Shown: positions 1 through 64,000 of the stretch, one piece after another
Layout of the letters: each line of letters opens with the position of its first letter
Position numbering within the stretch: position 1 is the stretch's first letter
Assembly (NCBI GenBank): GCA_024641245.1
Contig: JAHEDK010000002.1
Location: 167,136-231,135, forward strand
Source of the DNA: Actinomycetes bacterium
Lineage (GTDB): Bacteria > Actinomycetota > Acidimicrobiia > Spongiisociales > JAHEDJ01
Length of the DNA: 64,000 bases
Direction: 5' to 3'
Translations under genes and position numbers: made by a program
Notes under the pieces: model-generated
Databases searched by the model: none
The model's input: the letters and a program-made list of their open reading frames with translations, nothing else
Told to the model about the DNA's origin: nothing

Positions 1-816
1 GACGCCACACAGGTCGACATCGCTTTCATGGCGGAGTTGCAGCGCGACAACCGCAACCTCGGTGCGGAAGAGGTAACCCCGGCACTGCTGGCAATCCCCA
101 CCGACAAGCCACTCGTTGGAGATGCACAACACATCCTCAACGATTGGGCAACCATCGACGCCTACCAGCAGAGCGCTGATCTCCCGGGCGCCGCCTTGTA
201 TGCCGCGATATGGAGGAACGTGCTCCGGCTCACCTTCCACGACGAGATGCCGGAACGGTTCTGGCCAGACGGAGGCAGTCGCTGGTTCGAAGTGGTCAAC
301 AGCTTGCTCCGGCAACCGGCCAATGCCTGGTGGGACATAGCCTCCACCTCAGATGTGGAGGGTCGAGATGAGATCCTCGAGTTCGCCATCATCGCCGCGA
401 TGAACGAGTTGCGCGACGAACTCGGTGACGACCCGACTGAATGGCGATGGGGCGACCTGCACGAAGCGACCTTCCGGAATGCGACGTTCGGAGAGTCTGG
501 GATCCCTCCCCTGGAGTGGTTGTTCAATCGTGGCCCGTACGCAGTGGGCGGCGGCGGATCGATCGTTAACGCCACGAGTTGGAACGCCGCCGACGGCTAT
601 GAGGTCGTAGCACTGCCTTCGATGCGGATGATCGTCGATCTGTCCAACTTCGAGCGGTCGCGAACAGTCCACCCGACCGGTCAATCCGGGCACATCTACC
701 ACCCCCACTACATCGATATGGCAGAGTCATGGGTGCTCAACGACCTGCACCCGATGCATTGGGATCGCGGCTCGGTCGAAGCCGATGCGGAGGGAACGCT
801 GACGCTGAAGCCTTGA
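1..816 (+). CDS. penicillin acylase/amidase (peptidase S45) family protein, C-terminal part; 5' end lies outside the window
   Basis: Frame 1 is open from base 1, with no stop before the ORF-track ATG at 28. The C-terminal region resembles penicillin amidase family proteins (e.g. HPTGQSGHIYHPHYIDMAESW). Confidence 0.75.
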   Translation, partial: DATQVDIAFMAELQRDNRNLGAEEVTPALLAIPTDKPLVGDAQHILNDWATIDAYQQSADLPGAALYAAIWRNVLRLTFHDEMPERFWPDGGSRWFEVVNSLLRQPANAWWDIASTSDVEGRDEILEFAIIAAMNELRDELGDDPTEWRWGDLHEATFRNATFGESGIPPLEWLFNRGPYAVGGGGSIVNATSWNAADGYEVVALPSMRMIVDLSNFERSRTVHPTGQSGHIYHPHYIDMAESWVLNDLHPMHWDRGSVEADAEGTLTLKP

Positions 817-875
817 GAGCAGTAGGCAGTAGGCAATAGGCAACGGGTGTCTGGTGGATACGCGATACTGGGTGC

Positions 876-1748
876 GTGCGCGAGTACGAATCACCGAAGC
901 CGGCGGAACAGGAATACGGCACCTCGGACCTAGCCGACCGCCTCGACGCGATGAACATGGAGTCGGTCGAGCGGGTATTGCGGCGCGCGATACAGCTTCA
1001 GTTCGACGACGAGCACGGCCCGGACACGCTCAGTCCAGAACACATCGAGCGCATCGCCGGGGAGATCGGCATCGACCCTGCCCACGTCCGCCGGGCTCTC
1101 TTCGAAGAGGCCACCGCCTCCGAGCAAGTCGAAATGACACCTCTCGATCGGTTCCTGGCCCCGGTGCGCATGAAGGAACGCACCATGGTCGTGGGCGACC
1201 TCGCTGAGGTCACCAACACGGTCGACACCTGGCTCGAGAAGCACGAGGGGCTCCAGAAGCGGCGCCTGCACGGACGCGGGATCGTCTGGGAGAAGGATCC
1301 GTCGCCGGTCGCCTCGATTCGCATGGGACTCCACCTCGGCAAGGGCAGCGGAGCCTTGCGGGCGGTCGGACCGGTGACCCATCACGTTCACAGCGTCGAG
1401 CCCGGGAAGCATCTCGTCACGCTCGAAGCCGACACGAGCATCATCGGGAAGACTGCCAAAGGCCTCCTGGCGGCCGGCGCCGGATTGTCGGTTGTGCTGG
1501 CACTGGTGCTCGGCATCATGGGTGCCGGATGGGCCGCGCTTGGCGGCGCGGCGGTGGCGCTCGCCGTGTTCGGTGGCATAGCGGTCACCACGGCCAGACT
1601 GTGGTCCGGTCGCGTTCGCAACGGGCTCAAGCGTGCCCTCGACGCGATTCGCCTGCCGGACGTCAATCGTGTTCACGAATCGATCCTCGATCGGATCGAA
1701 CGGGCGCTCTCCACCGTTCGAGGGCGCGACACTCGCTCCAGGTATTGA
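876..1748 (+). CDS. hypothetical membrane protein (two C-terminal hydrophobic segments)
   Basis: 290-aa ORF with coding-like composition. It has a Gly/Ala/Leu-rich TM pair (LLAAGAGLSVVLALVLGIMGAGWAALGGAAVALAVFGGIAV). The start is uncertain (GTG 876 or ATG 951). No family recognised. Confidence 0.5.
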   Translation: MREYESPKPAEQEYGTSDLADRLDAMNMESVERVLRRAIQLQFDDEHGPDTLSPEHIERIAGEIGIDPAHVRRALFEEATASEQVEMTPLDRFLAPVRMKERTMVVGDLAEVTNTVDTWLEKHEGLQKRRLHGRGIVWEKDPSPVASIRMGLHLGKGSGALRAVGPVTHHVHSVEPGKHLVTLEADTSIIGKTAKGLLAAGAGLSVVLALVLGIMGAGWAALGGAAVALAVFGGIAVTTARLWSGRVRNGLKRALDAIRLPDVNRVHESILDRIERALSTVRGRDTRSRY

Positions 1749-2032
1749 GACCGAATCAGGCGGCGTACCATGGTGATAACAGAAAGGTCGTCGCCGTGAA
1801 GAAGCTACTCATCATCCTCGTCATAGGCGCCATCATTGCCCTCGTCATCAAGAAGGGCTGCGCCGACTCCACCTAGCAGGGCTGCGAGGGAGACGCACGA
1901 GGTAACCGGCTCGAGTTCAGGAGACCGAGCATCGGGTTCTCACTGAGGTTCCGTGGAAGCCTGTTCACCACAACGTTGCCGGTCGAAGCACCGACCGGAA
2001 TCTCTCGAGACAGATGTGGGTTGACTCCCGAC

Positions 2033-2545
2033 ATGGACGAAAAGACACTTGCGGACTTCCGCCGCTCAAGAGACGAGTTCCTCGGCTCGAGCCGTCGGTC
2101 ACCCCTCCCTCGCCACCTGCGTCGTGACTTTGGCGGCCTGGACTACTTCGAGGGCAACGGTGCACTCGACCTCCATCTCGACTACCACCCGGTGGAGCCG
2201 ACTCCGGTCGAGATAGGAACATCGGACGGACACGTTCGTACGTACTATCGAGCTGCCAAGCTCAGCTTCAACATCGAAGGTGAGCCGGTCGAATTGACTG
2301 CGCTGCGCTCGCCCGGCCATCCCGGCCTATTCCTACCCTTCAGGGACGCTACCTCGGGTAGCGAGAGCTACGGGGCCGGACGCTACCTGGACCTCGAAGA
2401 CCCTGTCGACGGAAAGCTCCACGTCGACTTCAACCTGGCATACAACCCCTACTGCGCCTACTCAGATGACTACTCCTGCGCACTTCCACCCCATGAGAAC
2501 TGGCTGACGGTGCCCATCCGAGCCGGGGAGAGAAGCTTCAAGTAG
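2033..2545 (+). CDS. DUF1684 domain protein
   Basis: Motifs GRYLDLE...DFNLAYNPYCAYSDDYSCALPPHENWL are typical of DUF1684. I prefer ATG 2033 (MDEKTLADF) to the track start at 1976. Confidence 0.75.
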   Translation: MDEKTLADFRRSRDEFLGSSRRSPLPRHLRRDFGGLDYFEGNGALDLHLDYHPVEPTPVEIGTSDGHVRTYYRAAKLSFNIEGEPVELTALRSPGHPGLFLPFRDATSGSESYGAGRYLDLEDPVDGKLHVDFNLAYNPYCAYSDDYSCALPPHENWLTVPIRAGERSFK

Positions 2546-2718
2546 TGAAGCCACCTGCCATGTAGAGGGATATGAAGCAGAACAACGGCCGCGCCATACG
2601 TGACACGTGAGGGAATTCAACCGCATCACAACGCTGTCCGCGAAGTGATGGTGCTGGCGTGACCAACCCCCGCCGGAAAGCGTAGGGTGAATCGCGTCAC
2701 ACCTTGAGGAGGTAGACC

Positions 2719-3357
2719 ATGGTCACGTCTTCCGAGCCCTTCGCTGCTCGCCTGGACATCGACTACCCCGAAACGCTCGACAGGTTCACGACGTTCTTCC
2801 GGCTGATCTGGATCATCCCGATCGGTATCATCCTTTCCCTGCTCACCGCAACCGGCAACGAAACCGTGGCCGAGACCGGCGAACACATCGAACGGACGGG
2901 CCTCGGTATCACCGGAGGGCTCGCTCTCGCAACGATGCTGATGATCGTGTTTCGGATGCGGTACCCACGCTGGTGGTTTGACTTCGCTCGCGAGCTGACC
3001 CGCTTCGGAGCGCGGGTCGCTGCCTATTTCTTCTTGCTCACCGATCAGTACCCCTCGACCGTTGACGAGCAAGCGGTGCACCTCGAGATCGATTACCCCG
3101 ACGCGGAGCGAGACCTCAATCGCTGGCTGCCACTGGTGAAGTGGCTGCTGGCCATCCCCCACTACATCGTGCTCGCCGTACTGGCAGCCATCGGGATGGT
3201 CGTCTGGGTCATTGCCTGGTTCGCCATCCTCTTCACGGGACGCTATCCCCGCCCGCTCTTCGACTATCTGGTGGGCGTCGGCCGATGGGGACTGCGAGTG
3301 GAGGCGTACGCGTTCCTGCTGGTTACCGACGAATATCCGCCGTTCAGCCTCAAATAG
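2719..3357 (+). CDS. DUF4389 domain membrane protein
   Basis: GAGGAGG lies upstream of the ATG. The repeated pattern RLIWIIP...YPRWWFDF...FLLTDQYP / LLAIPHYIVL...GRYPRPLFDY...FLLVTDEYPPF is typical of DUF4389. Confidence 0.7.
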   Translation: MVTSSEPFAARLDIDYPETLDRFTTFFRLIWIIPIGIILSLLTATGNETVAETGEHIERTGLGITGGLALATMLMIVFRMRYPRWWFDFARELTRFGARVAAYFFLLTDQYPSTVDEQAVHLEIDYPDAERDLNRWLPLVKWLLAIPHYIVLAVLAAIGMVVWVIAWFAILFTGRYPRPLFDYLVGVGRWGLRVEAYAFLLVTDEYPPFSLK

Positions 3358-4285
3358 GCCGTATCTCGCCCCTGTCGCGCCCGAGGAAGGCCTCAATGGC
3401 TCTGATCATGTGACCGGCATGCGTGAGGGGAGCTTCATGGCGAGCTCCGACCAGTTCCACCACCTCTGGATCGCGCAGCAGCGAGGCCAGTTCGTACTGG
3501 ATTTCGGGAAACATCAATTGATCCTCGGTGTTGATTATCACCAGGGCGGGTTGTTCCAGTTTGCCGATCCATGGGCGTGCATCGAAGCGGTTGACGGCTG
3601 CGCCTGCCAGCCAGTAGAGGTCGGGGTCCCGGTTCTGAAACTGCCAGTAGGCCCAGCGCAAGTGCCTGGGAAGCACCGCCCCGACGTTCGCAAGGTAGGC
3701 GGTTCTCGCCCGGGTGCCTTCGGACCTGCTGAGGCGATCGAAGGCCCTGGCCAGCACGATGACTCCCCCTCCCACGAATCGCTCGGCCGCCGAACGAGCA
3801 GGCCCGGCAGACGTGCCGGCCAGGATCAGCTTGTCGACTCGCTGTGGATGCCGGTGGGCCAGTTCGAGGGCGGCCAGTCCGCCCATCGAGTACCCGGCAA
3901 CGGAGGCCTGGTCGATTCCCAGCGCGGTCATGATGCCGGCCAGATCGTCGGCGAGGTCGGCGATCTCATAACGGGCTCGCAACAGATCCGACTTCCCGGT
4001 GTTCCGGCCGTCCGGCACGATCACCCGGTAGTTCTTGGCGAGCCTGCCGATCAACTTCCACCACACGACGAGACCATGATCCCCCCAGCCGTGGACGAGC
4101 ACCAGCGGCGGAGCTACCGGGTTGCCGGCCTCCCGAACGAAGAACTCATTGTCGCCGACGAACACAGACCGCCCGGGCAGGCGGAGCGGGTGTTCTTGCG
4201 CTTCGGCCGGTTTGAGTTGTGGCTCGGGGCCCAGAAGTCTCCAACCGGCCCACAACAAGATGAGCCGCTTCATCCAGCGCATCAT
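3350..4285 (-). CDS. alpha/beta hydrolase
   Basis: HGWGDH oxyanion region and nucleophile elbow GYSMGG. It is translationally coupled to the upstream ferredoxin-like gene (overlap 4282-4285). Confidence 0.85.
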
Positions 4286-4731
4286 CGTGGCCCGCCCAGC
4301 GCGTCGCGGGCAAACACGTACTCATCCACAGGCCGGCCTTCAATCAGGTGCTCCTGGATGATCCGTTCCATGACCTCGGTCGTGACCGACCGGTACCAGA
4401 CGCCATCCGGATAGACGACGGCGATGGGTCCTTGCTCACAGATGCGGAAGCAGTCGGCCTTGGTCCTCAGCGCCACGGCCCCCCCGTCGATTCTTCCGAC
4501 CGGGGGCGGTTCGCCCATCGACCCCCGCCACGGGGGAGGCGCACTCGCCAACTCCAGGTCCTTCATGCGCCGCTTCACGTACTCCCATACCCTCGATGAC
4601 TCCTCATACGTCGAGCAGCGCGGCGTCGTCTGTTCTGCGCACAGGAACAAGTGGCGGCGCAAACCGCCGATGGATAGTGCCGAGGCGATCTTCTGCAGCC
4701 GTTCGTCGAGATGAAGCGGTCGGTCACTCAT
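4282..4731 (-). CDS. thioredoxin-like [2Fe-2S] ferredoxin family protein
   Basis: Pattern HLFLCAEQ...PRC...[20 protein letters not shown] matches thioredoxin-like 2Fe-2S ferredoxin domains. Confidence 0.6.
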
Positions 4732-4859
4732 GAGCCGTTCACGATACCGGGTTGACGGCGGGGCCTCGCCGGGTCTTGATGAAAAGCCGAGCGACTGACG
4801 GAGACGGTCGCGATCCGACCCGGCCGACTGCGCGGCCGATCGGTCTGATCGCAGCCCCT

Positions 4860-5906
4860 TCAGCTCAGGAGGCGGATGCCCGCTCCGGCCACGATTGACC
4901 CGATCACGGCCGCCGCTTCGGTCCGTTCGGCCTCGAGGGCAGCGAGAAGGAAGTCCAGACGATCGGGGTGGACCGAGATCAGCAGACCTCCCGACGTCTG
5001 TGCGTCGGCGAGTACATCTCTGAGTGGTGACCCGACGTCGCCGAAATCCACGTGATCGATCACGGCGGACATATTCCGTATGGACCCACCCGGCAGGATG
5101 CCCTGGGTGGCGAGGTCGAGCACCCCTTCGATCAGTGGAACCGAGGCGGCGTGGACCTCGGCGCCCACTTCCGCCGCCGATACCATCTCATGCAGATGGC
5201 CGAGCAGTCCGAAGCCGGTGACGTCCGTAGCCGCGTTGACCCCGACCGACGTCATGGCTCGGGCGGCCCCTTCATTGAGGGCGGCCATCACTTCGATGGC
5301 CCGCCTCTCCACCCCGGGATCCACACGGCCGTTCTTGATCGCTGTGGCGATGATGCCGGTACCCAGCGGTTTGGTCAGGACGAGTACATCGCCGGGTTGG
5401 GAGCCGGAGTTGGTGACGAGGCGGTCGGGCTCCACGATCCCGGTGATGGCAAAGCCGTACTTCGGTTCCGGATCGTCGATCGAGTGACCACCGACGAGCG
5501 TGCACCCCGCCAGTTCGAGCACAGCCGCGCCGCCGGCGATCACCTCTTCGAGCAAGTCGAAAGGCAGCGTGTCACGGGGCCATCCGACCAGCTGCAGGGC
5601 GGTGAGCGGAGTCCCTCCCATCGCGTACACGTCGGATAGGGCGTTGGCAGCCGCAATACGGCCCCAATCGTAAGGATCATCGACAACCGGGGTGAAGAAG
5701 TCGACCGTCTGGACGAGAGCCGTACCGCCGGGCTCGACGAACACGGCCGCATCGTCACTGGTCTCGAAGCCGACCAGGAGGTCCGGATGACGGGTGACCG
5801 GTGAGTTGCGCAAACGGCGCAGGACCTGCGCCAGCTCGTCAGAACCGAGCTTGCACGCTCAGCCGCTTCCGTGTGAGTACTGGGTCAGACGCGGTTTCAA
5901 GTCCAT
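4860..5906 (-). CDS. selD: selenide, water dikinase (selenophosphate synthetase), selenocysteine-containing form; in-frame TGA at 5861-5859
   Basis: The track ORF 4860..5813 has a SelD/AIR-synthase-like body ([12 protein letters not shown]..., GGHSIDD). The same frame continues upstream through one TGA to ATG 5906, which is preceded by AGGAGG. The N-terminus reads [21 protein letters not shown]. This matches the SelD catalytic loop, with TGA at the Cys/Sec position. Confidence 0.85.
5816..5832 (-). promoter_or_regulatory. SECIS-like hairpin downstream of the selD TGA
   Basis: The mRNA forms GGCGCAG-GUC-CUGCGCC starting 24 nt after the UGA. Its apex resembles the E. coli fdhF SECIS apex GCAGGUCUGC. 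Confidence 0.5.
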
Positions 5907-6034
5907 CTTGGGCACCTCCTTCCTGGTCGCGAGCTGCTGGTCGCTCGTCAAGATGCCAGTTTGGCACGGCCCGGGAATACGGATGCCGTTTGCCTCTGGT
6001 CCCACTCGCTCGGTCTTGAGAAGCTGATCAGGTC

Positions 6035-6553
6035 ATGTCGCCTTTTTCACGCGCTCGAGGCTCTCTCATGGTGAAGGGAGAGTTGCAGGTGCAGGCAGAT
6101 GACGAGCAAGCCTTCACTCGTTTCGTCAAAGAGACGGAACCGCGGCTCTCCTATGCGCTGGCCGCCGCCTACGGGCCGGAGGTCGGCGCGGATGCAACCG
6201 CGGACGCCCTCACCTATGCGTGGGAGAACTGGGACAAGGTTCGGGTCATGAACAATCCAGCCGGCTATCTCTACCGGGTCGGCCAGAGCCGCTCTCGAAT
6301 CTACAGACGGCCACACCTGCTGTTTCCGGGCGTGGCGCCGTTGGAAATTCACGATGTGGAACCCGGACTACCCGGCGCACTCGAGTCCCTCACCCGCAAC
6401 CAGCGGGTGGCGGTAGTACTACTCAACGCACTCGAATGGACCGAGAACGAGGCCGCCGAGTTCCTCGGGGTCTCCCGTTCGACCGTTCGCACCCATGCAG
6501 AACGTGGAATGAACCGGCTGCGTGCCGCCCTGGAGGTGACCGTCGATGCCTGA
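6035..6553 (+). CDS. ECF-type RNA polymerase sigma-70 family factor
   Basis: Region 2 (ADALTYAWENWDKV...NPAGYLYRVGQSR) and region 4 HTH (LTRNQRVAVVLLNALEWTENEAAEFLGVSRSTVRTHAERGMNRL). The start could instead be ATG 6068. Confidence 0.85.
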   Translation: MSPFSRARGSLMVKGELQVQADDEQAFTRFVKETEPRLSYALAAAYGPEVGADATADALTYAWENWDKVRVMNNPAGYLYRVGQSRSRIYRRPHLLFPGVAPLEIHDVEPGLPGALESLTRNQRVAVVLLNALEWTENEAAEFLGVSRSTVRTHAERGMNRLRAALEVTVDA

Positions 6554-7433
6554 CGTCGAAGTTCAACTGCGCACGTACTTCGATTCGAACGTCGAACGAA
6601 TCGACGCCGAAGATGTGGTAGCCGGAACTCGAGTCACCAGTCAGCTGAAGCGCTGGGACGTCCGGGCACGACACCCAATCCGGGTCGCTTCCGCATCTGC
6701 CGTGTTGATGACGGCCGCTATCGGCGCAGTCGCCGTCGGAGCCTGGGCGCTCGGGCGAGGGGGAAGCCGGATTGGAGAGGCCGTTACCACCCCCACTGCT
6801 GCACAACCGTTCGACACCATCGTCTGGCCCATATCGCTGATTGCCGCAGGCGTGGCGATTGCCGCGGCCGTTGTACTGATGACGAAGATGAGAAAGGGAA
6901 ACTCCATGGATACTCTGGAACGCCAAACACCCGAGGTGCGCATCGAGCACCTCCGCAAATCGAATCGCGGCCTGATAATCGCGCTGGTCGTGACAGTGCT
7001 GGCCCTGGCCGGCCTGGGCGGCTGGGTATTGTTCGACAAGGTGCTCGACACCGGCATCGAAGCCGACGTCCAGGCGCTGCTGGACGAGTTCCTCGCCAAC
7101 GCCAACGCGGGCGATCTCGAGGCGAACACCGATCTGTTCACATCCAGGGCGGCCTACATCGAGGGAGACGGCACCGTCTACCCGGCGCAGGACATCCCCG
7201 CGCACTGGGCAGACCTCGAAAGCCGCCTCGGGCAGTTCACCGGTGAGCAACTCGGTGATCCGCTGATCATCGAGGATCCCGATGCCAATCGCTACTTCGT
7301 TTCCATGCCGGGACAAGTCGGCTGGGGACGGGATCCCTACTTCAAGCACTTCCTGACGTTCGTCCTCACCGAGGTCGATGGGGAACTGAAGATCATCAGC
7401 CAGATGGTCAGTCCCCTCGACAACTGGCGCTAA
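6546..7433 (+). CDS. putative anti-sigma factor / membrane protein with NTF2(SnoaL)-like C-terminal domain
   Basis: 8-bp overlap with the sigma factor gene (start ATG 6546-6548; sigma stop TGA 6551-6553). It has two TM segments followed by an extracytoplasmic domain. The functional call rests on position only. Confidence 0.45.
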   Translation: MPDVEVQLRTYFDSNVERIDAEDVVAGTRVTSQLKRWDVRARHPIRVASASAVLMTAAIGAVAVGAWALGRGGSRIGEAVTTPTAAQPFDTIVWPISLIAAGVAIAAAVVLMTKMRKGNSMDTLERQTPEVRIEHLRKSNRGLIIALVVTVLALAGLGGWVLFDKVLDTGIEADVQALLDEFLANANAGDLEANTDLFTSRAAYIEGDGTVYPAQDIPAHWADLESRLGQFTGEQLGDPLIIEDPDANRYFVSMPGQVGWGRDPYFKHFLTFVLTEVDGELKIISQMVSPLDNWR

Positions 7434-7442
7434 TCCGTCCAG

Positions 7443-7470
7443 AGCCCGGTGGAAGGGGGTCCACCGGGCT
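7443..7470 (+). terminator. stem-loop terminator after the anti-sigma gene
   Basis: AGCCCGGTGGA-aggggg-TCCACCGGGCT (11-bp perfect stem) followed by CTTCTCGTTCTT. Confidence 0.5.
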
Positions 7471-7477
7471 CTTCTCG

Positions 7478-7524
7478 TTCTTGCGTCAGAGCCAGGCGCC
7501 ACGCGCCCAGAATTGACGCAAGAA
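7478..7524. repeat. REP-like palindromic element, copy A (TTCTTGCGTCA-N25-TGACGCAAGAA)
   Basis: Perfect 11-bp inverted arms. The spacer has its own GGCGC-cac-GCGCC stem. Same family as the copies at 51747, 52756 and 52825. Confidence 0.85.
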
Positions 7525-7538
7525 CGGTTAGGCGAGAG

Positions 7539-8456
7539 TCACCGGCCGGCGTCGAGCGGCACCTCCACCTCCGCTACCCCCCTCAGCTGAACCGACGCCA
7601 CCGCTCCCACGATCAGGACCATGCCGGCAATCTGAACAGAGGCCATCTTCTGGGCAAACATCATCCAGGCGGCGACGGCACCGATGACGGGTTCGGCCGT
7701 TGCGATGACGCCGACGAAGCCGGCGGAAGCTCGCCGCAATGCCTGGAGTTCGAGCATGAAGGGAATCGCCGTTCCGATGATGCCCAACCACGCCAACTCG
7801 ACCCAGACCCTCGGCGACAGGTCGGTCGGAAAGGACCACACCGGCTGAATTCCGGCCCACATCAGCGCCGAAATGGCGAACCCGTAGGCCATGATGCCTG
7901 ACGGCGGCATCGTTTGGCCGAGCCTCTCACCGATAATCAGATACGCGGCGAACGTCAGCGCTGCTGCCAACCCGGCCCCGACGCCGATGAGGTCGATGTC
8001 GGACACCCGCCACACCTCGGCAATGAGACCGGTCCCGATCAGCGCCACGTATGCCGCCCACCAGGTCGACCGACGAATGACTCTTCGTTCAACCCATCTC
8101 ATCCACAACAACACAACGATCGGCGCCAGGAACTGAAGTGTCATACCGGGCCCCACGCCGATGCGGTCGACCGCCTCGTAGTAAGCCGCGTTCACCGCCG
8201 TGAGACTCGCCCCGAACAGAAGCAACAGGGTCCACGAGGCTCGTGCATCCAGCTTTCCCCGAAACCACGCGTACGGCAGCAGTACGACAACGGCCACCAT
8301 CGCCCTCGACTGGGCTGCCCTCGCCGCGCTGATTTCGACGAGGGCGTCGCTGGCGATCGCACCGCTCACGCCGAAGAGCAGCGCGGCGGTAAACGCGTAC
8401 GCAAAGGCCGAACCTCGGATGTTTGTCTCGTGCACAGGGCTATCCTGCCCCGCCAT
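7539..8456 (-). CDS. EamA/DMT family transporter
   Basis: Ten predicted hydrophobic helices in the two-EamA-domain pattern. The track start (8456) overlaps the greA ATG, so GTG 8435 is an alternative start. Confidence 0.8.
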   Translation of the reverse strand: MAGQDSPVHETNIRGSAFAYAFTAALLFGVSGAIASDALVEISAARAAQSRAMVAVVVLLPYAWFRGKLDARASWTLLLLFGASLTAVNAAYYEAVDRIGVGPGMTLQFLAPIVVLLWMRWVERRVIRRSTWWAAYVALIGTGLIAEVWRVSDIDLIGVGAGLAAALTFAAYLIIGERLGQTMPPSGIMAYGFAISALMWAGIQPVWSFPTDLSPRVWVELAWLGIIGTAIPFMLELQALRRASAGFVGVIATAEPVIGAVAAWMMFAQKMASVQIAGMVLIVGAVASVQLRGVAEVEVPLDAGR

Positions 8457-8931
8457 GACCGATCAGACCACTTGGCTCACTCCTGCTGCACACAAGAAAC
8501 TCCAGGAGGAGTTCGAATCCCTCACCACCGAGGGCCGCATACACATCGAAGAACGCATCGCGGAAGCCCGCTCGCACGGCGACATCCGAGAGAATGCCGA
8601 CTACGACGCGGCGAAGAACGAACAGGGGATGATGGAAGCGCGGATTCGGCAACTGCGCCACCTGCTCGACACGGCCGAGATCCGTGAAGCCGAGGACAGT
8701 GGCGTTGTGCAGGTCGGCACGATCGTCACGGTCGTCGATTCAGATGGCAGTTCGACGGAGTATTTCGTCGCGCCGACCGAGAATCGAATCCCCGGGTTTC
8801 TGCTCGCCTCACCAACCGGACCGCTCGGAAGCGCTCTACTCGGTGCCGCGATCGGCGACCAGGTCAGCTATAAGGCCCCCGGCGGAACCTTCACCGTCAC
8901 AGTGGAAGCCGTTCGACCGTTCGAAAATTGA
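8455..8931 (+). CDS. greA: transcription elongation factor GreA
   Basis: MTDQTTWLTPAAHKKLQEEFESL...HGDIRENADYDAAKNEQGMMEARIRQL is the classic GreA N-terminal coiled coil. The ATG at 8455 lies inside the longer track ORF 8200..8931. Confidence 0.9.
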   Translation: MTDQTTWLTPAAHKKLQEEFESLTTEGRIHIEERIAEARSHGDIRENADYDAAKNEQGMMEARIRQLRHLLDTAEIREAEDSGVVQVGTIVTVVDSDGSSTEYFVAPTENRIPGFLLASPTGPLGSALLGAAIGDQVSYKAPGGTFTVTVEAVRPFEN

Positions 8932-9054
8932 ATTACCGAGCGGTTCTAGGTTCCAACACTGCACGGAGAGATCCCCCGCCCAGGGTCAATTGCCAAGGGC
9001 CTCCTGCTGCCCGGTTAGCCTGAACCCGATCGACCCCGGCTTTGAGGCCCGCGT

Positions 9055-10461
9055 ATGAAACTTCGTCTCCACAGTCCCCGCGAGCTCGCCACCAGGCTCA
9101 GATTGACCGCGCGCCGCAACCCCGAAGAGGTAGAGGAATACCTCGATACCCACCATGAGGAATGGGAAGCGCTGGCGGAGGCGGACCCGCACGATGCCGC
9201 CGACATCCTCGAGGAACTAGGCGAACAAGCGGCCACCGACCTCATCGCCGATCTCGATCCGGACGACGCCGCCGACGTCCTCGAGGAAATGCGGGACGAC
9301 CTAGCTGCCGACATCCTCGAGGAGATGGACCCGGAGGATGCAGCTGATGTCCTCGAGGAGATGCCCGCCGACGAGGCAGTCGACATCATTCATCGCCTCG
9401 ATCCGGAAGCGCGGATGGAGCTCATCGCCAAGCTCGAGCCGTACTTCACCGACGAAGTCAGACAGTTGCTCGAGTACCCGACGGACACCGTCGGGGGCCA
9501 TATGACTTCATCGTTCGCCTCGCTGCCGCTCGGCATGACCGCAGGTGAGGCGATCGAGCGCATCCGGCAGCTGAACGAAGAGCTCGAAGATCTCTCCTAC
9601 GTCTACATCGTCGATGACGACCGCAAGCTCGTTGGTGTCTTGTCGTTCCGGGAACTGGTGTTCAATCGGCCGGGTGCCGGCCTCGCCGACGTGATGATCC
9701 CGAATCCCATTGGCGTCACTCCCCTCACCGATCGCGAAGAGGCCGCAGAGCTGGCCCAGCGCTACCACCTCTTCAGCCTCCCCGTCGTCGACGACAGTGG
9801 ACGGCTGATCGGCCGGCTCCCCAATGAGGAAATCATGGAGGCGATCCAACTGGAGGCCTCCGAGGACTTCGCGCTGGCGACCGGTGCCGGTGCCCACGAG
9901 ACGGTCTTCACGCCCGTGTTGGGCTCGGTCCGGATGCGGCTCCCCTGGCTCAGTCTCAACCTACTCTTCGCCCTGGTGGTCACATTCGTGATCGAACACC
10001 AAACAGGGATCATCAGTGAGGAGCCCATCCTGGCGGCGTTGATGCCCGTGATCGCCGGGCTCGGCGGCAACAGTGGGTTCCAGAGCCTGGCCGTGGTGAT
10101 CAGGGCCCTCGCCACCGATGACGTCCCGGGTGCTCAGATCTTTTCGGTGATGGGTAGACAACTCGCCATTGGTGTCCTGAACGGAGTGAACCTGGCGGTA
10201 ATCGCCGGGGCCCTCGCCATGTTCCTGATCAACACCGGCGTCTTCAACTCCAACTCGTCGCCCATCACGATGGGGCTTGCGGTGGGCATCGCCGCCTTCG
10301 GAAACGTGACTGTTGCCGGCTTCGCAGGGTCCGGCATACCACTTCTGCTGAGGAAACTTGGACTCGATCCTGCCCAGGCCTCGAGCATCTTCCTGACGTT
10401 GATCACCGACGTCGTCGGCTTCGGTGGGTTCCTGGCCATATCGGCCGCGATCTTGAGCTGA
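9055..10461 (+). CDS. mgtE: magnesium transporter MgtE
   Basis: Acidic MgtE N-domain repeats (DAADILEE/DAADVLEEM), a CBS pair, and a C-terminal five-TM MgtE domain (GLGGNSGFQS...DVVGFGGFL). Confidence 0.9.
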   Translation: MKLRLHSPRELATRLRLTARRNPEEVEEYLDTHHEEWEALAEADPHDAADILEELGEQAATDLIADLDPDDAADVLEEMRDDLAADILEEMDPEDAADVLEEMPADEAVDIIHRLDPEARMELIAKLEPYFTDEVRQLLEYPTDTVGGHMTSSFASLPLGMTAGEAIERIRQLNEELEDLSYVYIVDDDRKLVGVLSFRELVFNRPGAGLADVMIPNPIGVTPLTDREEAAELAQRYHLFSLPVVDDSGRLIGRLPNEEIMEAIQLEASEDFALATGAGAHETVFTPVLGSVRMRLPWLSLNLLFALVVTFVIEHQTGIISEEPILAALMPVIAGLGGNSGFQSLAVVIRALATDDVPGAQIFSVMGRQLAIGVLNGVNLAVIAGALAMFLINTGVFNSNSSPITMGLAVGIAAFGNVTVAGFAGSGIPLLLRKLGLDPAQASSIFLTLITDVVGFGGFLAISAAILS

Positions 10462-10602
10462 ACGCGGAAATCCGGGTCTCGGGGACCCGTTCATAGTTCT
10501 GGTTACAGAACCCGAGTTGATTGCTTCGACGTGAAGAGGTGTTTTCAGCGTGCCGGCACTCGCAAGCCTGAGCCGTTGCCCTCCGAATCGGCGTTATCCC
10601 TT

Positions 10603-12186
10603 CTAGCCCGTACGGCCCGGGAATTCCACAATGTCGGCGGTTCGGCTCATCAATCGATCGACCTCGATCATGGCTCGCACGACATTGGCATCGAACCGGC
10701 TGCCGGCGTGGGCACGCAACTCGGCAAATGCCTGCTCCGGCACCATCCGCGGCCGGTGTGGGCGGTCGGAGGTCATCGCGTCGTACGCGTCCGCCACCAA
10801 AACGATTCTGGCGAACAGCGGAATGTCCGCTTCCTTCAACCGGCGTGGATACCCCTCGCCGTCAAGTTGTTCGTGATGACATAACACGGCATTGGCAACG
10901 TCTTCGTGCACAGCTTCGGCTATCAAATCGAACCCGCTGGCCGCATGCGCGCGGATAGCCGCCCAATCCTCATCATTGAGTGATTCGGTCTTGAGTAACA
11001 CCGAATCGGGAACGGCTAGCATCCCGACATCGTGAAGTAGCCCCGTCAATCTGAGCCGTTCGAGCTCGAAAACCTTCAGTTCCAGAACCGTTCCAATCTG
11101 TGTCGACAGCTCCGCAACCCGCACCGAGTGATCGGCCAGCCACGGCGCCCGCATGCGCAAGGCGGCGAGCAACGTTCCAACAACGGGCGTCATCGAGGTG
11201 AGCGACCGGCCCGAGCCGGCAAACGCCGGGGCGCCACCACTCAGCTTCGTGCAATTCTTGCCCGCCCGCTTGGCCGAGTACAGCGCCCGGTCGGCGGCTT
11301 CGACGATGTCCTTGGCCGACTGTGCATCATGTGGGAAGACCGAAACACCGAGGCTGACCGTCACCTGCCCGACACCAGACATGGGCTGGTCGGCAACTGC
11401 CAGACGGATACGCTCTGCCGCCTGGATCGCCCCTTCGGCATCCGTTTCCGGCATGATGATCCCGAATTCTTCACCTCCAACACGGCAGGCGATGTCGACC
11501 TCCCGGATCTGCCTCCGAAACGCTTCACCCATTCCCCGCAGCACAGCATCGCCGGTGCTGTGACCGTAGTTGTCGTTGACCGCCTTGAAATCATCGATGT
11601 CTGCCATGACTACGGCCAGCGGACGGTCGTAGCGACGGGCGCGCTCGAGTTCCTCACTCAGTCGATCAAAGAAGTATCCATGATTCTTGAGGCCGGTTAG
11701 CCAATCGGTGACTGAGAGCGCCTGCAACTGCGTTACCGATTGTTCGAGTTCCTCGTTCCGCTCCCGCTCACGCTCATAGAGCCGGCTGATCTCCTCGAGC
11801 ACCGGTCTACTGGCCTCGGCCGAGAGAAGGCCGGAACCACTGGAAACAGCCCGGATCGCGCCGATCAGATCTGCAGGCTTGCCTTTCACGACATAGGCGG
11901 CAGTGCCGGTGGATACCATTTCGCCGAGATGGGCTACATCACCGAACGAGGCGATCGCGACAATCTCGAGGCGTTGAGCTGAGAGGTCGCGCAACCGCCT
12001 GGCTGCCGTAACAGCCCCCATACCGGGGAGCGCGACGTCGATGACGGCCACCGTCGGGGACATGACGCGAGCGCGCTGGATGGCTTCCTCACCGGTGGAG
12101 GCTTCCCCAACGACTTCGAAACCGGCTCCTGCCAGCACACTTGCCGTGGCGGCACGAGCAGTTGCATCGTCGTCGACGAGCATCAC
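10603..12186 (-). CDS. response regulator receiver - GGDEF - HD-GYP domain protein (c-di-GMP turnover)
   Basis: REC domain (LVDDD...VAVIDVALPGM), GGDEF domain (RVGGEEFGIIM), and HD-GYP domain (HDVGMLAVP...HHEQLDGEGYPRRL). Confidence 0.9.
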   Translation of the reverse strand: MMLVDDDATARAATASVLAGAGFEVVGEASTGEEAIQRARVMSPTVAVIDVALPGMGAVTAARRLRDLSAQRLEIVAIASFGDVAHLGEMVSTGTAAYVVKGKPADLIGAIRAVSSGSGLLSAEASRPVLEEISRLYERERERNEELEQSVTQLQALSVTDWLTGLKNHGYFFDRLSEELERARRYDRPLAVVMADIDDFKAVNDNYGHSTGDAVLRGMGEAFRRQIREVDIACRVGGEEFGIIMPETDAEGAIQAAERIRLAVADQPMSGVGQVTVSLGVSVFPHDAQSAKDIVEAADRALYSAKRAGKNCTKLSGGAPAFAGSGRSLTSMTPVVGTLLAALRMRAPWLADHSVRVAELSTQIGTVLELKVFELERLRLTGLLHDVGMLAVPDSVLLKTESLNDEDWAAIRAHAASGFDLIAEAVHEDVANAVLCHHEQLDGEGYPRRLKEADIPLFARIVLVADAYDAMTSDRPHRPRMVPEQAFAELRAHAGSRFDANVVRAMIEVDRLMSRTADIVEFPGRTG

Positions 12187-12264
12187 TCGAATGTCCAGTG
12201 CAGTCCTCCGCGTCGATAGCTTCTGTGTTCCTATCGGCGCGAAACCGGCGATCGTTGAGGAACT

Positions 12265-12801
12265 CTATGAACCGATCTCGTAGCCTGGCACATCCTGGAA
12301 TGGGCCTTCGAAAGAGACCGACGTCCCGTCGACGAGCTTCAGCAGATAGTGGGCCTCGAGATCGGCCTTCTGGTCGTCGGTGAGATCGGCCGGGTCGGCG
12401 AGTACTAGTTCGAGCACCGAAGCGTCGTCGATCACGTGTGCCTCGGCGACGGGGCCGAACGTGTCAACGACATCGAGGATGAGCTGTTCTAGGTCGTGGT
12501 CCGTCACACCACTGCTGACGTCATCCAGGACGATCACGAGAAGATCACCGTTGTCACCGGGACTCCGATGGACGATCTCGTAAGTCGGCAGCGCGGCGAC
12601 CTCGAGCGTAGTAGTGGTCGAGTCACCTTCGTCTCCCTGTGTGTCGACTCCGTCCGCGTCGCCGGAGGTGTCGCCGCTCAGGATGCTCGTAGACGTCGCA
12701 GACGCCTCATCCGTGAGGGTCGTCGTGCTCTCGTCGTCTCCGCTGCACGCGGCTGCTGCCAGGAGAGCGATCAGAAATGGGATCAGAATTCGTATGCGCA
12801 T
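12265..12801 (-). CDS. hypothetical lipoprotein, acidic
   Basis: Signal peptide with lipobox MRIRILIPFLIALLAAAACSG when started at ATG 12801. No family recognised. Confidence 0.5.
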   Translation of the reverse strand: MRIRILIPFLIALLAAAACSGDDESTTTLTDEASATSTSILSGDTSGDADGVDTQGDEGDSTTTTLEVAALPTYEIVHRSPGDNGDLLVIVLDDVSSGVTDHDLEQLILDVVDTFGPVAEAHVIDDASVLELVLADPADLTDDQKADLEAHYLLKLVDGTSVSFEGPFQDVPGYEIGS

Positions 12802-12873
12802 GACCCTCCAACGTACACGACCATCGCCAAAGTTCCCTATCAACCTGCGTGCGGGAGGGGTAGGATCTGACAG

Positions 12874-14187
12874 GTGAGGCGGATTTGCTGGGAATTCGTG
12901 CTGGTTTTACTCGTGTTTGTTGCGTCGACGGGTCCTGTTGTCGCGCAAGAAACGACAGATCTGCCGACCTGCGCCCCGATCACGCTTGAGGACCTGTTTC
13001 CCGAGTTGTATGCACCGGAGGAACCGGCGGCGGATGACTCGGCTGCCGAAGCCCCGGTGGCGGCGGAAGAACCGCCCGCTGATGCACCGCCGGTAGAGGA
13101 GCCACCCGCGGATATACCGCCGGCAGGCGAGCCTCCTGCCGAAGCTCCACCCCCCGTCGAGGAACCGGCTGAACCCGCCTGCACGCCATTCGTCTACAAC
13201 CTCGACTACCCGGTGGCCGGCAAGTCGGTGGCGGTGTCCTCGTTCGGCGCAGATCGCTCCGACCACCAGCACGCCGGCAACGATATCGCGGCGGCGTCTC
13301 TCACCCCGGTAGTGGCTGCGGCAAGCGGACGGGTTTCCTGGGTCGCTCCGGAGTGCTGCGCGCTGGCCATCCGCCATGACGACGGCTGGACGACCTGGTA
13401 CATCCACCTCAACAACGATACGTTCGGCACAGATGACGGCCTCGGGTGGGGGATCGCGCCGGGGCTGGCGGTGGACACACCGGTTGTGGCCGGACAAATC
13501 ATCGGCTGGGTCGGCGATTCCGGCAATGCCGAAGACTCGCAGCCGCATCTCCATTTCGAGTTGCGGGATCCGTCGGGAACTGCAGTCGACCCGGCGTCCA
13601 GCCTCTCGGCAGGCCGGCAGCGAACGGAGACCCAGGACTTCCGGGGACCATTCGCCGACGACGATGGAAGCCCGTTCGCAGAGGCGATCTCGACACTGAC
13701 ATCGGTGGGGCTTCTAGCGGGATGTGGCGACGATCCGGCCGCCTTCTGCCCCGATACACCGATGACCGGCCTCGAGATTGCCACTCTGGTAGAGCGCATC
13801 ACCGACCTCGACATCACCAACGTACGCCTGGCGAGAAGTCCGGAAGGTCCCTGGCAAGACAGGATGAGGGCGCGAACCGGTTTCGTCCGGCCACCCCGCG
13901 CGTTGTCATCGTGCGCCCTCAGGGCGTTCTGCACCGACGCTCTCATCACCTTTGAAGATCTGAGAGAGCTTGCGGCCCTCCTACAGGAAATGACCTCAAC
14001 CGACCTCGACACGCTCATGACCGTCGAGGATCTGGCGGGTTCGCTGTTGGAGCAGAGCGATGGCAGCACACCGCTCGCCTACTGCAACGCCTCTCTCACC
14101 CGCTACGTTACGAATGGAGAAATGGCAGAGATGATCGCCAGGGCGCTGGGACTGGTCGGCCCACCGCCGTGTGATCAGATCGAGTGA
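12874..14187 (+). CDS. M23 family metallopeptidase with Pro/Glu/Ala-rich linker
   Basis: Signal peptide, PEPA-rich low-complexity linker, and M23 motifs HAGNDIAA and SQPHLHFELRD. Confidence 0.8.
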   Translation: MRRICWEFVLVLLVFVASTGPVVAQETTDLPTCAPITLEDLFPELYAPEEPAADDSAAEAPVAAEEPPADAPPVEEPPADIPPAGEPPAEAPPPVEEPAEPACTPFVYNLDYPVAGKSVAVSSFGADRSDHQHAGNDIAAASLTPVVAAASGRVSWVAPECCALAIRHDDGWTTWYIHLNNDTFGTDDGLGWGIAPGLAVDTPVVAGQIIGWVGDSGNAEDSQPHLHFELRDPSGTAVDPASSLSAGRQRTETQDFRGPFADDDGSPFAEAISTLTSVGLLAGCGDDPAAFCPDTPMTGLEIATLVERITDLDITNVRLARSPEGPWQDRMRARTGFVRPPRALSSCALRAFCTDALITFEDLRELAALLQEMTSTDLDTLMTVEDLAGSLLEQSDGSTPLAYCNASLTRYVTNGEMAEMIARALGLVGPPPCDQIE

Positions 14188-15008
14188 GCAGCTGCCAGAA
14201 CGCGCTCCCTGAACGCTGCTCCCAATGCAGGCGTCACCGATCCGCCGGCGAACCTACGCTCCCCCACCCGGCTGACCGGCATCACCTCTTTCACGGTCGA
14301 CAGGACGAAGAACTCTTGCGCACGCTCGAGTCGTACGATCGGGAACCGGCCCTCCCGCACTTCGATACCGAGATCGGCAGCCACCTCCATGGTCACCGTT
14401 CGAGTGATCGAGCTGAGAATGCCGAGATCGAGTGAAGGGGTCTCAACCACTCCGTCGACGACCCAGCCGACCGAATTCGTCGGACCCTCGAGCATGATCC
14501 CTTCCCGACTGATCAGCAATGCGTCGTCGAATCCTGCGGATTTCGCCATGCGCACGGACGCCATGTTTGGTCCGTATGACAGGCCCTTCACTCCTGCCAG
14601 CTCCCATGGAAACCCACCAGAGTGCCATGGGGCTGATATCTCAATCAGCGCCATGGACGGCGGAAGGATCGGCAGTTCCTCCCAAAAGACGATCAGCCTC
14701 GGTGGGGCGTCGATGTGGGCATCGGTACCGCCCCTGGTGGCGATCACGCGCACCACACAGTCCCCACCGTCGGCGGCGGCAGTCGCTACCCAATCGGTGA
14801 TCAAGCTTCGATCCGGCAGCATCGCCTCCATACCGAGAACAGCCGCGCTGTTCATGAGCCGATCGAGGTGAGCGTCGACGGCGAAGGCGACACCATCGTA
14901 TGACCGGAGAGCCTCAAAGCAGCCATCACCTCGTACGACTCCCCAGTCGAACACGGAGATGGAGGCAGTAACGGGGTCGACCTCTTTGCCATCGATCAGG
15001 ACTCGCAT
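14175..15008 (-). CDS. aminotransferase class IV (branched-chain amino acid aminotransferase / aminodeoxychorismate lyase family)
   Basis: Class IV fold motifs (FDWGVVRGDGCFE, EGPTNSV, SSITR). I prefer ATG 15008 (MRVLIDGKEV). Confidence 0.8.
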   Translation of the reverse strand: MRVLIDGKEVDPVTASISVFDWGVVRGDGCFEALRSYDGVAFAVDAHLDRLMNSAAVLGMEAMLPDRSLITDWVATAAADGGDCVVRVIATRGGTDAHIDAPPRLIVFWEELPILPPSMALIEISAPWHSGGFPWELAGVKGLSYGPNMASVRMAKSAGFDDALLISREGIMLEGPTNSVGWVVDGVVETPSLDLGILSSITRTVTMEVAADLGIEVREGRFPIVRLERAQEFFVLSTVKEVMPVSRVGERRFAGGSVTPALGAAFRERVLAAAHSI

Positions 15009-15111
15009 GCGTGAGAGGCTAGCGCTGGTGGGGAAGAGGCAGAAGGCCATCAGCCCCACGGAGGTGGCGGAGGAACTCGGTACTGCGGCGATCTCCGTGT
15101 GTTCGGAATCA

Positions 15112-16821
15112 CTAGCGGCCCTGATACCCGTTCGTGATCGGGAGCCTGCGGTCCTTTCCGAACGCTTTCGTCGTGATCTTCACGCCCGGGGCAGCCTGCC
15201 GCCGTTTGTACTCGTTCTGGTCGACCAAGCGCGCCACGCGGGCAACGACGTCCGGGGCGAAGCCACGAGCAACTACACCGGCTACCGACAGGTCATCCTC
15301 GACGTATGCTCTCAGAATCCCATCGAGCTCGTCGTAATCGGGAAGGCTGTCGCTATCCAGTTGGTCGGGACGCAACTCAGCCGACGGAGGTTTCTCGATG
15401 ATGGAAGGAGGGATCACCTCGCGCTCAGTGTTACGCCATAAGGCCAGGCGGTAGACAAGGGTCTTGAGGACGTCTTTCAGGACCGCGTATCCGCCTGCCA
15501 TGTCCCCGTAGAGAGTGGCATAGCCGACCGCCATCTCAGACTTGTTTCCGGTCGCCACGACCATCCCTCCGAATTTGTTGGAGACCGCCATGAGGATGGC
15601 GCCCCGGATCCGGGCCTGCAGGTTTTCCTCGGCCACTCCAAACGGCTCTCCTGCAAACACGGGCATCAGCGTGCGGAGATAGGCCTCGAACACGTCGTCC
15701 ATCGGCACGACCTCAAAGCGAATCCCCAATCGTTCGGCGAGGTCACGTGAGTCGGTAACCGAACCATCGGAACTGAAGCGAGAAGGCATTGAGATCCCCA
15801 GCACATGCTCTGGCCCCAGGGCATCGGCGGCGATGACTGCAGTCAGTGCGGAATCGATGCCCCCGGAGAGCCCGATTACTACATGGTGGAAGCCGTTCTT
15901 GCGTACATAATCACGCAGTCCAACCACAAGCGCCCCGTAGACCTCCGCCTCGGGTGGTTCGAGTAGCGGGACCGGCGCAACCGGTTCGAGTGGGCGACGT
16001 TCGGCCCGGTCGGATGAGATCGAGTCGATGACGCGATTCGATCGCCTGTCGGAGATCGGCACGTCAACGACAAAGAAGTGCTCGACGAACTGGGGTGCCC
16101 TGTAGAGAAGAGTCCCGTCGGCTGTCAGCACGAGACTGGCACCATCGAAGACCAACTCGTCCTGCCCCCCGACCTGATTGACGTATACCAGAGGAACGCC
16201 TGCCTCGAGGGCGCGCTGCCGCAACATCTCTTCGCGCTCGGTGGCCTTGCCGTAATGGAACGGCGAGGCGTTGATGTTCAGCAAAACCTGTGCCCCACCG
16301 GCTGCTTGTTGCGCTGGAGGCCCGTCGGCAACCCAGATGTCCTCGCAGACGGAGACGCCCGCGGCAACTCCGTCCAATCCCCACAGGGCAGCTTCGTTGC
16401 CGCCGCGGATGAAGTAGCGGGTCTCGTCGAATACGCCGTAATCGGGCAGCAGGACCTTGTGATACACCCCCCGCACCGCGCCGTCGTACAGAAGTCCTGC
16501 TGCATTGGCCAGCGTTCGCTCCATTGCATCGCCGGTGGGAACGCGTCCGCCCCCTGCCCTATCGACGAATCCGACCACCGTCACTGCTCGGCGGGAAGCC
16601 GAAGCCAGACGGTGGAGCACCTCGAGGTTGGCGTCGATGAACCCCTGCCGCAGCAACAGGTCCTCGGGCGGGTAGCCGGTGATGGCCAGCTCAGGCAGGA
16701 CCAGCACATCTGCCTGCTGTTCCTCGGCCCTGGACATTGCTTCGAGGATCTTCACTTCATTGCCCGGGAGGTCGCCGACAACCAGATCGAGTTGCGCACC
16801 CGCTACGCGAAGGTTTTGCAT
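15112..16821 (-). CDS. nadE: glutamine-dependent NAD+ synthetase
   Basis: N-terminal CN-hydrolase domain (LPELAITGYPPEDL...CEDIW) plus a C-terminal NAD synthetase domain with P-loop GLSGGIDS. Confidence 0.9.
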   Translation of the reverse strand: MQNLRVAGAQLDLVVGDLPGNEVKILEAMSRAEEQQADVLVLPELAITGYPPEDLLLRQGFIDANLEVLHRLASASRRAVTVVGFVDRAGGGRVPTGDAMERTLANAAGLLYDGAVRGVYHKVLLPDYGVFDETRYFIRGGNEAALWGLDGVAAGVSVCEDIWVADGPPAQQAAGGAQVLLNINASPFHYGKATEREEMLRQRALEAGVPLVYVNQVGGQDELVFDGASLVLTADGTLLYRAPQFVEHFFVVDVPISDRRSNRVIDSISSDRAERRPLEPVAPVPLLEPPEAEVYGALVVGLRDYVRKNGFHHVVIGLSGGIDSALTAVIAADALGPEHVLGISMPSRFSSDGSVTDSRDLAERLGIRFEVVPMDDVFEAYLRTLMPVFAGEPFGVAEENLQARIRGAILMAVSNKFGGMVVATGNKSEMAVGYATLYGDMAGGYAVLKDVLKTLVYRLALWRNTEREVIPPSIIEKPPSAELRPDQLDSDSLPDYDELDGILRAYVEDDLSVAGVVARGFAPDVVARVARLVDQNEYKRRQAAPGVKITTKAFGKDRRLPITNGYQGR

Positions 16822-16862
16822 AGGCGTAGCTTAGGAACGCGTCAACCAACGCAAGGGCGGGA

Positions 16863-19790
16863 ATGAACGGCAATCGGTCACCATCGCGATACGGCATCTG
16901 GCCTGAACTCGCCCTGCGCCTTGCGCGGGCCGGGTGGCTCACCAACGGTGTGGTCGACGAACCGGCCGTTCCCCTCTTGCGCGCCGTCCGTTCTGGGCCC
17001 GATCCGGAGGGTGCACTCGAGCGGATCGCCGCCATCCTCGAGCGAGATCCGGGGGTCGCCGCCCGGACCCTGGAGGATCTCCAGTTCGGTCTCGCACTGG
17101 TGGCTGTGGCAGGAGCCAGCCGGGTTCTCTCTCAACGAGTGCTGCTCGAGCCGGCCATGCTGCCGGGACCGCACGATTCCTCTCCCCGGCCGCCCGATTT
17201 GCATGACATGCATCCCGAAGCCCTGAGAGCCGTCCGGCGCTTTGTTCAGACCTCGATGCTCGGAATCGCCGTGCGCGACCTCATGGGCTACGACGACCTG
17301 CCCGCCGTCGGTAGAGCACTGGCGGTGCTGGCAGACTCGGCGGCGACGTTCGCACTCGAATCCGCCCATAACCAGGTGCGCACAGCGCCGCGCTACGCAG
17401 ATATGCCACCCGTCCCTATCGCGGTCATAGCTATGGGGAAATGGGGTGGCCTGGAACTCAACTACTCCTCGGATATCGACGTTCTGTTCGTTCACGGCAA
17501 CCCCTCGTCCCTGGATGCCGGGCGCGCAACTGAGTACGCCGGAAGAGTCAGCGCGACCTTCATGGCCACACTCTCCCAGGTCACCGCCGATGGTTCCGCC
17601 TATCGAGTCGACGCCGATCTTCGACCGGAAGGGAAGAACGGTCCGCTGGTGCGCACCGTGGAGTCGTACCGCGCCTATTACGAGCGCTGGGCCAGCACCT
17701 GGGAGTTCCAGGCCCTCATCAAAGCCCGCCCGGCGGCCGGTGATGTGGCGCTCGGTGCTTCCTTCCTGGCCGCCATCGAACCGTTTGTCTATCCGGAGAC
17801 ACTCGACCCATCGGCCGTGCGAGAGGTCCGGGAGATGAAGGGACGCATCGAGGGACGAGCCGCCGAACAGGGAATCGACGAGGCCGAGATCAAGCGTGGA
17901 ATCGGGGGAATCCGGGACGTCGAATTCGCGGTGCAACTGCTGCAGTTGGTGCACGGGAGATTCGATCCCCACTTGCGTTCGCCCAACACGCTGAGGACCC
18001 TTCGCACACTCGCCGATGAAGGGTATGTCGGCCGGCCAGACGCAGAGGCAATGGCAACCGCCTACGTGTGGTTGCGCACCCTCGAACACCGGATCCAGCT
18101 GGTGGACCTTCGCCAAACCCACATGCTCCCCATACCCGCCTCTGAGCGCGAACGTCTCGCCAAGGCGATGACCTACCGGGACGGCGCCGCGGGATCCGCC
18201 CTAGCCTCATTCGAGCGTGATCTCGTCACGCACCGGAGCGTGGTGCGAACCATTCACGAGCGCCTGTTCTACCGCCCGCTGCTCGAGGCCTTTGCCGCCT
18301 CCCCGACCATCGCACTCACACCAGAAGGTGTGGCGCGCCAACTCTCGGCCCTCGGGTTCCGGGACGTTTCCGGGGCGCGTCGGGCGGTGGTGGATCTAAC
18401 CGCAGGTCTGTCGAGGCGTTCGAAGCTCATGCAGCAAACGCTCCCTCTGTTGCTCGAGTGGCTGTCACGGTCGCCGGATCCCGATCTGGGTCTCGAGCAA
18501 CTTCGCGTTCTAGTCACGACCACGAAGGACAACGCACCGCTGGTCGCGATACTTCGTGACAATCCGGTGGCGGCGGAGCGACTGTGCTATCTGCTCGGGG
18601 CCAGCCGCGTTGCCGGTAGGTTCATCGACCGCATCCCGCGCTTCCTCCCGGAACTCGGTGACGACAGTCGCATTCGCCGACCTATGAACCCGGCTGAGGT
18701 GAGAACGGACGCAGTCGAGTACGTCATGTTGCGTCCGACACATGAACGCCGATTGAACGCATTACGGAGATACGTCCGCAGCGCAACGCTGCGCATTGTG
18801 GCCAGGGATCTGCTCGACCTGGGCGGGGAACTACCGCCGGCCAGGGAGCTCTCGGACCTGGCGGACGGAGCCGTCGGCGCTGCCTTGCAGATTGCAGGGG
18901 ATGAATTCAGAGGTACGCCAAGTGCCGGGCTTCCATTCTCAGTCATTGCCATGGGCAAATGGGGAGGTCGGTTTCTCGACTACCCATCTGATCTCGATGT
19001 TCTCTTCGTCTACGAGGCCGCCGAAAACCTCCACGGGGAGCCTGCTCGCAGAGCTGCCGACGAACTCGCCCGCCGGTTCAGCGCCGCGCTGGGAAAGGTG
19101 ACCCCGGAAGGCATTGCCTTTAGAGTCGATCCCGGGCTGCGGCCCGAGGGCAAGGACGGCCCCCTCGCCCGCACACTGGACGGATACCGACAGTATTACG
19201 AGCGCTGGTCGGCGGTGTGGGAACACCAGGCGCTCATCAGGGCCCGCTGTGTGGGCGGCGATGCGGAACTTGGCGAACGATTCGTTGCCATGGCAGGGGA
19301 ATTCGCATTTCCGGATCGACTCTCATCGGAGGCCGTCCGCGAGATCCGCACGATGAAGGCTCGTATCGAGGCCGAGCGGATACCTCCCGGCGAGGATCCC
19401 GACTTCCATTTCAAACTGGGCAGAGGAGGTCTGGTCGATGTCGAATTCCTCGTGCAACTACTGCAGATGCGCCGCGGAGCGGTGGTGCCGGCCTTGCGCG
19501 CTCCGGCGACGCTCGAGGCTATAGCCGGAGCCGTCGACGCGGATCAGCTGACTGCCCAGGAAGGCGACAGCCTCACGGCGGCCTACCAGTTCTGCACGAA
19601 GATCCGCAACCGCCTCTACATCCAGACGGGCAGGGACATCGGCTCGCTGCCGACCGATCCGACCGAGCTCGCCCGCCTCGCCTTGTCACTCGGCTATCGA
19701 GGAGGCTCGGTCGGCAAGCTGCGTGAGGACTACCGCAGGGTGACGCGCCGGGCCCGTCGAGTCTTCGAACGACGATTCTATGAGGATTGA
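16863..19790 (+). CDS. glnE: bifunctional glutamine synthetase adenylyltransferase/adenylyl-removing enzyme
   Basis: Two repeated nucleotidyltransferase halves (AMGKWGGLELNYSSDIDVLFV / AMGKWGGRFLDYPSDLDVLFV, each followed by DADLRPEG / DPGLRPEG). Confidence 0.9.
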   Translation: MNGNRSPSRYGIWPELALRLARAGWLTNGVVDEPAVPLLRAVRSGPDPEGALERIAAILERDPGVAARTLEDLQFGLALVAVAGASRVLSQRVLLEPAMLPGPHDSSPRPPDLHDMHPEALRAVRRFVQTSMLGIAVRDLMGYDDLPAVGRALAVLADSAATFALESAHNQVRTAPRYADMPPVPIAVIAMGKWGGLELNYSSDIDVLFVHGNPSSLDAGRATEYAGRVSATFMATLSQVTADGSAYRVDADLRPEGKNGPLVRTVESYRAYYERWASTWEFQALIKARPAAGDVALGASFLAAIEPFVYPETLDPSAVREVREMKGRIEGRAAEQGIDEAEIKRGIGGIRDVEFAVQLLQLVHGRFDPHLRSPNTLRTLRTLADEGYVGRPDAEAMATAYVWLRTLEHRIQLVDLRQTHMLPIPASERERLAKAMTYRDGAAGSALASFERDLVTHRSVVRTIHERLFYRPLLEAFAASPTIALTPEGVARQLSALGFRDVSGARRAVVDLTAGLSRRSKLMQQTLPLLLEWLSRSPDPDLGLEQLRVLVTTTKDNAPLVAILRDNPVAAERLCYLLGASRVAGRFIDRIPRFLPELGDDSRIRRPMNPAEVRTDAVEYVMLRPTHERRLNALRRYVRSATLRIVARDLLDLGGELPPARELSDLADGAVGAALQIAGDEFRGTPSAGLPFSVIAMGKWGGRFLDYPSDLDVLFVYEAAENLHGEPARRAADELARRFSAALGKVTPEGIAFRVDPGLRPEGKDGPLARTLDGYRQYYERWSAVWEHQALIRARCVGGDAELGERFVAMAGEFAFPDRLSSEAVREIRTMKARIEAERIPPGEDPDFHFKLGRGGLVDVEFLVQLLQMRRGAVVPALRAPATLEAIAGAVDADQLTAQEGDSLTAAYQFCTKIRNRLYIQTGRDIGSLPTDPTELARLALSLGYRGGSVGKLREDYRRVTRRARRVFERRFYED

Positions 19791-19877
19791 TCCCGGCGAC
19801 GCGGGCCGACCCTGAAGCCGATACCATTGCGTCCCCGCCGGTTTTGTCACTCCGTCGGCGCGGTCAGGAAGGCAGCG

Positions 19878-21053
19878 ATGAATACCGATGTGAAGCGACT
19901 ACAGAAGATCGTCCGCGAGATCGCTCCGACCGCCATTGATCTCCGCAGGAAGATCCACGCCAATCCCGAACTGGGAAATGCAGAGCACGAAACGACGGCG
20001 CTGGTTGATGCGACACTGCGCGACGTCGGTATCCGGCCACGAGTCCGACTCGGGCACACCGGACTGACGGCTGATCTCGGAGAAGGAGGCACCCTGGTCG
20101 GGTTCCGTGCAGATCTCGACGCGTTGCCGATCACCGAGGCAACCGGCCTTTCGTTTGCCTCGACCAACCCCGGCGTGATGCACGCATGCGGACACGACGG
20201 CCACACCGCCATCGGCCTCGGCATTGCCCTCGCCTTGTCGGAGTACGGGAAGTTGCCGGGGCGAGTCCGATTCATATTCCAGCCTGCTGAGGAGATCTTC
20301 CCGGGTGGTGCCTTCGACATGGTGCGCGAGGGCGTGGTCGAAGATGTCTCTGCGCTGATTGCCTTTCACATGGATCCGACGCTGGCTGCCGGAAAGGTGG
20401 GCCTCAAGATTGGAGCCATCACGAGCTCGTCTGATCGCTTCGAGATCACGATCAGCGGACCGGGAGGTCACACAGCACGACCTCATGAAACGGTCGACGC
20501 CGTATATGCCGCCGGACGGGTGGTGACCGAACTGCCAACGCTCCTCAACCGGACGCTCGATGCCAGGACGCCGATGTCGCTCGTTTTCGGGACAATCCAC
20601 GGAGGCAAGGCCGACAACGTCATACCGACCAGCGTGACAATGACGGGAACGGTTCGCATCCTGGACAAGGGCACGTGGGATTCAATGCCGGATCGCGTGC
20701 AGACGCTTGTTCGGGAGATCGTGGCACCGGTCCACGCCACCGCAGATGTGCACTACCAACGGGGAATACCCCCGGTGATCAACGATGCCGGCGTGCTGTC
20801 CGAGGTCGAGTTCGCCATTCACGAGGTACTCGGGACCCAGGCTGTAGCGGCGACGCATGCCAGCCTCGGGGCGGAGGATTTCGCTCGCTTCCTCGACCTC
20901 GTGCCCGGAGCGTTGCTTCGCCTCGGTTCTGCGGGATACGACGGGAAGGTCGACCTGCACTCCGCCGCATTCGACATCAACGAAGACGCAATCGAGCACG
21001 GAATCCTGGTCGGCGCGGCGAGCCTGCTGCGATTGATGCAGTGCAAGTGGTAG
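19878..21053 (+). CDS. M20 family amidohydrolase (N-acyl-amino acid amidohydrolase/hippuricase type)
   Basis: HACGHDGH and FQPAEE motifs. ATG 19878 has a GGAAGG RBS. Confidence 0.85.
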   Translation: MNTDVKRLQKIVREIAPTAIDLRRKIHANPELGNAEHETTALVDATLRDVGIRPRVRLGHTGLTADLGEGGTLVGFRADLDALPITEATGLSFASTNPGVMHACGHDGHTAIGLGIALALSEYGKLPGRVRFIFQPAEEIFPGGAFDMVREGVVEDVSALIAFHMDPTLAAGKVGLKIGAITSSSDRFEITISGPGGHTARPHETVDAVYAAGRVVTELPTLLNRTLDARTPMSLVFGTIHGGKADNVIPTSVTMTGTVRILDKGTWDSMPDRVQTLVREIVAPVHATADVHYQRGIPPVINDAGVLSEVEFAIHEVLGTQAVAATHASLGAEDFARFLDLVPGALLRLGSAGYDGKVDLHSAAFDINEDAIEHGILVGAASLLRLMQCKW

Positions 21054-21170
21054 GGAATCGCGTCACCACTCGTTCATCGATTGCCATTGTCGTTTGGCGA
21101 CTGGGCCTGCCAAACCCCAGAACCCAGAACCTAGAACTCAGAACGGGCTCCAGGTACCAGGTACCAGATG

Positions 21171-22193
21171 TCAATCCGCCAGCTTGAACCCCTCCGCGGA
21201 TAGGGCATGGCTCAGAGCTTCCGCCTCGCCGGGGCGAACAGAAAGCGTCAAGACACCTCCGCCACCCTGCGGACCGTGGCGAAGTTGGAGGTCACGCACA
21301 TCAACGGAGCTGAGGGCAAGTGCGCGGCCGACCGCCGCCAGTTCACCGGGATGGTCTTCGAGAATCACCCGTACTGCCATGACCGGCGGGGCGAGTGTCC
21401 GGCGCAAATCCCTCGCTCGCTCCAGGAACTGCATCACGCTCGACTCCGACTCCACATCGTCTGCGATTTCGCCGAGGCGGAGCGCGAAACTCCGGAGTTC
21501 GGAAACAACCGCCGCTCGGTTCTCCCCCAACAACTCCGACCACAGCGCCGGATCTGACAACGCCACCCGCGTCAAGTCGCGGAAGCTACCGGCCGCTAGG
21601 GGAAGAGCCTCGGTATGGCGCTCGGCCTCACCGAGCAGGGTGGCGGCGAGGACCTGCGGGAGGTGACTGACGATCGCCACGGCTAGATCGTGATCGGCAG
21701 CAGACATGCGAACCGGGTTTGCACCCAGCGACACAACGAGGTTCTCCACCCGACTCAGATCGTCGGGGTCGGCGCCATCCTCGACAACGACCCAGCTCGC
21801 CCCACGAAACAAGGCACCCGAGGCGGCACCGGGACCCGATTGTTCGCGCCCGGCCATCGGGTGGGTGCCGACGAAATGATCGAGATGGTTCGCCGCCCGG
21901 CAGATCGGATCCTTCACACCGGCAACGTCGATCACCAGCCCATCCGTGGAGAGGTCGCCGATAGTGGCGATGACGGCGCGGGGTGGACCGGCCAGCACGA
22001 TCAAGGCCGCGCCCTGGATCGCGGCAACCGTCGATGGGGCGGAGGCATCGAGCGCGCCCGCCTCGAGGGCGGTGATGAGCGCTGAGTCGTCCGGGTCCCA
22101 GCCCGTCACATTCCATCCGGTCTGCCGCAGCGCCAGGCCGATTGATGCGCCGATCAAACCCGTTCCGACCACGGCTGCCGATCGAGCCGTCAC
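21171..22193 (-). CDS. tyrA: prephenate dehydrogenase with C-terminal ACT-like domain
   Basis: N-terminal GTGLIG Rossmann fold, HPMAG motif, and a C-terminal ACT-like segment. Coupled to the upstream DAHP synthase (overlap 22190-22193). Confidence 0.85.
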   Translation of the reverse strand: MTARSAAVVGTGLIGASIGLALRQTGWNVTGWDPDDSALITALEAGALDASAPSTVAAIQGAALIVLAGPPRAVIATIGDLSTDGLVIDVAGVKDPICRAANHLDHFVGTHPMAGREQSGPGAASGALFRGASWVVVEDGADPDDLSRVENLVVSLGANPVRMSAADHDLAVAIVSHLPQVLAATLLGEAERHTEALPLAAGSFRDLTRVALSDPALWSELLGENRAAVVSELRSFALRLGEIADDVESESSVMQFLERARDLRRTLAPPVMAVRVILEDHPGELAAVGRALALSSVDVRDLQLRHGPQGGGGVLTLSVRPGEAEALSHALSAEGFKLAD

Positions 22194-23212
22194 CCCTGGA
22201 GACCGACCGCCGCAACAAGCTTGCGGATCGACACCATCAACTCGGCGAACTCCTCGGGCAGCAAGGCCTGGGCTCCATCGACTTTGGCGAGTTCCGGATC
22301 GGGATGAACATCCACCATGAACCCGTCGGCGCCGGCCGCCACCGCCACCCTCGAAAGTGGAGCGACGAGATAGCGATGACCGGCTGCGTGGGACGGATCG
22401 ACGATCACAGGGAGATGCGAAAGGCTCTTCAATATCGGCACCGCCGTGATGTCCAGCGTGTTGCGCGCCGCAGTCTCGAAGGTTCTGATTCCGCGCTCGA
22501 CCATGATGATCTCGTGATTGCCCTCTTTATAGATGTATTCGGCGGCGTTCAACCACTCCTCGATCGTGGCGGTGAACCCTCGCTTGAGCATCACCGGTCT
22601 GGCTTGCCGCCCTACCTCGGTGAGCAGCGTGTAATTGGCCATATTGCGGGTCCCAACCCGCAGAATGTCGGCATACGAGGACACCAGCTCGATGTCGCGC
22701 GGATCGAGTATCTCGGCGACGAACGGCATGTCGAATTCCTCGCGAGCTTCGGCCAGCATCTCGAGCCCGGCCTCGCCGAGACCCTGAAACGAGTACGGCG
22801 AAGTGCGGGGTTTGAACGCATCTCCGCGCAGGACCGTCGCCCCCGCCTTCTTCACGGCCTCGGCGGCCCTGAACAGGAGGTCGCGGCTCTCAACCGCACA
22901 CGGGCCCGCAATCGCCGTGAAGGTACCGCCCCCGATCGCAACGCCGCGCGTATCGATCACCGTGTCTTCCTCCTGGAAGTCACGGCTCACGAATTTGAAG
23001 GGTTTGAGAACGGGCACGGCTCGCTCGACACCCGGCATCGCCTCCCAGGGGAGCTGCTGGATGAGGACGCGATCACCGAGTGCTCCGATGACGGTCCTCA
23101 GTCGACCCTCAGAAATATGCGCCTGTGAGTCGATACTCTCCAAACGCTCCACTACGTGGGCGATGTCGGCAGGGGTCGCGTCTTTCTTCATGACGATGAT
23201 CATGGCGCTCAT
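22190..23212 (-). CDS. 3-deoxy-7-phosphoheptulonate (DAHP) synthase, type I-beta with N-terminal ferredoxin-like regulatory domain
   Basis: [18 protein letters not shown] and VDPSH motifs. The N-terminal ~70 aa resemble the ACT/FL regulatory domain of Thermotoga-type enzymes. Confidence 0.9.
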
Positions 23213-23493
23213 TGTCGCAGCGTTTCATCACCTGCGGGATCGCCGAACCCGCTGTCGGCCAGTGCAAGTGCGCGTATAGTCGCTCCGTGCGGCATCGCGG
23301 CCCGGAGCCCCTCGGCCACTTCATCGACAACGCGTGGATCCCACAGGCTGAACAACACAGCTCCGGTTTCATCACCACCAAACAATGCCAGCCTGCATTG
23401 CGGATCTTCGACGAACTCGTCGGTCAACTCCTGCAGCCAATCGGCCGGCAGATCGGGAGGTGACTCGAGAAGGAGCGCTCGCATCTGCGGCAT
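23209..23493 (-). CDS. hypothetical protein coupled to the DAHP synthase
   Basis: Coding-like ORF that overlaps the downstream gene start by 4 bp. No family recognised. Confidence 0.4.
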   Translation of the reverse strand: MPQMRALLLESPPDLPADWLQELTDEFVEDPQCRLALFGGDETGAVLFSLWDPRVVDEVAEGLRAAMPHGATIRALALADSGFGDPAGDETLRQ

Positions 23494-23540
23494 GGTAACG
23501 ACCGAATGAACCCGTCGTCCGGACACGTACACTTGAGCGC

Positions 23541-24488
23541 ATGAGGCGGATCATGGTGACGGGAGCGGCGACGTGGACGGGCGGCCGCCTCATTCAGAGA
23601 CTCGAGGGTCAACCCGACGTCGAGGTCATCGCAGTCGACGAGTTGCGCCCGAGCGTCGAGTTCAGCTCGCCGATGCACGAACTGGCCATCGACGAACTCG
23701 AGTTCGCTCACTTCTTCCTGGACGCCCGGCCACATGCGTTGGTCCATCTGCAAGCCGTCGATCGGGCGGCGATCCTCGGGCGAGAGAAATCGCACAGCCG
23801 CGTCGTGATGGGTGCACATGGATTGTTCGGCGCCCTGCAGCGATGCACAACGGTCGAGACGGTAGTCATGAAGTCTGATTCCGCGTTCTACGGATCGGGA
23901 CCACGGCAACCCTCCATCCTGACCGAATCAACCGAACCGAGGCGCACAGCCAGCGCCCACACCAGAAGTATCCGCGACATCGAGGAGCTCCTCGCCGAGG
24001 TAGCCGGCGACCTTCCCGCGGTGACCTTCACGACTCTGCGCATCGCCCCCATCATCGGAGCGGAGATCGGGAACCCGATCAGCCGATACCTCCAACTGCC
24101 CGTCGTTCCAACCCTCCTGGGATACGACCCGCGGATGCAGGTCATCTTCGAAGAGGACGCAGTCTCAGCCCTCTTGCATGCTGTGGCCCGGCCGGTTTCC
24201 GGGACCTTCAATATCGCCGCCGATGGTCAGCTGTACCTCAGCCGGATCCTCAGATTGGGCCGCCGCCTCGCCCAACCGCTTCCCGCCCCGCAGCATCGGG
24301 CAACCATGCGGGCACTGCGAGCACTCGGCAACCCATTCCCCGGCAATCTCGAGGACTACCTTCGAAACGGCCGCGTCATGGACACGACGCTGATGAAAGA
24401 ATCGTTCGGGTGGAAACCAAAGCTCACCGCCCGTCAAGCCGTCCTGGCCTCCTATGGGCGCGTCCGCAGTCCCGGGACATCGTCGTGA
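23541..24488 (+). CDS. NAD-dependent epimerase/dehydratase (SDR) family protein
   Basis: N-terminal VTGAATWTGGRL Rossmann motif. Length and layout are those of extended SDRs. Confidence 0.75.
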   Translation: MRRIMVTGAATWTGGRLIQRLEGQPDVEVIAVDELRPSVEFSSPMHELAIDELEFAHFFLDARPHALVHLQAVDRAAILGREKSHSRVVMGAHGLFGALQRCTTVETVVMKSDSAFYGSGPRQPSILTESTEPRRTASAHTRSIRDIEELLAEVAGDLPAVTFTTLRIAPIIGAEIGNPISRYLQLPVVPTLLGYDPRMQVIFEEDAVSALLHAVARPVSGTFNIAADGQLYLSRILRLGRRLAQPLPAPQHRATMRALRALGNPFPGNLEDYLRNGRVMDTTLMKESFGWKPKLTARQAVLASYGRVRSPGTSS

Positions 24489-25684
24489 GCGACTCAATCT
24501 CCGGTCTGCTAGGACGTTTGAGCCGGGACGAACTCAGGGCATTCGCTCGCGCCGCCGATATTCGCGGGCGCTCAACGATGACGAAGGAACAGCTCATTGC
24601 TGCACTGCAACTGGCCCTGCAGCCCCCACCCGAGGAATCCGAGAGAGTGCGAGCTTCGATGCCGTCACTGCCGGATCTGTCCGAAGCGCGCCGCCGCCGG
24701 ATTTCCGCCGGCCGTCGGTTCGAGTGGATGGTTGACAGGCGCAGATCGTGCACGCTGCGGACTATCGAGGGCTTCTCCTGCGGCCTTCCTGCCATTGCCG
24801 AACACGAGCGCTGCGCACTCCATGGGGGGATCGACATCTCCGACCTGGCGGTGCCGGCCGCCGGCCATCTCGGGGCAGACACCTGGCCCGCCCTAATCCG
24901 CCATCTCCTGCTTGCTTCGTACGACAACGATGCCCTCGGGCTCGACCCCGTCGTATCGGAGATGATCTGGCACATTGCCAACTTCCTCTACTTCGAGTAC
25001 TTCAGGGTGGAGGTCGAGGGAATCGAGAACGTGCCGGCAAAGGGGGCAGGCGTCCTGGTGAGCAACCATGCCGGCGCCTTCATCCCCTACGACGGGATGA
25101 TGCTGCAACTCGCCGTCGTCAACGAGGCCGAACTCCCCAGGCGGGTCCGCGTGGTCGGGACCGAGATCCTCAACCTCGTTCCCTTCCTCTCGCACCTCTA
25201 CCGGAAGGCCGGGGCGGCCTTTGCCAGCAAAGAGGACGCTCGCTGGGTACTCAATCACGGCTACCTGCTCGGTGCCTTTCCTGAGGGCGTTCCGGCCTTC
25301 CAGAAACCGCACGCCGAGGCATACCAACTCCGCAGGTTCGGCCGGGGAGGGTTCGCCGCGCTCGCTATCGAGGCCGGAGCTCCGATCATCCCGGTCGCCA
25401 TCGTCGGATCTGAAGACGTCCATCCGGCGCTCTTCAGCTCTCGTCGCCTGGCTCAGTTGTTCAAGCTGTTCTTCCCGCAGCAGCGGGTCGAGGAGATCGG
25501 TGTATTCCTCAACCCGATTCCTCTGCCCGTCAAGTGGCGAATCAGATTTCTCGAGCCCATCGAGATGCCAGGACCCGGCGTCCCGACCGATCGGCTCACA
25601 GTCCTCGAAATCGCCGAGCAGACTCGCGAGGTCATTCAGCTTGCCCTCGACGACATGCTGGAAGACCGCGGTTCGGTCTTCTGA
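24485..25684 (+). CDS. lysophospholipid (1-acyl-sn-glycerol-3-phosphate) acyltransferase with N-terminal Rho_N-like domain
   Basis: GTGA overlap with the epimerase stop. The N-terminus LSRDELRAFARAADIRGRSTMTKEQLIAAL is Rho-N/SAP-like. The acyltransferase H-box is VSNHAGAFIPYD and there is an FPEG motif. Confidence 0.75.
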   Translation: MSDSISGLLGRLSRDELRAFARAADIRGRSTMTKEQLIAALQLALQPPPEESERVRASMPSLPDLSEARRRRISAGRRFEWMVDRRRSCTLRTIEGFSCGLPAIAEHERCALHGGIDISDLAVPAAGHLGADTWPALIRHLLLASYDNDALGLDPVVSEMIWHIANFLYFEYFRVEVEGIENVPAKGAGVLVSNHAGAFIPYDGMMLQLAVVNEAELPRRVRVVGTEILNLVPFLSHLYRKAGAAFASKEDARWVLNHGYLLGAFPEGVPAFQKPHAEAYQLRRFGRGGFAALAIEAGAPIIPVAIVGSEDVHPALFSSRRLAQLFKLFFPQQRVEEIGVFLNPIPLPVKWRIRFLEPIEMPGPGVPTDRLTVLEIAEQTREVIQLALDDMLEDRGSVF

Positions 25685-25736
25685 ACCGGTTCGGGAGCAG
25701 CTCACGGCCTTAGTCGGGTCGCTGTACGGGCGCCGC

Positions 25737-25765
25737 TTGCAATAGTTAGCAGCCTGCGTTATATT
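25737..25765 (+). promoter_or_regulatory. sigma-70-type promoter TTGCAA-17 nt-TATATT that places the predicted TSS on the GTG start (leaderless mRNA)
   Basis: -35 TTGCAA (25737-25742) and -10 TATATT (25760-25765), separated by a 17-nt spacer. GTG 25772 lies 7 nt after the -10 and there is no RBS. Confidence 0.45.
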
Positions 25766-25771
25766 GCTAAT

Positions 25772-26155
25772 GTGAGTGATAAACAGGAAGAGAGCTCGGG
25801 AATAGCCGAACTCGGGACGTTCATCCGCCAGCAACGCGAACGTTCCAAGATGTCACTTCGAAGACTGGCCGACCGGGCGGGGATTTCGAATCCTTACCTC
25901 AGCCAGATCGAACGAGGGTTACGGAAACCATCGGCCGAAATCCTGAAATCACTCGCACGGGAGTTGTCGATACAGGCGGAATCGATGTACGTGAGGGCAG
26001 GATTGCTCGACGAAGGCTTCTCACCCCCGACGGTTGTCGAGGCGGTCGAGGCAGACCCGACATTGAGCACCCGTCACAAACAAGTATTGCTCGAGCTCTA
26101 CCGGACTCTCATCGAGGTCGGTGGGGTCGAGCCGGACAATAAGGAGACACCATGA
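25772..26155 (+). CDS. XRE-family helix-turn-helix transcriptional regulator
   Basis: HTH_3 motif LGTFIRQQRERSKMSLRRLADRAGISNPYLSQIERGLRKPS. Confidence 0.85.
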   Translation: MSDKQEESSGIAELGTFIRQQRERSKMSLRRLADRAGISNPYLSQIERGLRKPSAEILKSLARELSIQAESMYVRAGLLDEGFSPPTVVEAVEADPTLSTRHKQVLLELYRTLIEVGGVEPDNKETP

Positions 26156-26712
26156 TCGAAACGAAGAAGGCGTTCTACGCCGCCGTCGGCGCCCCGCTGG
26201 TCGGTTTGAAGCGGACCGGTGATGCACTGAAGGAACTCTCAGACAAGCTGACCGAGCGGTTTGGTGACGTGAGCGAGAAGCTCACCGACGATGCTCGCAA
26301 GGAGTTCGACCTCTGGGCCGACGAAGGCGAGAAACTCATCGGCAAGATCTCCGAGCAGAAGGTCGTTGAAGACCTGAGTGCCCGGGTCGATCTCGACGAG
26401 ATCCAGGAACGCGTCGGAAAGCTGCGGGACCAACTCGAGGACATCCTCACCTCGTGGCGCGAATCGTTCTCACCGAGCGAGACGATCGAGAAGCCGGTGG
26501 TCGAGGTCGAGAAGAAGCCGGTTGCCAAGAAGCCGGCGGCCAAGACCGCGGCGGCGAGAAAGCCGGCCGCCAAGACGGCTCCGACCAGGAAACCTGCTGC
26601 CAAGAAGGCTCCCGCGTCGAAACCCGCCGCCAAAAAGCCCGTAGCCAAGGCAACCACAGCCAAGAAGCCCGTAGCCAAGAAGCCGGCCGCCAAGGCAACC
26701 GCAGCCAAGTAG
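26152..26712 (+). CDS. HbhA-like (heparin-binding haemagglutinin-like) protein with Lys/Ala/Pro-rich C-terminal tail
   Basis: ATGA overlap with the XRE gene. The protein has a coiled-coil N-domain (YAAVGAPLVGL...) and a tail of KKPVAKKPAAK-type repeats. An XRE regulator followed by hbhA is the arrangement I recall in mycobacteria. Confidence 0.55.
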   Translation: MIETKKAFYAAVGAPLVGLKRTGDALKELSDKLTERFGDVSEKLTDDARKEFDLWADEGEKLIGKISEQKVVEDLSARVDLDEIQERVGKLRDQLEDILTSWRESFSPSETIEKPVVEVEKKPVAKKPAAKTAAARKPAAKTAPTRKPAAKKAPASKPAAKKPVAKATTAKKPVAKKPAAKATAAK

Positions 26713-26735
26713 CGGATCGTCCCGGCATGAACGTT

Positions 26736-26761
26736 GTTGAGGGCCCCTCGGGGCCCTCAAC
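26736..26761. terminator. bidirectional stem-loop between convergent genes
   Basis: GTTGAGGGCCC-ctcg-GGGCCCTCAAC (11-bp perfect stem). A second hairpin, CCGGTGCC-agac-GGGCACCGG, lies at 26790-26810. Confidence 0.5.
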
Positions 26762-26817
26762 TCGAAGAGAGTGTGCCGTCGATGCACGGCCGGTGCCAGA
26801 CGGGCACCGGCCCGTTT

Positions 26818-27222
26818 CTAATGCTTGACCAGAGGATCGAGGTCTTTGGCGAACTCGATCCAGCGTGAGACCATCGATTCGGTGGGAAGCCGCCGGACGA
26901 GCTTCTTCTTCTCGTTGATCTCGACCATCTTGTTCGTGAGAGAGGTCGCATTCCGGCGGCGGAGTTCCTTGATCGTGTCGACACCAGCAGCCTCGAGCAG
27001 ATCGGAGTACTCGCCGCCGATTCCTTTGCATCTCATCAAGTCGGCGCGGTTGACCCATTCGAGGATCTGCTTCTCGGTGAATCCGGTGGCGGCGGCCAAC
27101 GCTTTGCGACCATTGCGATCGGCGGCTCGCTTCATGAGCGCTTCGGTCGTTCGTATCCCGTTCTTCCTCAGCTTCGTAGCAGTGCGTTGCGCGATCCCCT
27201 CAACGGCGTCGATTGACGGCAC
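26818..27222 (-). CDS. DUF4332 domain protein
   Basis: Helix-hairpin-helix-like repeats (IEGIAQRTATKLRKNGIRT / CKGIGGEYSDLLEAAGVDT) are typical of DUF4332. Confidence 0.7.
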   Translation of the reverse strand: MPSIDAVEGIAQRTATKLRKNGIRTTEALMKRAADRNGRKALAAATGFTEKQILEWVNRADLMRCKGIGGEYSDLLEAAGVDTIKELRRRNATSLTNKMVEINEKKKLVRRLPTESMVSRWIEFAKDLDPLVKH

Positions 27223-27315
27223 TCCCGCTCCTTTCCCGGTGACTCATCGAGATAGCTCCTCGCCTCGCCGAGGCCTCTTCTCGCCGGCCAGCCTACCGAA
27301 TTCGCCAACCACCCG

Positions 27316-27906
27316 TCAGCTGCGTGGTTGGAGTTCGGCGACGTCGTCCGGCGTGTCGACGTCGCGTGGTGGCATGTGCTCGACCCATACCTCACGTACC
27401 CATTCCGGGTGGGCCTGCAAGAGCCGCTGCGCTCCGGTGTCGCCTTCGAGGCTCATCAGCCGGGTCCAAAGTGAGCGGTCGACGATGACCGGGTTCGACC
27501 ACGTGTACCGGTACCTGGGGACAACGGCCGGCCGTTTCTCTCGTTTGACCACGGTGAGCATCTCAGCGACAACGTCTGCACGAATATCGGGCTGGTCGCC
27601 CATCACGAGCAAGACCTTGTCGGCTCGCGAATCCCTCGTCAGGGAGTCCAGACCCACTCGAAGCGACGAGGCGATGCCTTCCTCGTACTCATCGTTGATC
27701 ACCACGGAAGAATCGCCGAAGGCTACACCATCGAGCACAGCCTCAGCTTCGTGACCGATCACAACCCAGATCTCATCGATTCCAAACGATCGCGTACGCT
27801 CTATAACATGCCCGAGCAACGTTCCCTCTCCCCATGGAAGCAGTTGCTTGGGCGACCCCAGACGGGTGGAGGAGCCTGCGGCGAGAATGAGCGCGGCGAC
27901 CGACAT
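27316..27906 (-). CDS. MobA/MocA-like nucleotidyltransferase (molybdenum cofactor cytidylyl/guanylyltransferase family)
   Basis: N-terminus MSVAALILAAGSSTRLGSPKQLLPW when started at ATG 27906. The track's longer N-terminal extension looks non-coding. Confidence 0.75.
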   Translation of the reverse strand: MSVAALILAAGSSTRLGSPKQLLPWGEGTLLGHVIERTRSFGIDEIWVVIGHEAEAVLDGVAFGDSSVVINDEYEEGIASSLRVGLDSLTRDSRADKVLLVMGDQPDIRADVVAEMLTVVKREKRPAVVPRYRYTWSNPVIVDRSLWTRLMSLEGDTGAQRLLQAHPEWVREVWVEHMPPRDVDTPDDVAELQPRS

Positions 27907-27961
27907 CGAATCCCTTCGGTGTGACGAGGCACCACTATACGGCCGGCGCAACCACCCGGAA

Positions 27962-29014
27962 TCAGTCGGCGGATGGCAGGCTCGACGACCTGCCCGTGCC
28001 GGTGGCGTGCCGGACGAGGACCATCTCCGCCAGAATCTCCACCGCCGTTTCGCGGGCACCATTGGCTCCGAGGTCGAGTCCGATCGGCCCGTGAATCCTT
28101 TCCAGCGCAGATGGTGGTACTCCAGCCCCGGCTAAACGTTCCAGTCGCTTGGCGTGCGTTTTGCGGCTGCCCATCGCGCCCAGATATCGAACATCTCTGG
28201 CAAGCGCAGCCTGGACCACCGGATCTTCGTACCGGGGATCGTGCGACAGTACAACCACGAAGGTGCGCTCATCAAGGGCCAGCCGGTCCACGACTTCCTC
28301 GGGCCAGGCGGTGATGACTTCCCGAGCATCAGGAAACCGATCTGGAGTTGTGAACGCCGACCGCGGATCGCACACGGTCACGGAGAAACCGGCGCAAGCC
28401 GCCAGCGCACTCAGAGTCTGGCCGATTTCAACGGCACCGAAGATCACCAACCTCGGCGGCGGAGCAACGGGTTCGACGAACACTTCACTTCCGGCCACCG
28501 AGGTGATCGTGGGATGCTCGGTGTCCATCACGAGCCGGACCAAGGGCAGGATCGCCTCCACCACCTCCTCGGAGAGGTCCGTCGCGATCAGACCGAGTTC
28601 GTGATCGAAAATACCCCGCGTTCCTGCGCTCGGCCCGTCGACGACGGAGGCGAGCGACCCGGACCGCTGAGAAGCAACGTATTTCCCGACCTCGTCGATC
28701 CGAAACCGATCTATGAACACATCGATGACGCCGCCACAGGACAACCCGACCTCGAATGCAGCCTCATCCGATATGCCGTAGCCGACGAGCTTGCTTTGGC
28801 CGCTCTCGAGCACCTGCTGAGCATGTAGGAACACGTCGTTCTCGACGCATCCGCCCGAGACGGAGCCCTCCATGTCACCGGCCGACGACACCAGGAATCT
28901 GCTGCCGAGCGGTCGGGGCGCCGGACCCTGAACGCGAACGAGGGTGGCGGCCGCGACGGCCTTCCCTTCGGCCTCCCACCGCCGGGCCACCTCGACGCTC
29001 CGTACGAGGTCCAC
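27962..29014 (-). CDS. XdhC/CoxI family molybdoenzyme maturation protein
   Basis: XdhC_CoxI N-domain (ATLVRVQGPAPRPLGSRFLV...GSVSGGCVE) and a C-terminal Rossmann-like domain (LVIFGAVEIGQ). GTG 29014 avoids overlap with the upstream M15 gene. Confidence 0.8.
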   Translation of the reverse strand: MDLVRSVEVARRWEAEGKAVAAATLVRVQGPAPRPLGSRFLVSSAGDMEGSVSGGCVENDVFLHAQQVLESGQSKLVGYGISDEAAFEVGLSCGGVIDVFIDRFRIDEVGKYVASQRSGSLASVVDGPSAGTRGIFDHELGLIATDLSEEVVEAILPLVRLVMDTEHPTITSVAGSEVFVEPVAPPPRLVIFGAVEIGQTLSALAACAGFSVTVCDPRSAFTTPDRFPDAREVITAWPEEVVDRLALDERTFVVVLSHDPRYEDPVVQAALARDVRYLGAMGSRKTHAKRLERLAGAGVPPSALERIHGPIGLDLGANGARETAVEILAEMVLVRHATGTGRSSSLPSAD

Positions 29015-29019
29015 CCGGA

Positions 29020-30225
29020 TCAGCCCTCGAGGAGATGATCGGGGACGTGGTTCCACTCGAAATGACCGCCGTCCGTGTAGGTCCAACCGCCACCCCAGGC
29101 AAAACCCCATTTCTGAAAGATGGCGGCGATATCAGGATCCATACCGATCCGGCCCCCATATGGGTTGTCACTCGGATTGATGTCGATGGCTATGCCCCAC
29201 GTGTGGCGGGAGACGGCGCCCCCTTTGTCCCCCCCACGGATCAGGCGCGGGTTGAAGCAACCGCCGGCGATCTGGAAATCCTGCCGATCGATGTGCGCCC
29301 ACAGGCCTTCATTGATGAGCTCATCGATAGCGGAGCGCAGATAGGGGACGACGACACGATGGCAGCGGAACGGCCCGAGTAGCGGGAGGGTGACGTTGAC
29401 GATGTTCTCGTCTTTCCATGTCTGGTCAATCACGACCCGATCGCCGTCGCCGGTGGGTCGGTAGGAGAACTCACCGAACTTCTCTTTGACGAGCACCGTC
29501 GGCATGACCCCGTCTGGGTCGGCCGGATCATCGCGACTTGAAATCCTCAGCCTGATGTCGGGAAGGCGTGTCCAGAGATCGATCACGATTTCGTCCTGAG
29601 CGCGAAATCCCCATACCGCCATCGACGACTTGCGCTCGAATCCAAAGGACGCCGCAACGGCCTCTGAGAAGACGAGTTCGCTCCACCAGACGGCCTCGTC
29701 CGGGGCGATGGCGCCTACGACCAATCGCTGCCTCGAGCCGTCCCATCCGACGAACTCGACATCGTCGCCGACCTGTGCACCGCGCAGATTCGCCGACGTC
29801 TCCCCGAATACGAGGGTGCCCGCGCGCAGCGCGGCGGCGACGTCACCTCCGATCAGCGGCGCAGCACGGCCCGGGTCGACCGCCAGCGAGGACATGGGGA
29901 TGAAGTAGCCGGGATCGGGCTCCTGTACGACAACTCCGGCGCGATAGACGCCGGTGAGCTGAATCGTCCCACGATGGAGCGCAACAGATCGAGCACCGTG
30001 CTCCGCTGCCACGCCGACGACAGCCAGTTCGGCTTCTGTTGACAGTCCCCCCGGCTCAGTTACACCGATCACCGCGGATCCCAGGGTCCCGCTGGCGGCG
30101 ACCGCGGGAGCCAGCGGTAGACCGAGAACCATCGCCAGCACCATGGCCACGGAAATCGTCGCACGTAAGTGGATGCCCACCGGACGGGCGAAAGCAGCCG
30201 CCCCGGCTGAAGTCCCGAGTTTCAC
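29020..30225 (-). CDS. secreted M15 family (D-Ala-D-Ala carboxypeptidase/VanY-like) peptidase
   Basis: N-terminal signal/TM segment. The C-terminal motif is SRHTWGIAIDIN...FQKWGFAWGGGWTYTDGGHFEW. Confidence 0.75.
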   Translation of the reverse strand: MKLGTSAGAAAFARPVGIHLRATISVAMVLAMVLGLPLAPAVAASGTLGSAVIGVTEPGGLSTEAELAVVGVAAEHGARSVALHRGTIQLTGVYRAGVVVQEPDPGYFIPMSSLAVDPGRAAPLIGGDVAAALRAGTLVFGETSANLRGAQVGDDVEFVGWDGSRQRLVVGAIAPDEAVWWSELVFSEAVAASFGFERKSSMAVWGFRAQDEIVIDLWTRLPDIRLRISSRDDPADPDGVMPTVLVKEKFGEFSYRPTGDGDRVVIDQTWKDENIVNVTLPLLGPFRCHRVVVPYLRSAIDELINEGLWAHIDRQDFQIAGGCFNPRLIRGGDKGGAVSRHTWGIAIDINPSDNPYGGRIGMDPDIAAIFQKWGFAWGGGWTYTDGGHFEWNHVPDHLLEG

Positions 30226-30264
30226 AAGGCCAGCGTACCCTCCACCAAGTCGACAAGAACTGTT

Positions 30265-30375
30265 TTCTCAGCAATACAAGAGCGCGAAAACGCGCCACAG
30301 CATTGCGGAGAAAGCGTGTAGGAGATTCTCAGCAATACAAGAGCGCGAAAACGCGCCACAGCATTGCGGAGAAAG
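30265..30375. repeat. two perfect 50-bp direct repeats (30265-30314 and 30326-30375) separated by 11 bp
   Basis: Both copies read TTCTCAGCAATACAAGAGCGCGAAAACGCGCCACAGCATTGCGGAGAAAG. Each contains the hairpin GCGCG-aaaa-CGCGC. Confidence 0.95.
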
Positions 30376-30378
30376 TGT

Positions 30379-31620
30379 CTATCTCAGGCGGAATCGGGCG
30401 ACCGTCTCAACATGGAATGATTGCGGGAACATGTCGACCGGAACCGCGTAATCGAGGTTGTAACCCATCTCCCCGAGCAGCCGGGCATCACGGGCCAGGC
30501 TGGCAGGATCACAGGCAACGTACGCGATCGTCCGCGGCGTCGATCTGGTGATCGAAGCAACGCCGTCGGCGCCCAGACCCGACCTAGGTGGATCACAGAC
30601 GACCACCGTCCACTCGCCCCGGGTGAATCCATCAACCGTCGAAGCCACGACCTCCACCTCGATGCCTGCCGTTGCGCGGTTGTGAACAAGGTCGTCGACA
30701 GCCATTCCTGCGGACTCGACCGCCAGCACGCGTCCTGCGCTCCGCCCCACCGTCAAGCTGAAGAGGCCTCCGCCGGCATACGCATCGAGCAATGTGTCAG
30801 CAGGCGTGACCCCGAGGGCAGCACGTACGAGGTCCACCAGAACTTCCGCGCCCGCAGTGTTGTTCTGAAAGAAAGCCGAAGCCGTCACCCGGAACGCCGT
30901 GTCACCAATCGTCTCTCTGAGAAAGGGATCACCGCTGATCGCTTCGGGGCGCCCCCGCCTGACCCTGCACACCGGGAACGACCAATCGTGTGCGGCCTCA
31001 GGAACGGGGCCCGACACGACCGCCAACCGATCACCGGTATTGATCCCCGCCCGAAGAGTGACGCGATGCATCGGACTGAGGTCGCCCATCTCATCGAGCA
31101 TGGCGCGGAGGGGCTCCGCCAGCAGCGGGCATTCATCCAGCATCTCGAGCTCGCGCGTGCGCCGAAGGTGCAGGGCGGGTCGACCTTGTTGAACGCGGAA
31201 GTCCATTCGATTTCGATAGCCGAACGCAGGGCCGGGCGTCACCGTCTGGCGAACATCGGGATCGTCGATCTTCCCGAGGTGGCGCAGTTGGCCGATCACA
31301 ACGCCGCGTTTCCACACCGCCTGGATCTCACGGGCGGCGAACTGCCACTGGCACCCACCGCAGCGACCGAAGTGCCGACAGGCCGGGGCTATTCGATCTT
31401 CGGAAGGTTCCACGATCGACAGGAGCGCAGCTCGCGACCAGGAACCGCGCTCTTCGAGGACCTCGACATCAACGACTTCCTCGGGAAGCGCGCCGTCCAC
31501 AAACACGGCTTTTCCGTCGAGGCGGCCGACGGCCTCACCTCCGTGCGCCATGTCGTGAATGCGGATCGTGGTCAGGGCAACACCTCGTCGAGGATCTCCA
31601 CCAGCGAACCCTGCAGCCAC
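30379..31620 (-). CDS. TRAM-domain class I SAM-dependent RNA (uracil-5-)-methyltransferase (RlmD/RumA family)
   Basis: N-terminal TRAM domain, Fe-S Cys cluster (CRHFGRCGGCQWQ), SAM motif (LDAYAGGGLF), and C-terminal catalytic YVACDP. Confidence 0.85.
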   Translation of the reverse strand: MAAGFAGGDPRRGVALTTIRIHDMAHGGEAVGRLDGKAVFVDGALPEEVVDVEVLEERGSWSRAALLSIVEPSEDRIAPACRHFGRCGGCQWQFAAREIQAVWKRGVVIGQLRHLGKIDDPDVRQTVTPGPAFGYRNRMDFRVQQGRPALHLRRTRELEMLDECPLLAEPLRAMLDEMGDLSPMHRVTLRAGINTGDRLAVVSGPVPEAAHDWSFPVCRVRRGRPEAISGDPFLRETIGDTAFRVTASAFFQNNTAGAEVLVDLVRAALGVTPADTLLDAYAGGGLFSLTVGRSAGRVLAVESAGMAVDDLVHNRATAGIEVEVVASTVDGFTRGEWTVVVCDPPRSGLGADGVASITRSTPRTIAYVACDPASLARDARLLGEMGYNLDYAVPVDMFPQSFHVETVARFRLR

Positions 31621-32024
31621 GACAAGTAGTCGAAGAGCGCCTGATCCGATTCCCGCTCAGCGCCGCCGGGTAGCTCTGCGCGCGCCGATTGCACGAGACG
31701 CGCTTCGGTCAATACCCGAAGCCACGCCTCCGCCTCCGCGGTGGAAAGCACAACACCCTCGACGCCTCCTTCCACGGTCAGCGCGAAGGCGGATCGATCG
31801 GCCGCCCGACCGTGCTGCAGTTCGCTCTCCAACAGCCGGCAGAACTCGGCGTCGGCTTCGTCATCAAGGGGATACGCCCGCAACGCCAGGCGCTCGGCCG
31901 CCGGATCCGGGTCGAACCTGCCAACAGAATCGAGCAAGGTCGGGACGAGTGATAGCAACTCGACTTCCCAGGGAGCCAGCGTCATTCGGACCCCACCCGC
32001 GCACGGCGCAAAAGGTTCACTCAT
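31572..32024 (-). CDS. DUF2017 domain protein
   Basis: Acidic ~150-aa protein directly downstream of and overlapping clpS. This is the usual actinobacterial clpS-DUF2017 pairing, as far as I recall. Confidence 0.65.
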   Translation of the reverse strand: MSEPFAPCAGGVRMTLAPWEVELLSLVPTLLDSVGRFDPDPAAERLALRAYPLDDEADAEFCRLLESELQHGRAADRSAFALTVEGGVEGVVLSTAEAEAWLRVLTEARLVQSARAELPGGAERESDQALFDYLSWLQGSLVEILDEVLP

Positions 32025-32251
32025 GCCCGCTCCAGCGTTGCGTCTAGGCCATGGACTCTTAGCCGGAAGCAGGTCAGTTCAACGTGTTCGCGGGCACCGG
32101 CGGCCACGGCGGCGCTCCCGCGGCGGTGAATGTCGAGCATCAGAGAAGTGGCATCGCTCCTGGTCAGATTGAGAAGGCGCCGGAAAACATAGGCAACGTA
32201 GGCGGCCAGATTGACCTCGTCGTTCCACACGATCACATTCCACGTTTCCAT
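32021..32251 (-). CDS. clpS: ATP-dependent Clp protease adaptor ClpS
   Basis: WNVIVWNDEVNLAAYVAYVFRRLLNL...A..LMLDIHRRGSAAV matches the ClpS core. Confidence 0.9.
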   Translation of the reverse strand: METWNVIVWNDEVNLAAYVAYVFRRLLNLTRSDATSLMLDIHRRGSAAVAAGAREHVELTCFRLRVHGLDATLERA

Positions 32252-32260
32252 ACCGCGACG

Positions 32261-32515
32261 CTAGTGGACTGGTGGGCGGCGGGTCGCCGGCTGCGCCGGC
32301 GGCTGTAGGCATCTCGCCACCGCCCGCACCCGCGACTCTTCGATCGACATCTCGAAATCGACGCGCGCCACCCGCCATTCCCGGCCGAACTTGACGGCAG
32401 GCAGACGACCGGAACGCAGCACACCGGACACGACGAAGGTCGACACATCCATGCAGTAACAGATATCGGCAACCGACAACCATTCTCTGGCAATAGCAAC
32501 CTCGATGTGATTCAT
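32261..32515 (-). CDS. excisionase/MerR-type helix-turn-helix DNA-binding protein
   Basis: LSVADICYCMDVSTFVVSGVLRSGRLPAVKFGREWRV is an HTH_17-like motif. I prefer ATG 32515. Confidence 0.65.
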   Translation of the reverse strand: MNHIEVAIAREWLSVADICYCMDVSTFVVSGVLRSGRLPAVKFGREWRVARVDFEMSIEESRVRAVARCLQPPAQPATRRPPVH

Positions 32516-32639
32516 AGCGCCAGGCGCAGTCCCGCCGGCGGCTCTACGGCAAGCGCCGCTCACCTCGCGAAAACCCACCTTCACTCATTCCTCATCGACA
32601 CTGTTGTATATCGTATTCTATCGCTATCTGCCCTCAAGG

Positions 32640-32957
32640 ATGCACAGCATGGATCCACTAAGACATCCGGACCTCATCGAAGTATCTCGCCACCTTCGCC
32701 GGCAATGGGAACGAGTAGTCGAAGCAGAGCAGGCGGCCGCCCGGGCAACGTGGTTACGCCGGCGCACGCTGAGAGATCGCCTGATCGACGCCGAGGACCG
32801 TGGAGAGCAAGCAACCCTTTGGTGCATTGACGGCCGGGCCTCCACCGGCCTCGTGGGTGCGGTCGGTTCGGATCATGTCGTGTTACTCACAGGCGATCGG
32901 AGCCGTTTCGTCCTCCTGCACCAGATCGTCGCGGCCGGATTCGAAGCCGCCGAATGA
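32640..32957 (+). CDS. hypothetical protein
   Basis: ORF coupled by ATGA overlap to the following ParA-like gene. No family recognised. Confidence 0.35.
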   Translation: MHSMDPLRHPDLIEVSRHLRRQWERVVEAEQAAARATWLRRRTLRDRLIDAEDRGEQATLWCIDGRASTGLVGAVGSDHVVLLTGDRSRFVLLHQIVAAGFEAAE

Positions 32958-33988
32958 ACCGCCCACGCATGGCCACGGTCCTGTCGGCGCGGGAATGGGA
33001 GCCGAGGCTGGTAGATGCAGCCCGGCGCGATCCGATCGTGAGGATCGTGCGTCGGGCGTATGAACCACAAGACCTGGAGCGCGCCGCACCACTCGACATC
33101 GTGGTGGTTGGATCCGAAACCTCATGGATAACATCCAATCGGATCCGGTTGATACGCCGGAGCGGAACGCACGTCATCGGCGTCTATCCAACAGGCGACG
33201 GACCTGGGCACGAACTCCTTCGTCGAGGCGGCGTCGACGTCGCATTGCCGGACACAACCACCCCGGAAGACCTGTTGAGTGCAGCGTCGGTGGTCGCGGC
33301 GCAGTCCCTAGCTCCGGTAGGCCGGGGCCGGCTCATCTCAGTCACGGGCCCGAGGGGGGCTCCGGGTCGAACAGAAATCGCCGTCTCCGTCGCGTACGCC
33401 ATCGCCGAACGCATCTCGACCGCGATCGTCGACCTCGACACCGAAGCCCCCGGGGTCACCTTCCGGATGGGGTTCGAACCCGGCGCCAACCTCATTGATA
33501 TCGCCGACGCCATCCGCACGACAGATCGACTCGTGGCACGGGATATCCGCCCGAACCTGACGGCGATCGGTGGGCCCGTCCCGCTCCGGACCGACCCCTC
33601 AAACAGGCTCGGAATCGCCGCACTCCTCGACGCCGTCCTGGCAGCATTCCCAGTCACCGTTGCGGATATCGGGCCGTGGAGGCCGGATCACTCGATCCTG
33701 GCCACCAGCGACGCGGCCGTCGTTGTATGTGACGCCTCCCCCATGAGTCTCATCAGAGCAGTGCAGTTCGTTCGCGACTGGGAGGGGCCAATTCCATACG
33801 TTGTCATCAATCGCGTCGGATCTGCGCAGGAGGAGGACATTCTTCGTTCTGCAAGAAGAGCAATGGGATTGGAGCCCCACACCCTCATTCCTGAGCTCTC
33901 GATTATCGATGGACGGGAAGGGCCGGCGCTCCGGCATCTCCTCGAATCCCTCGCAATCGACCTCCTGGCCGGCCCGCTCGATCTATGA
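32954..33988 (+). CDS. ParA/MinD-like (Ssd/CpaE/TadZ-like) protein with degenerate Walker A
   Basis: N-terminal receiver-like domain followed by a ParA-like domain. The segment ISVTGPRGAPGRTEIAVSVAYAIA occupies the P-loop position but lacks the signature lysines. Confidence 0.55.
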   Translation: MNRPRMATVLSAREWEPRLVDAARRDPIVRIVRRAYEPQDLERAAPLDIVVVGSETSWITSNRIRLIRRSGTHVIGVYPTGDGPGHELLRRGGVDVALPDTTTPEDLLSAASVVAAQSLAPVGRGRLISVTGPRGAPGRTEIAVSVAYAIAERISTAIVDLDTEAPGVTFRMGFEPGANLIDIADAIRTTDRLVARDIRPNLTAIGGPVPLRTDPSNRLGIAALLDAVLAAFPVTVADIGPWRPDHSILATSDAAVVVCDASPMSLIRAVQFVRDWEGPIPYVVINRVGSAQEEDILRSARRAMGLEPHTLIPELSIIDGREGPALRHLLESLAIDLLAGPLDL

Positions 33989-34101
33989 TCGGCGACGGCC
34001 CGGAGTCACAACTTCAAGGGCCGTTGGACCCTGTGCCGCGTTGACCTTTGGCAATACGGTGAAGGGCGGAGAGGAACAACTCAACTACATCGGGAGCCGC
34101 T

Positions 34102-34584
34102 GTGGCAGGAATGAGCCGTCGGACTTTCTTGAGTCGCGCCACCGCGTCGATTGTCGGCGGGATCGGCGCGCTGATGGGCATCCCCACGGTTGCCTATCTC
34201 ATTTCTCCTGCCAAGGCTCGCGGTGGTCTTGGAGTCGAGGCGATCCCGCTCGGGCCTACCAACAAAGTGCCAATCGGGGAACCCACCCTCTTCAAAGCAA
34301 CCATCGAGCGCAAGACCGGATGGGTCACGCAGGCCGAAGAGCTCGCCTTCTACGTCTTCACAGAAGACGGGCGCAACTTCACGGCACTGTCCAACGTTTG
34401 CACGCACCTTGGCTGCCGGGTGCGGTGGGTCGGCAACGAGAAACAGTTCTTCTGCCCTTGCCACAATGCCGTCTTCACCGAAACCGGGAAAGTGGTTTCG
34501 GGCCCACCGCCCAGAGCCCTAGACCAGTACGAGCTGTCGGTTGAAGGTGACCAGTTGTTCGTCGTCGGGAAGGTCGAAGCATGA
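34102..34584 (+). CDS. qcrA: Rieske [2Fe-2S] subunit, complex 1 (Tat signal)
   Basis: Twin-arginine signal MSRRTFLSRA. The Rieske boxes are CTHLGC and CPCHNAVF. Confidence 0.9.
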   Translation: MAGMSRRTFLSRATASIVGGIGALMGIPTVAYLISPAKARGGLGVEAIPLGPTNKVPIGEPTLFKATIERKTGWVTQAEELAFYVFTEDGRNFTALSNVCTHLGCRVRWVGNEKQFFCPCHNAVFTETGKVVSGPPPRALDQYELSVEGDQLFVVGKVEA

Positions 34585-35270
34585 TCCAGAAGCTCAGTGC
34601 TTGGTTCGAAGAGCGGATGGGATGGAAGCCGATCTGGACGGCACTGGCGCTCCGCAACATCCCCAAGGTCAACTGGCTGTACACGCTGGGCAGCGCCACG
34701 CTCCTCGTCACAGTGAACCAGATTCTGACCGGCATCCTCCTCACCATCTACTACGTCCCCAGCCCTCAGGATGCCTACAACAGCGTTGCCTTCATAACGA
34801 ACGAGATCACTGCCGGCTGGCTCATCAGAGGGCTGCATCATTGGGGTGCCAGTGCGATGGTCGTCCTGGCCGGACTCCACATGCTGCGGGTGGTCTTCCA
34901 CGGCGCCTATAAGTTCCCCCGCGAAATCACCTGGTTCACCGGACTCGGCCTCCTGGCCGTGACGATGGCCTTCGGATTCACCGGGTACTTGCTGCCGTGG
35001 GATCAGAAGGCTTACTGGGCTACCACGGTGGGTACCCGAATGCTGGAGGTGACACCCGTCATCGGTGATTGGCTGCTCCGGATCGCCCGCGGTGGGGAAG
35101 AGCTGTCGGCCGTGACGCTCACCCGGTTCTACGGAACCCATGTATGGGTGCTCCCGTCGGTGCTCCTGCTACTCCTGGGTATCCACCTCTTTCTGGTCGT
35201 CCGCGTCGGCATCAGCGCACCTCCGACACCCAAGGAGACAGACGAGAAGCCCAAAGTGTGGTTCGAATAA
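34581..35270 (+). CDS. qcrB: cytochrome b6-type subunit, complex 1 (four-helix, split cytochrome b)
   Basis: The haem ligand pairs are LHHWGASAMVVLAGLH (i/i+14) and THVWVLPSVLLLLLGIH (i/i+15), as in b6/Bacillus QcrB. Overlaps the Rieske gene by 4 bp. Confidence 0.9.
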   Translation: MIQKLSAWFEERMGWKPIWTALALRNIPKVNWLYTLGSATLLVTVNQILTGILLTIYYVPSPQDAYNSVAFITNEITAGWLIRGLHHWGASAMVVLAGLHMLRVVFHGAYKFPREITWFTGLGLLAVTMAFGFTGYLLPWDQKAYWATTVGTRMLEVTPVIGDWLLRIARGGEELSAVTLTRFYGTHVWVLPSVLLLLLGIHLFLVVRVGISAPPTPKETDEKPKVWFE

Positions 35271-37669
35271 TGAAACGCGAAGAACGCTCCAAATACCTCG
35301 AGGAGTACGCAGAGGACAAGAAGAAGGGCATCCCGTTCTTCCCGGACGCCGTGTTCAAGGACGTCCTGGTTGCATTGATCGTGTTGATCATTCTCATCGG
35401 CCTCGCCTACTTCGCAGGCGCCCCGCTCGAAGAACGTGCGAATCCATCCGACAGCGACTACACACCTCGACCGGAGTGGTACTTCCTCTGGCTCTTCCAA
35501 CTGCTCAAGTACTTTCCGGGCAACCTCGAGTTCGTCGGCGTCATCCTCCTGCCTGCCCTCGGATTCGCCATCCTCTTCGCCATGCCGTACCTGGACAGGA
35601 CCAAGCTCCGTCACTTCCGCAACCGCAGTTGGGTGATGGCATCAACCGGCGTCGCCGTGGTAGCCATGGGGTTTCTCACAGTCCAATCCATCAGGGAGAC
35701 CCCGGCGCCGGCCGACGTGAGCGGCACCATCAACGCCGCCGTTCTCTTCACCGAGAATTGCTCCGTATGCCACGGCACATCGATCGATGTCCCGACCGGG
35801 ATAAACCTGCATGAGACGATTGCCGGGGGTCACGAGGGGATGCCGGCCTTCGCAGCCACTCTGTCGACCGATGAAATCGATGCCCTCGCAGGATTCCTGG
35901 TCTCTCCGCAGGGAGGGGCGATATTCACCGCCAACTGCGCGGCATGCCACGATTCGAGTGACCTCGCCGCCGCCACCCCGTTCCAGCTCCAGGACGCCCT
36001 GAATCAAGGCACCGCCTACGCGCCGCATGATGGACTCGACATACCCGACTGGTCCGAGGTCCTCTTCGGCCAGGATCGAACCGCGCTCCTCAACTTCTTG
36101 CTTGCTCCGGACGGCCAGCGCCTCTACACGCTCTACTGCTCCGAATGTCACGGAACCTCGATCAGCTGGGAAGGGGAACGAGACGAACTCGAAGCGCTCA
36201 TCCGCCAGGGCGGCAACCACCTCGAGATGACCCAGTGGAGGGACGTGCTGCCGGAGGACCAGATCACCGAACTCGCTCTGTTCGTCGTCGAACCATCCAC
36301 GGCTCCCGGGGGCGAGCAACTGTTTGCACAGCACTGCTCGAGTTGTCACGGCGTGCGGGTGCCGAGCGCTCCCGACATAGAAACCGCCTACAACATCATC
36401 GCCGACGGTGCAGAGCACCGATCGATGCCTGTCTGGGGCGACGTTCTCACCGAGGAGCAGCTAACCGCACTCACAACCTACACGCTCGAAGCCAGTCGCG
36501 GCACACCGGTCATCGTCGGCCAGCAACTGTTCGGTCAATTGTGCTCGTCGTGCCACGGTGACTTCGGTGAAGGCGGCCCGAACCCCGCCGACCCCATCAG
36601 AATCATCCCTCCGATCAGTACGGCGAGCTATTTGGAGACCCGGGACGACGCCACGTTGCGCGCCATCATCTCAAAGGGTCAGTCGGACCAGGGCATGTCG
36701 CCTTTCCTGGAGAGCGAAGGTGGACCGCTGACCGAGGACGAGGTGAATGCCGTGGTTGCGTTCCTCCGTTCGTGGGAATCGGATCCGCCGGTCGATTTGC
36801 CGCCCGATCTTGCCCGTGGACCCGTCGCGGGTGGAAGCGTGCAGGTGTATGCGGCGTTCTGCGCCCAATGCCACGGAGCAGATGGGGCAGGCGGCCCCGA
36901 TTTGGTCGGTCCTTCCTTGACCTCGGCAGAATTCCAGGATTCCTTCACCGATGAGCAACTGCACGAGGCCATCGACCTCGGCCATGCTGCTACTTCGATG
37001 ATCGCCTGGGGCGAGGTCCTCACCGCCGATCAGATCCAGGGACTCGTCGACCACATCCGCTCGCTGGGCGGACGCGGTACCCTGCAGACGATCGTCTACG
37101 AACGCGACATTGCTCCGATCTTCCAGGCGTCTTGCGCCGGTTGCCACGGGTCGTCGGGGGGTTGGGATGCATCCACCATGGAGTCCGTGATCGGCAGCGG
37201 AAGCAGCGGGCCGGCCGTCGTCGCCGGCGATCCCGACGGGAGTCATCTCGTGCAGCGCCTTCGTGGCGAGGGCAACTTGATGCCCCCGGCCGGAGCGCTG
37301 CCGGACAACCAACTCGATCTGATCGTGCAATGGATTGCCGGGGGAGCAACCGCCGAAGTGACAACAGGCGACGCGCAATCCGGCGGCGGCGACATCGGTG
37401 ATTACACGTGGACGAAGGATGTCCAGCCGATCCTGCAGGCCAGTTGCGCGGCCTGCCACGGATCGTCCGGGGGTTGGTACGCGGGGACGTACAGCTCCAC
37501 GATCAACAGCGGCGACAGCGGTCCGGCCGTCGTCCCTGGGAATGCCGACGACAGTTCGATGATCCAACGACTGCTCGGCAACGGCAACCTGATGCCGCCG
37601 GGAGCTCCGCTTTCGGAAGAACAGATCGCCGTCCTGATCTACTGGGTCAACAGCGGCGCCAAGGAATAG
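35270..37669 (+). CDS. qcrC: subunit IV (cytochrome b C-terminal, PEWY) fused to eight cytochrome c domains (six class-I-like plus two PSCyt1-like)
   Basis: ATG 35270 overlaps the cytochrome b TAA stop. The N-terminus has three TM helices with RPEWYFLWLFQLLKYF. Eight CXXCH motifs follow: CSVCH, CAACH, CSECH, CSSCH, CSSCH, CAQCH, CAGCH, CAACH. The last two domains have the 'planctomycete cytochrome c' pattern (CxxCHG...GPAVV.G.....S.L.QRL......MPP...L....I..WI..GA). Confidence 0.85.
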   Translation: MKREERSKYLEEYAEDKKKGIPFFPDAVFKDVLVALIVLIILIGLAYFAGAPLEERANPSDSDYTPRPEWYFLWLFQLLKYFPGNLEFVGVILLPALGFAILFAMPYLDRTKLRHFRNRSWVMASTGVAVVAMGFLTVQSIRETPAPADVSGTINAAVLFTENCSVCHGTSIDVPTGINLHETIAGGHEGMPAFAATLSTDEIDALAGFLVSPQGGAIFTANCAACHDSSDLAAATPFQLQDALNQGTAYAPHDGLDIPDWSEVLFGQDRTALLNFLLAPDGQRLYTLYCSECHGTSISWEGERDELEALIRQGGNHLEMTQWRDVLPEDQITELALFVVEPSTAPGGEQLFAQHCSSCHGVRVPSAPDIETAYNIIADGAEHRSMPVWGDVLTEEQLTALTTYTLEASRGTPVIVGQQLFGQLCSSCHGDFGEGGPNPADPIRIIPPISTASYLETRDDATLRAIISKGQSDQGMSPFLESEGGPLTEDEVNAVVAFLRSWESDPPVDLPPDLARGPVAGGSVQVYAAFCAQCHGADGAGGPDLVGPSLTSAEFQDSFTDEQLHEAIDLGHAATSMIAWGEVLTADQIQGLVDHIRSLGGRGTLQTIVYERDIAPIFQASCAGCHGSSGGWDASTMESVIGSGSSGPAVVAGDPDGSHLVQRLRGEGNLMPPAGALPDNQLDLIVQWIAGGATAEVTTGDAQSGGGDIGDYTWTKDVQPILQASCAACHGSSGGWYAGTYSSTINSGDSGPAVVPGNADDSSMIQRLLGNGNLMPPGAPLSEEQIAVLIYWVNSGAKE

Positions 37670-37811
37670 TCAATACGAAGCACTCAACACGAGGTGCGGC
37701 GTTCGGCCCGTCGCGATTCGACACTCCGTCGGGTCGGGTTGCTACTCTCCACCGCACCCCGGCGCCGAGCCGGGAGTCGTACAGTAGGGTGTCGACGACG
37801 GAGCATCTGGT

Positions 37812-39608
37812 ATGGAGAAACTTCACTTCTTCGACGAGAACATCCCCTGTCTCGCCGCCTGTCCGGTCAACACGAATGCCGGCATGTACGTTGCCGCCAT
37901 CGCAGACGGACAGGATGAACTGGCCTATCTAACCGCTCGCCTCCCCAACCCGTTCGCCTCCGTCTGCGGTCGGGTTTGTGCGGCGCCATGCGAGGACGCC
38001 TGTCGGCGCGGCGAAATCGACAAGCCCATCGCCATCCGGGCGCTCAAGCGATTCGTCACCGATCAATTCGGCGTCGAATCCGGCATGGATACCTACCGGC
38101 AGGTCGCCGCCCCTGCTCTCGAGTCGCGATCACAAAGCGTCGGGATTGTCGGAGGGGGCCCGGCCGGCCTGGCCGCCGCCCACGACCTCCGCCGCCTCGG
38201 CTACGGCGTCACGCTGTACGAAGCCACCGGTCAGCTCGGCGGCATGATGCTGCTGGGGATCCCCGAGTACCGCCTTGATCGATCCCTCCTGGCGGCGGAG
38301 ATCAAGGCCATCACCGACCTGGGCGTCGAGGTTCGGTTGAACACGAAACTCGGCGATGGCATCACGCTCGATGACCTCCGCCGGCAGCACGATGCCCTAT
38401 TCGTGGCCATCGGGGCGACCCTCGGACGCGGACTCGACCTCGAAGGCCACGACGCAGACGGGGTGTTGAAGGCGATCGAGTACCTGATCAACGCCAACCA
38501 GGGGTTCGCAACCGACGTCGGTCAGAAGGTGGTCGTAATCGGTGGCGGCGACGTGGCGATGGATGCAGCAAGGACCGCGCTACGAGCTGCAACCTACGAT
38601 GAGATCGCCCGCCGCCATGCCGAATACGACGAAGAGGACGGGCGCTCATCCATGACGGAAGCCCTCGACGTGGCTCGCACGGCTGCCCGGACTGGTGCTC
38701 AGGACATAACCATCATGTCACTCGAGGCCAAACACGAGATGCCGGCGTCGGAGTTCGAGGTCGAAGAGGCCGAGCACGAGGACATCAAGTTTGTCAACCG
38801 GCGCGGTCCCGCCCGGATACTCACCGCCGATGGCAAGGTCACCGGCATCGAGACGATCGGGGTCACGCGCGTTTTCGACGAGAACGGCCGGTTCTCCCCT
38901 GAATTCGACGATGCAGATCGGCTGACGCTGGAGGCAGACACCATCATCATGGCTATCGGCCAGGCGATCGATGTTGAGGCACTGGGAGCGAACGGCCCTG
39001 AGTTGAGTCCTCGCAAGACAATCCAAGTGGGTGAGGACAGCCTGGCGACTTCGCTTCCGATGGTATGGGCCGGCGGCGATGCAGCCAGGGGCCCGCGCAC
39101 TCTCATCGATGCGATCGCAGACGGCCGGATTGCGGCCCGTGAGATCCACGAGGCGTTTGGCGGCAGCTTCGCCGAGCAGGATACCGGAACCATGGTGCAA
39201 CTGGACCAGTTCCACCGTCTCGACGACATCTACGACCGGGTCCCCCGGGTCGCCGTGCCCACGCTGCCGACGGACCGGCGCATCGGTCTGGCAGAAGTCG
39301 AAACAGGGTTCACCGTCGAAGAGGCCAGGTGTGAGGCACAGAGGTGTCTGCGCTGCTTCGCCAACATCCTGCTCGATACCGACATTTGTGTTTTATGCGC
39401 GCTGTGCGCCGACGTCTGCCCGCTCGACCTGATTTCGCTGGTTCCCTCGGAGGACATTCACCCAGACGAGCCGGGTGGCACGGCGTTAATGTTGAACGAG
39501 CAAAGCTGCATCCGTTGCGCGCTGTGTATTGAGCGATGCCCGACAGATGCACTGTCGATGGGACTGTGGACCGGAGTGGGAGTGCCGAAATTGGGAGCAC
39601 CGGTATGA
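37812..39608 (+). CDS. GltD-like FAD/NAD(P)-binding Fe-S oxidoreductase with C-terminal 2x[4Fe-4S] ferredoxin domain
   Basis: N-terminal GltD-type cluster region (CLAACPVNTN...FASVCGRVCAAPCEDACRR). Dinucleotide folds VGIVGGGPAGLAAA and VVVIGGGDVAMDAA. C-terminal CLRC...CVLCALCADVCP...CIRCALCIERCP. Confidence 0.85.
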   Translation: MEKLHFFDENIPCLAACPVNTNAGMYVAAIADGQDELAYLTARLPNPFASVCGRVCAAPCEDACRRGEIDKPIAIRALKRFVTDQFGVESGMDTYRQVAAPALESRSQSVGIVGGGPAGLAAAHDLRRLGYGVTLYEATGQLGGMMLLGIPEYRLDRSLLAAEIKAITDLGVEVRLNTKLGDGITLDDLRRQHDALFVAIGATLGRGLDLEGHDADGVLKAIEYLINANQGFATDVGQKVVVIGGGDVAMDAARTALRAATYDEIARRHAEYDEEDGRSSMTEALDVARTAARTGAQDITIMSLEAKHEMPASEFEVEEAEHEDIKFVNRRGPARILTADGKVTGIETIGVTRVFDENGRFSPEFDDADRLTLEADTIIMAIGQAIDVEALGANGPELSPRKTIQVGEDSLATSLPMVWAGGDAARGPRTLIDAIADGRIAAREIHEAFGGSFAEQDTGTMVQLDQFHRLDDIYDRVPRVAVPTLPTDRRIGLAEVETGFTVEEARCEAQRCLRCFANILLDTDICVLCALCADVCPLDLISLVPSEDIHPDEPGGTALMLNEQSCIRCALCIERCPTDALSMGLWTGVGVPKLGAPV

Positions 39609-40342
39609 CATTGGGCCAACGAATCCGCGAAAGCACGATAGGTCGTTCGATCTGGCGCGCCACCGACCGAACCACCGAACGCGACCAGGCGGCCGGTCAC
39701 TGGGCGAACTTCTTTCTGCACATCTACCCGGTGAAAGTGCGCAAGAAGGAGATCACGTTCCGCTATTCCTGGTATCTAGGTGTGGCGTCGGTGGTCCTGT
39801 TCGGATCGCTGATCGTTTCGGGCATCTACCTGATGTTCTTCTACGTCCCGTCGCCTGCCCAGGCCTACGGCGACATCCTCAACCTGCAAACGCGGGTCGC
39901 GTTCGGACAGTACATCCGCAACGTGCACCGCTGGTCGGCTCACCTCATGGTGCTGGTGGTGGCCGCGCACATGGCCCGGGTGTTTTATCGAGGGGCATAC
40001 AAGAAACCCCGCGAATTCAACTGGGGTATCGGCGTGATCCTCCTCGTGCTCACGCTGCTCCTTTCGTTCACCGGCTACCTGCTCCCCTGGGACCAGCTCG
40101 CCTACTGGGCGGTCACGGTCGGCACCGAGATGGCCGCCTTCGTCCCGCTGATCGGGGACACCGTCAAGGAAATGATGCTGGGTGGGCCGGTGGTTGCTTC
40201 GTCGACGCTGCTGCGGTTCTACGTTCTGCATGTCGCCGTTCTGCCCACGGCTGTCGTTCTCCTCATCACAATCCATATGTGGAGATGGCGCAAAGACAGC
40301 ATGCTCGACGCGGCGAAGGAGGGTGTTGATGTCGACGCCTAG
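39605..40342 (+). CDS. cytochrome b6-type subunit, complex 2
   Basis: ATGA overlap with the oxidoreductase gene. The His pairs are VHRWSAHLMVLVVAAH (i/i+14) and LHVAVLPTAVVLLITIH (i/i+15). Confidence 0.9.
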   Translation: MTLGQRIRESTIGRSIWRATDRTTERDQAAGHWANFFLHIYPVKVRKKEITFRYSWYLGVASVVLFGSLIVSGIYLMFFYVPSPAQAYGDILNLQTRVAFGQYIRNVHRWSAHLMVLVVAAHMARVFYRGAYKKPREFNWGIGVILLVLTLLLSFTGYLLPWDQLAYWAVTVGTEMAAFVPLIGDTVKEMMLGGPVVASSTLLRFYVLHVAVLPTAVVLLITIHMWRWRKDSMLDAAKEGVDVDA

Positions 40343-40865
40343 ACCAGATCAGGAAAATCCTGAGATCGTCGCCGGACAACGGGTGCTCGGGGTTGTTCCA
40401 GGCAAGCCGCCGGGCGGCGACCGCAAGGTTCTGAGCGAGCAGGAACCGGTCATGGTCTGGCCGCACCTACTCGTCCGCCACGGGGTGGCGGCGCTGGTGG
40501 TCATCGCCGTCGTTCTGGTGCTTGCCATATTCTTCGATGCCCCGCTGCGTGAGATCGCCAACCCCACGCTGACGCCCAACCCGGAAAAGGCCCCCTGGTA
40601 TTTCGCGGCGCTCCAGGAGCTGCTCTCGATGTTCCATCCGCTGGTGGCCGGTGTGCTGGTCCCGGGCGCCATCGTCCTCGGGCTCTTCGCGCTTCCGTAT
40701 GTGGATCGGACTTCGACGATCGAGCCGCGGTTCCGCAAGGTGGCGGTGGCGACGTTCACGATCTTCATGGTCGTGTGGATAGTCCTGACGGTTATCGGAT
40801 TCGCCTTCCGCGGCCCCAACTGGGGTTGGGTGTGGCCATGGCAAGAGTGGTACGGAGAGCTATGA
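40329..40865 (+). CDS. subunit IV-like (cytochrome b C-terminal) protein, complex 2
   Basis: Three TM helices. EKAPWYFAALQELLSMF aligns with the PEWY region, so the motif reads APWY here. I prefer ATG 40329 inside the track ORF. Confidence 0.8.
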   Translation: MSTPRPDQENPEIVAGQRVLGVVPGKPPGGDRKVLSEQEPVMVWPHLLVRHGVAALVVIAVVLVLAIFFDAPLREIANPTLTPNPEKAPWYFAALQELLSMFHPLVAGVLVPGAIVLGLFALPYVDRTSTIEPRFRKVAVATFTIFMVVWIVLTVIGFAFRGPNWGWVWPWQEWYGEL

Positions 40866-41368
40866 GCAACGGAATCGGTCGGAGAGAATTCCTATCCCGG
40901 GCCTGGAAGTGGGGTGCCGCCCTCATCGGTGTCGCCGGCGGTTGGACCACGTGGGATATCCTGCAGCCCCGGGTCACCGGAGGCTTTGGTGGCGTCATCA
41001 AGACCAAGGCAGCCGACACAGTGCCGGACACCAACGTCGAATCCATCCGGGCCGCCAGAACCTACCTGACGAAGATCGACGGGCAGGTTGTAGCCCTCTC
41101 CGAGAAATGCCCGCACCTCGGTTGCCGGGTGCCGTGGTGTGATTCGTCCGGACAGTTCGAGTGCCCGTGCCACGGCTCGGTCTTCAACCGGGCGGGCGAG
41201 TACCGCGCAGGGCCCGCTCCCCGCGGAATGGACCGCTACGAGTTCGAGACGATCGACGGCATCGTCTACGTAGACACCGGAGCACCGGTATCCGGGCCGG
41301 CAATCGGTGTGGAGACCCTCAACGAACCCGTACGAGGGCCATCGTGTGAGGACAGCTCCCATGGGTGA
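40862..41368 (+). CDS. Rieske [2Fe-2S] subunit, complex 2 (Tat signal)
   Basis: GRREFLSRAWKWG Tat-like signal. The Rieske boxes are CPHLGCRV and CPCHGSVF. ATGA overlap with the preceding gene. Confidence 0.9.
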   Translation: MSNGIGRREFLSRAWKWGAALIGVAGGWTTWDILQPRVTGGFGGVIKTKAADTVPDTNVESIRAARTYLTKIDGQVVALSEKCPHLGCRVPWCDSSGQFECPCHGSVFNRAGEYRAGPAPRGMDRYEFETIDGIVYVDTGAPVSGPAIGVETLNEPVRGPSCEDSSHG

Positions 41369-41825
41369 GCGTCCGGTTGACCAGGAACTCGAACAGTCGA
41401 CCGTCAGATGGATGCAGGCCGGACTGGCCCTGATGGTCGTCCTGGTGCTGGCGTTTCCCGCCTACCGGCTCCTCGAACCTACCAACCGCGAAGAAGCACG
41501 CGACCTCTTGACGGAAGAACTCGCCGTCCAGGGCGAAGAGCTATTCGCGGGGCAGTGCGCCTCCTGTCACGGCGAAAAGGGGCTGAATGGACCGATCGGT
41601 CCGTCGCTCAACTCGAAGCAGTTCCTGGAGGCGGCCACCGACAGCCAGATCATCAGCCTCGTCTCGGTCGGCGTCCCGGGCTCTCAGATGGGCGCCTACT
41701 CGATCGACTTCGGAGGCCCACTGACACTCGAGCAAATCACCGGCATCGCAACCTATCTGCGCTCGCTGGAGAAAGACGCCCCGGACAATCCTGACTGGCG
41801 AGCAGTAGTAACGCCGGGGAGCTAG
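41361..41825 (+). CDS. membrane-anchored monohaem class I cytochrome c, complex 2
   Basis: N-terminal TM anchor, CASCHG, and the distal Met region GVPGSQMGAY. Confidence 0.85.
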   Translation: MGERPVDQELEQSTVRWMQAGLALMVVLVLAFPAYRLLEPTNREEARDLLTEELAVQGEELFAGQCASCHGEKGLNGPIGPSLNSKQFLEAATDSQIISLVSVGVPGSQMGAYSIDFGGPLTLEQITGIATYLRSLEKDAPDNPDWRAVVTPGS

Positions 41826-41852
41826 TCGCGGGTTGCTAGTCGCGGGTTGCTA
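41821..41852. repeat. tandem 14-mer GCTAGTCGCGGGTT x2.3 spanning the cytochrome c stop codon
   Basis: GCTAGTCGCGGGTT GCTAGTCGCGGGTT GCTAG. The first TAG (41823-41825) is the stop codon. Confidence 0.9.
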
Positions 41853-41948
41853 GCTCACAGGCGACCCTCTCGCGCGTTTCTCCCCCGCACCGGCGGGGGA
41901 GATGCCGAGGTCCACGAGGCAGAGGGGGTTACTCGCGACCGCGACCCG

Positions 41949-42371
41949 CTACGCGTCCGTCGGGACCTCGTAGGGGTGCCCTTCGTCCTCGGGCGCTTGG
42001 TACTGCTCGTCGTGTTTGACGACCAGCTGGTCGCTGCGGAAGACGTCACCGTCCCAGGCGCCTTCGACGATCGCACCGACGCCTTCGCGGAACAGTTCCG
42101 GTGGGGCTCCCTGGTGCACGATGTGCACTTCATGGGCACCGTCGGACACGGTGAACTCGACTCCATCCGAGGTGGCAACCAGTGTCCCGACTTCGACCTG
42201 ACCGCCGAGCCGGAACCGCTCACCATCGGGGAACTGAGCCCTCTGCTCGATAGCTTCGTTGGGGGTCAAGTAGTAGACGAGGTTCTCGCCGAGGCTGAGA
42301 AACACCATCCATCCGATGATCACAACGATCGCTCCGATGGCGGGAAGTACGAACCAGCGATATCGAGTCAT
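41949..42371 (-). CDS. ccmE: cytochrome c maturation haem chaperone CcmE
   Basis: N-terminal anchor, OB-fold, and the haem-binding motif LVVKHDEQY (compare E. coli VLAKHDENY). Confidence 0.9.
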   Translation of the reverse strand: MTRYRWFVLPAIGAIVVIIGWMVFLSLGENLVYYLTPNEAIEQRAQFPDGERFRLGGQVEVGTLVATSDGVEFTVSDGAHEVHIVHQGAPPELFREGVGAIVEGAWDGDVFRSDQLVVKHDEQYQAPEDEGHPYEVPTDA

Positions 42372-42372
42372 G

Positions 42373-42486
42373 TCAGCCCTCCACCCGGCGGCGGACGCTG
42401 CGCAGGCGCACAGTCAAGAACACCGCATATCCGATCATGAAGCCGTACACCACCGTGTAGGCAAAAACGACCCATCCGTTAGACAT
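42373..42486 (-). CDS. ccmD: CcmD-like small membrane protein (37 aa), not in the ORF track
   Basis: The minus-strand ORF reads MSNGWVVFAYTVVYGFMIGYAVFLTVRLRSVRRRVEG. It sits between ccmC and ccmE, overlapping the ccmC stop by 8 nt and ending 1 nt before the ccmE ATG. One TM helix plus a basic tail is the CcmD layout. Confidence 0.55.
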   Translation of the reverse strand: MSNGWVVFAYTVVYGFMIGYAVFLTVRLRSVRRRVEG

Positions 42487-43204
42487 CTCGCACCTTCTCG
42501 AGGTTGGGAGCCGTGATGGCGGCACCGGCGGGCGTGGCATCAGCGGCGGCGGATTGTTCTTCGAGTTGTTCCTCGCCCCTGGCGATGGCCGTCTTGACGC
42601 TCATGAAGGCGAGATAGACCACGGTGAACGCTCCAACGTTGCTGAGCAACGCCAGCAGGATCTCTCCATCGATCGGAGAATCCGGTCGCACCACCGTGAT
42701 CCCCTGGTGCAACGTGCGAACGATGATCACCGAAACGTAGGACAGCGGCACGAGGAAGAAGGCCACGATGCCCAGCACCGCGGATCTCGTCGCCCGCATG
42801 GCCGGGTCGGGAATGCTGCGGCGCAAAGCCAGGTAACCGAGGTAGACGAAGAACATGAGGGCCGTCGTCATCATGCGGGCATCGCCCCAGTCCCAGAACG
42901 TCCCCCACACCGGGTAACCCCAGATCATGCCGGTCATGAGCGCCAGCGCGGTGAAGAACACGCCGACCGAGACGCTGGACTCGGCGATTCGATCGTAAAC
43001 GGGCTTGCGTCTCGCCAGCCACAGGATCGAGGCGGCGAACGTCACAAGAAACGAGAGGTAGGCAAGCCACGCCGAAGGTACGTGCACGTACATGATGCGG
43101 GTGTAGTCGCCCTGCAACTGATCGAGCGGCGCCTGGCCACCGAAGTAGAAGCCGACCAGCACCGCTGCCAGTGCGATCAACCCGAGTATTCGATGTCTAT
43201 TCAA
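42479..43204 (-). CDS. ccmC: haem exporter/haem handling protein CcmC
   Basis: WWD motif WGYPVWGTFWDWGDARM with flanking His residues, and six TM helices. Confidence 0.9.
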   Translation of the reverse strand: MNRHRILGLIALAAVLVGFYFGGQAPLDQLQGDYTRIMYVHVPSAWLAYLSFLVTFAASILWLARRKPVYDRIAESSVSVGVFFTALALMTGMIWGYPVWGTFWDWGDARMMTTALMFFVYLGYLALRRSIPDPAMRATRSAVLGIVAFFLVPLSYVSVIIVRTLHQGITVVRPDSPIDGEILLALLSNVGAFTVVYLAFMSVKTAIARGEEQLEEQSAAADATPAGAAITAPNLEKVRDV

Positions 43205-43881
43205 CGTGAGGCCTCCTCGAGGAATCGGGCGGTCAGCACACCTACCACTGCCAGCCCGAGTACCACGGCAAGTAGCAGAAGGATGGGAGTGAGGATACTT
43301 GACTTCTGAGCCAACGCTTCATACGTCTGTGATGCTCCGACGAGCAGCGGCAACGCCAGCGGTGCCACCAGCAGCGGTGCCAGCGTGTTACGAGAGCGCA
43401 GACCGGCCGTGATACCGGAGGCGAGCGTACCGATGAGCGCCAGGCCGACGGCCATCAGCAGAAGGACCAAAATCAGGATCGCCCACCCCTCTACCGGGTC
43501 CGGGTTGTAGAGGATGATCGTGGCGGGCGCAAGCACTCCTTCGAACACGAGCAACAGGAGGACGCTCGCCACAACCCTGCCCGCGAACTGCGCGGCCGGG
43601 TCCACGCCGAGCAACACCATCATCTCGCGATTGGCCGAACTCTCTGTGGCCGACTGGCGGAACGTGACCAGCATCCCGAACAGCAGGGTCACGACCCAGA
43701 ACATGCCCGGTCCGATCGAGGCGATGAGTGGACGGTCGGTCCCGATCGCCAGCGGGATGAGCAGCAGCGCAACCGCTCCAAACGGGATCGTGATGTTCAG
43801 GACCTCGCCGGTCCGTCCTTCGACCCGCAGATCCTTCAACCCGATCTCATATGCCTGGCCCCAGAACGACGGACCGCTCAT
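43201..43881 (-). CDS. ccmB: haem exporter membrane protein CcmB
   Basis: Six-TM CcmB-like protein lying between ccmA and ccmC, with 4-bp overlaps on both sides. Confidence 0.85.
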   Translation of the reverse strand: MSGPSFWGQAYEIGLKDLRVEGRTGEVLNITIPFGAVALLLIPLAIGTDRPLIASIGPGMFWVVTLLFGMLVTFRQSATESSANREMMVLLGVDPAAQFAGRVVASVLLLLVFEGVLAPATIILYNPDPVEGWAILILVLLLMAVGLALIGTLASGITAGLRSRNTLAPLLVAPLALPLLVGASQTYEALAQKSSILTPILLLLAVVLGLAVVGVLTARFLEEASR

Positions 43882-44534
43882 GATGAGCTCCCCGCGATCA
43901 CGATCCCACCCGTCAGCTCATAGGTCGATTGCACCAGCGGCAGCATGCGATCGAGTTCGTGGGACACGAAGACGGCGGCGCCACCACGGGAACGGACGTT
44001 CTCGACAACTGCGTCGACGAGTTGTCCGGCCTCTCGATCTAGTCCGGCGTGGGCCTCATCGAGCAGCAGTAGGTCGGGCCTGGTGAGAATCACCCTGGCG
44101 AACTCAACTCGCCGCTGCATACCATGCGACGACTGCTCCGCCCGCCGGTGCTTCGCCCCACCCAGCCCGACCACGTCGAGCATCTCATCTACCCGCTCGT
44201 CAGTGTGGCCCGACAACCGGGCGACGAAGGCGAGATTCTCACGCAGCGTCAACTGCGGGTAGAGCGCCGGTTGATGGCCGATCAGCGCGATCCGGCGCCG
44301 GATCGCAAACGCCGTCGCTTCGCCCATCTCGGTGCCGAACACCGCCACCGAGCCCTCCGTCGGTCGCAGCAACGTGGCCAGCACCCGGAGCAGCGTCGAC
44401 TTTCCCGAACCATTCGGCCCAACGATCCCGGCTGCCTCCCCGGACGGTACCGCCAGCTCCACGCCCTTCAATACCGGCACCCGGCCGTATCGAACGGCGA
44501 CGCCGTGCAGCTGCACTGTGGGAGGTGTGGACAT
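43878..44534 (-). CDS. ccmA: haem exporter ATP-binding protein CcmA
   Basis: Walker A GPNGSGKST, ABC signature SHGMQRR, and Walker B LLLLDEA. I prefer ATG 44534. Confidence 0.9.
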   Translation of the reverse strand: MSTPPTVQLHGVAVRYGRVPVLKGVELAVPSGEAAGIVGPNGSGKSTLLRVLATLLRPTEGSVAVFGTEMGEATAFAIRRRIALIGHQPALYPQLTLRENLAFVARLSGHTDERVDEMLDVVGLGGAKHRRAEQSSHGMQRRVEFARVILTRPDLLLLDEAHAGLDREAGQLVDAVVENVRSRGGAAVFVSHELDRMLPLVQSTYELTGGIVIAGSSS

Positions 44535-44804
44535 GACAGACGAGTGTACGCACGCAGCTTCGGGCGCCGAAACGCGACCCCGGATAAACACCACCCGTTC
44601 TCTCCCTTTCGCCACCTTTTCAGGGTTTTATGGCGGGTTTCAACCCAGGCAGGGCCCAAGTGCCCCAGGGCGCGAGGACTTTGCGCTGTTGGTGTGTTTC
44701 CGATATACCCGTATCCTCTGCAATGAGAAACGGGGGACCGACCCTGAATCGCCGCCGGAACGGCTCATTCACACGGTGATCCCCATGGAGGAAGGCACAG
44801 CAAA

Positions 44805-46844
44805 ATGAACGCGACCCTCGGGTATCTCTCGATCCTGGCCGCAGTGGTGGGAGCGCTCGGTATCACCGTGCGGGGTTTCATCGCGATGCGTGATCCGGAG
44901 CGGGCGAACAAAGGGTATCTGGGGTTGCCCGTCATACTGTTCGTGTCCGGAGCCGTCGGCGCAATGTTCTTCCTGGAACTCGGGCTTCTCACCGACGACT
45001 TCTCGATCAAGTACATCGCCAACAACTCCTCGACCACCACCCCGTTTCTCTTCAAGGTCGCCTCTGGATGGGCATCGCTGGAGGGATCGATCGTTTTGTG
45101 GGGTCTGGTCCTGGCCGGCTTCACATTCGCCGTATACGCACGGTTCTTCAGAAGCGAAAGCGGCGACCGGCTCGCAGCAGGGGCTCTGGCGATCATGGGG
45201 CTCATCTCTCTTTACTTCTTCGGGCTAATGGCCACAATCTCCGACCCATTCGCTCGCTGCGTGCAAACGTTCAGCGACGGTGTCGGTTGTGTGACCGGCG
45301 AGAACGCGATCCTCGCCAACGTGATCTCCTCCCCGATCGAAGGGCGCGGCGCCAACGCACTGCTCCAGAACCATTGGCTCATGGCCCTGCATCCACCAAC
45401 GCTCTACGTCGGCTATGTCGGGCTCAGCGTCCCCTTTGCGTTTGCCATCTCGGCGCTCCTCCTCAAAACCACCGGGGCGGCCTGGCTGACCCGGACCCGC
45501 AACTGGACGGTGTTCGCCTGGATGTTCCTCACTGCCGGCATTGTTCTCGGTGGGCTCTGGTCGTATGAGGTGCTCGGCTGGGGCGGCTACTGGGCATGGG
45601 ACCCGGTTGAGAACGCCTCCTTCATGCCGTGGCTGGTCGCGACTGCCTTCTTGCACTCGTCTGTCGTGCAGGCGAGGCGCGGGATGCTGCAGTCGTGGAA
45701 CTTCGTCCTCGTCATCACGACCTTCGCGCTCACGATTCTCGGCACCTTCTTGACCCGCTCCGGCGTAATCGTTTCGGTTCACAGCTTCTCGCAGTCCGCC
45801 ATCGGGCCTGCCCTGTTGATCTTCCTGGTGGTCGTGCTGCTGGGATCGCTCGGGCTCTTCGCGTCAAGGGCTCACACCATCGCCTCTTCTCCCCGGCTCG
45901 ATTCACTCAGCAGCCGGGAAGGGGTGTTCTTGTTCAACAACCTTCTGCTCACCGTGTTCGCGTTCATGGTGCTGACAGGGACGCTCTACCCGCTCTTCGT
46001 TGAGGCGTTCTCCGACTCGACGGTGGGCGTCGGTCGTCCGTTCTTCGATCGCATGGCGATCCCGTTGTCCTTCCTGTTGCTGCTGGCGATGGGCATCGGA
46101 CCGGTCTCGCCCTACCGGGCGGCGAGCGCCCGCGTCGTGTGGGAGCGGATTCGCTGGCCCGTCCGGGTTGCCCTCGGCGCCGCCGCGCTGGCCGTCGTGT
46201 TCGGCTATCGGAACTCGTTCCTGCTGCTCGGTGTTCTGGCCGCCGTGTTCGTCATGGGCGTGATCATCCGCAACCTCTACGACGCCGCCCGGACCAGGGC
46301 AGACAAACTCGGTATCGGACGGAGACAGGCCGCCGCCCGGATCATGCGCGGCGACCCGCACTATTGGGGTGGCCAGATCTCCCACCTGGGCGTTGCGATA
46401 CTGGCACTGGGCATCGCCTTCTCAGCCAACCTGTCGGAGACCGCCACGGTGACCATCGACGCCGGAGATACGGTCAACTTCGCCGGCTTCGAGGTGACCT
46501 ACGAACAGGAGTTCAGCCGCCAGGAACCGGGCCGGTTCGTCACCGGAGCAGACATCACGGTGACCCGGGACGGGTCGGTCGTCGGTACGTACCAGCCACG
46601 GCTGAATCAGTACGGCAACACGCGGGAATCGATCGCCACCCCAGAGGTCGACACCATGTTCTCAGGCGACCTGTACCTCTCGCTCCGCAGCATCGATCCT
46701 TCATCCGTGACCCTCGAGGTCTATTGGTTCCCGTTCATCTGGCTCATCTGGGTTGGAGGCTTCCTGGCGGCCGCCGCCGGGGTCTGGGGATTCGCGGTCA
46801 AGAAGCCCGAACGTTCGGTTGCACGGGACGACACGCGTGTCTGA
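44805..46844 (+). CDS. ccmF: cytochrome c haem lyase subunit CcmF
   Basis: Large polytopic protein with the WWD motif WGGYWAWDPVENAS. GGAGGAAGG RBS. Confidence 0.9.
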   Translation: MNATLGYLSILAAVVGALGITVRGFIAMRDPERANKGYLGLPVILFVSGAVGAMFFLELGLLTDDFSIKYIANNSSTTTPFLFKVASGWASLEGSIVLWGLVLAGFTFAVYARFFRSESGDRLAAGALAIMGLISLYFFGLMATISDPFARCVQTFSDGVGCVTGENAILANVISSPIEGRGANALLQNHWLMALHPPTLYVGYVGLSVPFAFAISALLLKTTGAAWLTRTRNWTVFAWMFLTAGIVLGGLWSYEVLGWGGYWAWDPVENASFMPWLVATAFLHSSVVQARRGMLQSWNFVLVITTFALTILGTFLTRSGVIVSVHSFSQSAIGPALLIFLVVVLLGSLGLFASRAHTIASSPRLDSLSSREGVFLFNNLLLTVFAFMVLTGTLYPLFVEAFSDSTVGVGRPFFDRMAIPLSFLLLLAMGIGPVSPYRAASARVVWERIRWPVRVALGAAALAVVFGYRNSFLLLGVLAAVFVMGVIIRNLYDAARTRADKLGIGRRQAAARIMRGDPHYWGGQISHLGVAILALGIAFSANLSETATVTIDAGDTVNFAGFEVTYEQEFSRQEPGRFVTGADITVTRDGSVVGTYQPRLNQYGNTRESIATPEVDTMFSGDLYLSLRSIDPSSVTLEVYWFPFIWLIWVGGFLAAAAGVWGFAVKKPERSVARDDTRV

Positions 46845-47250
46845 TTCGATTCGCAAGATCGCGGCGGCGGTGGTGACTATCGGCCTGGCGGTTGTCGTCG
46901 TAATCGGCCTCATCCAGGGCGACCGAACCGATGAAGATCGCGCCCGGTCCATCGGCTCCAGAGTGAAGTGTCCCGTTTGCCAGGGCGTAGCCATTGCCGA
47001 TTCTCCTTCGGAAACTGCCAGAGCGATGATGGACGTCGTCGAAGAGCGAATCGCAGACGGGTGGTCGGACAGACAGATCATCGACTACTTCGCGGAGCGC
47101 TACACCGACAGCATCGTCATCGACCCGCCCTTCAGCGGGAATACGCTGCTCGTCTGGCTGCTGCCGATCCTGGCAGTAGTCGCAGGCTTCTTCATGATCT
47201 TCTCCCGGCGCAAGACGCCGGTGCCAAAACCCGATGAGGTGAAACAGTGA
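46837..47250 (+). CDS. ccmH: cytochrome c biogenesis protein CcmH
   Basis: The CXXC motif is KCPVCQG, followed by the conserved SDS..A..M segment and a C-terminal TM helix. GTG 46837 overlaps the ccmF stop. Confidence 0.85.
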   Translation: MSDSIRKIAAAVVTIGLAVVVVIGLIQGDRTDEDRARSIGSRVKCPVCQGVAIADSPSETARAMMDVVEERIADGWSDRQIIDYFAERYTDSIVIDPPFSGNTLLVWLLPILAVVAGFFMIFSRRKTPVPKPDEVKQ

Positions 47251-48080
47251 GCAACTTCAACCAGGAGTCATACGATCGGGCGGTCGCCCGCAAGGAACTG
47301 GCCTTGACCGATCTCGAAGAGCTGGCCCAGCAGGTGGACGACGGTGAGATCGACGCGCCCACCGCGGCAGGACTCCGGAGCGGCTACGAGGCTGAACTCG
47401 GCGCGGCCGAAGCCGAACTGGCCAGACTCGGTCCACCGCCCACTCCCAAGAAGTCGCCCGGTCAAGCGTCGACCAAACGTGCGCCGAGCGAGAACGGACG
47501 GCCGGCCCGGAAGTCGAGCGACTTGAATACTCGTCTGCTGGTCGGCGCCGGCATTCTCATCGTCGCCCTCGTCGTGATTCTCATCTCGGTCCAGAATTCG
47601 GCGCAGCCGGATCCGGCCGCGATGGGCACCCAGGTGACGACGGCAAGCGGCGAGGACCCCTGCGCGGAGCTGGCCGACGCGTTGACCAGTCACTCCGACA
47701 ACGGCTTTCGTCTCGCACTGGCCGACTGCTACGCAGACGTCGGAAACGCCATGTCGGCGATCGAGCACTACCGGGCCGTCGCCGATGCCGAAGGTGCCGC
47801 CGACGGCGAGGTCGCACGGGCAAACGTGGGACTCGGCTTCCTCAACCTTCAAATCGGTGAGCTCGCCAAGGCCGCCGACTACATGCGCGTGGCGCTCGAG
47901 CGCGACGCCGCCAACGTCGAAGCTCAATACTTCCTGGGCATGATGCTCGTCTACGACCTCGGCGATCCGGCCGCAGGAGCCCCATATCTCGAGTCGGTAC
48001 TCGCAACTCCCGACCTGCCGGAGACGGTGATCCTCGAAATCCAGGCAGCGCTCGATGTCGCGGCGGGCGAGGGCTCATGA
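47247..48080 (+). CDS. CcmI/NrfG-like TPR protein (single TM, extracytoplasmic TPR domain)
   Basis: Coupled to ccmH and to the thioredoxin gene. The C-terminal TPR-like repeats are ADCYADVGNAMSAIEHYRAV and GFLNLQIGELAKAADYMRVAL. Confidence 0.55.
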   Translation: MSNFNQESYDRAVARKELALTDLEELAQQVDDGEIDAPTAAGLRSGYEAELGAAEAELARLGPPPTPKKSPGQASTKRAPSENGRPARKSSDLNTRLLVGAGILIVALVVILISVQNSAQPDPAAMGTQVTTASGEDPCAELADALTSHSDNGFRLALADCYADVGNAMSAIEHYRAVADAEGAADGEVARANVGLGFLNLQIGELAKAADYMRVALERDAANVEAQYFLGMMLVYDLGDPAAGAPYLESVLATPDLPETVILEIQAALDVAAGEGS

Positions 48081-48685
48081 CCAACACGGACCTCGCCGTC
48101 GAGCCGACCCCGGAAGCACCGCAACGCAACCTCAAACTGTGGATAACGACCGGCCTGGCGGCGGTGGCCTTCATCGCGCTCGCCCTCGTGTTCAACAGCC
48201 GGTTTGGCGTTGACCCCCGGGTCGTCGAATCCCCGCTCATCGGGCAACCCGCCCCGAACCTCGAACTCGAGGTTCTCGAGCAGGACGCCATCTCTGGCCC
48301 CATGGCAATGTCGGAATTTCGCGGCAGCGTGGTCGTGGTCAACTTCTTCGCCTCTTGGTGCATCCCCTCCTGTCGCGATGAGCACCCCCATCTCACCGCG
48401 GCCGCCGCCGACTACGCCGACCGCGGCGTCCGGTTCGTTGGAATAGCCACCAGCGACACACCCGAAGACACACGCGGGTTCCTCGACGCGCTCGGGTGGG
48501 GAACCAACTACACCTACCTCAACGATCCCGATGCCAGGGCAGGAGTCGAGTTCGGCACATTCGGAGTTCCCGAAACGTTCGTGATCGACCGGGAGGGGCT
48601 CGTCACGCACAAGTTCACGGGGCCGGTCACATACGATGAACTGGTCGTCGAGTTGGAGAAGGCGTTGACCGAGACGGGTTCATGA
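48077..48685 (+). CDS. ccmG: TlpA/CcmG(DsbE)-like thiol:disulfide oxidoreductase with atypical WCIPSC active site
   Basis: N-terminal anchor and thioredoxin fold. VVVNFFASWCIPSCRDEHPHL aligns with CcmG WC(A/P/V)PCR.EHP but carries one extra residue. The GVPETFVIDREG cis-Pro loop is present. Confidence 0.8.
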   Translation: MTNTDLAVEPTPEAPQRNLKLWITTGLAAVAFIALALVFNSRFGVDPRVVESPLIGQPAPNLELEVLEQDAISGPMAMSEFRGSVVVVNFFASWCIPSCRDEHPHLTAAAADYADRGVRFVGIATSDTPEDTRGFLDALGWGTNYTYLNDPDARAGVEFGTFGVPETFVIDREGLVTHKFTGPVTYDELVVELEKALTETGS

Positions 48686-48794
48686 CGGCGTGCCCGGGAC
48701 AAATGGCCCCACCGTCGAGGCACTAGGCTCCTATGCGCCGCCGGAAGGTCGGGCGAACATTGGTCCGGCGTAGGATCCTGCAGGGGAGACAGGG

Positions 48795-49484
48795 ATGCAG
48801 AGAACAAACGAGCTGACACAAGGCGCGCGGCGGCTGGCCTGGTTGACACTTTTGACGCTCGCATGGTTGTTGTGGATGAGTCAGGCGGCCGCCCACGCCC
48901 AGGAACTCCCGGTACGGGATGATCCGTTCTGGAAGACGGACACCTGCCTCGGCTGCCATCAGCAGTCGGACCTGTCGGTGACGCTGCCATCCAACGAGAC
49001 GCTGCGCCTCGCCGTGTATAGAGGCGCGTACGAAGATTCGGTGCATGGTCGAACAGGAGTGGCCTGCCGCAATTGCCATCTCGACATCACGGGGTATCCG
49101 CACCCTGATCTCACCGCCGGAAGCCTGGCCGAGTTCTCAGAACAGCAGGCCAGTTCTTGCGAGATGTGTCACCGTGACCACTACGGCAAAGTGGCGGATG
49201 AGCTGCATGAGGAGTCCGGTGGGTTGCTGTGCTTCGAGTGTCATGATCCGCACACCACCGGCACCGGCTCCGTCTCGGCAGAAGTGCAAGCCTCCTGCAA
49301 CGCCTGCCACTCCGAGGGTATCGCCATTCCTGTCGAGGGGATTCATGCCGCGCCCGAGGTACCTGTCGCGGAGACCACAAGCGGCGTTACAATCCTGCTC
49401 ATCCTCGGCGGAATCTTCGTCGGTTTCGTCGTCCTCGTCTGGCTGGCGACGGTGGCTTGGCGTGTCGTGCGCGACCGAAGCTGA
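48795..49484 (+). CDS. pentahaem cytochrome c with signal peptide and C-terminal TM anchor
   Basis: Five CXXCH motifs: CLGCH, CRNCH, CEMCH, CFECH, CNACH. The C-terminal helix is ILLILGGIFVGFVVLVWLATVAW. The N-terminal half is paralogous to the 61800 gene. Confidence 0.85.
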   Translation: MQRTNELTQGARRLAWLTLLTLAWLLWMSQAAAHAQELPVRDDPFWKTDTCLGCHQQSDLSVTLPSNETLRLAVYRGAYEDSVHGRTGVACRNCHLDITGYPHPDLTAGSLAEFSEQQASSCEMCHRDHYGKVADELHEESGGLLCFECHDPHTTGTGSVSAEVQASCNACHSEGIAIPVEGIHAAPEVPVAETTSGVTILLILGGIFVGFVVLVWLATVAWRVVRDRS

Positions 49485-49625
49485 TCGGGCCCGTTTCCGC
49501 AGGTTAGCTTGTAGCAATTCCCAATCTTGTGCGCCCTTTCACATGGGTCGAATGACCCTACGCGATCTGCGCGCGGATCCGTCATCATGTCGGTACACGA
49601 GTCGAGTAGCTCCCGGGGAGGAAGC

Positions 49626-51698
49626 ATGAGTCGATTTCGACACACACGCTTGGTTGTGCTTGTCGCCCTGCTGATGGTCTTAGCGGCCTGCACGAGCAGC
49701 GCCGACGACACCACCACTACGGGAGCGGAAGGGTCAACGCCCACGACAGCTCCACCGGTCGTCGAGCCGGCGGAATCCGAGCTCGTGGTTCCGTTCCTAG
49801 CGGCCTGGGTCGGTTCTGGACACAACGACGCGACTGCTGAAGCCTTCGTGCACTGGAATGAGGACGACCCCCAGGTCATTCCGACCAGTTGCGCGAAGTG
49901 CCACAGCACCCCCGGTCACCTCGATTTCCTCGGAGCCGACGGCAGCCCGTTCGGCAGCGTTGAAGCCGACGCCCCCATCGGGACCACGATCCAATGCGAA
50001 GCGTGCCACAACGATGTCACGATCTCCCTGGACAGCGTCGTGATGCCATCGGGTCTCGAACTCACCGGCCTCGGCGACGAATCCCGTTGCATGAACTGCC
50101 ACCAGGGCAGGGAGTCCAAGATCAGCGTGGACGCATCGATTACCGAAGCGGGCGTCGAAGAGGACACCGTCTCCGAGGATCTGGGTTTCCGGAACATCCA
50201 CTACTTCGCGGCTGCCGCCACCAAATACGGTACCGAAGCCAAGGGTGGCTATGAGTACGAGGGCAAGACGTACGATGCGTTCTTCGTCCACGTCGAGGGA
50301 TACTCGACCTGTATTCAGTGCCATGATCCGCACACGCTGGAACTGAAGATCGCCGAATGCTCGACATGCCACACCGGTGTCGCCACGGTTGAGGATCTCC
50401 GAGATGTCCGTATGCCGGGATCACTCGTCGACTTCGACGGAGACGGGAATCTCGAAGAGGGCATCTACTACGAACTCGAGGGCGTGCGGGGACTCTTGCT
50501 CCAGGCCATTCAGGCGTATGCCTCCGAGGTGGCGGGAACCGGCATCACCTACGATGCCAACGCCTACCCGTACTTCTTCGATGAGGCCGGCAAGGGCTTT
50601 GGCGCGTGGACCCCGCGTCTGCTCAAAGCGGCGTACAACTATCAGGTGTCCCTCAAGGACCCGGGAGCATTCGCGCACGGTGGCAAGTACATCCTCGAGT
50701 TGATGTACGACTCGATCGAGAACCTCAACGAAGCCATCTCGTCGCCCATCGACATGACGGCGATGCACCGAATCGACCACGGGCACTTCGCCGGGTCCGA
50801 GGAAGCCTTCCGGCACTGGGACGAGGATGGCGCCGTGCCGGCTTCGTGCTCACGGTGCCACTCGGCTGGAGGCGTGCCGCTGTATCTGCAGGAAGGCGTG
50901 ACGATAACCCAGCCAACTTCCAACGGGTTCAACTGCTCGACGTGCCACAACAGCACGAGCGAGTGGACCCGGTATGAGGTCCTCGATGTGACCTTCCCGA
51001 GCGGTGCGACTATCGACAGCGGCGACCAGAACGCCAACCTTTGCATGACCTGTCACCAGGGCCGTGAATCCGGCGCAAGCGTCGACCGGCGGATCGGAGA
51101 CACCGGGGCGGATACCGTCAGCGACACACTTGGCTTCATCAACGTGCACTACCTGCCGGCGGGCGCCACGCTCTTCGGCAGCGAGGCAGCGGGTGGCTAC
51201 CAGTACGCCGGGCAGACCTATGCCGGAGCCAACGATCACCCCATCGCCACGTGCACGGGTTGCCACAGCGCCCACACACTACAGGTTGAGGTTGAGGCCT
51301 GCGGGGGTTGCCATCAGGGGACGAACTCTGAAGAAGACCTGCAGGACATCCGCATCACCGCCGGCGACTTCGATGGTGACGGCGACGAGGCCGAGGGCAT
51401 CGCCGGAGAGGTCGAGACCATGCGCGAAGCCCTGCTGGCGGCGATGCAGGCGTATGCGGACGCCACGGACGGCGTGAGCCCGATCGTGTACGACGCCCAC
51501 GCCTATCCGTACTTCTTCAACGACGCCGGTGAGAGCTATTCGACCTGGACGCCGCGTCTGCTGAGGGCCGCCTACAACTACCAGTACGCAACGAAGGACC
51601 CTGGTGCGTTCGCCCACAACCCGGCCTACGTGCTCGAGTTGTTGTATGACTCGCTGGCGGACATCGGCGCCGACGTGACGGGGCTGATCAGGCCGTAG
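49626..51698 (+). CDS. decahaem cytochrome c lipoprotein, internally duplicated (2 x 5 haems)
   Basis: Lipobox LLMVLAAC after ATG 49626 (RBS GGGGAGGAAG). Ten CXXCH motifs. The two halves align (e.g. YPYFFDEAGKGFGAWTPRLLKAAYNYQVSLKDPGAFAH versus YPYFFNDAGESYSTWTPRLLRAAYNYQYATKDPGAFAH). Confidence 0.85.
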   Translation: MSRFRHTRLVVLVALLMVLAACTSSADDTTTTGAEGSTPTTAPPVVEPAESELVVPFLAAWVGSGHNDATAEAFVHWNEDDPQVIPTSCAKCHSTPGHLDFLGADGSPFGSVEADAPIGTTIQCEACHNDVTISLDSVVMPSGLELTGLGDESRCMNCHQGRESKISVDASITEAGVEEDTVSEDLGFRNIHYFAAAATKYGTEAKGGYEYEGKTYDAFFVHVEGYSTCIQCHDPHTLELKIAECSTCHTGVATVEDLRDVRMPGSLVDFDGDGNLEEGIYYELEGVRGLLLQAIQAYASEVAGTGITYDANAYPYFFDEAGKGFGAWTPRLLKAAYNYQVSLKDPGAFAHGGKYILELMYDSIENLNEAISSPIDMTAMHRIDHGHFAGSEEAFRHWDEDGAVPASCSRCHSAGGVPLYLQEGVTITQPTSNGFNCSTCHNSTSEWTRYEVLDVTFPSGATIDSGDQNANLCMTCHQGRESGASVDRRIGDTGADTVSDTLGFINVHYLPAGATLFGSEAAGGYQYAGQTYAGANDHPIATCTGCHSAHTLQVEVEACGGCHQGTNSEEDLQDIRITAGDFDGDGDEAEGIAGEVETMREALLAAMQAYADATDGVSPIVYDAHAYPYFFNDAGESYSTWTPRLLRAAYNYQYATKDPGAFAHNPAYVLELLYDSLADIGADVTGLIRP

Positions 51699-51707
51699 CG
51701 TGACAGA

Positions 51708-51733
51708 GGGGGCCGGGCACACACCCGGCCCCC
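51708..51733 (+). terminator. stem-loop terminator after the decahaem gene
   Basis: GGGGGCCGGG-cacaca-CCCGGCCCCC followed by TCGTTGTT. Confidence 0.55.
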
Positions 51734-51746
51734 TCGTTGTTCCCCC

Positions 51747-51794
51747 TTCTTGCGTCACTTTGGGGCTCGATGTGCCCGGAAGTGACGCAAGAAG
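51747..51794. repeat. REP-like palindromic element, copy B (TTCTTGCGTCAC-N23-GTGACGCAAGAA)
   Basis: 12-bp perfect inverted arms. It abuts the stop codon of the DUF559 gene. Confidence 0.85.
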
Positions 51795-51796
51795 TC

Positions 51797-52708
51797 TCAA
51801 GCAGCCTGGTGGATCGCGGCCAGGACTTCCGCAACAACGGAATCCGGCCGGCCAATCAGGTCCCACCAGGTGTATCGAAGCGTTCTCCAGCCGAGTAGCT
51901 CTGTCTGGTTCTGGATCACGCGGTCTCTGCGAAACGTGGGGCGATCCATGTGAAACGCTTCGGAGTCGAGTTCGATCCGCAGGCGGTGCTCGATGAAGGC
52001 GAAGTCGGCCCGGCATACGAACGTCCCGTCAGGGTTTCTGATCTCCACCTGTGGCGTCGGTTGCGGCGTACGGAGCCCCCACGACCGGCGAAACAGATCT
52101 TCCAGTTCGCTCTCGGTGACGCCATCCCAGTGGAGCCGCTGCTCGACGAACGGCCGTATGACCCCGACTCCCCTGCGGCCGCGCCTGGCGACCCGGCCGA
52201 CCAGCGCGGCAACACCTTCGAGCGTAAAGCTCCGAGTTCTCAGACCTCTATCGAGAGCCGACTCGACCAGCCACGGCGCGCTGGCGCCCAGATCGACGAC
52301 CGTTCGGACCGGAGTGGTCACCGGGATACCCGAGACCTCCGCCGAGTCCTCGGGAGCGAGATCGGTCGACTCGTGAACGACGAACTCCTGATGCGCCCGA
52401 TTCCAGCGGGGCATCACTACCTCGATGCGCGGAGGCTTGCGATCAACCAGGCCGTGCAGGAATGCAGCGGTCTGGTGGGAGGCCAGCGCCAGATCGCCTG
52501 CGGTCGTGGTCGCGATGAGCACGGCCTGATGCCAGTCGCGCGGCACGGCGGGGAAAACGTACGTGCGGTAGGCCACCCGCTCGAGCACTCCGCGGGACGT
52601 CAAACCTTTCAACTGATCTGAGCTGAGCCCTGCCTCAATGACAGCAGCACGATCGACTACGCCGTGTCGCAAGGCGGCCCTCTGAGTGAGAATCTGCAAC
52701 GGTGTCAT
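51797..52708 (-). CDS. AbiEi_4-like N-terminal domain plus DUF559 (Vsr-like endonuclease fold) protein
   Basis: N-terminal HTH-like segment (RHGVVDRAAVIEAGLSSDQLKGLTSRGVLERV). The C-terminal segment ADFAFIEHRLRIELDSEAFH...LGWRTLRYTWWDL is typical of DUF559. The start is ATG 52708 or 52720. The longer track extension runs over the palindromic repeats. Confidence 0.75.
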   Translation of the reverse strand: MTPLQILTQRAALRHGVVDRAAVIEAGLSSDQLKGLTSRGVLERVAYRTYVFPAVPRDWHQAVLIATTTAGDLALASHQTAAFLHGLVDRKPPRIEVVMPRWNRAHQEFVVHESTDLAPEDSAEVSGIPVTTPVRTVVDLGASAPWLVESALDRGLRTRSFTLEGVAALVGRVARRGRRGVGVIRPFVEQRLHWDGVTESELEDLFRRSWGLRTPQPTPQVEIRNPDGTFVCRADFAFIEHRLRIELDSEAFHMDRPTFRRDRVIQNQTELLGWRTLRYTWWDLIGRPDSVVAEVLAAIHQAA

Positions 52709-52755
52709 GCCCAACACCATCAAGGTTGGGTGTGACAAATCCCGAACCCAGTGAA

Positions 52756-52800
52756 CTTGCGTCAGAAACGGGCGCCGGCCGCCCCAAACTGACGCAAGAA
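52756..52800. repeat. REP-like palindromic element, copy C1 (CTTGCGTCAG-N23-CTGACGCAAG)
   Basis: 10-bp perfect arms. The spacer contains GGGCG-ccggc-CGCCC. Confidence 0.8.
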
Positions 52801-52824
52801 AGGGATAGGGGCGCCACCTTCTCG

Positions 52825-52871
52825 TTCTTGCGTCAGTGTTCCGAGCAACGGGCCCAGAAGTGACGCAAGAA
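52825..52871. repeat. REP-like palindromic element, copy C2 (TTCTTGCGTCA-N25-TGACGCAAGAA)
   Basis: 11-bp perfect arms. The left flank CTTCTCGTTCTTGCGTCAG is identical to copy A. Confidence 0.85.
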
Positions 52872-52939
52872 TGAGGAGAGACAGAGAAGTGGGGAGCCTT
52901 TCGGCTCCCCACTTCGGGTGTTCGTTAAGCGACTCTTGT

Positions 52940-53935
52940 CTACGGCAGGCGGCCTGCTCCGTGGCAACTCACGCAGAGGGCATCCGGGATGTTCTTCAGC
53001 AAGTACGCCTTGGTAGACGTATGCGGATAGTCGAAGGATGTCCCATCATCGGGATTGCCGTGGCAGCGCGTGCAGCGCGGATGGTTGTTGTGCGTTTCCG
53101 AGTCCACTCTTGGCTCGTGGCACGATCCGCACCACGCATCCGACCCATCCCGTCCGTCCCACACCAGTGGTGCGTTGGCGAACTGGAAGTTCGGGTTGCG
53201 CGACAACAGCTTGTACCCGTAGGCGTACGAAGTGAAGGCATCACCGTCGGAGTCCTCGAGCGTCGCGTAAGCACAGGCAGCGTTGAATCCGTCTCCAAGC
53301 ACCACCGCGCCATCAGCGGCTGCGCACCAATGCCAGACACCTTCGGCCCCGTCGAAATCGAGGGCCAAAGGAGCACCCCTGCTACCAGCGGCAACAGTTG
53401 TGCCCTCATCGGCAGGGTATACCCACTTGTTGATCAATTGGCCGAAGTCACCGTGTGGCGTGTGGCAGGTGCCGCACGACAACGAGCCTTCGACGGCCGA
53501 GTTCGTAGTACGGCCGTCATACCCGAAAATGAACGCACCATCAGGGCTCACCGAAGCCCCCGGCGTGTGTCCGTTCCCCAGGTTGGAGCTGTACACAGCC
53601 CGATCCGAGGCGGTACCCGACGGCGCTGCCGCCGACCAACCAGGTCGCGGACCTGTGGGATCGGCGCCCATATAGCTATGGCAGGTCGCACAGACGGCCT
53701 CGATGCTGGACAACGCCATCAACGCGTAGGCGCCGGCGGCGTCGTGCACGTCGTGACACTGCAGGCAGAAGTCCGTCGAGGCGCTGTAGCCACCGTGGGG
53801 CGACACGTTGCCGTCATAGGGATCTCCTAGTGCTGGTGGCTCCGTCGGCGTCTGCGCGACGGCAGCCGTCATCGGCACCAACAACGCAGCCACCATGCAG
53901 ACAACGAGACCGACGGTTCGTATTCGTCGTCTCAA
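52940..53935 (-). CDS. secreted hexahaem cytochrome c
   Basis: Six CXXCH motifs: CLQCH, CATCH, CGTCH, CGSCH, CTRCH, CVSCH. I prefer TTG 53935, which follows GGAGGAGGG and gives the signal peptide (M)RRRIRTVGLVVCMVAALLVPMTAAVAQ. Confidence 0.8.
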   Translation of the reverse strand: MRRRIRTVGLVVCMVAALLVPMTAAVAQTPTEPPALGDPYDGNVSPHGGYSASTDFCLQCHDVHDAAGAYALMALSSIEAVCATCHSYMGADPTGPRPGWSAAAPSGTASDRAVYSSNLGNGHTPGASVSPDGAFIFGYDGRTTNSAVEGSLSCGTCHTPHGDFGQLINKWVYPADEGTTVAAGSRGAPLALDFDGAEGVWHWCAAADGAVVLGDGFNAACAYATLEDSDGDAFTSYAYGYKLLSRNPNFQFANAPLVWDGRDGSDAWCGSCHEPRVDSETHNNHPRCTRCHGNPDDGTSFDYPHTSTKAYLLKNIPDALCVSCHGAGRLP

Positions 53936-54249
53936 TTCACCCTCCTCCCGATCGGGCGCTAGCCCGACGTCATGGGAGCCGACCGCTCCCTCCAGTCCCT
54001 TTCCAAACCGTTCCCCGTGCCGCCCTGCGACTCGGGGTGCCCAATCAACGATCAGGATAATCAGACCTTTTAGGTCAAAATATGCCGATAGCACTTGGCG
54101 TATTCATCACTCTATGTGTTTGTCGACACGGCGTCAAGTTGGAGAAGGGCCCCATAACGACAGGGCCGTTCGGCCCTATCAACGAGGCACACCGCACTAC
54201 CGAAATCGGCCGGAACAGGTATTATTTATCTCAGGGTGGCGGAGGATAA

Positions 54250-55752
54250 TTGACCAAACTCGTCAAGTTTCGAGTAATGGGTGTATTTCGTCAGCGGATC
54301 GTGCTTGCGACCACGCTGAGCGTTTTCTTCGGCGTTCTCACGTTCCTGCCGGCTGCAGCCGGGCCCGGCCAACCCGCGGACGCAGCAGCAAGTTCGATGC
54401 CCCTCACAATCCTTGCGATGGCGCAGGCAGCTGAGTTCCCGGATCCCCACGGCCTCCTCAACGCCAACAGCAACGGGTGTCTCTCCTGCCACGACACACA
54501 CGACGCGCCCGGGCCGGCGTTGCTGGCAACTGCCACCGAAAAGGAAGCCTGCTACCGGTGTCACGATGGGAGCGGTGCCACGGCCAACATCCGGGCAGCA
54601 TTCGGTGAGTCGATACTCGGGGAGAGTACCCAACGTTCATACCATCCCCTCCCCCACGCGCTCGACGGATACTCGGTAACTTGTGGCGACTGCCACACGC
54701 CGCATCAGGCTCGATCCGAGTTCACGAAGCTCCTGCGTATCAACGACGGTTCCGGCGGCTGGGTCTACTCGCCGACCGACACACCGATTGGCAACACCTA
54801 CTGCTACCGGTGCCACGGCACCGATTCTCCATTCCCCGCACCATTCGGCGATCAGACCACGTTCGAGGGAGGCGTACACCAGGTGCTCGGTGGCGATCCT
54901 CCCTCGGGATCGGGCATCCAGTGCGTGAACTGTCACGACGGCCACGGTTCGGCCTACCCGGGCCTCTCGCAACAAGAGGCCACCTGCTTCACCTGCCACA
55001 ACACGGCAACGCCCAACACCAACCCCGATCTGCCCTTCGACACCACCGAACTCGAGTACGCCTTCACGGCCGTAGCCAACGACTACGACGCCACCGACGC
55101 CGACGGCTTGATTCGCATCTACCACCACCCCATCGGCGACGATGAACAAGACGGCGGGAGCCGTCGGGTCGAGTGCGCCTCATGCCACAACGCTCATCGA
55201 GTTGACCGCGACTACTCAGGAACTGGGAGCAAGATTTCGAATCCGGGAGACACCCGGGGGGACGTCGCCATTACGTGGACGGACGGCACGTTCACCCGGG
55301 GCACCATCTCACAGTTTTGCGTTGCGTGTCACCAGGACCCGGCCACGACCGCTCCAATCAACGCCGGCACCTGGGTCCCCTACGACATACGGCTCACCGA
55401 CGACTCAGCCGTCCTCAACGGGAGCGGCGGACCCCACGACACTTTCGACGCAACGTACTATTTCACCAACGAACGGTCTGACCACGGTGCGGGCGCCCAA
55501 CTCGCCTGCACCGCCTGCCACGACCCGCATGGCTCATCGAACGCCTACATGTTGCGCGAGAATGTGATCAGCCCTGGCGGAGCGGGTGTGCCCGCCGGCA
55601 CCGTCGGCCCTCGGGTGACCGGATTCGTCGATGAGGACACCCCAGAACAACAGACAATCCTCTCGGGCTTCTGTGGCAGCTGCCACGGCGATCACCACAC
55701 CCCCAACAGGCTCTGCACACAGTGCCACAATCACGGATCGCCGCGGTTCTGA
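54250..55752 (+). CDS. secreted undecahaem cytochrome c
   Basis: Eleven CXXCH motifs. The signal peptide is FRQRIVLATTLSVFFGVLTFLPAAA. The TTG start is preceded by GGCGGAGGA. Confidence 0.85.
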   Translation: MTKLVKFRVMGVFRQRIVLATTLSVFFGVLTFLPAAAGPGQPADAAASSMPLTILAMAQAAEFPDPHGLLNANSNGCLSCHDTHDAPGPALLATATEKEACYRCHDGSGATANIRAAFGESILGESTQRSYHPLPHALDGYSVTCGDCHTPHQARSEFTKLLRINDGSGGWVYSPTDTPIGNTYCYRCHGTDSPFPAPFGDQTTFEGGVHQVLGGDPPSGSGIQCVNCHDGHGSAYPGLSQQEATCFTCHNTATPNTNPDLPFDTTELEYAFTAVANDYDATDADGLIRIYHHPIGDDEQDGGSRRVECASCHNAHRVDRDYSGTGSKISNPGDTRGDVAITWTDGTFTRGTISQFCVACHQDPATTAPINAGTWVPYDIRLTDDSAVLNGSGGPHDTFDATYYFTNERSDHGAGAQLACTACHDPHGSSNAYMLRENVISPGGAGVPAGTVGPRVTGFVDEDTPEQQTILSGFCGSCHGDHHTPNRLCTQCHNHGSPRF

Positions 55753-55936
55753 TGACAGACCCGACCTCCATCACCCGGCGAATGCCATTGGGCCCTACAG
55801 GACACAATTCGACCGCGGGTACCGTCGCGTTAGGACCCGCGGGTGCTGTCAGGAACCGCGGATTGGGCCACATGGGAGAGAGGCGAGGGCCCGCAATGGT
55901 TTGTGAATGCCGTGAGTGGTCGAGAGGGGGCCCACG

Positions 55937-56362
55937 GTGTTGATCACCCGCGAGGTCGACTACGCCGTGCGCTGTGTTCTCGACGTAGCCCGCACCGGGC
56001 ACACCTCCACCGGAGCAGTCGCCGAACGGGCCGGGATACCCCCATCGATCCTCGGGCGCATCGTGGCGGCTGTATCGAAAGCCGGCATACTCACTACCAG
56101 ACGAGGAGTCAAAGGCGGCATCGATCTTGCGCGCGATCCAAGCGAGATCAGCCTGCTTGACGTCATAGAGGCGGTGCAAGGTCCGCTCTTCGTCAACATC
56201 TGCTGCGAGCATCCCGAAACCTGTGACGCCGCTACCAACTGTCCGATCCGACCCGTCTGCGAGGACGCCTTCGACGAGCTGAGACGGGTCTTCTCGGTGA
56301 CCTACGACACATTGCTCAACGGCGGCCACGTTCCTCTCCGCCCGTTCGTCCAAGAGGAGTAG
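55937..56362 (+). CDS. Rrf2 family transcriptional regulator with CX5CX5C(X5C) Fe-S-type cysteine cluster
   Basis: VLITREVDYAVRCVLDVA...winged HTH, then CCEHPETCDAATNCPIRPVC, spaced as in IscR/NsrR-type cluster ligands. Confidence 0.85.
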   Translation: MLITREVDYAVRCVLDVARTGHTSTGAVAERAGIPPSILGRIVAAVSKAGILTTRRGVKGGIDLARDPSEISLLDVIEAVQGPLFVNICCEHPETCDAATNCPIRPVCEDAFDELRRVFSVTYDTLLNGGHVPLRPFVQEE

Positions 56363-56423
56363 GCGTGTATTACCTGGGGACCATTGCGGCCTATAGCGCA
56401 CCCCATCTCGTCGGGTTTTCGCG

Positions 56424-57296
56424 ATGAAGCGACGAACCCAGCTTTACGCGCTCGGCGGACTCCTCATTGTTGTTTCGTTTGCCGCCTGGCGGTTGACGGA
56501 CGATCCGGCAATCGAACCACCGCTGATCCCGATCGCAGCAACCGCCGTGGTCGCAGACTCCGACTTCGACGCGTGCCTCGAGTGCCACGACGACATCGAG
56601 CAATCCCTCCAAGCCGGACTGGTGCAACTCATCGGATTTCGACACGAAGAGCACTTCTCGAATTCCGGCGACGTCGGTTGCGGCAACTGCCACGGTCTCG
56701 ACACGCACGATCGCACCCCGCCGCAGGCACCGACCATGGAGGATTGTTTTTCGTGCCACCTCGACGCCGGGCCGGCTGCCGAGTTGCCGTGTCTCCGCTG
56801 TCACGACAACGCCACTGTGCCACCGCCGCAGAGCCACTTCACCTCAGAGTGGCGCGACGTTCACGGCTCCGGCGCCCTGCTCAGCCAGTCGCTGTGCGAG
56901 ACCTGCCACTCGCGACAAGATTTCTGCACGGCGTGCCACGGTGTCGATATTCCGCATCCAGACGGATGGACCGGCTATCCACACGCACGTGCGACGTTCG
57001 ATTCGGGCATCGAGTCGTGTGCACGCTGCCACGAGCGCGGTCCGGAACTGACGGCTCGCGACGAATGTGACGGCTGCCACCATCCGCAGAACCCCGCAGA
57101 ACCCATCTGGAAGGATGCTCACCCAGAGGTGGTCCGAAGCCAGGGTGGCTCGACGTGCTTCGAGTGCCACGACCCCAACACATGCGCCACATGTCACACA
57201 TCGGGAGTTGAAGACTTCTCCGCCGATCTCAACCGGCTCGAAGTGCCCGGCCCACCAAAGGTCACGGAGTCACCGCCCGAGGACGGTGACTCGTGA
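56424..57296 (+). CDS. membrane-anchored decahaem cytochrome c
   Basis: N-terminal TM helix (LYALGGLLIVVSFAAW) and ten CXXCH motifs in 290 aa. Contains the repeated module CxxCH-x3-4-CxxCHG.DIPHPD.W. Confidence 0.85.
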   Translation: MKRRTQLYALGGLLIVVSFAAWRLTDDPAIEPPLIPIAATAVVADSDFDACLECHDDIEQSLQAGLVQLIGFRHEEHFSNSGDVGCGNCHGLDTHDRTPPQAPTMEDCFSCHLDAGPAAELPCLRCHDNATVPPPQSHFTSEWRDVHGSGALLSQSLCETCHSRQDFCTACHGVDIPHPDGWTGYPHARATFDSGIESCARCHERGPELTARDECDGCHHPQNPAEPIWKDAHPEVVRSQGGSTCFECHDPNTCATCHTSGVEDFSADLNRLEVPGPPKVTESPPEDGDS

Positions 57297-58309
57297 GTCT
57301 GTCCCCGGTACCCATCGGACCGGCGGGACGCTCGCCCGGAATCCCATTCCCGGCACCACCGACCGCCCTCCGGCGATTCTCAACGCAACCACCGCCACCT
57401 CCCGACGGCGAGCCATCTCGCCGTCCCGAGCTTCGTGCCCTCGGTGACGGGGCGGGCTCGGGAAGGGACAACAGGGCATCGGAGCCACGCGGGTCTCGCT
57501 GGCTTCGGCGCCTCGTCATCATCGTCGCGACCGTCGGCGCCCTCGTATTCGTCGCCTCCTGGAGCTACGCCTCGTCATCGCGCAACATGTGCGGAAGCTG
57601 TCATAGCGTCTCGGCGGCTGCAGAATCCGCCGGTGATTCGGTGCACGCAGATATCCCGTGCCTCGCCTGCCACAGGCAAGCGGGCATCGTCGGAGCGTTC
57701 ACCTACCTCCCTGTGCTGCTGCGCGAGTCTGTTCACGAGCTGACTGGACTCTCTATCGCCGAAGGAGTGCTCGACCCCGTCGGATGTGGTTCTTGTCACT
57801 CTTTCCTATCCGACGCGGCGGCGCGAGGCGATCATCCGGACGAGACAGCAGAATGCTCGTCCTGCCACGGCAACGTAGCCCACCCGGGAGCCGGGACGGC
57901 TCCGGAAGGGGACGGCCATCCGTCCGGGTTCTTCGCTTTCCACGGCCGGGATTCCGTCGCTTCGCCCGGATCATGCGCAGAATGCCATAAGAACGACTTC
58001 TGCTCGGCCTGCCACTTCCGCACGGAGTATCCGCATCCGGAAACCTGGACGTCGCTCCATGGTCCGGCGTCAATCGAAGGCGGCCCCGCTGCTTGTGTGA
58101 TGTGCCACGAGCCCACGTACTGTTCGAGCTGTCACGGCGCCGACATCCCCCATCCGGACAACTGGTTCGAGATCCATCATCGGGCAACCGACCCGGCAGT
58201 CGGGTCGGCCTGCCTATCGTGCCATGCAGCCTCCGAGTGCTCCTCCTGCCACGTCCGGCACTCAGTTCACAACGAGCAAGGGCTCTACCAGTGGGACCTC
58301 AAGCCATGA
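57293..58309 (+). CDS. membrane-anchored decahaem cytochrome c with Pro/Arg-rich cytoplasmic N-terminus (NapC/NirT-like layout)
   Basis: 4-bp overlap with the upstream gene. The TM helix LVIIVATVGALVFVASW is followed almost immediately by the first haem motif (SSSRNMCGSCHS). Ten CXXCH motifs in total. Confidence 0.85.
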   Translation: MSLSPVPIGPAGRSPGIPFPAPPTALRRFSTQPPPPPDGEPSRRPELRALGDGAGSGRDNRASEPRGSRWLRRLVIIVATVGALVFVASWSYASSSRNMCGSCHSVSAAAESAGDSVHADIPCLACHRQAGIVGAFTYLPVLLRESVHELTGLSIAEGVLDPVGCGSCHSFLSDAAARGDHPDETAECSSCHGNVAHPGAGTAPEGDGHPSGFFAFHGRDSVASPGSCAECHKNDFCSACHFRTEYPHPETWTSLHGPASIEGGPAACVMCHEPTYCSSCHGADIPHPDNWFEIHHRATDPAVGSACLSCHAASECSSCHVRHSVHNEQGLYQWDLKP

Positions 58310-59157
58310 AAGGCATCCGGGTGCTCATGACTGTGGTCCTCACTCTCGTACTCGCTGAGGTGACGCTCGTGGCCTTCGTGACCTTCTCCGAGGATGCCCG
58401 GGGCGCGGTCACCGACGCGTGGGCCAAGACCGTGAACGCGTGGGCCGGCTCGGAGGAGCGGGCAGGCAATTTCGAGCTGCTCCTGTCGTCTGCAGACGAG
58501 TTCGCTGCTGAATGGGTCCAGCCATTGTGGAGCGCGCCGGAGGCGGCTCCGGCCGGCACCGGATTCTCCGAATGCGTGACCTGCCACACGGATTACGCCG
58601 AACGTCGCCTGTTCACCGGCGTCTTCATGAATCATCCACTGCATTCGGAGTTGGGAATCGCGTGCGCCGAATGCCACACCGACGTTGCGCATCCCCTCCC
58701 TCTCCCTCCGGCCGAAGAGACTTGTGCAGGGTGCCACAATCAAGTCGAACGAGACGGCCCGGCCTCCGACTGTAGCTATTGCCACAAACCTGGCTCGCTG
58801 GCGCACTATCAGTCACTTGGCGTTCCCGACGGAGCCGCCAACTGCAGCACCTGCCACCTTCCGGATTCGTTCGGGCACACCGATCAGCACGCCTTGACGG
58901 TTACTCCAAGCTTCGATGGAACCGATTCCGCCGTCTGCCTCAACTGCCATCAGGCGGCCGCCTGCGCTCGATGCCATGATTCCTCCCACCCGGCCGACTG
59001 GGTATCCCTTCACGGCGCAGAGGTCCAGGACGCCGGTACCGGCGCCGGCTCCTGCGCGGCGTGTCATTCGACAAACTGGTGCGCTGGAGCCTGCCACCTG
59101 AGTGGAACTCTCCAGGGCGGCAGGCTGCTCCCCCTACCGATCGGAGACGATGACTGA
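58306..59157 (+). CDS. membrane-anchored octahaem cytochrome c (plus one CX3CH motif)
   Basis: ATGA overlap, with ATG 58306 inside the longer track ORF. N-terminal TM helix. Eight CXXCH motifs and a C-terminal CAGACH. Confidence 0.85.
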   Translation: MKGIRVLMTVVLTLVLAEVTLVAFVTFSEDARGAVTDAWAKTVNAWAGSEERAGNFELLLSSADEFAAEWVQPLWSAPEAAPAGTGFSECVTCHTDYAERRLFTGVFMNHPLHSELGIACAECHTDVAHPLPLPPAEETCAGCHNQVERDGPASDCSYCHKPGSLAHYQSLGVPDGAANCSTCHLPDSFGHTDQHALTVTPSFDGTDSAVCLNCHQAAACARCHDSSHPADWVSLHGAEVQDAGTGAGSCAACHSTNWCAGACHLSGTLQGGRLLPLPIGDDD

Positions 59158-59819
59158 TGGCGAATCGACGAACCTTGCTCGTGCTCGTGGGCACGATCGG
59201 TGCGGTGGCAGCTGCTGCGGCCATCTGGATCGTAGGCGGCGCCGATCCGGATCCACTCATCGCCGAGGTGGATGGGATTCCGATCCGGCAATCACAAGCG
59301 GACTCGCGGATTGAAGGCATCGCCTCGATTCACGGCGACATCACGACGACGCTCGGTAGCGAGTGGAGAGCCACCGTGCTGCAGTCCCTCGTCGATGACG
59401 TGATCGTTCAGATCGAAGCCGACCGGAGATCCCTCGAACCGACCGATGCCGATCTCGAACAAGCAGTCGCCGATACCAAGGCAATGGTGGGTACCGATGC
59501 GGACTGGGAGATCTGGCTTACGGACCAGGGGCTCGACGACGAGGAAGTTGAGCGGCGCCTGACCACCCAGATCAGGACCAACCGTGTGTACGACGCGGTC
59601 ACCGCCGATGTGACTATCGCGCGCACCGACCTCGAGGCCTACTACGAGGCGAACCTCGACCAGTTCACCGTCGACGGCGCCGTCAGAGAACTCTCCGAGG
59701 TCGAAGAGCAAATCAAGGTGGCCGTTGAAAGCATGATGCGAGATCGCGTCTACGCCGAGTGGATCGACGCCCGCCGGGCCGAAGTCATCCTGGAGGTGGT
59801 GCACGATGACTGGCGATAG
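59157..59819 (+). CDS. membrane-anchored SurA-N-terminal-like chaperone domain protein (no PPIase domain seen)
   Basis: TGATG overlap with the octahaem gene. A TM anchor is followed by IAEVDGIPIRQSQADSRIEGI..., resembling SurA_N/PrsA N-domains. The call is tentative. Confidence 0.5.
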   Translation: MANRRTLLVLVGTIGAVAAAAAIWIVGGADPDPLIAEVDGIPIRQSQADSRIEGIASIHGDITTTLGSEWRATVLQSLVDDVIVQIEADRRSLEPTDADLEQAVADTKAMVGTDADWEIWLTDQGLDDEEVERRLTTQIRTNRVYDAVTADVTIARTDLEAYYEANLDQFTVDGAVRELSEVEEQIKVAVESMMRDRVYAEWIDARRAEVILEVVHDDWR

Positions 59820-60480
59820 GCAACCCGCCGACAGGGAGCAGAATGTCAACGTCCTCCTGGTCATTGTCGGCTTGTTGACGCTCCTCGTGGTCGGGCTCGG
59901 TGCAGCCGTTGTCTTCATCCAACTCAACTCCGATCCGGTCCCCCAGACGGTTGCCGAACGGGACCTCAATCTCTGGCTGCGCCTCGCCGACGACAATCCT
60001 GATGCCGTATGGGCACAGGTCGGCCTGGGGCAAGCACACCTGGCAGGCCAGGATATGGAGGCCGCCCGGGCTGCCTTCGCAGCGGCCCTGGCCATCGATC
60101 CGGCTTCGCCGGAAGCACTGTTCCAGATGGGGCTCCTCGTCCGAGCAGAGGATCCGAATCTGGCCGTCGATTACCTTCGGCGAGCCGTCGAAGCCGCAAC
60201 GGGAGCAGACAAGGCGCGCCCGAACCTGGCGCTCGGAGATCTTCTGATGGAGCGAGGCGACTGGGAAGCGGCGCGGCTGGCCTATGAGTCGTCCATAGCC
60301 AATCTCCCCTTCCTATTGCCCGCGCACCTGGGACTTGCCCGGTCCCTCGAAGCGCTCGGTGACTCCGACGGTGCCCTTGCCGCCTACCTCCAGGCCTCGG
60401 CCTTCGATCCGACGGATCCCGAGATCAAGGAGGCGATCACTCGCCTCGGAGGCACCCAACCCGAGACAACGAACCCGTAG
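59806..60480 (+). CDS. membrane-anchored TPR repeat protein
   Basis: TM helix followed by TPR-like repeats (AQVGLGQAHLAGQDMEAARAAFAAALAIDP..., LALGDLLMERGDWEAARLAYESSI..., HLGLARSLEALGDSDGALAAYLQASAFDP). Confidence 0.7.
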   Translation: MTGDRQPADREQNVNVLLVIVGLLTLLVVGLGAAVVFIQLNSDPVPQTVAERDLNLWLRLADDNPDAVWAQVGLGQAHLAGQDMEAARAAFAAALAIDPASPEALFQMGLLVRAEDPNLAVDYLRRAVEAATGADKARPNLALGDLLMERGDWEAARLAYESSIANLPFLLPAHLGLARSLEALGDSDGALAAYLQASAFDPTDPEIKEAITRLGGTQPETTNP

Positions 60481-60488
60481 GAGCACCG

Positions 60489-61655
60489 ATGGACAGACCA
60501 CCACCAGGACCGATTGCGCACCAGCCACCGCCGTCTCCAGCGCCGGAATCGGGCAATGCCACCCAGACCACTCGCCGCCTAATGATCGGCATGATCATCG
60601 TGCTGTCACTCGCTGCCATCGGCCTGCTCATCCTCCTCCTGTTGCTCCTTCGATCCGGGGAGGAGCCCCAGTCGCTGGCGATGCCCGACGATTGCCCGCT
60701 CGACATCTCCCGCTCGGTATACGGATACGGAGCGGAGTTGGATCAGTTGCTCAACAAGCCGCTGGCCGTCACATTCGACGGCAGTGAGAACCTCTGGGTC
60801 TCCGATACCGGGAACGGGCGGGTCCTGGCACTCGACACCGATGGGAACCTTCTCAGAATCATCGGCACCGAGGAGGGGGCCGGCCGAATGTTCAGCCCGT
60901 ATGGCCTCGCCTTCGATGAGACCTACCAACGGCTCTACGTTGCCGACTGGACAGCCCGATTCGTGTTCATCTATTCGCCGGACGGGCGGTACATCGAGCG
61001 CATACCCGCAGATGACCAGGATTTGACGATCTTCGGCGAAGCCGGGTTCACGCCGTTCCATGTCGAGGTATGGGGGGCGCAGATAATCGTCTCCAGCAAC
61101 GATGGGCTGTATTTCTTCGACCGGGCGGGGCATGTCACCGACCACTGGGGCCAACGTGGGGCTGAGGCCGGGGAGTTTGCGTTCCCCGATGCCTTCGACA
61201 TCGACCGCACCGCCGGAACGTTCTACGTCGCGGACACTCTCAATCGTCGGGTCGTCGCACTCGATTCCGCAGGCGAAGTCCTGTGGATCTCCGGCCGGCC
61301 AGACCAGGCAGGGGCAATCACCGGGTTCTGGCAGCTCCCGCGGTCTATCACCGTCGGGCAGGACGGAAATGTGTACGTCGTCGACACATTCAGGGCGCAG
61401 GAGAAGTGCTCCGGGATGGGACACGTTGTGGTGCTCGATCCCGGCGGCGAACTCGTCTCCGAATTTGGAGCGGCCGGCAGCCAGGAATGGGCGTTCAGTT
61501 TCCCGGAGAAGCTCGCAATCGGTCCAAACGGTACATTCGGGCTCGCTGACCGAGAAAAGGGTCGCGTGGTGGTGTTCGACGTTGGACAGCTTCCACCGGC
61601 CGACGAGTCCGAGGCGGACAAGTACCTGCAATCGTTCACCCGCTTCGATGATTGA
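60489..61655 (+). CDS. membrane-anchored NHL-repeat beta-propeller protein
   Basis: TM helix followed by about six NHL-like repeats (PLAVTFDGSENLWVSDTGNGRVLALD, PYGLAFDETYQRLYVADW, PDAFDIDRTAGTFYVADTLNRRVVALD, PRSITVGQDGNVYVVDT, PEKLAIGPNGTFGLADREKGRVVVFD). Confidence 0.8.
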   Translation: MDRPPPGPIAHQPPPSPAPESGNATQTTRRLMIGMIIVLSLAAIGLLILLLLLLRSGEEPQSLAMPDDCPLDISRSVYGYGAELDQLLNKPLAVTFDGSENLWVSDTGNGRVLALDTDGNLLRIIGTEEGAGRMFSPYGLAFDETYQRLYVADWTARFVFIYSPDGRYIERIPADDQDLTIFGEAGFTPFHVEVWGAQIIVSSNDGLYFFDRAGHVTDHWGQRGAEAGEFAFPDAFDIDRTAGTFYVADTLNRRVVALDSAGEVLWISGRPDQAGAITGFWQLPRSITVGQDGNVYVVDTFRAQEKCSGMGHVVVLDPGGELVSEFGAAGSQEWAFSFPEKLAIGPNGTFGLADREKGRVVVFDVGQLPPADESEADKYLQSFTRFDD

Positions 61656-61799
61656 GGGTGACGGACCCGGGCCGAAGGCCCAATCATCAAAGGTGTTCCT
61701 GACCCTTTAGTAAGTGACTCAGGTCCCTGGAGCGGCCGGCAGGTCATGCGATAGCTTGACGAGGAGAGATCGGACCAACAACCGATCCCGGAGAGATCG

Positions 61800-62909
61800 A
61801 TGCGCACCAAGCTGCAAGGGTTCGCTCTGTGGGGGATGCTGTTCTTTGCCGTCGTCGGACTCACGGCCCTGTCGGCCGACCCGGCCTCAGCGCAGGATTC
61901 CGCCGACTCGGAAGTCAACAACTACTGCCTGGGATGCCACGAATCCGGGAACATCATTCTCACGTTCCCGTCGGGGGAGATGCTTCCCGCCGTGGTGCCG
62001 CGTACCGTTTTCGACGCCTCTATCCACGGTCAGGTCGGCCTCACCTGCATCGCCTGTCATACCGATATCGGGCAGTACCCACACGACCCCATGTCGGCCG
62101 TCACCCGGCGAGACCTGGCGATCGAGTTGTACACCACGTGCTTCAACTGCCACGAGAGCGAATACACCGACACGCTCGACAACATGCACACCGAAGCTCT
62201 CGCCGGCGGCAACCGGGAAGCCGCCGTCTGCACCGACTGCCACGGCGCTCACAACGTCACCCACCCCAGCGTCGACACAACGGCCATCCCGCGCACCTGC
62301 CGGAACTGCCACTCCGAGATCTACGACCTGTACGCCGGCAGCATCCACGGTGCCGCCCTACTCGAACACGACAATCAGGACGTTCCAAGCTGCACGAGTT
62401 GTCACGGCGTCCACAGTGTTGAAGGACCCTCGCACTCGCAATTCCACCTGTTCTCACCGAAAATCTGCGAGGACTGCCACGCCGATGAAGCTCTCATGGG
62501 CAAGTACGGGATCAGCACGGCGGTCTTCGACACCTACGTAGCCGATTTCCACGGCACGACGGTCATGCTCTTCGAGGAACTGGCGCCCGACCAGAAGACC
62601 AACTCGCCGGTCTGTATCGACTGCCACGGCGTGCACAACATCCTGGCCGCCAACGAGGTCGACTCGACCGTCTACAAGGAGAACCTGCTCCTCACCTGTC
62701 AGCGGTGCCACCCAGACGCCACCGCCAACTTCCCCGACTCGTGGATGAAGCACTACCAACCGACCTCCGACCAGGCGGTCCTTGTCTGGCTGGTCAATTG
62801 GTTCTACCGACTCGTCATCCCCGGCGTCGTGGGGGGCATGCTCGTCTGGGTGACGATCGACGGCATTCGCCACTTGCAGCATCGACGGAAGGCGGCCGAG
62901 AGTGTCTGA
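61800..62909 (+). CDS. nonahaem cytochrome c with signal peptide and C-terminal TM anchor
   Basis: Nine CXXCH motifs: CLGCH, CIACH, CFNCH, CTDCH, CRNCH, CTSCH, CEDCH, CIDCH, CQRCH. The C-terminal helix is LVIPGVVGGMLVWVTIDGI. Confidence 0.85.
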   Translation: MRTKLQGFALWGMLFFAVVGLTALSADPASAQDSADSEVNNYCLGCHESGNIILTFPSGEMLPAVVPRTVFDASIHGQVGLTCIACHTDIGQYPHDPMSAVTRRDLAIELYTTCFNCHESEYTDTLDNMHTEALAGGNREAAVCTDCHGAHNVTHPSVDTTAIPRTCRNCHSEIYDLYAGSIHGAALLEHDNQDVPSCTSCHGVHSVEGPSHSQFHLFSPKICEDCHADEALMGKYGISTAVFDTYVADFHGTTVMLFEELAPDQKTNSPVCIDCHGVHNILAANEVDSTVYKENLLLTCQRCHPDATANFPDSWMKHYQPTSDQAVLVWLVNWFYRLVIPGVVGGMLVWVTIDGIRHLQHRRKAAESV

Positions 62910-64000
62910 CGTCCTTGAGCGCGCAGCAGTCGACGTCGAACTGGACGATCGGATACTGCGTTTTGGAAAGGCGGATCGCATCGAGCATGCGGTCCAGGTA
63001 ATCAGCTTCGCCGGCCTCGGCCTCACTGGGCTGATCCAGAAGTTCTTCGAGTCGGCGATTTCTCAGTGGTGGATTGAGTTCCTTGGTGGGTTGCCACAGG
63101 TGCGCGTCATTCATCGCTGGCTGGCGACCATCCTCATGCTCGCCGTCATCTGGCACTTCGGTAAAGCCGGATATCGCACGTACGTCGAACGGCGACCGCG
63201 AGCCATGGTCCCGAGCAAGCGCGACTGGATTGCCATCAAGGAATCGATCGCGGTGCTGGCGGGACGGCGTCACGAACCTGTGAAACAAGGTCGATTCACG
63301 TTCGCGGAGAAGGTCGAGTACTGGTCGTTCGTCTGGGGCACCGTCTTGATGATCGCCACCGGCTATATGCTGTGGAACCCGATTTCCACCGCCAAGTTCC
63401 TCCCCGGTGATTTCATCCCGGCCGCCAAAGCGGCACACGGTGGAGAAGCGATCCTGGCTGTGCTGGCCATCCTCGTCTGGCACATCTACCACGTGCACAT
63501 CAAGCATTTCAACAAGAGCATCTTCACCGGCTACATCAGCCGGGCAGAGATGATCGAAGAACATGGCCTCGAACTCGAGGCGATGGAGGCGGGCAAGACC
63601 GGTCCGCAGGCGACACAAGCCGAGATTGTGGAGCGGCGGCGCAAGTTCCTTCCCGCCTTCGGTGTTGTGGCGGTCCTCATGATGGCCGGCATCTACTGGT
63701 TCGTGAGCTTCGAGGATACGTCGATCGCCACCATCGAGCCCATCGAAAACGTGGTGGCATACAAGCCACTGCCTCCTGAACAGCAGAGCGGCCCGGCGCT
63801 TTCTGGTGACAATCCGCTCCCGACCATCGTCATCCCCGACACCACCCTCCCCACCGAGACGACGGTGCCGCAGGGTGAAGTCACATGGGCCACGGTTGGG
63901 CCCGTTCTGGCCGATAGCTGCGGTACGTGCCATTCGGCCTCGAACTCCATGGGCGGGCTCGACCTTTCGTCGTACGAGGGGGCGCTGGGTTCCGAGGGAG
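62902..64000 (+). CDS. FdnI/HydC-type dihaem cytochrome b fused to a C-terminal PSCyt1-like cytochrome c domain; 3' end outside the window; absent from the ORF track
   Basis: My own translation of frame 1 from GTG 62902, which overlaps the nonahaem stop by 8 nt: VSDVLERAAVDVELDDRILRFGKADRIEHAVQVISFAGLGLTGLIQKF...IHRWLATILMLAVIWHF...FTFAEKVEYWSFVWGTVLMIATGYMLW...AAHGGEAILAVLAILVWHIYHVHI...VGPVLADSCGTCHSASNSMGGLDLSSYEGAL. There is no stop up to base 64000. Confidence 0.8.
   Translation, partial: MSDVLERAAVDVELDDRILRFGKADRIEHAVQVISFAGLGLTGLIQKFFESAISQWWIEFLGGLPQVRVIHRWLATILMLAVIWHFGKAGYRTYVERRPRAMVPSKRDWIAIKESIAVLAGRRHEPVKQGRFTFAEKVEYWSFVWGTVLMIATGYMLWNPISTAKFLPGDFIPAAKAAHGGEAILAVLAILVWHIYHVHIKHFNKSIFTGYISRAEMIEEHGLELEAMEAGKTGPQATQAEIVERRRKFLPAFGVVAVLMMAGIYWFVSFEDTSIATIEPIENVVAYKPLPPEQQSGPALSGDNPLPTIVIPDTTLPTETTVPQGEVTWATVGPVLADSCGTCHSASNSMGGLDLSSYEGALGSEG

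What the first reader, a model, noticed from the sequence alone, without database searches (positions are those of the whole stretch)
35270..37669. Subunit IV fused to eight cytochrome c domains, including two 'planctomycete cytochrome c'-type domains
Seen directly: the product has three N-terminal TM helices with a canonical PEWY, followed by about 620 aa containing eight CXXCH motifs. Six units look like class I cytochrome c with Met-containing distal segments (GMPAF, SMPVWG, GMSPF, SMIAWG). The last two units are near-identical in pattern: (I/V)xPI(F/L)QASCAxCHGSSGGW...SGPAVV.G...S.(L/M)(V/I)QRL.G.GNLMPP...L....(L/I)....W(I/V).(G/S)GA. I recognise this as the PSCyt1 family shape.

Established knowledge: Bacillus QcrC is subunit IV plus one haem c domain, and heliobacterial versions are dihaem.

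An octahaem extension would form a roughly 8-haem wire leading away from the Qo/Rieske site. I am not aware that such an extension has been described.
Basis: partly seen in the sequence, partly recalled or inferred. Interest (0 to 1): 0.6.

Follow-up and report, generated by a model that had tools for sequence, protein, structure and literature searches.

The report
Complex III subunit carrying eight haems
A respiratory 'complex III' membrane subunit in an uncultured actinobacterium is genuinely fused to a chain of eight haem-binding domains; it is the eight-haem version of a widespread but apparently undescribed seven-haem family from Chloroflexota, and probably passes electrons outward from the membrane without any soluble carrier.

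Summary
ORF 35270-37669 (+) encodes 799 aa: a three-helix subunit IV with PEWY, then eight CXXCH domains. Six are class I and the last two score as Pfam PSCyt1. All 16 cysteines lie in the motifs.

The fusion is not an artefact. Two independent assemblies give the identical ORF, and more than 100 homologues share the architecture, always in a Rieske / cytochrome b6 / subunit IV-c operon.

It is not a one-off. The common form has seven haems (about 700 aa, Anaerolineales). Forms with 2, 4, 6, 8 and 10 haems also exist, following the scheme SUIV-[class I]n-[PSCyt1]m. The PSCyt1 end-domain has been duplicated independently several times and hangs on variable linkers that are Pro/Thr-rich in the longest cases.

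The window is from Acidimicrobiia, so the operon was probably acquired from Chloroflexota.

Best reading: a menaquinol-oxidising b6c-type complex whose c1/f subunit and soluble carriers are replaced by a fixed haem relay (D1-D6) plus tethered output heads (D7, D8). A strictly linear eight-haem wire is not shown. Mono- and dihaem relatives have a D5-like domain next to subunit IV, so D1-D4 may be a side arm, and D2 lacks the distal Met.

I found no description in the searchable literature. It is a new variant of a known kind.

The parts
34102..34584 (+). Rieske [2Fe-2S] subunit of the operon. It has a twin-arginine leader (SRRTFL) and box II reads CPCHNAVF (Ala and Phe where high-potential Rieske proteins have Ser and Tyr).
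   Evidence: Pfam Rieske 48.2 bits. Sequence. Its stop overlaps the next start (ATGA). The gene order is conserved in all related loci. Reading the box II residues as indicating a low potential is inference from established knowledge.
34581..35270 (+). Four-helix cytochrome b6-type subunit (229 aa). The two His pairs for haems bL and bH are present. Thr replaces the haem-ci/cn Cys (NWLYTLGS).
   Evidence: Pfam Cytochrome_B 170 bits. NCBIfam cytochrome b6 239 bits and ExtP 225 bits, both below their cut-offs. Sequence.
35270..37669 (+). The finding: subunit IV fused to eight c-type haem domains (799 aa). Its start overlaps the b6 stop (TAATG).
   Evidence: The identical ORF occurs in two independent assemblies.
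35270..35719 (+). Subunit IV module (aa 1-150). It has three TM helices, and the PEWY Qo motif is at aa 68-71 (nt 35471-35482). With three helices the C-terminus lies on the positive (outer) side.
   Evidence: Pfam Cytochrom_B_C. Helices. P68, W70, Y71, F72, F76 and Q77 are invariant in 119 sequences.
35720..36502 (+). D1-D4: four short (59-69 aa) class I haem units placed back to back with no linkers. They are mutually related (D3 vs D4 E = 3e-15; D1 vs D4 E = 2e-8). D1, D3 and D4 carry an invariant H-x-x-M. D2 (35897-36097) has H253-x-x-L and no Met.
   Evidence: This block is absent from the mono- and dihaem relatives.
36503..36814 (+). D5: a larger class I unit (104 aa, distal M476). It is the counterpart of the single c domain that directly follows subunit IV in mono- and dihaem relatives.
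   Evidence: up to 52% identity, 96-106 bits to D5..
36815..37087 (+). D6: a class I unit (distal M577) that follows a Pro-rich linker (PPVDLPPDLARGPVAGG). It is missing in the six-haem relatives.
   Evidence: The only low-pLDDT stretch inside D1-D6 is this linker.
37088..37369 (+). D7: the first PSCyt1-type haem domain (CAGCHGSSGGW ... GNLMPP ... WIAGGA).
   Evidence: Pfam PSCyt1.. D7 and D8 each form their own clade across the eight-haem lineage.
37370..37666 (+). The D7-D8 linker (about 12-20 aa, Gly/Ser/Asp-rich, poorly conserved) followed by D8, the second PSCyt1-type haem domain.
   Evidence: Linker pLDDT is 37 for block 701-710. The linker is 33% identical within the clade, against 71-85% for the domains. 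Best Pfam PSCyt1 stretch is 726-777.
37812..41825 (+). An adjacent second Rieske/cytochrome b locus. It is genomic context rather than part of the fusion. Genes: a GltD-like FAD/NAD(P) oxidoreductase with Fe-S clusters (37812-39608), cytochrome b (39605-40342), a subunit IV-like protein with APWY instead of PEWY (40329-40865), Rieske (40862-41368), and a membrane-anchored monohaem c (41361-41825).
   Evidence: The same arrangement occurs in L001-L003 and L084. It is absent next to the Anaerolineales heptahaem genes.
41949..48685 (.). Cytochrome c maturation System I, needed to attach the haems on the outer face: CcmE(-), CcmC(-), CcmB(-), CcmA(-), CcmF(+), CcmH(+), a TPR protein, and a thioredoxin-like CcmG.
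   Evidence: The gene order matches L084.

Best explanation
The gene encodes the subunit IV of a b6c-type, menaquinol-oxidising Rieske/cytochrome b complex. In this complex the role of cytochrome c1/f, and of the soluble cytochrome c that would normally follow it, is taken over by c-haem domains fused to the outward-facing C-terminus of subunit IV.

Proposed mechanism:
1. Quinol is oxidised at the PEWY Qo site.
2. One electron goes to the Rieske cluster.
3. The Rieske head reduces the membrane-proximal haem. This is most likely D1, which starts only a few residues after helix 3.
4. Electrons pass through a compactly folded block of class I haems (D1-D5/D6).
5. They leave through one or more PSCyt1-type end domains (D7 and D8 here). 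These sit on flexible linkers and act as tethered shuttle or docking heads for the acceptor, which could be a terminal oxidase or reductase, or wall-associated or extracellular multihaem cytochromes.

Such a design suits cells that cannot retain soluble periplasmic carriers (Actinomycetota, and arguably Chloroflexota).

The eight-haem form arose by one tandem duplication of the PSCyt1 head in an Acidimicrobiia lineage that probably acquired the operon from Chloroflexota.

Shown: the domain composition, the conservation of haem sites and ligands, the operon, the family and its modular series, and the variability of the linkers.

Inferred: the direction and order of electron flow, the rigidity of D1-D6, the mobility of D7 and D8, and the identity of the acceptor.
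For: - The subunit IV, class I and PSCyt1 domains all pass Pfam cut-offs.
- The Rieske, b6 and SUIV-c8 genes overlap at ATGA and TAATG, and the order is conserved in about 80 loci.
- All eight CXXCH motifs, and distal Met in seven domains, are conserved across 119 sequences.
- Every domain is 71-85% identical within the eight-haem clade, but the D7-D8 linker only 33%.
- There is a modular series SUIV-[class I]n-[PSCyt1]m with n = 1, 5 or 6 and m = 1, 2 or 4.
- PSCyt1 duplications occurred independently in P0018, P0015 and the window's clade.
- The D6-to-PSCyt1 linker varies from 7 to 59 residues, and the longest are rich in Pro, Thr, Glu and Ala.
- AF2 gives pLDDT 84.6 and pTM 0.56 for D1-D6, with one weak linker, against pTM 0.35 for the whole protein with low-confidence linkers before D6 and D8.
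- In Anaerolineales locus L083, a related C-terminal PSCyt1-type domain (a variant with His in place of the MPP Met) also ends a b561-type membrane cytochrome and a NapC/NirT-type heptahaem quinol dehydrogenase encoded immediately upstream. This marks PSCyt1 as a shared output module.
- Ccm System I genes and at least eight multihaem cytochromes with 5-11 haems lie within 25 kb.
- Precedents: subunit IV or cytochrome b fused to one class I cytochrome c (PMC4122944); separate hexa- or octahaem c subunits in anammox Rieske/b complexes (PMC12954380); Geobacter ExtOPQ clustered with 10-12-haem ExtMN (PMC5877670).
Against: - No experiment and no model with haems is available. AF2 inter-domain confidence is only moderate, and I could not read coordinates to measure haem spacing.
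- In mono- and dihaem relatives the domain next to subunit IV is D5-like. D1-D4 were therefore inserted later, and D5 could still be the Rieske partner, with D1-D4 as a side arm.
- D2 lacks a distal Met. It may be a low-potential or five-coordinate haem, which is awkward in a simple downhill chain.
- No terminal oxidase or reductase lies in the 64-kb window, so the acceptor is unknown.
- The D6-D7 linker in this particular protein is short, so D7 may be less mobile than in many seven-haem homologues.
Confidence: 0.6

Rival explanations
1. A dedicated extracellular-electron-transfer outlet. The haem chain spans the cell envelope and hands electrons specifically to wall-associated or extracellular multihaem cytochromes for reduction of Fe(III), Mn(IV) or electrodes. 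This would make a proton-motive complex III the membrane entry point of the EET pathway.
For: - The window holds at least eight multihaem cytochromes (5-11 CXXCH each), an NHL beta-propeller, and TPR and SurA-like genes just downstream.
- Anaerolineales loci also carry 9-10-haem proteins beside the operon.
- Both cytochromes b score close to the Geobacter ExtP model, and ExtOPQ is linked to Fe(III)-oxide growth (PMC5877670).
- Anaerolineae are rich in multihaem cytochromes, and EET has been proposed for them (bioRxiv 10.1101/2021.08.23.457424).
Against: - His/Met class I haems usually have high potentials, suited to oxidases or N-oxide reductases rather than to poorly soluble Fe(III) oxides.
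- Oxidising menaquinol through a Q cycle towards low-potential acceptors yields little driving force.
- The multihaem cytochrome island is separated from the operon by about 11 kb and by the Ccm genes.
- No co-expression data exist.
Confidence: 0.25
2. A branched or capacitor architecture. The functional path is Rieske to D5, D6 and then PSCyt1, as in the ancestral two-haem proteins. The inserted D1-D4 block would be a four-haem side arm. It could store electrons, bridge the two monomers or a neighbouring complex, or provide a second exit.
For: - The c domain adjacent to subunit IV in mono- and dihaem relatives is D5-like, at up to 52% identity.
- D1-D4 are a distinct, mutually related set of short units, absent from the roughly 400-aa forms.
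- D2 has atypical ligation.
Against: - D1 starts only about 7-12 residues after TM helix 3. That pins it at the membrane surface, where the Rieske-facing domain sits in Bacillus-type proteins (inference).
- D1-D5 are predicted as one continuous well-folded block.
- The two models cannot be separated without coordinates.
Confidence: 0.2
3. Reverse or uphill operation. The chain collects electrons from an external donor (Fe(II), reduced humics or a partner cell) and feeds them into the complex. This could operate together with the adjacent oxidoreductase-containing Rieske/b complex to drive NAD(P)+ reduction, as proposed for anammox complexes.
For: - In the eight-haem clade the gene is always followed by a GltD-like FAD/NAD(P) and Fe-S oxidoreductase with its own cytochrome b, APWY-type subunit IV, Rieske and monohaem c.
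- Anammox Rieske/b complexes with such a subunit are proposed to make NAD(P)H by quinol-based bifurcation (PMC12954380).
Against: - The oxidoreductase locus is absent next to the far more numerous seven-haem genes, so it is not an inherent partner.
- A 143-bp gap separates the two loci.
- There is no marker of lithotrophy in the window.
Confidence: 0.07
4. An assembly or sequencing artefact, or a pseudogene, in which separate cytochrome c genes were joined into one ORF.
For: A few related loci show the gene broken into two frames (L034, L037, L038, L042).
Against: - The identical 799-aa ORF with the same neighbours occurs in two independent assemblies.
- 17 eight-haem, 102 seven-haem and one ten-haem full-length homologues from NCBI, JGI, ENA and Logan share the architecture.
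- All haem motifs and ligands are conserved.
- All domains appear to be conserved by selection.
- The broken copies are collinear with intact genes, consistent with read errors.
Confidence: 0.01

Closest known systems
[quoted passage not shown]
   Same: Split cytochrome b, a three-helix subunit IV with PEWY, a C-terminal class I cytochrome c fused on the outer side, a Rieske/b6/SUIV-c operon, and a host without a conventional periplasm.
   Different: There are eight haem domains instead of one. There are PSCyt1-type end domains. The cognate b6 lacks the haem-ci Cys. No curated NCBIfam model reaches its cut-off.
Anammox Rieske/cytochrome b complexes Kuste4569-4574 and Kustd1480-1485 (PMC12954380)
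   Same: A b6-type cytochrome b plus a subunit IV-like protein, with a hexa- or octahaem cytochrome c in place of cytochrome f. An NAD(P) oxidoreductase-bearing relative lies next door in this window.
   Different: In anammox the multihaem c is a separate subunit with its own anchor, the subunit IV has five helices, and the haem proteins are unrelated in sequence. Here the haems are class I units fused to a three-helix subunit IV.
Actinobacterial dihaem QcrC (cytochrome cc) of the bcc-aa3 supercomplex
   Different: QcrC is a separate gene with two haems and works with a long cytochrome b. The match is far below the cut-off of 200 bits.
Membrane-tethered cytochrome cy (Rhodobacter CIII2CIV supercomplex) and the dihaem CcoP
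   Same: A class I haem head on a flexible tether that shuttles between complex III and its acceptor. This matches the variable (7-59-residue) linkers before the PSCyt1 heads, the longest of which are Pro/Thr-rich.
   Different: In cy the tether is attached to its own membrane anchor rather than to a chain of six further haems on subunit IV.
Geobacter ExtOPQ (Rieske, cytochrome b, subunit IV-like) with ExtM/ExtN multihaem cytochromes (PMC5877670)
   Same: A Rieske/b module genomically linked to 10-12-haem cytochromes and implicated in Fe(III)-oxide respiration. Both cytochromes b in the window score 225-260 bits on the ExtP model.
   Different: The scores are below the ExtP cut-off of 290. The Ext multihaem proteins are separate, of c3/c7 type, and periplasmic in a diderm.
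Ignavibacterium album cytochrome b fused to a trihaem c7 domain (Kao & Hunte 2014)
   Same: More than one c-haem fused to the C-terminus of the Qo-bearing subunit.
   Different: It has three haems of the c7 (class III) type on a long cytochrome b with a GPWY motif.

Membership tests
Cytochrome b6f/b6c subunit IV (Pfam PF00032 Cytochrom_B_C) | Profile match above the curated threshold | tested here: met
   44.1 bits against a cut-off of 20.7, residues 57-158. phmmer also hits cytochrome b C-terminal halves and b6f subunit 4 in the PDB.
Cytochrome b6f/b6c subunit IV (Pfam PF00032 Cytochrom_B_C) | Three transmembrane helices with the PEWY Qo motif in the loop after helix 1 | tested here: met
   Helices at 26-49, 86-108 and 120-143. 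PEWY at 68-71, with P68, W70 and Y71 invariant in 119 sequences.
Cytochrome b6f/b6c subunit IV (Pfam PF00032 Cytochrom_B_C) | Encoded directly after a four-helix cytochrome b6 and alongside a Rieske protein | tested here: met
   Rieske 34102-34584 and b6 34581-35270, with overlapping stops and starts. The arrangement is conserved in related loci.
Firmicute-type QcrC (b6c complex) | Exactly one C-terminal class I haem c domain after subunit IV | tested here: not met
   Eight CXXCH domains.
Firmicute-type QcrC (b6c complex) | Partner cytochrome b6 carries the CxGG Cys for haem ci/cn | tested here: not met
   The b6 reads NWLYTLGS, with Thr at the Cys position. The motif definition comes from PMC5600118.
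'PEWY-cyt c' clade sensu Kao & Hunte 2014 | PEWY motif plus a class I cytochrome c fused to the C-terminus of the cytochrome b C-terminal part | tested here: met
   Here the fused part is multiplied eightfold.
'PEWY-cyt c' clade sensu Kao & Hunte 2014 | Phylogenetic placement of the cytochrome b / subunit IV inside that clade | not tested
Mono- and dihaem relatives with the same subunit IV do exist.
Pfam PSCyt1 (PF07635, 'Planctomycete cytochrome C') | Profile match above the gathering score, with CXXCH near the N-terminus and a distal MPP | tested here: met
   54.2 bits against a cut-off of 22, two stretches. The pattern is CxxCHG..GGW ... G.LMPP ... W(I/V)..GA in both D7 and D8. The Met is invariant.
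Pfam PSCyt1 (PF07635, 'Planctomycete cytochrome C') | Typical planctomycete context (large proteins with PSCyt2/PSD1 domains) | tested here: not met
   No such domains occur in this protein or its neighbours. Here the domain ends quinol-oxidising membrane modules instead. The description of the typical context is from my own knowledge of Pfam.
Class I cytochrome c (Pfam PF13442 / PF00034) | N-terminal CXXCH with His as the fifth ligand and a conserved distal Met | tested here: met
Class I cytochrome c (Pfam PF13442 / PF00034) | The same feature, tested for domain D2 | tested here: not met
   Position 256 is Leu, Val, Gln, Ala or Ile. There is no conserved Met in residues 228-276, and H253 is invariant.
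Anammox-type Rieske/b complexes with a multihaem c | The multihaem c is a separate anchored subunit, the subunit IV has five helices, and an NAD(P) oxidoreductase belongs to the same complex | tested here: not met
   Here the haems are fused to a three-helix subunit IV. The oxidoreductase belongs to the neighbouring locus, which has its own b, subunit IV and Rieske. Family features are from PMC12954380.
Actinobacterial bc1 dihaem QcrC (NCBIfam NF050122) | Score at or above the curated cut-off | tested here: not met
   68.1 bits against a cut-off of 200, covering D5-D6 only.

The most novel reading that the evidence does not exclude
The SUIV-[class I]n-[PSCyt1]m extension is an envelope-spanning electron conduit whose length is tuned by domain copy number. 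It plugs a proton-pumping Q-cycle complex III directly into wall-associated or extracellular multihaem cytochromes in bacteria that lack a true periplasm (Chloroflexota, and by transfer Acidimicrobiia). PSCyt1 acts as a universal output plug shared with NapC/NirT-type and b561-type quinol dehydrogenases. This would be a previously unrecognised, energy-conserving route for extracellular electron transfer.
Probability: 0.2. Interest if true: 0.75.

Novelty: new variant of a known kind. Interest (0 to 1): 0.5.

Why it matters
Complex III normally ends in one haem (c1 or f) and relies on a diffusible carrier. Known exceptions add one or two haems (Bacillus QcrC, actinobacterial QcrC) or use separate multihaem subunits (anammox, Geobacter Ext).

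A family in which six to ten haems are fused to subunit IV, with an end domain whose copy number changes repeatedly, would be a natural experiment. It shows how monoderm or sheathed bacteria can wire quinol oxidation to distant acceptors.

The family is common in Anaerolineales, a dominant group in sediments, soils and activated sludge. Databases annotate it only as 'c-type cytochrome' or 'mono/diheme cytochrome c family protein', so metabolic reconstructions probably miss it.

It also assigns a first concrete context to the uncharacterised PSCyt1 domain, as a C-terminal output module of three different quinol-oxidising membrane proteins. And it points to horizontal transfer of a whole respiratory module between phyla.

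Tried and rejected
- **Assembly artefact or pseudogene:** rejected.
- **Haem-haem distances:** I could not measure them. Model coordinates are not exposed to the sandbox, and AF2 places no haems.
- **AlphaFold-database fold library:** afdb50 was unavailable.
- **PDB sequence search:** it returned only cytochrome b, subunit IV and small cytochromes c.
- **NCBIfam:** no model reaches its cut-off.
- **Promoter and terminator scan of 32.5-42.6 kb:** nothing above the shuffle expectation, so operon boundaries rest on gene overlaps only.
- **Literature:** ten searches found no description of a 7-10-haem subunit IV fusion. Dibrova et al. 2013 (BBA), which might show multihaem operons, is not held. 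Their 2017 paper does not mention it.
- **Possible Chloroflexota origin of the window:** I considered this because the nearest non-clade homologues are Anaerolineales. I rejected it because NadE homologues at 64-97% identity are consistently labelled Acidimicrobiia.
- **Gene +41847-42440:** rejected as a real gene. The syntenic locus L084 has CcmE on the opposite strand there.

Full report

Yes. The + strand from 35270 to 37669 translates without interruption into 799 residues. CXXCH motifs begin at residues 164, 223, 290, 356, 425, 531, 622 and 726. The protein has 16 cysteines and all of them lie in these motifs. Composition-preserving shuffles give 0.007 motifs on average.

Pfam places a subunit IV domain (Cytochrom_B_C, 44 bits) at 57-158. 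It finds seven stretches of Cytochrome_CBB3 (225 bits), Cytochrom_C (147 bits) and two stretches of PSCyt1 (54 bits against a cut-off of 22).

Three helices (26-49, 86-108 and 120-143) and PEWY at 68-71 complete a canonical subunit IV. With three helices the C-terminus, and therefore all haem domains, lies on the outer, positive face. That is where the Ccm System I encoded a few kb downstream operates.

The gene is the third of a tightly coupled operon. Rieske (34102-34584) overlaps b6 (34581-35270) at ATGA, and b6 overlaps the fusion gene at TAATG.

**2. Is it an artefact?**

No. The identical ORF with identical neighbours was assembled independently from two sequencing runs. A search of 5.8 billion proteins returned 1655 relatives. 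Among the best 120, 102 have seven CXXCH motifs (about 700 aa), 17 have eight (about 800 aa) and one has ten (1056 aa).

All eight haem sites are conserved. Within the eight-haem clade each domain is 71-85% identical, while the D7-D8 linker is only 33% identical.

A scan of one genome per GTDB species found 546 loci encoding subunit IV relatives. Roughly 40 of the best 80 loci carry a form with six or more haems, nearly all in Anaerolineales or other Chloroflexota MAGs, and always after Rieske and b6. Four loci show the gene broken by a frame change but are otherwise collinear. I read these as sequencing errors.

**3. Anatomy**

Self-comparison and family alignments give four parts:

- **D1-D4.** Four short (59-69 aa), linker-less, mutually related class I units.
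- **D5 and D6.** Two larger class I units, separated by a Pro-rich linker.
- **D7 and D8.** Two PSCyt1-type units, 55% identical to each other and separated by a poorly conserved Gly/Ser/Asp linker.
- **Ligands.** A distal Met is invariant in D1, D3, D4, D5, D6 and the terminal PSCyt1 domain across 119 sequences. D2 is the exception. The H-x-x-M of its sister units is H-x-x-L/V, no other Met is conserved, and H253 is invariant. D2 is therefore probably bis-His or five-coordinate.

The partner b6 has both His pairs but Thr in place of the haem-ci Cys. The Rieske box II reads CPCHNAVF, the low-potential pattern expected with menaquinol (sequence; interpretation from established knowledge).

**4. 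The family is modular**

Relatives follow the scheme SUIV-[class I]n-[PSCyt1]m:

| Form | n | m | Size and source |
|---|---|---|---|
| Dihaem | 1 | 1 | about 400 aa, many Anaerolineae |
| Six-haem | 5 | 1 | L027, L030, L032 |
| Seven-haem | 6 | 1 | the common 700-aa form |
| Eight-haem | 6 | 2 | the window's clade, plus P0018 and P0038 |
| Ten-haem | 6 | 4 | P0015 |

Other lineages have subunit IV or a long cytochrome b with 1, 2, 4 or 6 class I haems and no PSCyt1.

A neighbour-joining tree of PSCyt1 domains shows that D7 and D8 each form a clade across the Acidimicrobiia-type proteins, which indicates one duplication. The copies in P0018 and in P0015 cluster within each protein, which indicates independent duplications.

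The linker between D6 and the first PSCyt1 domain ranges from 7 to 59 residues, and the longest are rich in Pro, Thr, Glu and Ala.

In the Anaerolineales locus L083, the two genes immediately upstream of the operon are a b561-type membrane cytochrome and a NapC/NirT-type heptahaem protein. Both end in a related PSCyt1-type domain, a variant with His where the fusion has the MPP Met. Many other loci also show PSCyt1-like hits upstream. PSCyt1 therefore looks like a shared C-terminal output module of three different quinol-interacting membrane proteins.

**5. Structure prediction**

With a 119-sequence alignment, AF2 gives pLDDT 74 and pTM 0.35 for the full protein. Low confidence falls in the Qo loop, after helix 3, before D6 and before D8.

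D1-D6 alone gives pLDDT 84.6 and pTM 0.56, with a single weak stretch at the D5-D6 linker. This fits a folded relay block with tethered heads, but it does not prove it.

**6. Host and context**

NadE from the same window has homologues at 64-97% identity that are consistently labelled Acidimicrobiia. The eight-haem proteins are labelled likewise. Outside that clade, however, the nearest relatives (47-57% identity) are Anaerolineales. Horizontal acquisition from Chloroflexota is the simplest reading, although no phylogeny was built.

In the eight-haem clade only, the gene is followed after 143 bp by a second Rieske/b locus. It is headed by a GltD-like FAD/NAD(P) oxidoreductase with Fe-S clusters, and its subunit IV carries APWY. 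It belongs by motif to the 'APWY clade' of Kao & Hunte. In gene content it resembles the oxidoreductase-bearing anammox complexes.

Further downstream lie Ccm System I and at least eight multihaem cytochromes with 5-11 haems, an NHL propeller, and TPR and SurA-like genes. No terminal oxidase is in the window.

**7. How it most likely works**

The best-supported model is a menaquinol:acceptor oxidoreductase of the b6c type. The fused haems replace cytochrome c1/f and the diffusible carrier. The path runs from Qo to Rieske, then to the proximal haem, through the D1-D6 relay, to the tethered PSCyt1 head or heads, and on to the acceptor (confidence about 0.6).

The composition, conservation, operon structure, modularity and linker variability are shown. 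The order and direction of flow, the rigidity of D1-D6, the mobility of the heads and the identity of the acceptor are inferred.

An important caveat concerns the path. In mono- and dihaem relatives the domain next to subunit IV is D5-like, at up to 52% identity. D1-D4 were therefore inserted between helix 3 and the ancestral haem domain. The short connection from helix 3 to D1 argues that D1 now sits at the membrane. But a branched design (Rieske to D5, with D1-D4 as a side arm or capacitor) cannot be excluded.

A specific role in extracellular electron transfer is suggested by the surrounding multihaem cytochromes and by the Geobacter ExtOPQ precedent. It is weakened by the expected high potentials of His/Met haems. 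Reverse operation coupled to the neighbouring oxidoreductase complex is possible but unsupported for the family at large.

**8. Comparison with the known**

Fusions of one class I cytochrome c to subunit IV or cytochrome b are established. [quoted passage not shown] A trihaem c7 fusion occurs in Ignavibacterium.

Separate multihaem c subunits in Rieske/b complexes are known from anammox bacteria and are implied in Geobacter. Actinobacterial QcrC (dihaem) and tethered cytochrome cy are functional analogues.

This protein works like these systems but is not a member of the Firmicute QcrC, actinobacterial QcrC or anammox types. The defining features of each were tested and not met.

Ten full-text searches found no description of a 6-10-haem subunit IV fusion, nor of PSCyt1 as its end module. 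PSCyt1 itself appears in only five papers and has no assigned function. The search cannot see most subscription journals.

**9. Verdict**

The fusion and the domain types are right. 'Octahaem' is one state of a broader, mainly heptahaem family. The linear eight-haem wire remains a hypothesis.

I rate it a new variant of a known kind, with interest 0.5. It is not categorically new, but it is a widespread, unannotated elaboration of complex III with a clear and testable structural question.

Noticed in passing
window 37812-41825 (+): A second Rieske/cytochrome b locus begins 143 bp downstream. Its genes are a GltD-like FAD/NAD(P) oxidoreductase with 4Fe-4S domains, cytochrome b, a subunit IV-like protein with APWY (NPEKAPWYF) instead of PEWY, a Rieske protein (CPCHGSVF) and a membrane-anchored monohaem c. 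The gene content resembles the anammox Rieske/b complexes proposed to make NAD(P)H, but here it occurs in an Acidimicrobiia genome. It is adjacent to the fusion gene only in the eight-haem clade (L001-L003, L084).
   Followed up: partly
window 48795-62909: A dense island of multihaem c-type cytochromes: 48795-49484 (5 CXXCH), 49527-51698 (10), 52940-54094 on the minus strand (6), 54250-55752 (11), 56424-57296 (10), 57293-58309 (10), 58093-59157 (8) and 61800-62909 (9). It also holds SurA-like, TPR and NHL beta-propeller genes. This suggests extracellular electron transfer in an actinobacterium.
   Followed up: partly
window 41949-48685: A complete cytochrome c maturation System I (CcmE, C, B and A on the minus strand; CcmF, CcmH, a TPR protein and a thioredoxin-like CcmG on the plus strand) lies between the two bc loci and the cytochrome island. 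The + strand ORF 41847-42440 is probably not a gene, because CcmE lies on the opposite strand.
   Followed up: partly
L083 5667-8541 (Anaerolineales contig, upstream of its Rieske/b6/SUIV-7c operon): A b561-type (Ni_hydr_CYTB) membrane cytochrome and a NapC/NirT-type heptahaem protein both end in a PSCyt1-like domain. In these copies the MPP Met is replaced by His (GGHPGQL, GDQPHYAQL). The eighth domain of P0085 has the same His variant. Upstream PSCyt1-like hits occur in many other Anaerolineales loci.
   Followed up: partly
window 35897-36097 (domain D2, aa 210-276): This is the only haem domain without a conserved distal Met in any of 119 family members. H253 is invariant, and the position matching the Met of the sister domains is Leu, Val, Gln, Ala or Ile. 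It could be a bis-His or a five-coordinate (ligand-binding) haem inside the chain.
   Followed up: partly
window as a whole vs 35270-37669: There is a taxonomic mismatch. Housekeeping NadE (15112-16821, minus strand) has only Acidimicrobiia-labelled relatives at 64-97% identity. Outside its own clade, the fusion protein's nearest relatives are Anaerolineales (Chloroflexota) at 47-57%. This points to horizontal transfer of the operon.
   Followed up: partly
L034, L037, L038, L042: In these MAG contigs the heptahaem gene is split by a frame change part-way through but remains collinear with intact homologues. These are probably read errors rather than genuinely separate cytochrome genes.
   Followed up: no
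window 32954-33988 (+): A 344-aa ParA/MinD-like (weak CbiA) ORF sits directly upstream of the Rieske gene. It is conserved in that position in L084, and a 41%-identical copy occurs upstream in L014. Its relation to the complex is unknown.
   Followed up: no
P0353 (680 aa) and P0347 (746 aa): These are unsplit, long cytochromes b (PEWY at about residue 273-287) carrying 6 and 4 C-terminal CXXCH motifs respectively. P0347 is from Chloroflexota MAGs. Multihaem C-terminal extensions therefore arose on both split and unsplit cytochrome b.
   Followed up: no

What the first reader, a model, noticed from the sequence alone, without database searches (positions are those of the whole stretch)
37812..41825. 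Rieske/cytochrome b complex whose first gene is a GltD-like NAD(P)/FAD/Fe-S oxidoreductase
Seen directly: the 598-aa oxidoreductase stop overlaps the cytochrome b start (ATGA at 39605-39608). The genes cyt b, subunit IV, Rieske and cytochrome c follow with overlaps of 14, 4 and 8 nt, so this is one translationally coupled unit. The oxidoreductase has the GltD cluster-binding N-terminus (GRVCAAPCEDAC), two GxGxxG folds, and a 2x[4Fe-4S] ferredoxin tail.

From memory, the only Rieske/cyt b complexes described with an NAD(P) oxidoreductase subunit are the unusual anammox (Kuenenia) complexes. Those were proposed to couple quinol oxidation to NAD(P)+ reduction by bifurcation.

The inference is that this locus is an independent, simpler example: a quinol:cytochrome c/NAD(P)+ bifurcating or reverse-electron-transport bc complex. 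That would be especially useful for a lithotroph oxidising a weak donor.

In this complex the Qo-site PEWY position reads APWY, with no acidic residue. The neighbouring complex keeps PEWY.
Basis: partly seen in the sequence, partly recalled or inferred. Interest (0 to 1): 0.8.

Follow-up and report, generated by a model that had tools for sequence, protein, structure and literature searches.

The report
Flavoprotein-capped Rieske/cytochrome b respiratory operon
An Acidimicrobiia genome carries a five-gene respiratory operon in which a cytochrome bc-type complex has an extra NAD-linked iron-sulfur flavoprotein; it is a simple, class-wide relative of the poorly understood anammox complexes and could make their proposed quinol-to-NAD(P)+ bifurcation easier to test.

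Summary
Five + strand genes (37812-41825) encode a 598-aa GltD/NfnB-like Fe-S flavoprotein, a split cytochrome b, subunit IV (APWY), a Rieske protein and a membrane-anchored monohaem cytochrome c. Their overlaps are 4, 14, 4 and 8 nt.

The adjacency is not chance. All 70 Acidimicrobiia loci with enough DNA keep all five genes in order. In eight of nine distant relatives checked (named ones: Nitrospinota, Desulfomonilaceae, Myxococcota) a Rieske gene follows the flavoprotein gene directly. In the ninth (Nitrospirota) a Rieske/cytochrome b pair lies about 4 kb downstream.

The flavoprotein's closest structures are the NfnABC and StnC subunits, the same relatives reported for Kuenenia Kuste4570. 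The Rieske protein's best solved-structure matches are the two Kuenenia Rieske proteins.

An "APWY clade" of cytochrome b (including Ilumatobacter) and the co-occurrence of such cytochromes b with NAD(P)-binding Fe-S proteins were already published. No member has been characterised biochemically.

New here: the operon is conserved across the class, haem cN is absent, an N-terminal histidine motif is conserved, the Rieske is of the serine type, and the NADPH "YRR" motif is replaced by "SLE", which suggests NADH. The direction of electron flow remains untested.

Verdict: a new member of a known kind, of moderate interest.

The parts
37812..39608 (+). Cytoplasmic Fe-S flavoprotein (598 aa): NfnB/GltD-type module plus a C-terminal 2x[4Fe-4S] ferredoxin domain. 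No transmembrane segment is expected.
   Evidence: Pfam and NCBIfam hits. PDB sequence hits: 9bov/9bp5 at 5.7e-89, then 8oh5_C, 4ylf_B and 5t5i_F. AF2 model with pLDDT 91.8. Foldseek best match 9bov_A, TMq 0.73.
37839..38069 (+). N-terminal Fe-S domain (residues 10-86). Cys13, 17, 56, 60 and 64 (plus Cys52, which varies, and Glu61), together with Cys512 and Cys515, are the likely ligands of two [4Fe-4S] clusters.
   Evidence: Fer4_20 hit. Cysteines invariant or nearly invariant in 89 sequences. Alignment to NfnB shows a circular permutation.
38151..38168 (+). FAD-binding GxGxxG (GGGPAG, residues 114-119).
   Evidence: Read from the sequence. G114 and G116 are invariant and G119 nearly invariant.
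38541..38558 (+). Pyridine-nucleotide Rossmann motif GGGDVA (residues 244-249).
   Evidence: Read from the sequence. G244 is invariant; G245 and G246 are conserved in at least 90% of 89 sequences.
38718..38726 (+). End of strand beta-2 reads SLE (residues 303-305) where NfnB, StnC and the other NfnABC relatives read YRR. This predicts a preference for NAD(H) over NADP(H).
   Evidence: HMMER alignments to 9bov, 9n5u, 8oh5, 4ylf and 5jca. L304 and E305 are invariant in alignment A1. Among 101 representatives: CLE 54, SLE 9, YRR 22.
39342..39356 (+). RCLRC (residues 511-515). This Fe-S ligand segment lies at the N-terminus in NfnB/GltD but follows the FAD domain here.
   Evidence: NfnB residues 12-42 align to query residues 485-515. 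R511, C512 and C515 are invariant.
39366..39560 (+). 2x[4Fe-4S] ferredoxin domain (residues 519-583; CxxCxxCxxxCP twice). It is the presumed contact to the membrane part.
   Evidence: Pfam Fer4, Fer4_7 and related hits. PDB 5t5i_F at 1.1e-18. All eight Cys are invariant.
39605..40342 (+). Cytochrome b, b6-type four-helix form (245 aa). Haem ligands are H108, H122, H209 and H224. There is no CxGG motif, so no haem cN.
   Evidence: Pfam Cytochrome_B. Best NCBIfam hit is ExtP, 260 bits against a cut-off of 290. Conservation in 71 sequences.
39674..39733 (+). Conserved cytoplasmic N-terminal segment (residues 24-43, ...RDQAAGHWANFFLHIYPV). H32 and H39 are invariant in Acidimicrobiia. The N-x3-H-x2-P motif around H39 is shared with flavoprotein-linked cytochromes b of other phyla. 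It is a candidate docking or extra-haem site.
   Evidence: The upstream paralogue has Arg at this position. Hauser et al. 2025 predict an interfacial haem b on His43/His62 of the Kuenenia cytochromes b. Equivalence to those residues was not tested.
40329..40865 (+). Subunit IV (178 aa, three predicted transmembrane helices). The Qo motif APWY is at residues 88-91 (nt 40590-40601).
   Evidence: Pfam Cytochrom_B_C. NPEKAPWYFAALQELL is invariant in 71 sequences. Hydropathy profile.
40862..41368 (+). Rieske [2Fe-2S] protein (168 aa) with a twin-arginine N-terminus (GRREFL). Cluster boxes are CPHLGC and CPCHGSVF (residues 83-108, nt 41108-41185).
   Evidence: Pfam Rieske. Best PDB hits are 9rk3 (Kustd1480) and 9rk4 (Kuste4569). 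The serine-type motif is present in 9 of 9 linked Rieske proteins.
41361..41825 (+). Membrane-anchored monohaem cytochrome c (154 aa). CASCH is at residues 66-70 (nt 41556-41570).
   Evidence: Pfam Cytochrome_CBB3 and Cytochrom_C. One CxxCH motif and an N-terminal hydrophobic helix.
34102..37669 (+). Context: a neighbouring second Rieske/cytochrome b operon. It encodes a Rieske (CPCHNA), a cytochrome b6 (TLGS) and subunit IV (PEWY) fused to an eight-haem cytochrome c. It is not part of the unit and served as the internal control.
   Evidence: It is adjacent only in the closest relatives, L007 and L023.
42479..48685 (.). Context: cytochrome c maturation genes. CcmC, CcmB and CcmA are on the - strand. 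CcmF, a TPR protein and a thioredoxin-like protein are on the + strand.
   Evidence: Pfam hits.

Best explanation
The five genes encode one membrane complex. It is a b6-type Rieske/cytochrome b complex of the published "APWY" lineage, and a soluble NfnB/GltD-like flavoprotein sits on its cytoplasmic face. The flavoprotein carries FAD, a pyridine-nucleotide site and four [4Fe-4S] clusters.

The flavoprotein wires the low-potential haem b chain to NAD(H), so that chain does not depend only on a quinone-reducing Qi site.

Most likely mode (inferred, about 40% on its own) is quinol-based bifurcation:
- Menaquinol is oxidised at the APWY Qo site.
- One electron goes to a serine-type, probably high-potential, Rieske cluster. 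From there it passes to the anchored monohaem cytochrome c and then to a haem-copper oxidase.
- The other electron goes through haems bL and bH, possibly through an extra haem held by the conserved His39, and then through the four Fe-S clusters to FAD, which reduces NAD+.
- By my rough estimate this runs close to equilibrium, so it should be reversible.

What is shown: the gene unit, its conservation, the cofactor-binding motifs, and the homology to the NfnABC-type subunit and to the Kuenenia Rieske proteins.

What is inferred: physical docking, the nucleotide preference and the direction of electron flow.
For: Linkage:
- Translationally coupled genes in the window.
- All five genes in order in 70 of 70 complete Acidimicrobiia loci, with median overlaps of -4, -8, -4 and -1 nt.
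- Same linkage in distant relatives at 40-50% identity. A Rieske gene follows the flavoprotein gene directly in 8 of 9 checked (cytochrome b comes first in the Nitrospinota locus; two loci end before cytochrome b). In the ninth, a Rieske/cytochrome b pair lies about 4 kb downstream. Taxa with names are Nitrospinota, Desulfomonilaceae, Myxococcota and Nitrospirota.

Cofactors:
- Invariant Cys sets sufficient for four [4Fe-4S] clusters, plus intact FAD and nucleotide motifs.
- AF2 model with pLDDT 91.8. Best folds are NfnABC 9bov_A, StnC 8oh5_C and 9n5u_A.

Link to the anammox complexes:
- Hauser et al. 2025 found 9bp5 (the same NfnABC) and 5t5i as the structural relatives of Kuste4570, and modelled four Fe-S clusters plus FAD. 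The same two entries appear in my sequence search.
- The window Rieske's two best PDB hits are Kustd1480 and Kuste4569, which were measured at +335 and +303 mV. The neighbouring complex's Rieske prefers b6f PetC instead.
- According to Hauser et al., the subunits of the Kuenenia complex co-migrate experimentally.

Signatures of the linked complexes:
- CPCHGS-x-F in 9 of 9 linked Rieske proteins, against CPCHNA and CPCHAG in 2 unlinked ones.
- The N-x3-H-x2-P motif, APWY and the absence of CxGG in all linked cytochromes b examined.
- The window cytochrome b scores 190-253 bits against linked cytochromes b of other phyla, with alignments starting at residue 2-35. It scores only 144 bits against its own neighbour, with the alignment starting at residue 58.

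High-potential branch:
- COX2 and COX1 genes lie divergently upstream in 37 of 70 loci.
Against: - There are no experimental data for any member outside Kuenenia, and none on catalysis even there.
- Docking could not be modelled, because only monomer AF2 was available.
- The His39 motif may be a general trait of the APWY lineage. The closest NCBIfam model, Geobacter ExtP, starts at residue 33 and belongs to a cluster with no flavoprotein.
- The window complex lacks haem cN, the five-helix subunit IV and the multihaem cytochromes of the Kuenenia complexes, so their model may not transfer.
- My own rough estimate, from textbook potentials, is that reducing NAD+ from menaquinol against the membrane potential with a cytochrome c acceptor near +250 to +300 mV has almost no margin. 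Electron input from NADH would be strongly downhill.
- The nucleotide preference rests on a motif argument only.
Confidence: 0.6

Rival explanations
1. Same complex, opposite use. The flavoprotein is an electron-input module. NADH reduces FAD, the Fe-S clusters and haem bH, which reduces menaquinone on the cytoplasmic side. That quinol is then oxidised at Qo. The whole would act as an NADH:cytochrome c (or NADH:quinone) oxidoreductase, the "membrane-anchored dehydrogenase" of Dibrova et al.
For: - The reaction is strongly downhill, so it is robust in aerobic heterotrophs.
- A haem-copper oxidase is next to the operon in 37 of 70 loci.
- The SLE motif suggests NADH, the catabolic carrier.
- Dibrova et al. 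proposed that such dehydrogenases were ancestral.
- Hauser et al. discuss this option for Kuenenia.
Against: - A simple dehydrogenase would not need a Rieske protein and a cytochrome c in strict linkage in every lineage.
- The serine-type Rieske, whose closest solved relatives are proteins measured above +300 mV, in a presumed menaquinone organism fits a need for a very low-potential b chain.
- There is no haem cN, and no recognisable Qi residues were identified.
- Hauser et al. argue that the energy loss makes this unlikely where complex I exists. Whether complex I is present here was not checked.
Confidence: 0.3
2. The flavoprotein is co-transcribed but is not a subunit. It would be a soluble NfnB/SudA/GltD-like enzyme, for example a ferredoxin- or sulfur-linked NAD(P)H oxidoreductase, that is merely co-regulated with the bc complex.
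For: - The protein has no transmembrane segment and has a complete, self-contained cofactor set.
- Relatives such as NfnB, SudA and GltD work in soluble complexes.
Against: - No partner gene of the NfnA, GltB or SudB type was seen among the called genes of the loci examined.
- The linkage to Rieske/cytochrome b survives changes of gene order across at least five phyla, with overlapping stop and start codons.
- The Kuenenia homologues co-migrate with the bc subunits, as cited.
- The cytochrome b has a conserved extra cytoplasmic segment of about 30 residues.
Confidence: 0.07
3. The second nucleotide site no longer binds NAD(P)H. The flavoprotein would exchange electrons with another cytoplasmic carrier, such as ferredoxin, flavodoxin or a thiol/disulfide.
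For: - The YRR motif is lost.
- A duplicated helix plus an acidic insert of about 25 residues sits inside the nucleotide domain. This part of the AF2 model has low confidence (pLDDT 52-75 for residues 261-300).
Against: - The GGGDVA glycine motif is conserved (G244 invariant; G245 and G246 in at least 90% of 89 sequences).
- An acidic residue at the end of strand beta-2 is the classical NADH signature (established knowledge of Rossmann folds).
- Twenty-two of 101 family representatives keep YRR, and the two whose context was checked, P0143 and P0186, sit in the same kind of operon.
Confidence: 0.05

Closest known systems
Anammox Rieske/cytochrome b complexes Kuste4569-4574 and Kustd1480-1485 of Kuenenia stuttgartiensis (Kartal et al. 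2013; Hauser et al. 2025, PMC12954380)
   Same: - Split b6-type cytochrome b plus subunit IV, a Rieske protein and a c-type cytochrome.
- A cytoplasmic flavoprotein of roughly 550-600 aa with FAD and four Fe-S clusters, whose fold matches NfnABC (9bp5/9bov) and FwdF (5t5i).
- The window Rieske's best PDB matches are these two Rieske proteins. Its CPCHGS-x-F motif matches Kustd1480.
- A histidine in the N-terminal cytoplasmic segment of cytochrome b.
   Different: - The window complex has one monohaem cytochrome c in place of hexa- or octahaem cytochromes and an HAO-like protein.
- Subunit IV has three transmembrane helices, not five.
- There is no CxGG motif, hence no haem cN.
- SLE replaces the NADPH-type motif. 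The state of this motif in Kuenenia is not known to me.
- The host is an Acidimicrobiia, often with an adjacent oxidase, not an anaerobic anammox planctomycete.
"APWY clade" of cytochrome b (Kao & Hunte 2014, PMC4122944) and "subfamily G" (Dibrova et al. 2013; 2017, PMC5600118)
   Same: - APWY as the Qo motif.
- The published clade spans delta-proteobacteria, Nitrospirales, Planctomycetes, Chloroflexi and Actinobacteria, including Ilumatobacter. I found a partly overlapping spread.
- Reported co-occurrence with large NAD(P)-binding Fe-S proteins.
   Different: - Those papers give no anatomy of the Acidimicrobiia operon, the flavoprotein or the conserved histidine motif.
- Dibrova et al. report that short cytochromes b of subfamily G usually keep CxGG. 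This short cytochrome b lacks it.
- I did not build a tree to place the protein formally.
NfnB-like NADPH-binding subunit of Bfu-type NfnABC and StnABC (PDB 9bov/9bp5, 9n5u, 8oh5), and classical NfnB, GltD and SudA
   Same: - Same fold (TMq 0.73; 31-33% identity).
- Two [4Fe-4S] clusters plus FAD plus a nucleotide domain.
- The same circular permutation, with the RCLxC segment placed after the FAD domain as in the NfnABC/StnC chains.
   Different: - No HydB/HydC-like or NfnA/GltB partner genes.
- The partner is a membrane Rieske/cytochrome b complex.
- YRR is replaced by SLE.
- A helix-duplication insert lies at about residues 259-296.
Cytochrome b6f and Firmicute b6c complexes
   Same: - Four-helix cytochrome b with b6-type His spacing (H209 to H224).
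- A three-helix subunit IV and a Rieske protein. Cytochrome b6 is the best solved relative.
   Different: - No haem cN.
- APWY in place of PEWY or PDWY.
- An extra N-terminal segment and an added flavoprotein.
Geobacter ExtOPQ (Cbc6) Rieske/cytochrome b unit of the extHIJKLMNOPQS cluster (PMC5877670)
   Same: The best NCBIfam models for the window cytochrome b and subunit IV are ExtP (260 bits) and ExtQ (62 bits).
   Different: - Both scores are below the curated cut-offs (290 and 150).
- The Geobacter cluster has multihaem cytochromes and no flavoprotein.

Membership tests
Rieske/cytochrome b complex (b6-type, split cytochrome b) | Cytochrome b with two pairs of His haem ligands on helices B and D | tested here: met
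   H108/H122 and H209/H224 are present and conserved in 71 sequences. Pfam Cytochrome_B, E = 3.9e-44.
Rieske/cytochrome b complex (b6-type, split cytochrome b) | Subunit IV carrying a PxWY-type Qo motif | tested here: met
   Pfam Cytochrom_B_C. The motif is the APWY variant, invariant in 71 sequences.
Rieske/cytochrome b complex (b6-type, split cytochrome b) | Rieske protein with CxHxGC ... CxCH boxes | tested here: met
   CPHLGC and CPCHGS are present.
Cytochrome b6f / b6c proper | CxGG motif in helix A for covalent haem cN | tested here: not met
   The motif reads Y/F-L-G-V in 71 of 71 sequences, with no Cys.
APWY clade (Kao & Hunte 2014) / subfamily G (Dibrova 2013) | APWY as the Qo motif | tested here: met
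.
APWY clade (Kao & Hunte 2014) / subfamily G (Dibrova 2013) | Phylogenetic placement of cytochrome b within the clade | tested here: inconclusive
   No tree with reference members was built. Indirect support only: the window cytochrome b is closer to APWY cytochromes b of other phyla (190-253 bits) than to its own PEWY neighbour (144 bits).
APWY clade (Kao & Hunte 2014) / subfamily G (Dibrova 2013) | Co-occurrence with a large NAD(P)-binding Fe-S protein | tested here: met
Anammox-type NAD(P)-linked Rieske/cytochrome b complex (Kuenenia) | Flavoprotein subunit with FAD, a nucleotide site and four Fe-S clusters, with an NfnABC-like fold | tested here: met
   compared.
Anammox-type NAD(P)-linked Rieske/cytochrome b complex (Kuenenia) | Multihaem (hexa- or octahaem) cytochrome c subunits | tested here: not met
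   A single CxxCH motif in a 154-aa protein.
Anammox-type NAD(P)-linked Rieske/cytochrome b complex (Kuenenia) | Five-helix subunit IV and haem cN | tested here: not met
   Three hydrophobic helices. No CxGG motif.
Anammox-type NAD(P)-linked Rieske/cytochrome b complex (Kuenenia) | High-potential Rieske protein (above +300 mV) | not testable with these tools
   Indirect evidence only: the serine-type motif, and best PDB similarity to Kustd1480 and Kuste4569.
Anammox-type NAD(P)-linked Rieske/cytochrome b complex (Kuenenia) | N-terminal His of cytochrome b ligating an interfacial haem b (itself only a prediction) | tested here: inconclusive
   H39 is invariant and shared across phyla. Equivalence to His43/His62 could not be checked without the Kuenenia sequences or a multimer model.
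Anammox-type NAD(P)-linked Rieske/cytochrome b complex (Kuenenia) | Physical association of the flavoprotein with the membrane subunits | not testable with these tools
   Only gene linkage and overlapping codons are available.
GltD / NfnB / SudA small-subunit family | Fer4_20 Fe-S domain plus FAD and NAD(P)H Rossmann domains | tested here: met
GltD / NfnB / SudA small-subunit family | Adjacent partner subunit (GltB, NfnA or SudB) | tested here: not met
   No such gene in the window or among the called genes of the relatives' loci.
GltD / NfnB / SudA small-subunit family | NADPH-type YRR motif after strand beta-2 | tested here: not met
   The window reads SLE. E305 is invariant in Acidimicrobiia.

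The most novel reading that the evidence does not exclude
A five-subunit, quinol-driven NAD+ reductase is a core respiratory enzyme across a whole class of mostly aerobic Actinobacteria. In it, Q-based bifurcation sends the high-potential electron to cytochrome c and on to oxygen, and sends the low-potential electron through the b haems, a possible extra haem and four Fe-S clusters to NAD+.

This would be a third mode of operation for bc complexes, beside the Q cycle and its reversal. It would give reverse electron flow to NAD+ without a reversed complex I. It could also be tested in culturable organisms, unlike the anammox versions.
Probability: 0.3. Interest if true: 0.8.

Novelty: new member of a known kind. 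Interest (0 to 1): 0.5.

Why it matters
**The open question.** Rieske/cytochrome b complexes are textbook enzymes with one accepted mechanism. For more than a decade it has been proposed that some of them divert the low-potential electron to NAD(P)+. This has never been tested, because the only studied examples come from slow-growing anammox enrichment cultures and are large and complicated.

**What this operon offers.** It shows the same flavoprotein-plus-bc design in a minimal five-subunit form. It has one monohaem cytochrome c and no haem cN. Relatives of the flavoprotein turned up at more than 570 places in species-representative genomes, and the best-matching ones are almost all Acidimicrobiia, a class with cultured aerobic members.

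**If the complex is isolated.** Three questions could be settled directly:
- whether quinol-based bifurcation to NAD+ exists,
- what the APWY Qo site does,
- whether an extra haem bridges the b haems to the Fe-S chain.

**If it turns out to be an NADH-input module instead.** It would still be a previously uncharacterised route from NADH to cytochrome c.

Tried and rejected
- **First AF2 run.** The shallow alignment (14 sequences, at least 70% identical) gave pLDDT 48 and was discarded. A run with 89 diverse sequences worked.
- **afdb50 fold search.** I wanted it to find the Kuenenia UniProt entries, but the library was not available. The Kuenenia flavoprotein and cytochrome b sequences were therefore never compared directly.
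- **Promoter and terminator scan of 33800-42600.** It found no promoter-like sites and no more terminator-like sites than in shuffled sequence. It is uninformative for a 63% G+C actinobacterium.
- **Literature not held.** Dibrova et al. 2013 is not in the library, and no supplements are held for the 2017 paper. The exact membership of subfamily G could not be checked.
- **Other papers read.** The Nitrospina genome, Nitrospira transcriptome, clade II nos, Geobacter and flavin-bifurcation papers do not describe this flavoprotein-bc linkage.
- **Neighbour-gene clustering.** It was noisy because of spurious antisense ORFs in high-G+C DNA. Only the COX2/COX1 cluster was verified.
- **Rejected: ordinary glutamate synthase small subunit.** There is no GltB gene, there is a ferredoxin tail, and every curated NCBIfam cut-off is missed.
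- **Rejected: the C-terminal tail as a universal docking peptide.** The tail (ALSMGxWTGVGVP) is conserved only within Acidimicrobiia.
- **Rejected: His32 as a cross-phylum feature.** It is specific to Acidimicrobiia. Only His39 is shared across phyla.

Full report
**1. The observation**

The window is about 63% G+C. Its proteins match MAGs named Acidimicrobiia.

Five + strand ORFs run from 37812 to 41825:
- A 598-aa oxidoreductase (37812-39608). Pfam Fer4_20 covers residues 10-86, Pyr_redox_2 covers 110-438, and two Fer4 motifs cover 519-583.
- Cytochrome b (39605-40342).
- Subunit IV (40329-40865).
- A Rieske protein (40862-41368).
- A cytochrome c (41361-41825).

I read the junctions in the DNA. 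GRVCAAPCEDAC (residues 53-64), GGGPAG (114-119) and the two CxxCxxCxxxCP motifs are present. The second "GxGxxG" is actually GGGDVA. Subunit IV reads NPEKAPWYF. The upstream complex reads PEWY.

**2. Is the adjacency meaningful?**

I scanned one genome per GTDB species with two conserved peptides of the oxidoreductase. The best 80 loci are almost all labelled Acidimicrobiia, including Ilumatobacter and Microthrixaceae.

tblastn with the five window proteins showed the same order in all 70 loci that have enough downstream DNA: oxidoreductase, cytochrome b, subunit IV, Rieske, cytochrome c. The 10 exceptions are contig ends. With heuristically chosen start codons, the median gaps at the four junctions are -4, -8, -4 and -1 nt. 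Translational coupling is therefore conserved too.

The upstream PEWY complex is adjacent only in the closest relatives, so it is not part of the unit.

**3. Beyond the class**

A search of 1.84 billion cluster representatives found 3522 relatives with E below 1e-30. Many are 600-650 aa, match over the full length, and are 40-50% identical. Named ones come from Nitrospinota, Nitrospirota, Desulfomonilaceae and Myxococcota.

I looked up the genomic context of nine of them:
- In eight, the oxidoreductase gene is followed directly by Rieske, cytochrome b and cytochrome c genes. Gene order varies, cytochrome b is split or fused, and the start and stop codons often overlap. Two of these loci end before cytochrome b. 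Two are followed by a NosZ-like gene.
- In the ninth (Nitrospirota), a Rieske/cytochrome b pair lies about 4 kb downstream.

This flavoprotein family therefore looks like a dedicated companion of one lineage of Rieske/cytochrome b complexes.

**4. Anatomy of the flavoprotein**

Its best solved relatives by sequence are, in order:
- the NfnB-like chains of Bfu-type NfnABC (9bov/9bp5, E = 5.7e-89; 9n5u) and StnC (8oh5);
- classical NfnB (4ylf, 5jca);
- GltD and DPD.

The C-terminal domain matches the polyferredoxin FwdF (5t5i).

An AF2 model built from 89 diverse sequences is confident (pLDDT 91.8, pTM 0.91). Foldseek returns the same ranking, with 9bov_A at TMq 0.73.

The HMMER alignments show a circular permutation relative to NfnB and GltD. 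The "RCLxC" segment opens NfnB, but here it follows the FAD domain (residues 511-515), as it does in the NfnABC and StnC chains.

Across the 89 sequences:
- Cys17, 56, 60, 64, 512 and 515 are invariant, and Cys13 and Glu61 are nearly so. That is enough for two [4Fe-4S] clusters.
- The eight ferredoxin-domain cysteines are invariant, which gives two more clusters.

The cofactor set is therefore FAD, one pyridine-nucleotide site and four [4Fe-4S] clusters.

All NADPH-binding relatives read YRR at the end of strand beta-2. The window protein reads SLE. L304 and E305 are invariant in Acidimicrobiia. Among 101 full-length representatives the motif is CLE in 54, SLE in 9 and YRR in 22. An acidic residue at this position is the classical signature of NADH preference in Rossmann folds. 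That is established knowledge; applying it here is inference.

**5. Anatomy of the membrane part**

*Cytochrome b.*
- It has the four haem-ligand histidines with b6-type spacing.
- It has no CxGG motif (Y/F-L-G-V in 71 of 71 sequences), so no haem cN.
- It carries a strongly conserved cytoplasmic N-terminal segment of about 30 residues that the neighbouring paralogue lacks. H32 and H39 are invariant within it.
- The motif N-x3-H-x2-P around H39 is also present in the flavoprotein-linked cytochromes b of Nitrospinota, Desulfomonilaceae, Myxococcota and three unnamed lineages.
- It is absent from the window's PEWY cytochrome b and from an unlinked CxGG cytochrome b in the Nitrospirota locus.

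*Other membrane subunits.*
- Subunit IV has three predicted helices and an invariant NPEKAPWYFAALQELL.
- The cytochrome c is anchored and monohaem.

*Rieske.*
- It has a twin-arginine N-terminus and CPHLGC ... CPCHGSVF.
- All nine flavoprotein-linked Rieske proteins examined read CPCHGS-x-F. The two unlinked ones read CPCHNA and CPCHAG.

*Similarity pattern.* The window cytochrome b is more similar to linked cytochromes b of other phyla (190-253 bits, alignments starting at residue 2-35) than to its own neighbour (144 bits, alignment starting at residue 58).

**6. Relation to the anammox complexes**

Hauser et al. 2025 (PMC12954380) describe the two Kuenenia complexes that carry an NAD(P) oxidoreductase. 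Their main points:
- The proposal is that quinol bifurcation drives NAD(P)+ reduction.
- The Rieske potentials are +303 and +335 mV.
- AlphaFold3 models show four Fe-S clusters, FAD, and a new interfacial haem b ligated by His43/His62 of cytochrome b.

Those are exactly the relatives I obtained for the window protein.

Among all solved structures, the window Rieske's two best hits are 9rk3 (Kustd1480, 58.7 bits) and 9rk4 (Kuste4569, 53 bits), ahead of b6f PetC (50.6 bits). The margins are small. The control points the other way, though: the neighbouring PEWY Rieske prefers PetC (67 bits), and the Kuenenia proteins rank 9th and 12th.

The window complex differs from the Kuenenia complexes in three ways. 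It has no haem cN, a three-helix rather than five-helix subunit IV, and one monohaem cytochrome c instead of multihaem proteins.

**7. What was already known**

- Kao & Hunte 2014 (PMC4122944) defined an "APWY clade" of cytochrome b. [quoted passage not shown] They noted that no member had been characterised, and they suggested reverse operation.
- Dibrova et al. [quoted passage not shown] They built an evolutionary scenario on this.

The kind is therefore known from comparative genomics. The Acidimicrobiia operon, its class-wide conservation and the signatures listed above were not described in the papers I could read.

The best NCBIfam model for the cytochrome b is Geobacter ExtP. The score is below the cut-off, and the ExtOPQ cluster has no flavoprotein. 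This warns that the histidine motif may be a lineage trait rather than a marker of docking.

**8. Context**

- Cytochrome c maturation genes (CcmA, CcmB, CcmC, CcmF and a thioredoxin-like protein) follow the operon.
- Further downstream lie many multihaem cytochrome genes.
- In 37 of 70 related loci a COX2/COX1 haem-copper oxidase operon lies divergently about 1 kb upstream of the flavoprotein gene. This fits a high-potential branch that ends at oxygen.
- Nothing in the window identifies the host as a lithotroph.

**9. Mechanism**

*Shown:*
- A conserved, translationally coupled five-gene unit.
- A flavoprotein with FAD, a nucleotide site and four Fe-S clusters.
- A b6-type core with an APWY Qo motif, without haem cN, and with an extra conserved cytoplasmic segment.
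- A serine-type Rieske protein.

*Inferred:*
- The flavoprotein docks on the cytoplasmic face and connects NAD(H) to the b haems.

*Direction of flow.* I consider quinol-based bifurcation to NAD+ the most likely mode, at about 0.4 on its own. Three things favour it:
- The Rieske and cytochrome c genes are always retained.
- The linked Rieske proteins are of the serine type, and their closest solved relatives are proteins measured above +300 mV.
- No haem cN or recognisable Qi-type feature is present.

My own rough estimate from textbook potentials is as follows.
- Taking menaquinol at about -74 mV and an acceptor at +250 to +300 mV, roughly 320-370 meV is released.
- Reducing NAD+ costs roughly 220-250 meV.
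- Moving one electron across the membrane costs roughly another 120 meV.

The reaction would therefore run close to equilibrium and be reversible.

The main rival, at about 0.3, is an NADH-input module that feeds haem bH and a quinone site. It is strongly downhill and would suit aerobic heterotrophs. However, it does not explain why Rieske and cytochrome c are strictly retained, or why the Rieske is of the serine type. Mere co-transcription of a soluble enzyme is unlikely (about 0.07).

**10. Verdict**

The operon is a new, minimal and widespread member of a known but biochemically uncharacterised kind. Interest is moderate. A specialist would not be astonished, but the operon offers a much simpler system in which to test a long-standing hypothesis about bc complexes.

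Noticed in passing
window 48795-62909: A dense run of multihaem c-type cytochrome ORFs. CxxCH counts are 5 (48795-49484), 10 (49527-51698), 6 (52940-54094, - strand), 11 (54250-55752), about 10 (55749-57300), 10 (57293-58309), 8 (58093-59157) and 9 (61800-62909). Together with the two bc operons and the Ccm genes this looks like a respiratory island, possibly for extracellular electron transfer, in an Acidimicrobiia genome. Two of the ORFs overlap in different frames (57293-58309 and 58093-59157), so there may be a frameshift or a miscalled ORF.
   Followed up: partly
window 34102-37669: A second Rieske/cytochrome b operon. Subunit IV (PEWY) is fused to a cytochrome c domain of about 640 aa with eight CxxCH motifs, including two Planctomycete-cytochrome-C (PSCyt1) repeats at the C-terminus. 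Its cytochrome b has TLGS in place of CxGG, as reported for Rubrobacter and Conexibacter.
   Followed up: partly
L052 3698-5934 (- strand), and 37 of the 70 complete loci among L001-L080: A short COX2 (191 aa) plus COX1 (554 aa) haem-copper oxidase operon lies divergently about 1 kb upstream of the flavoprotein gene in about half of the related species. It is absent from this position in the window.
   Followed up: partly
window 38553-38699 (oxidoreductase residues about 248-296): The nucleotide-domain helix appears twice (VAMDAARTALRAA and EALDVARTAARTGA), with an acidic linker of about 25 residues between the copies. HMMER aligns the single NfnB helix to both copies. Residues 261-300 are the low-confidence part of the AF2 model (pLDDT 52-75).
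   Followed up: no
L082 11165-13066 and L084 10238-11959: In two distant relatives (a Desulfomonilaceae MAG and an unnamed metagenome contig) the flavoprotein-Rieske-cytochrome b-cytochrome c unit is followed directly by a gene with a nos_propeller domain (plus a cupredoxin domain in L084), which looks like NosZ. This suggests that such complexes can serve N2O reduction. Sigma-54 two-component regulators often lie upstream.
   Followed up: no
L086 6960-8682: In a Nitrospirota MAG the flavoprotein gene is followed by three small proteins with no Pfam hit. One has a four-Cys CPICG...CLKC motif where a Rieske would have Cys/His, and two are membrane proteins. This may be a diverged replacement of the Rieske/cytochrome b core.
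   Followed up: no
L081 2070-3029: In the Nitrospinota locus an EB_dh (ethylbenzene-dehydrogenase-like haem b) protein is encoded directly upstream of the flavoprotein gene.
   Followed up: no
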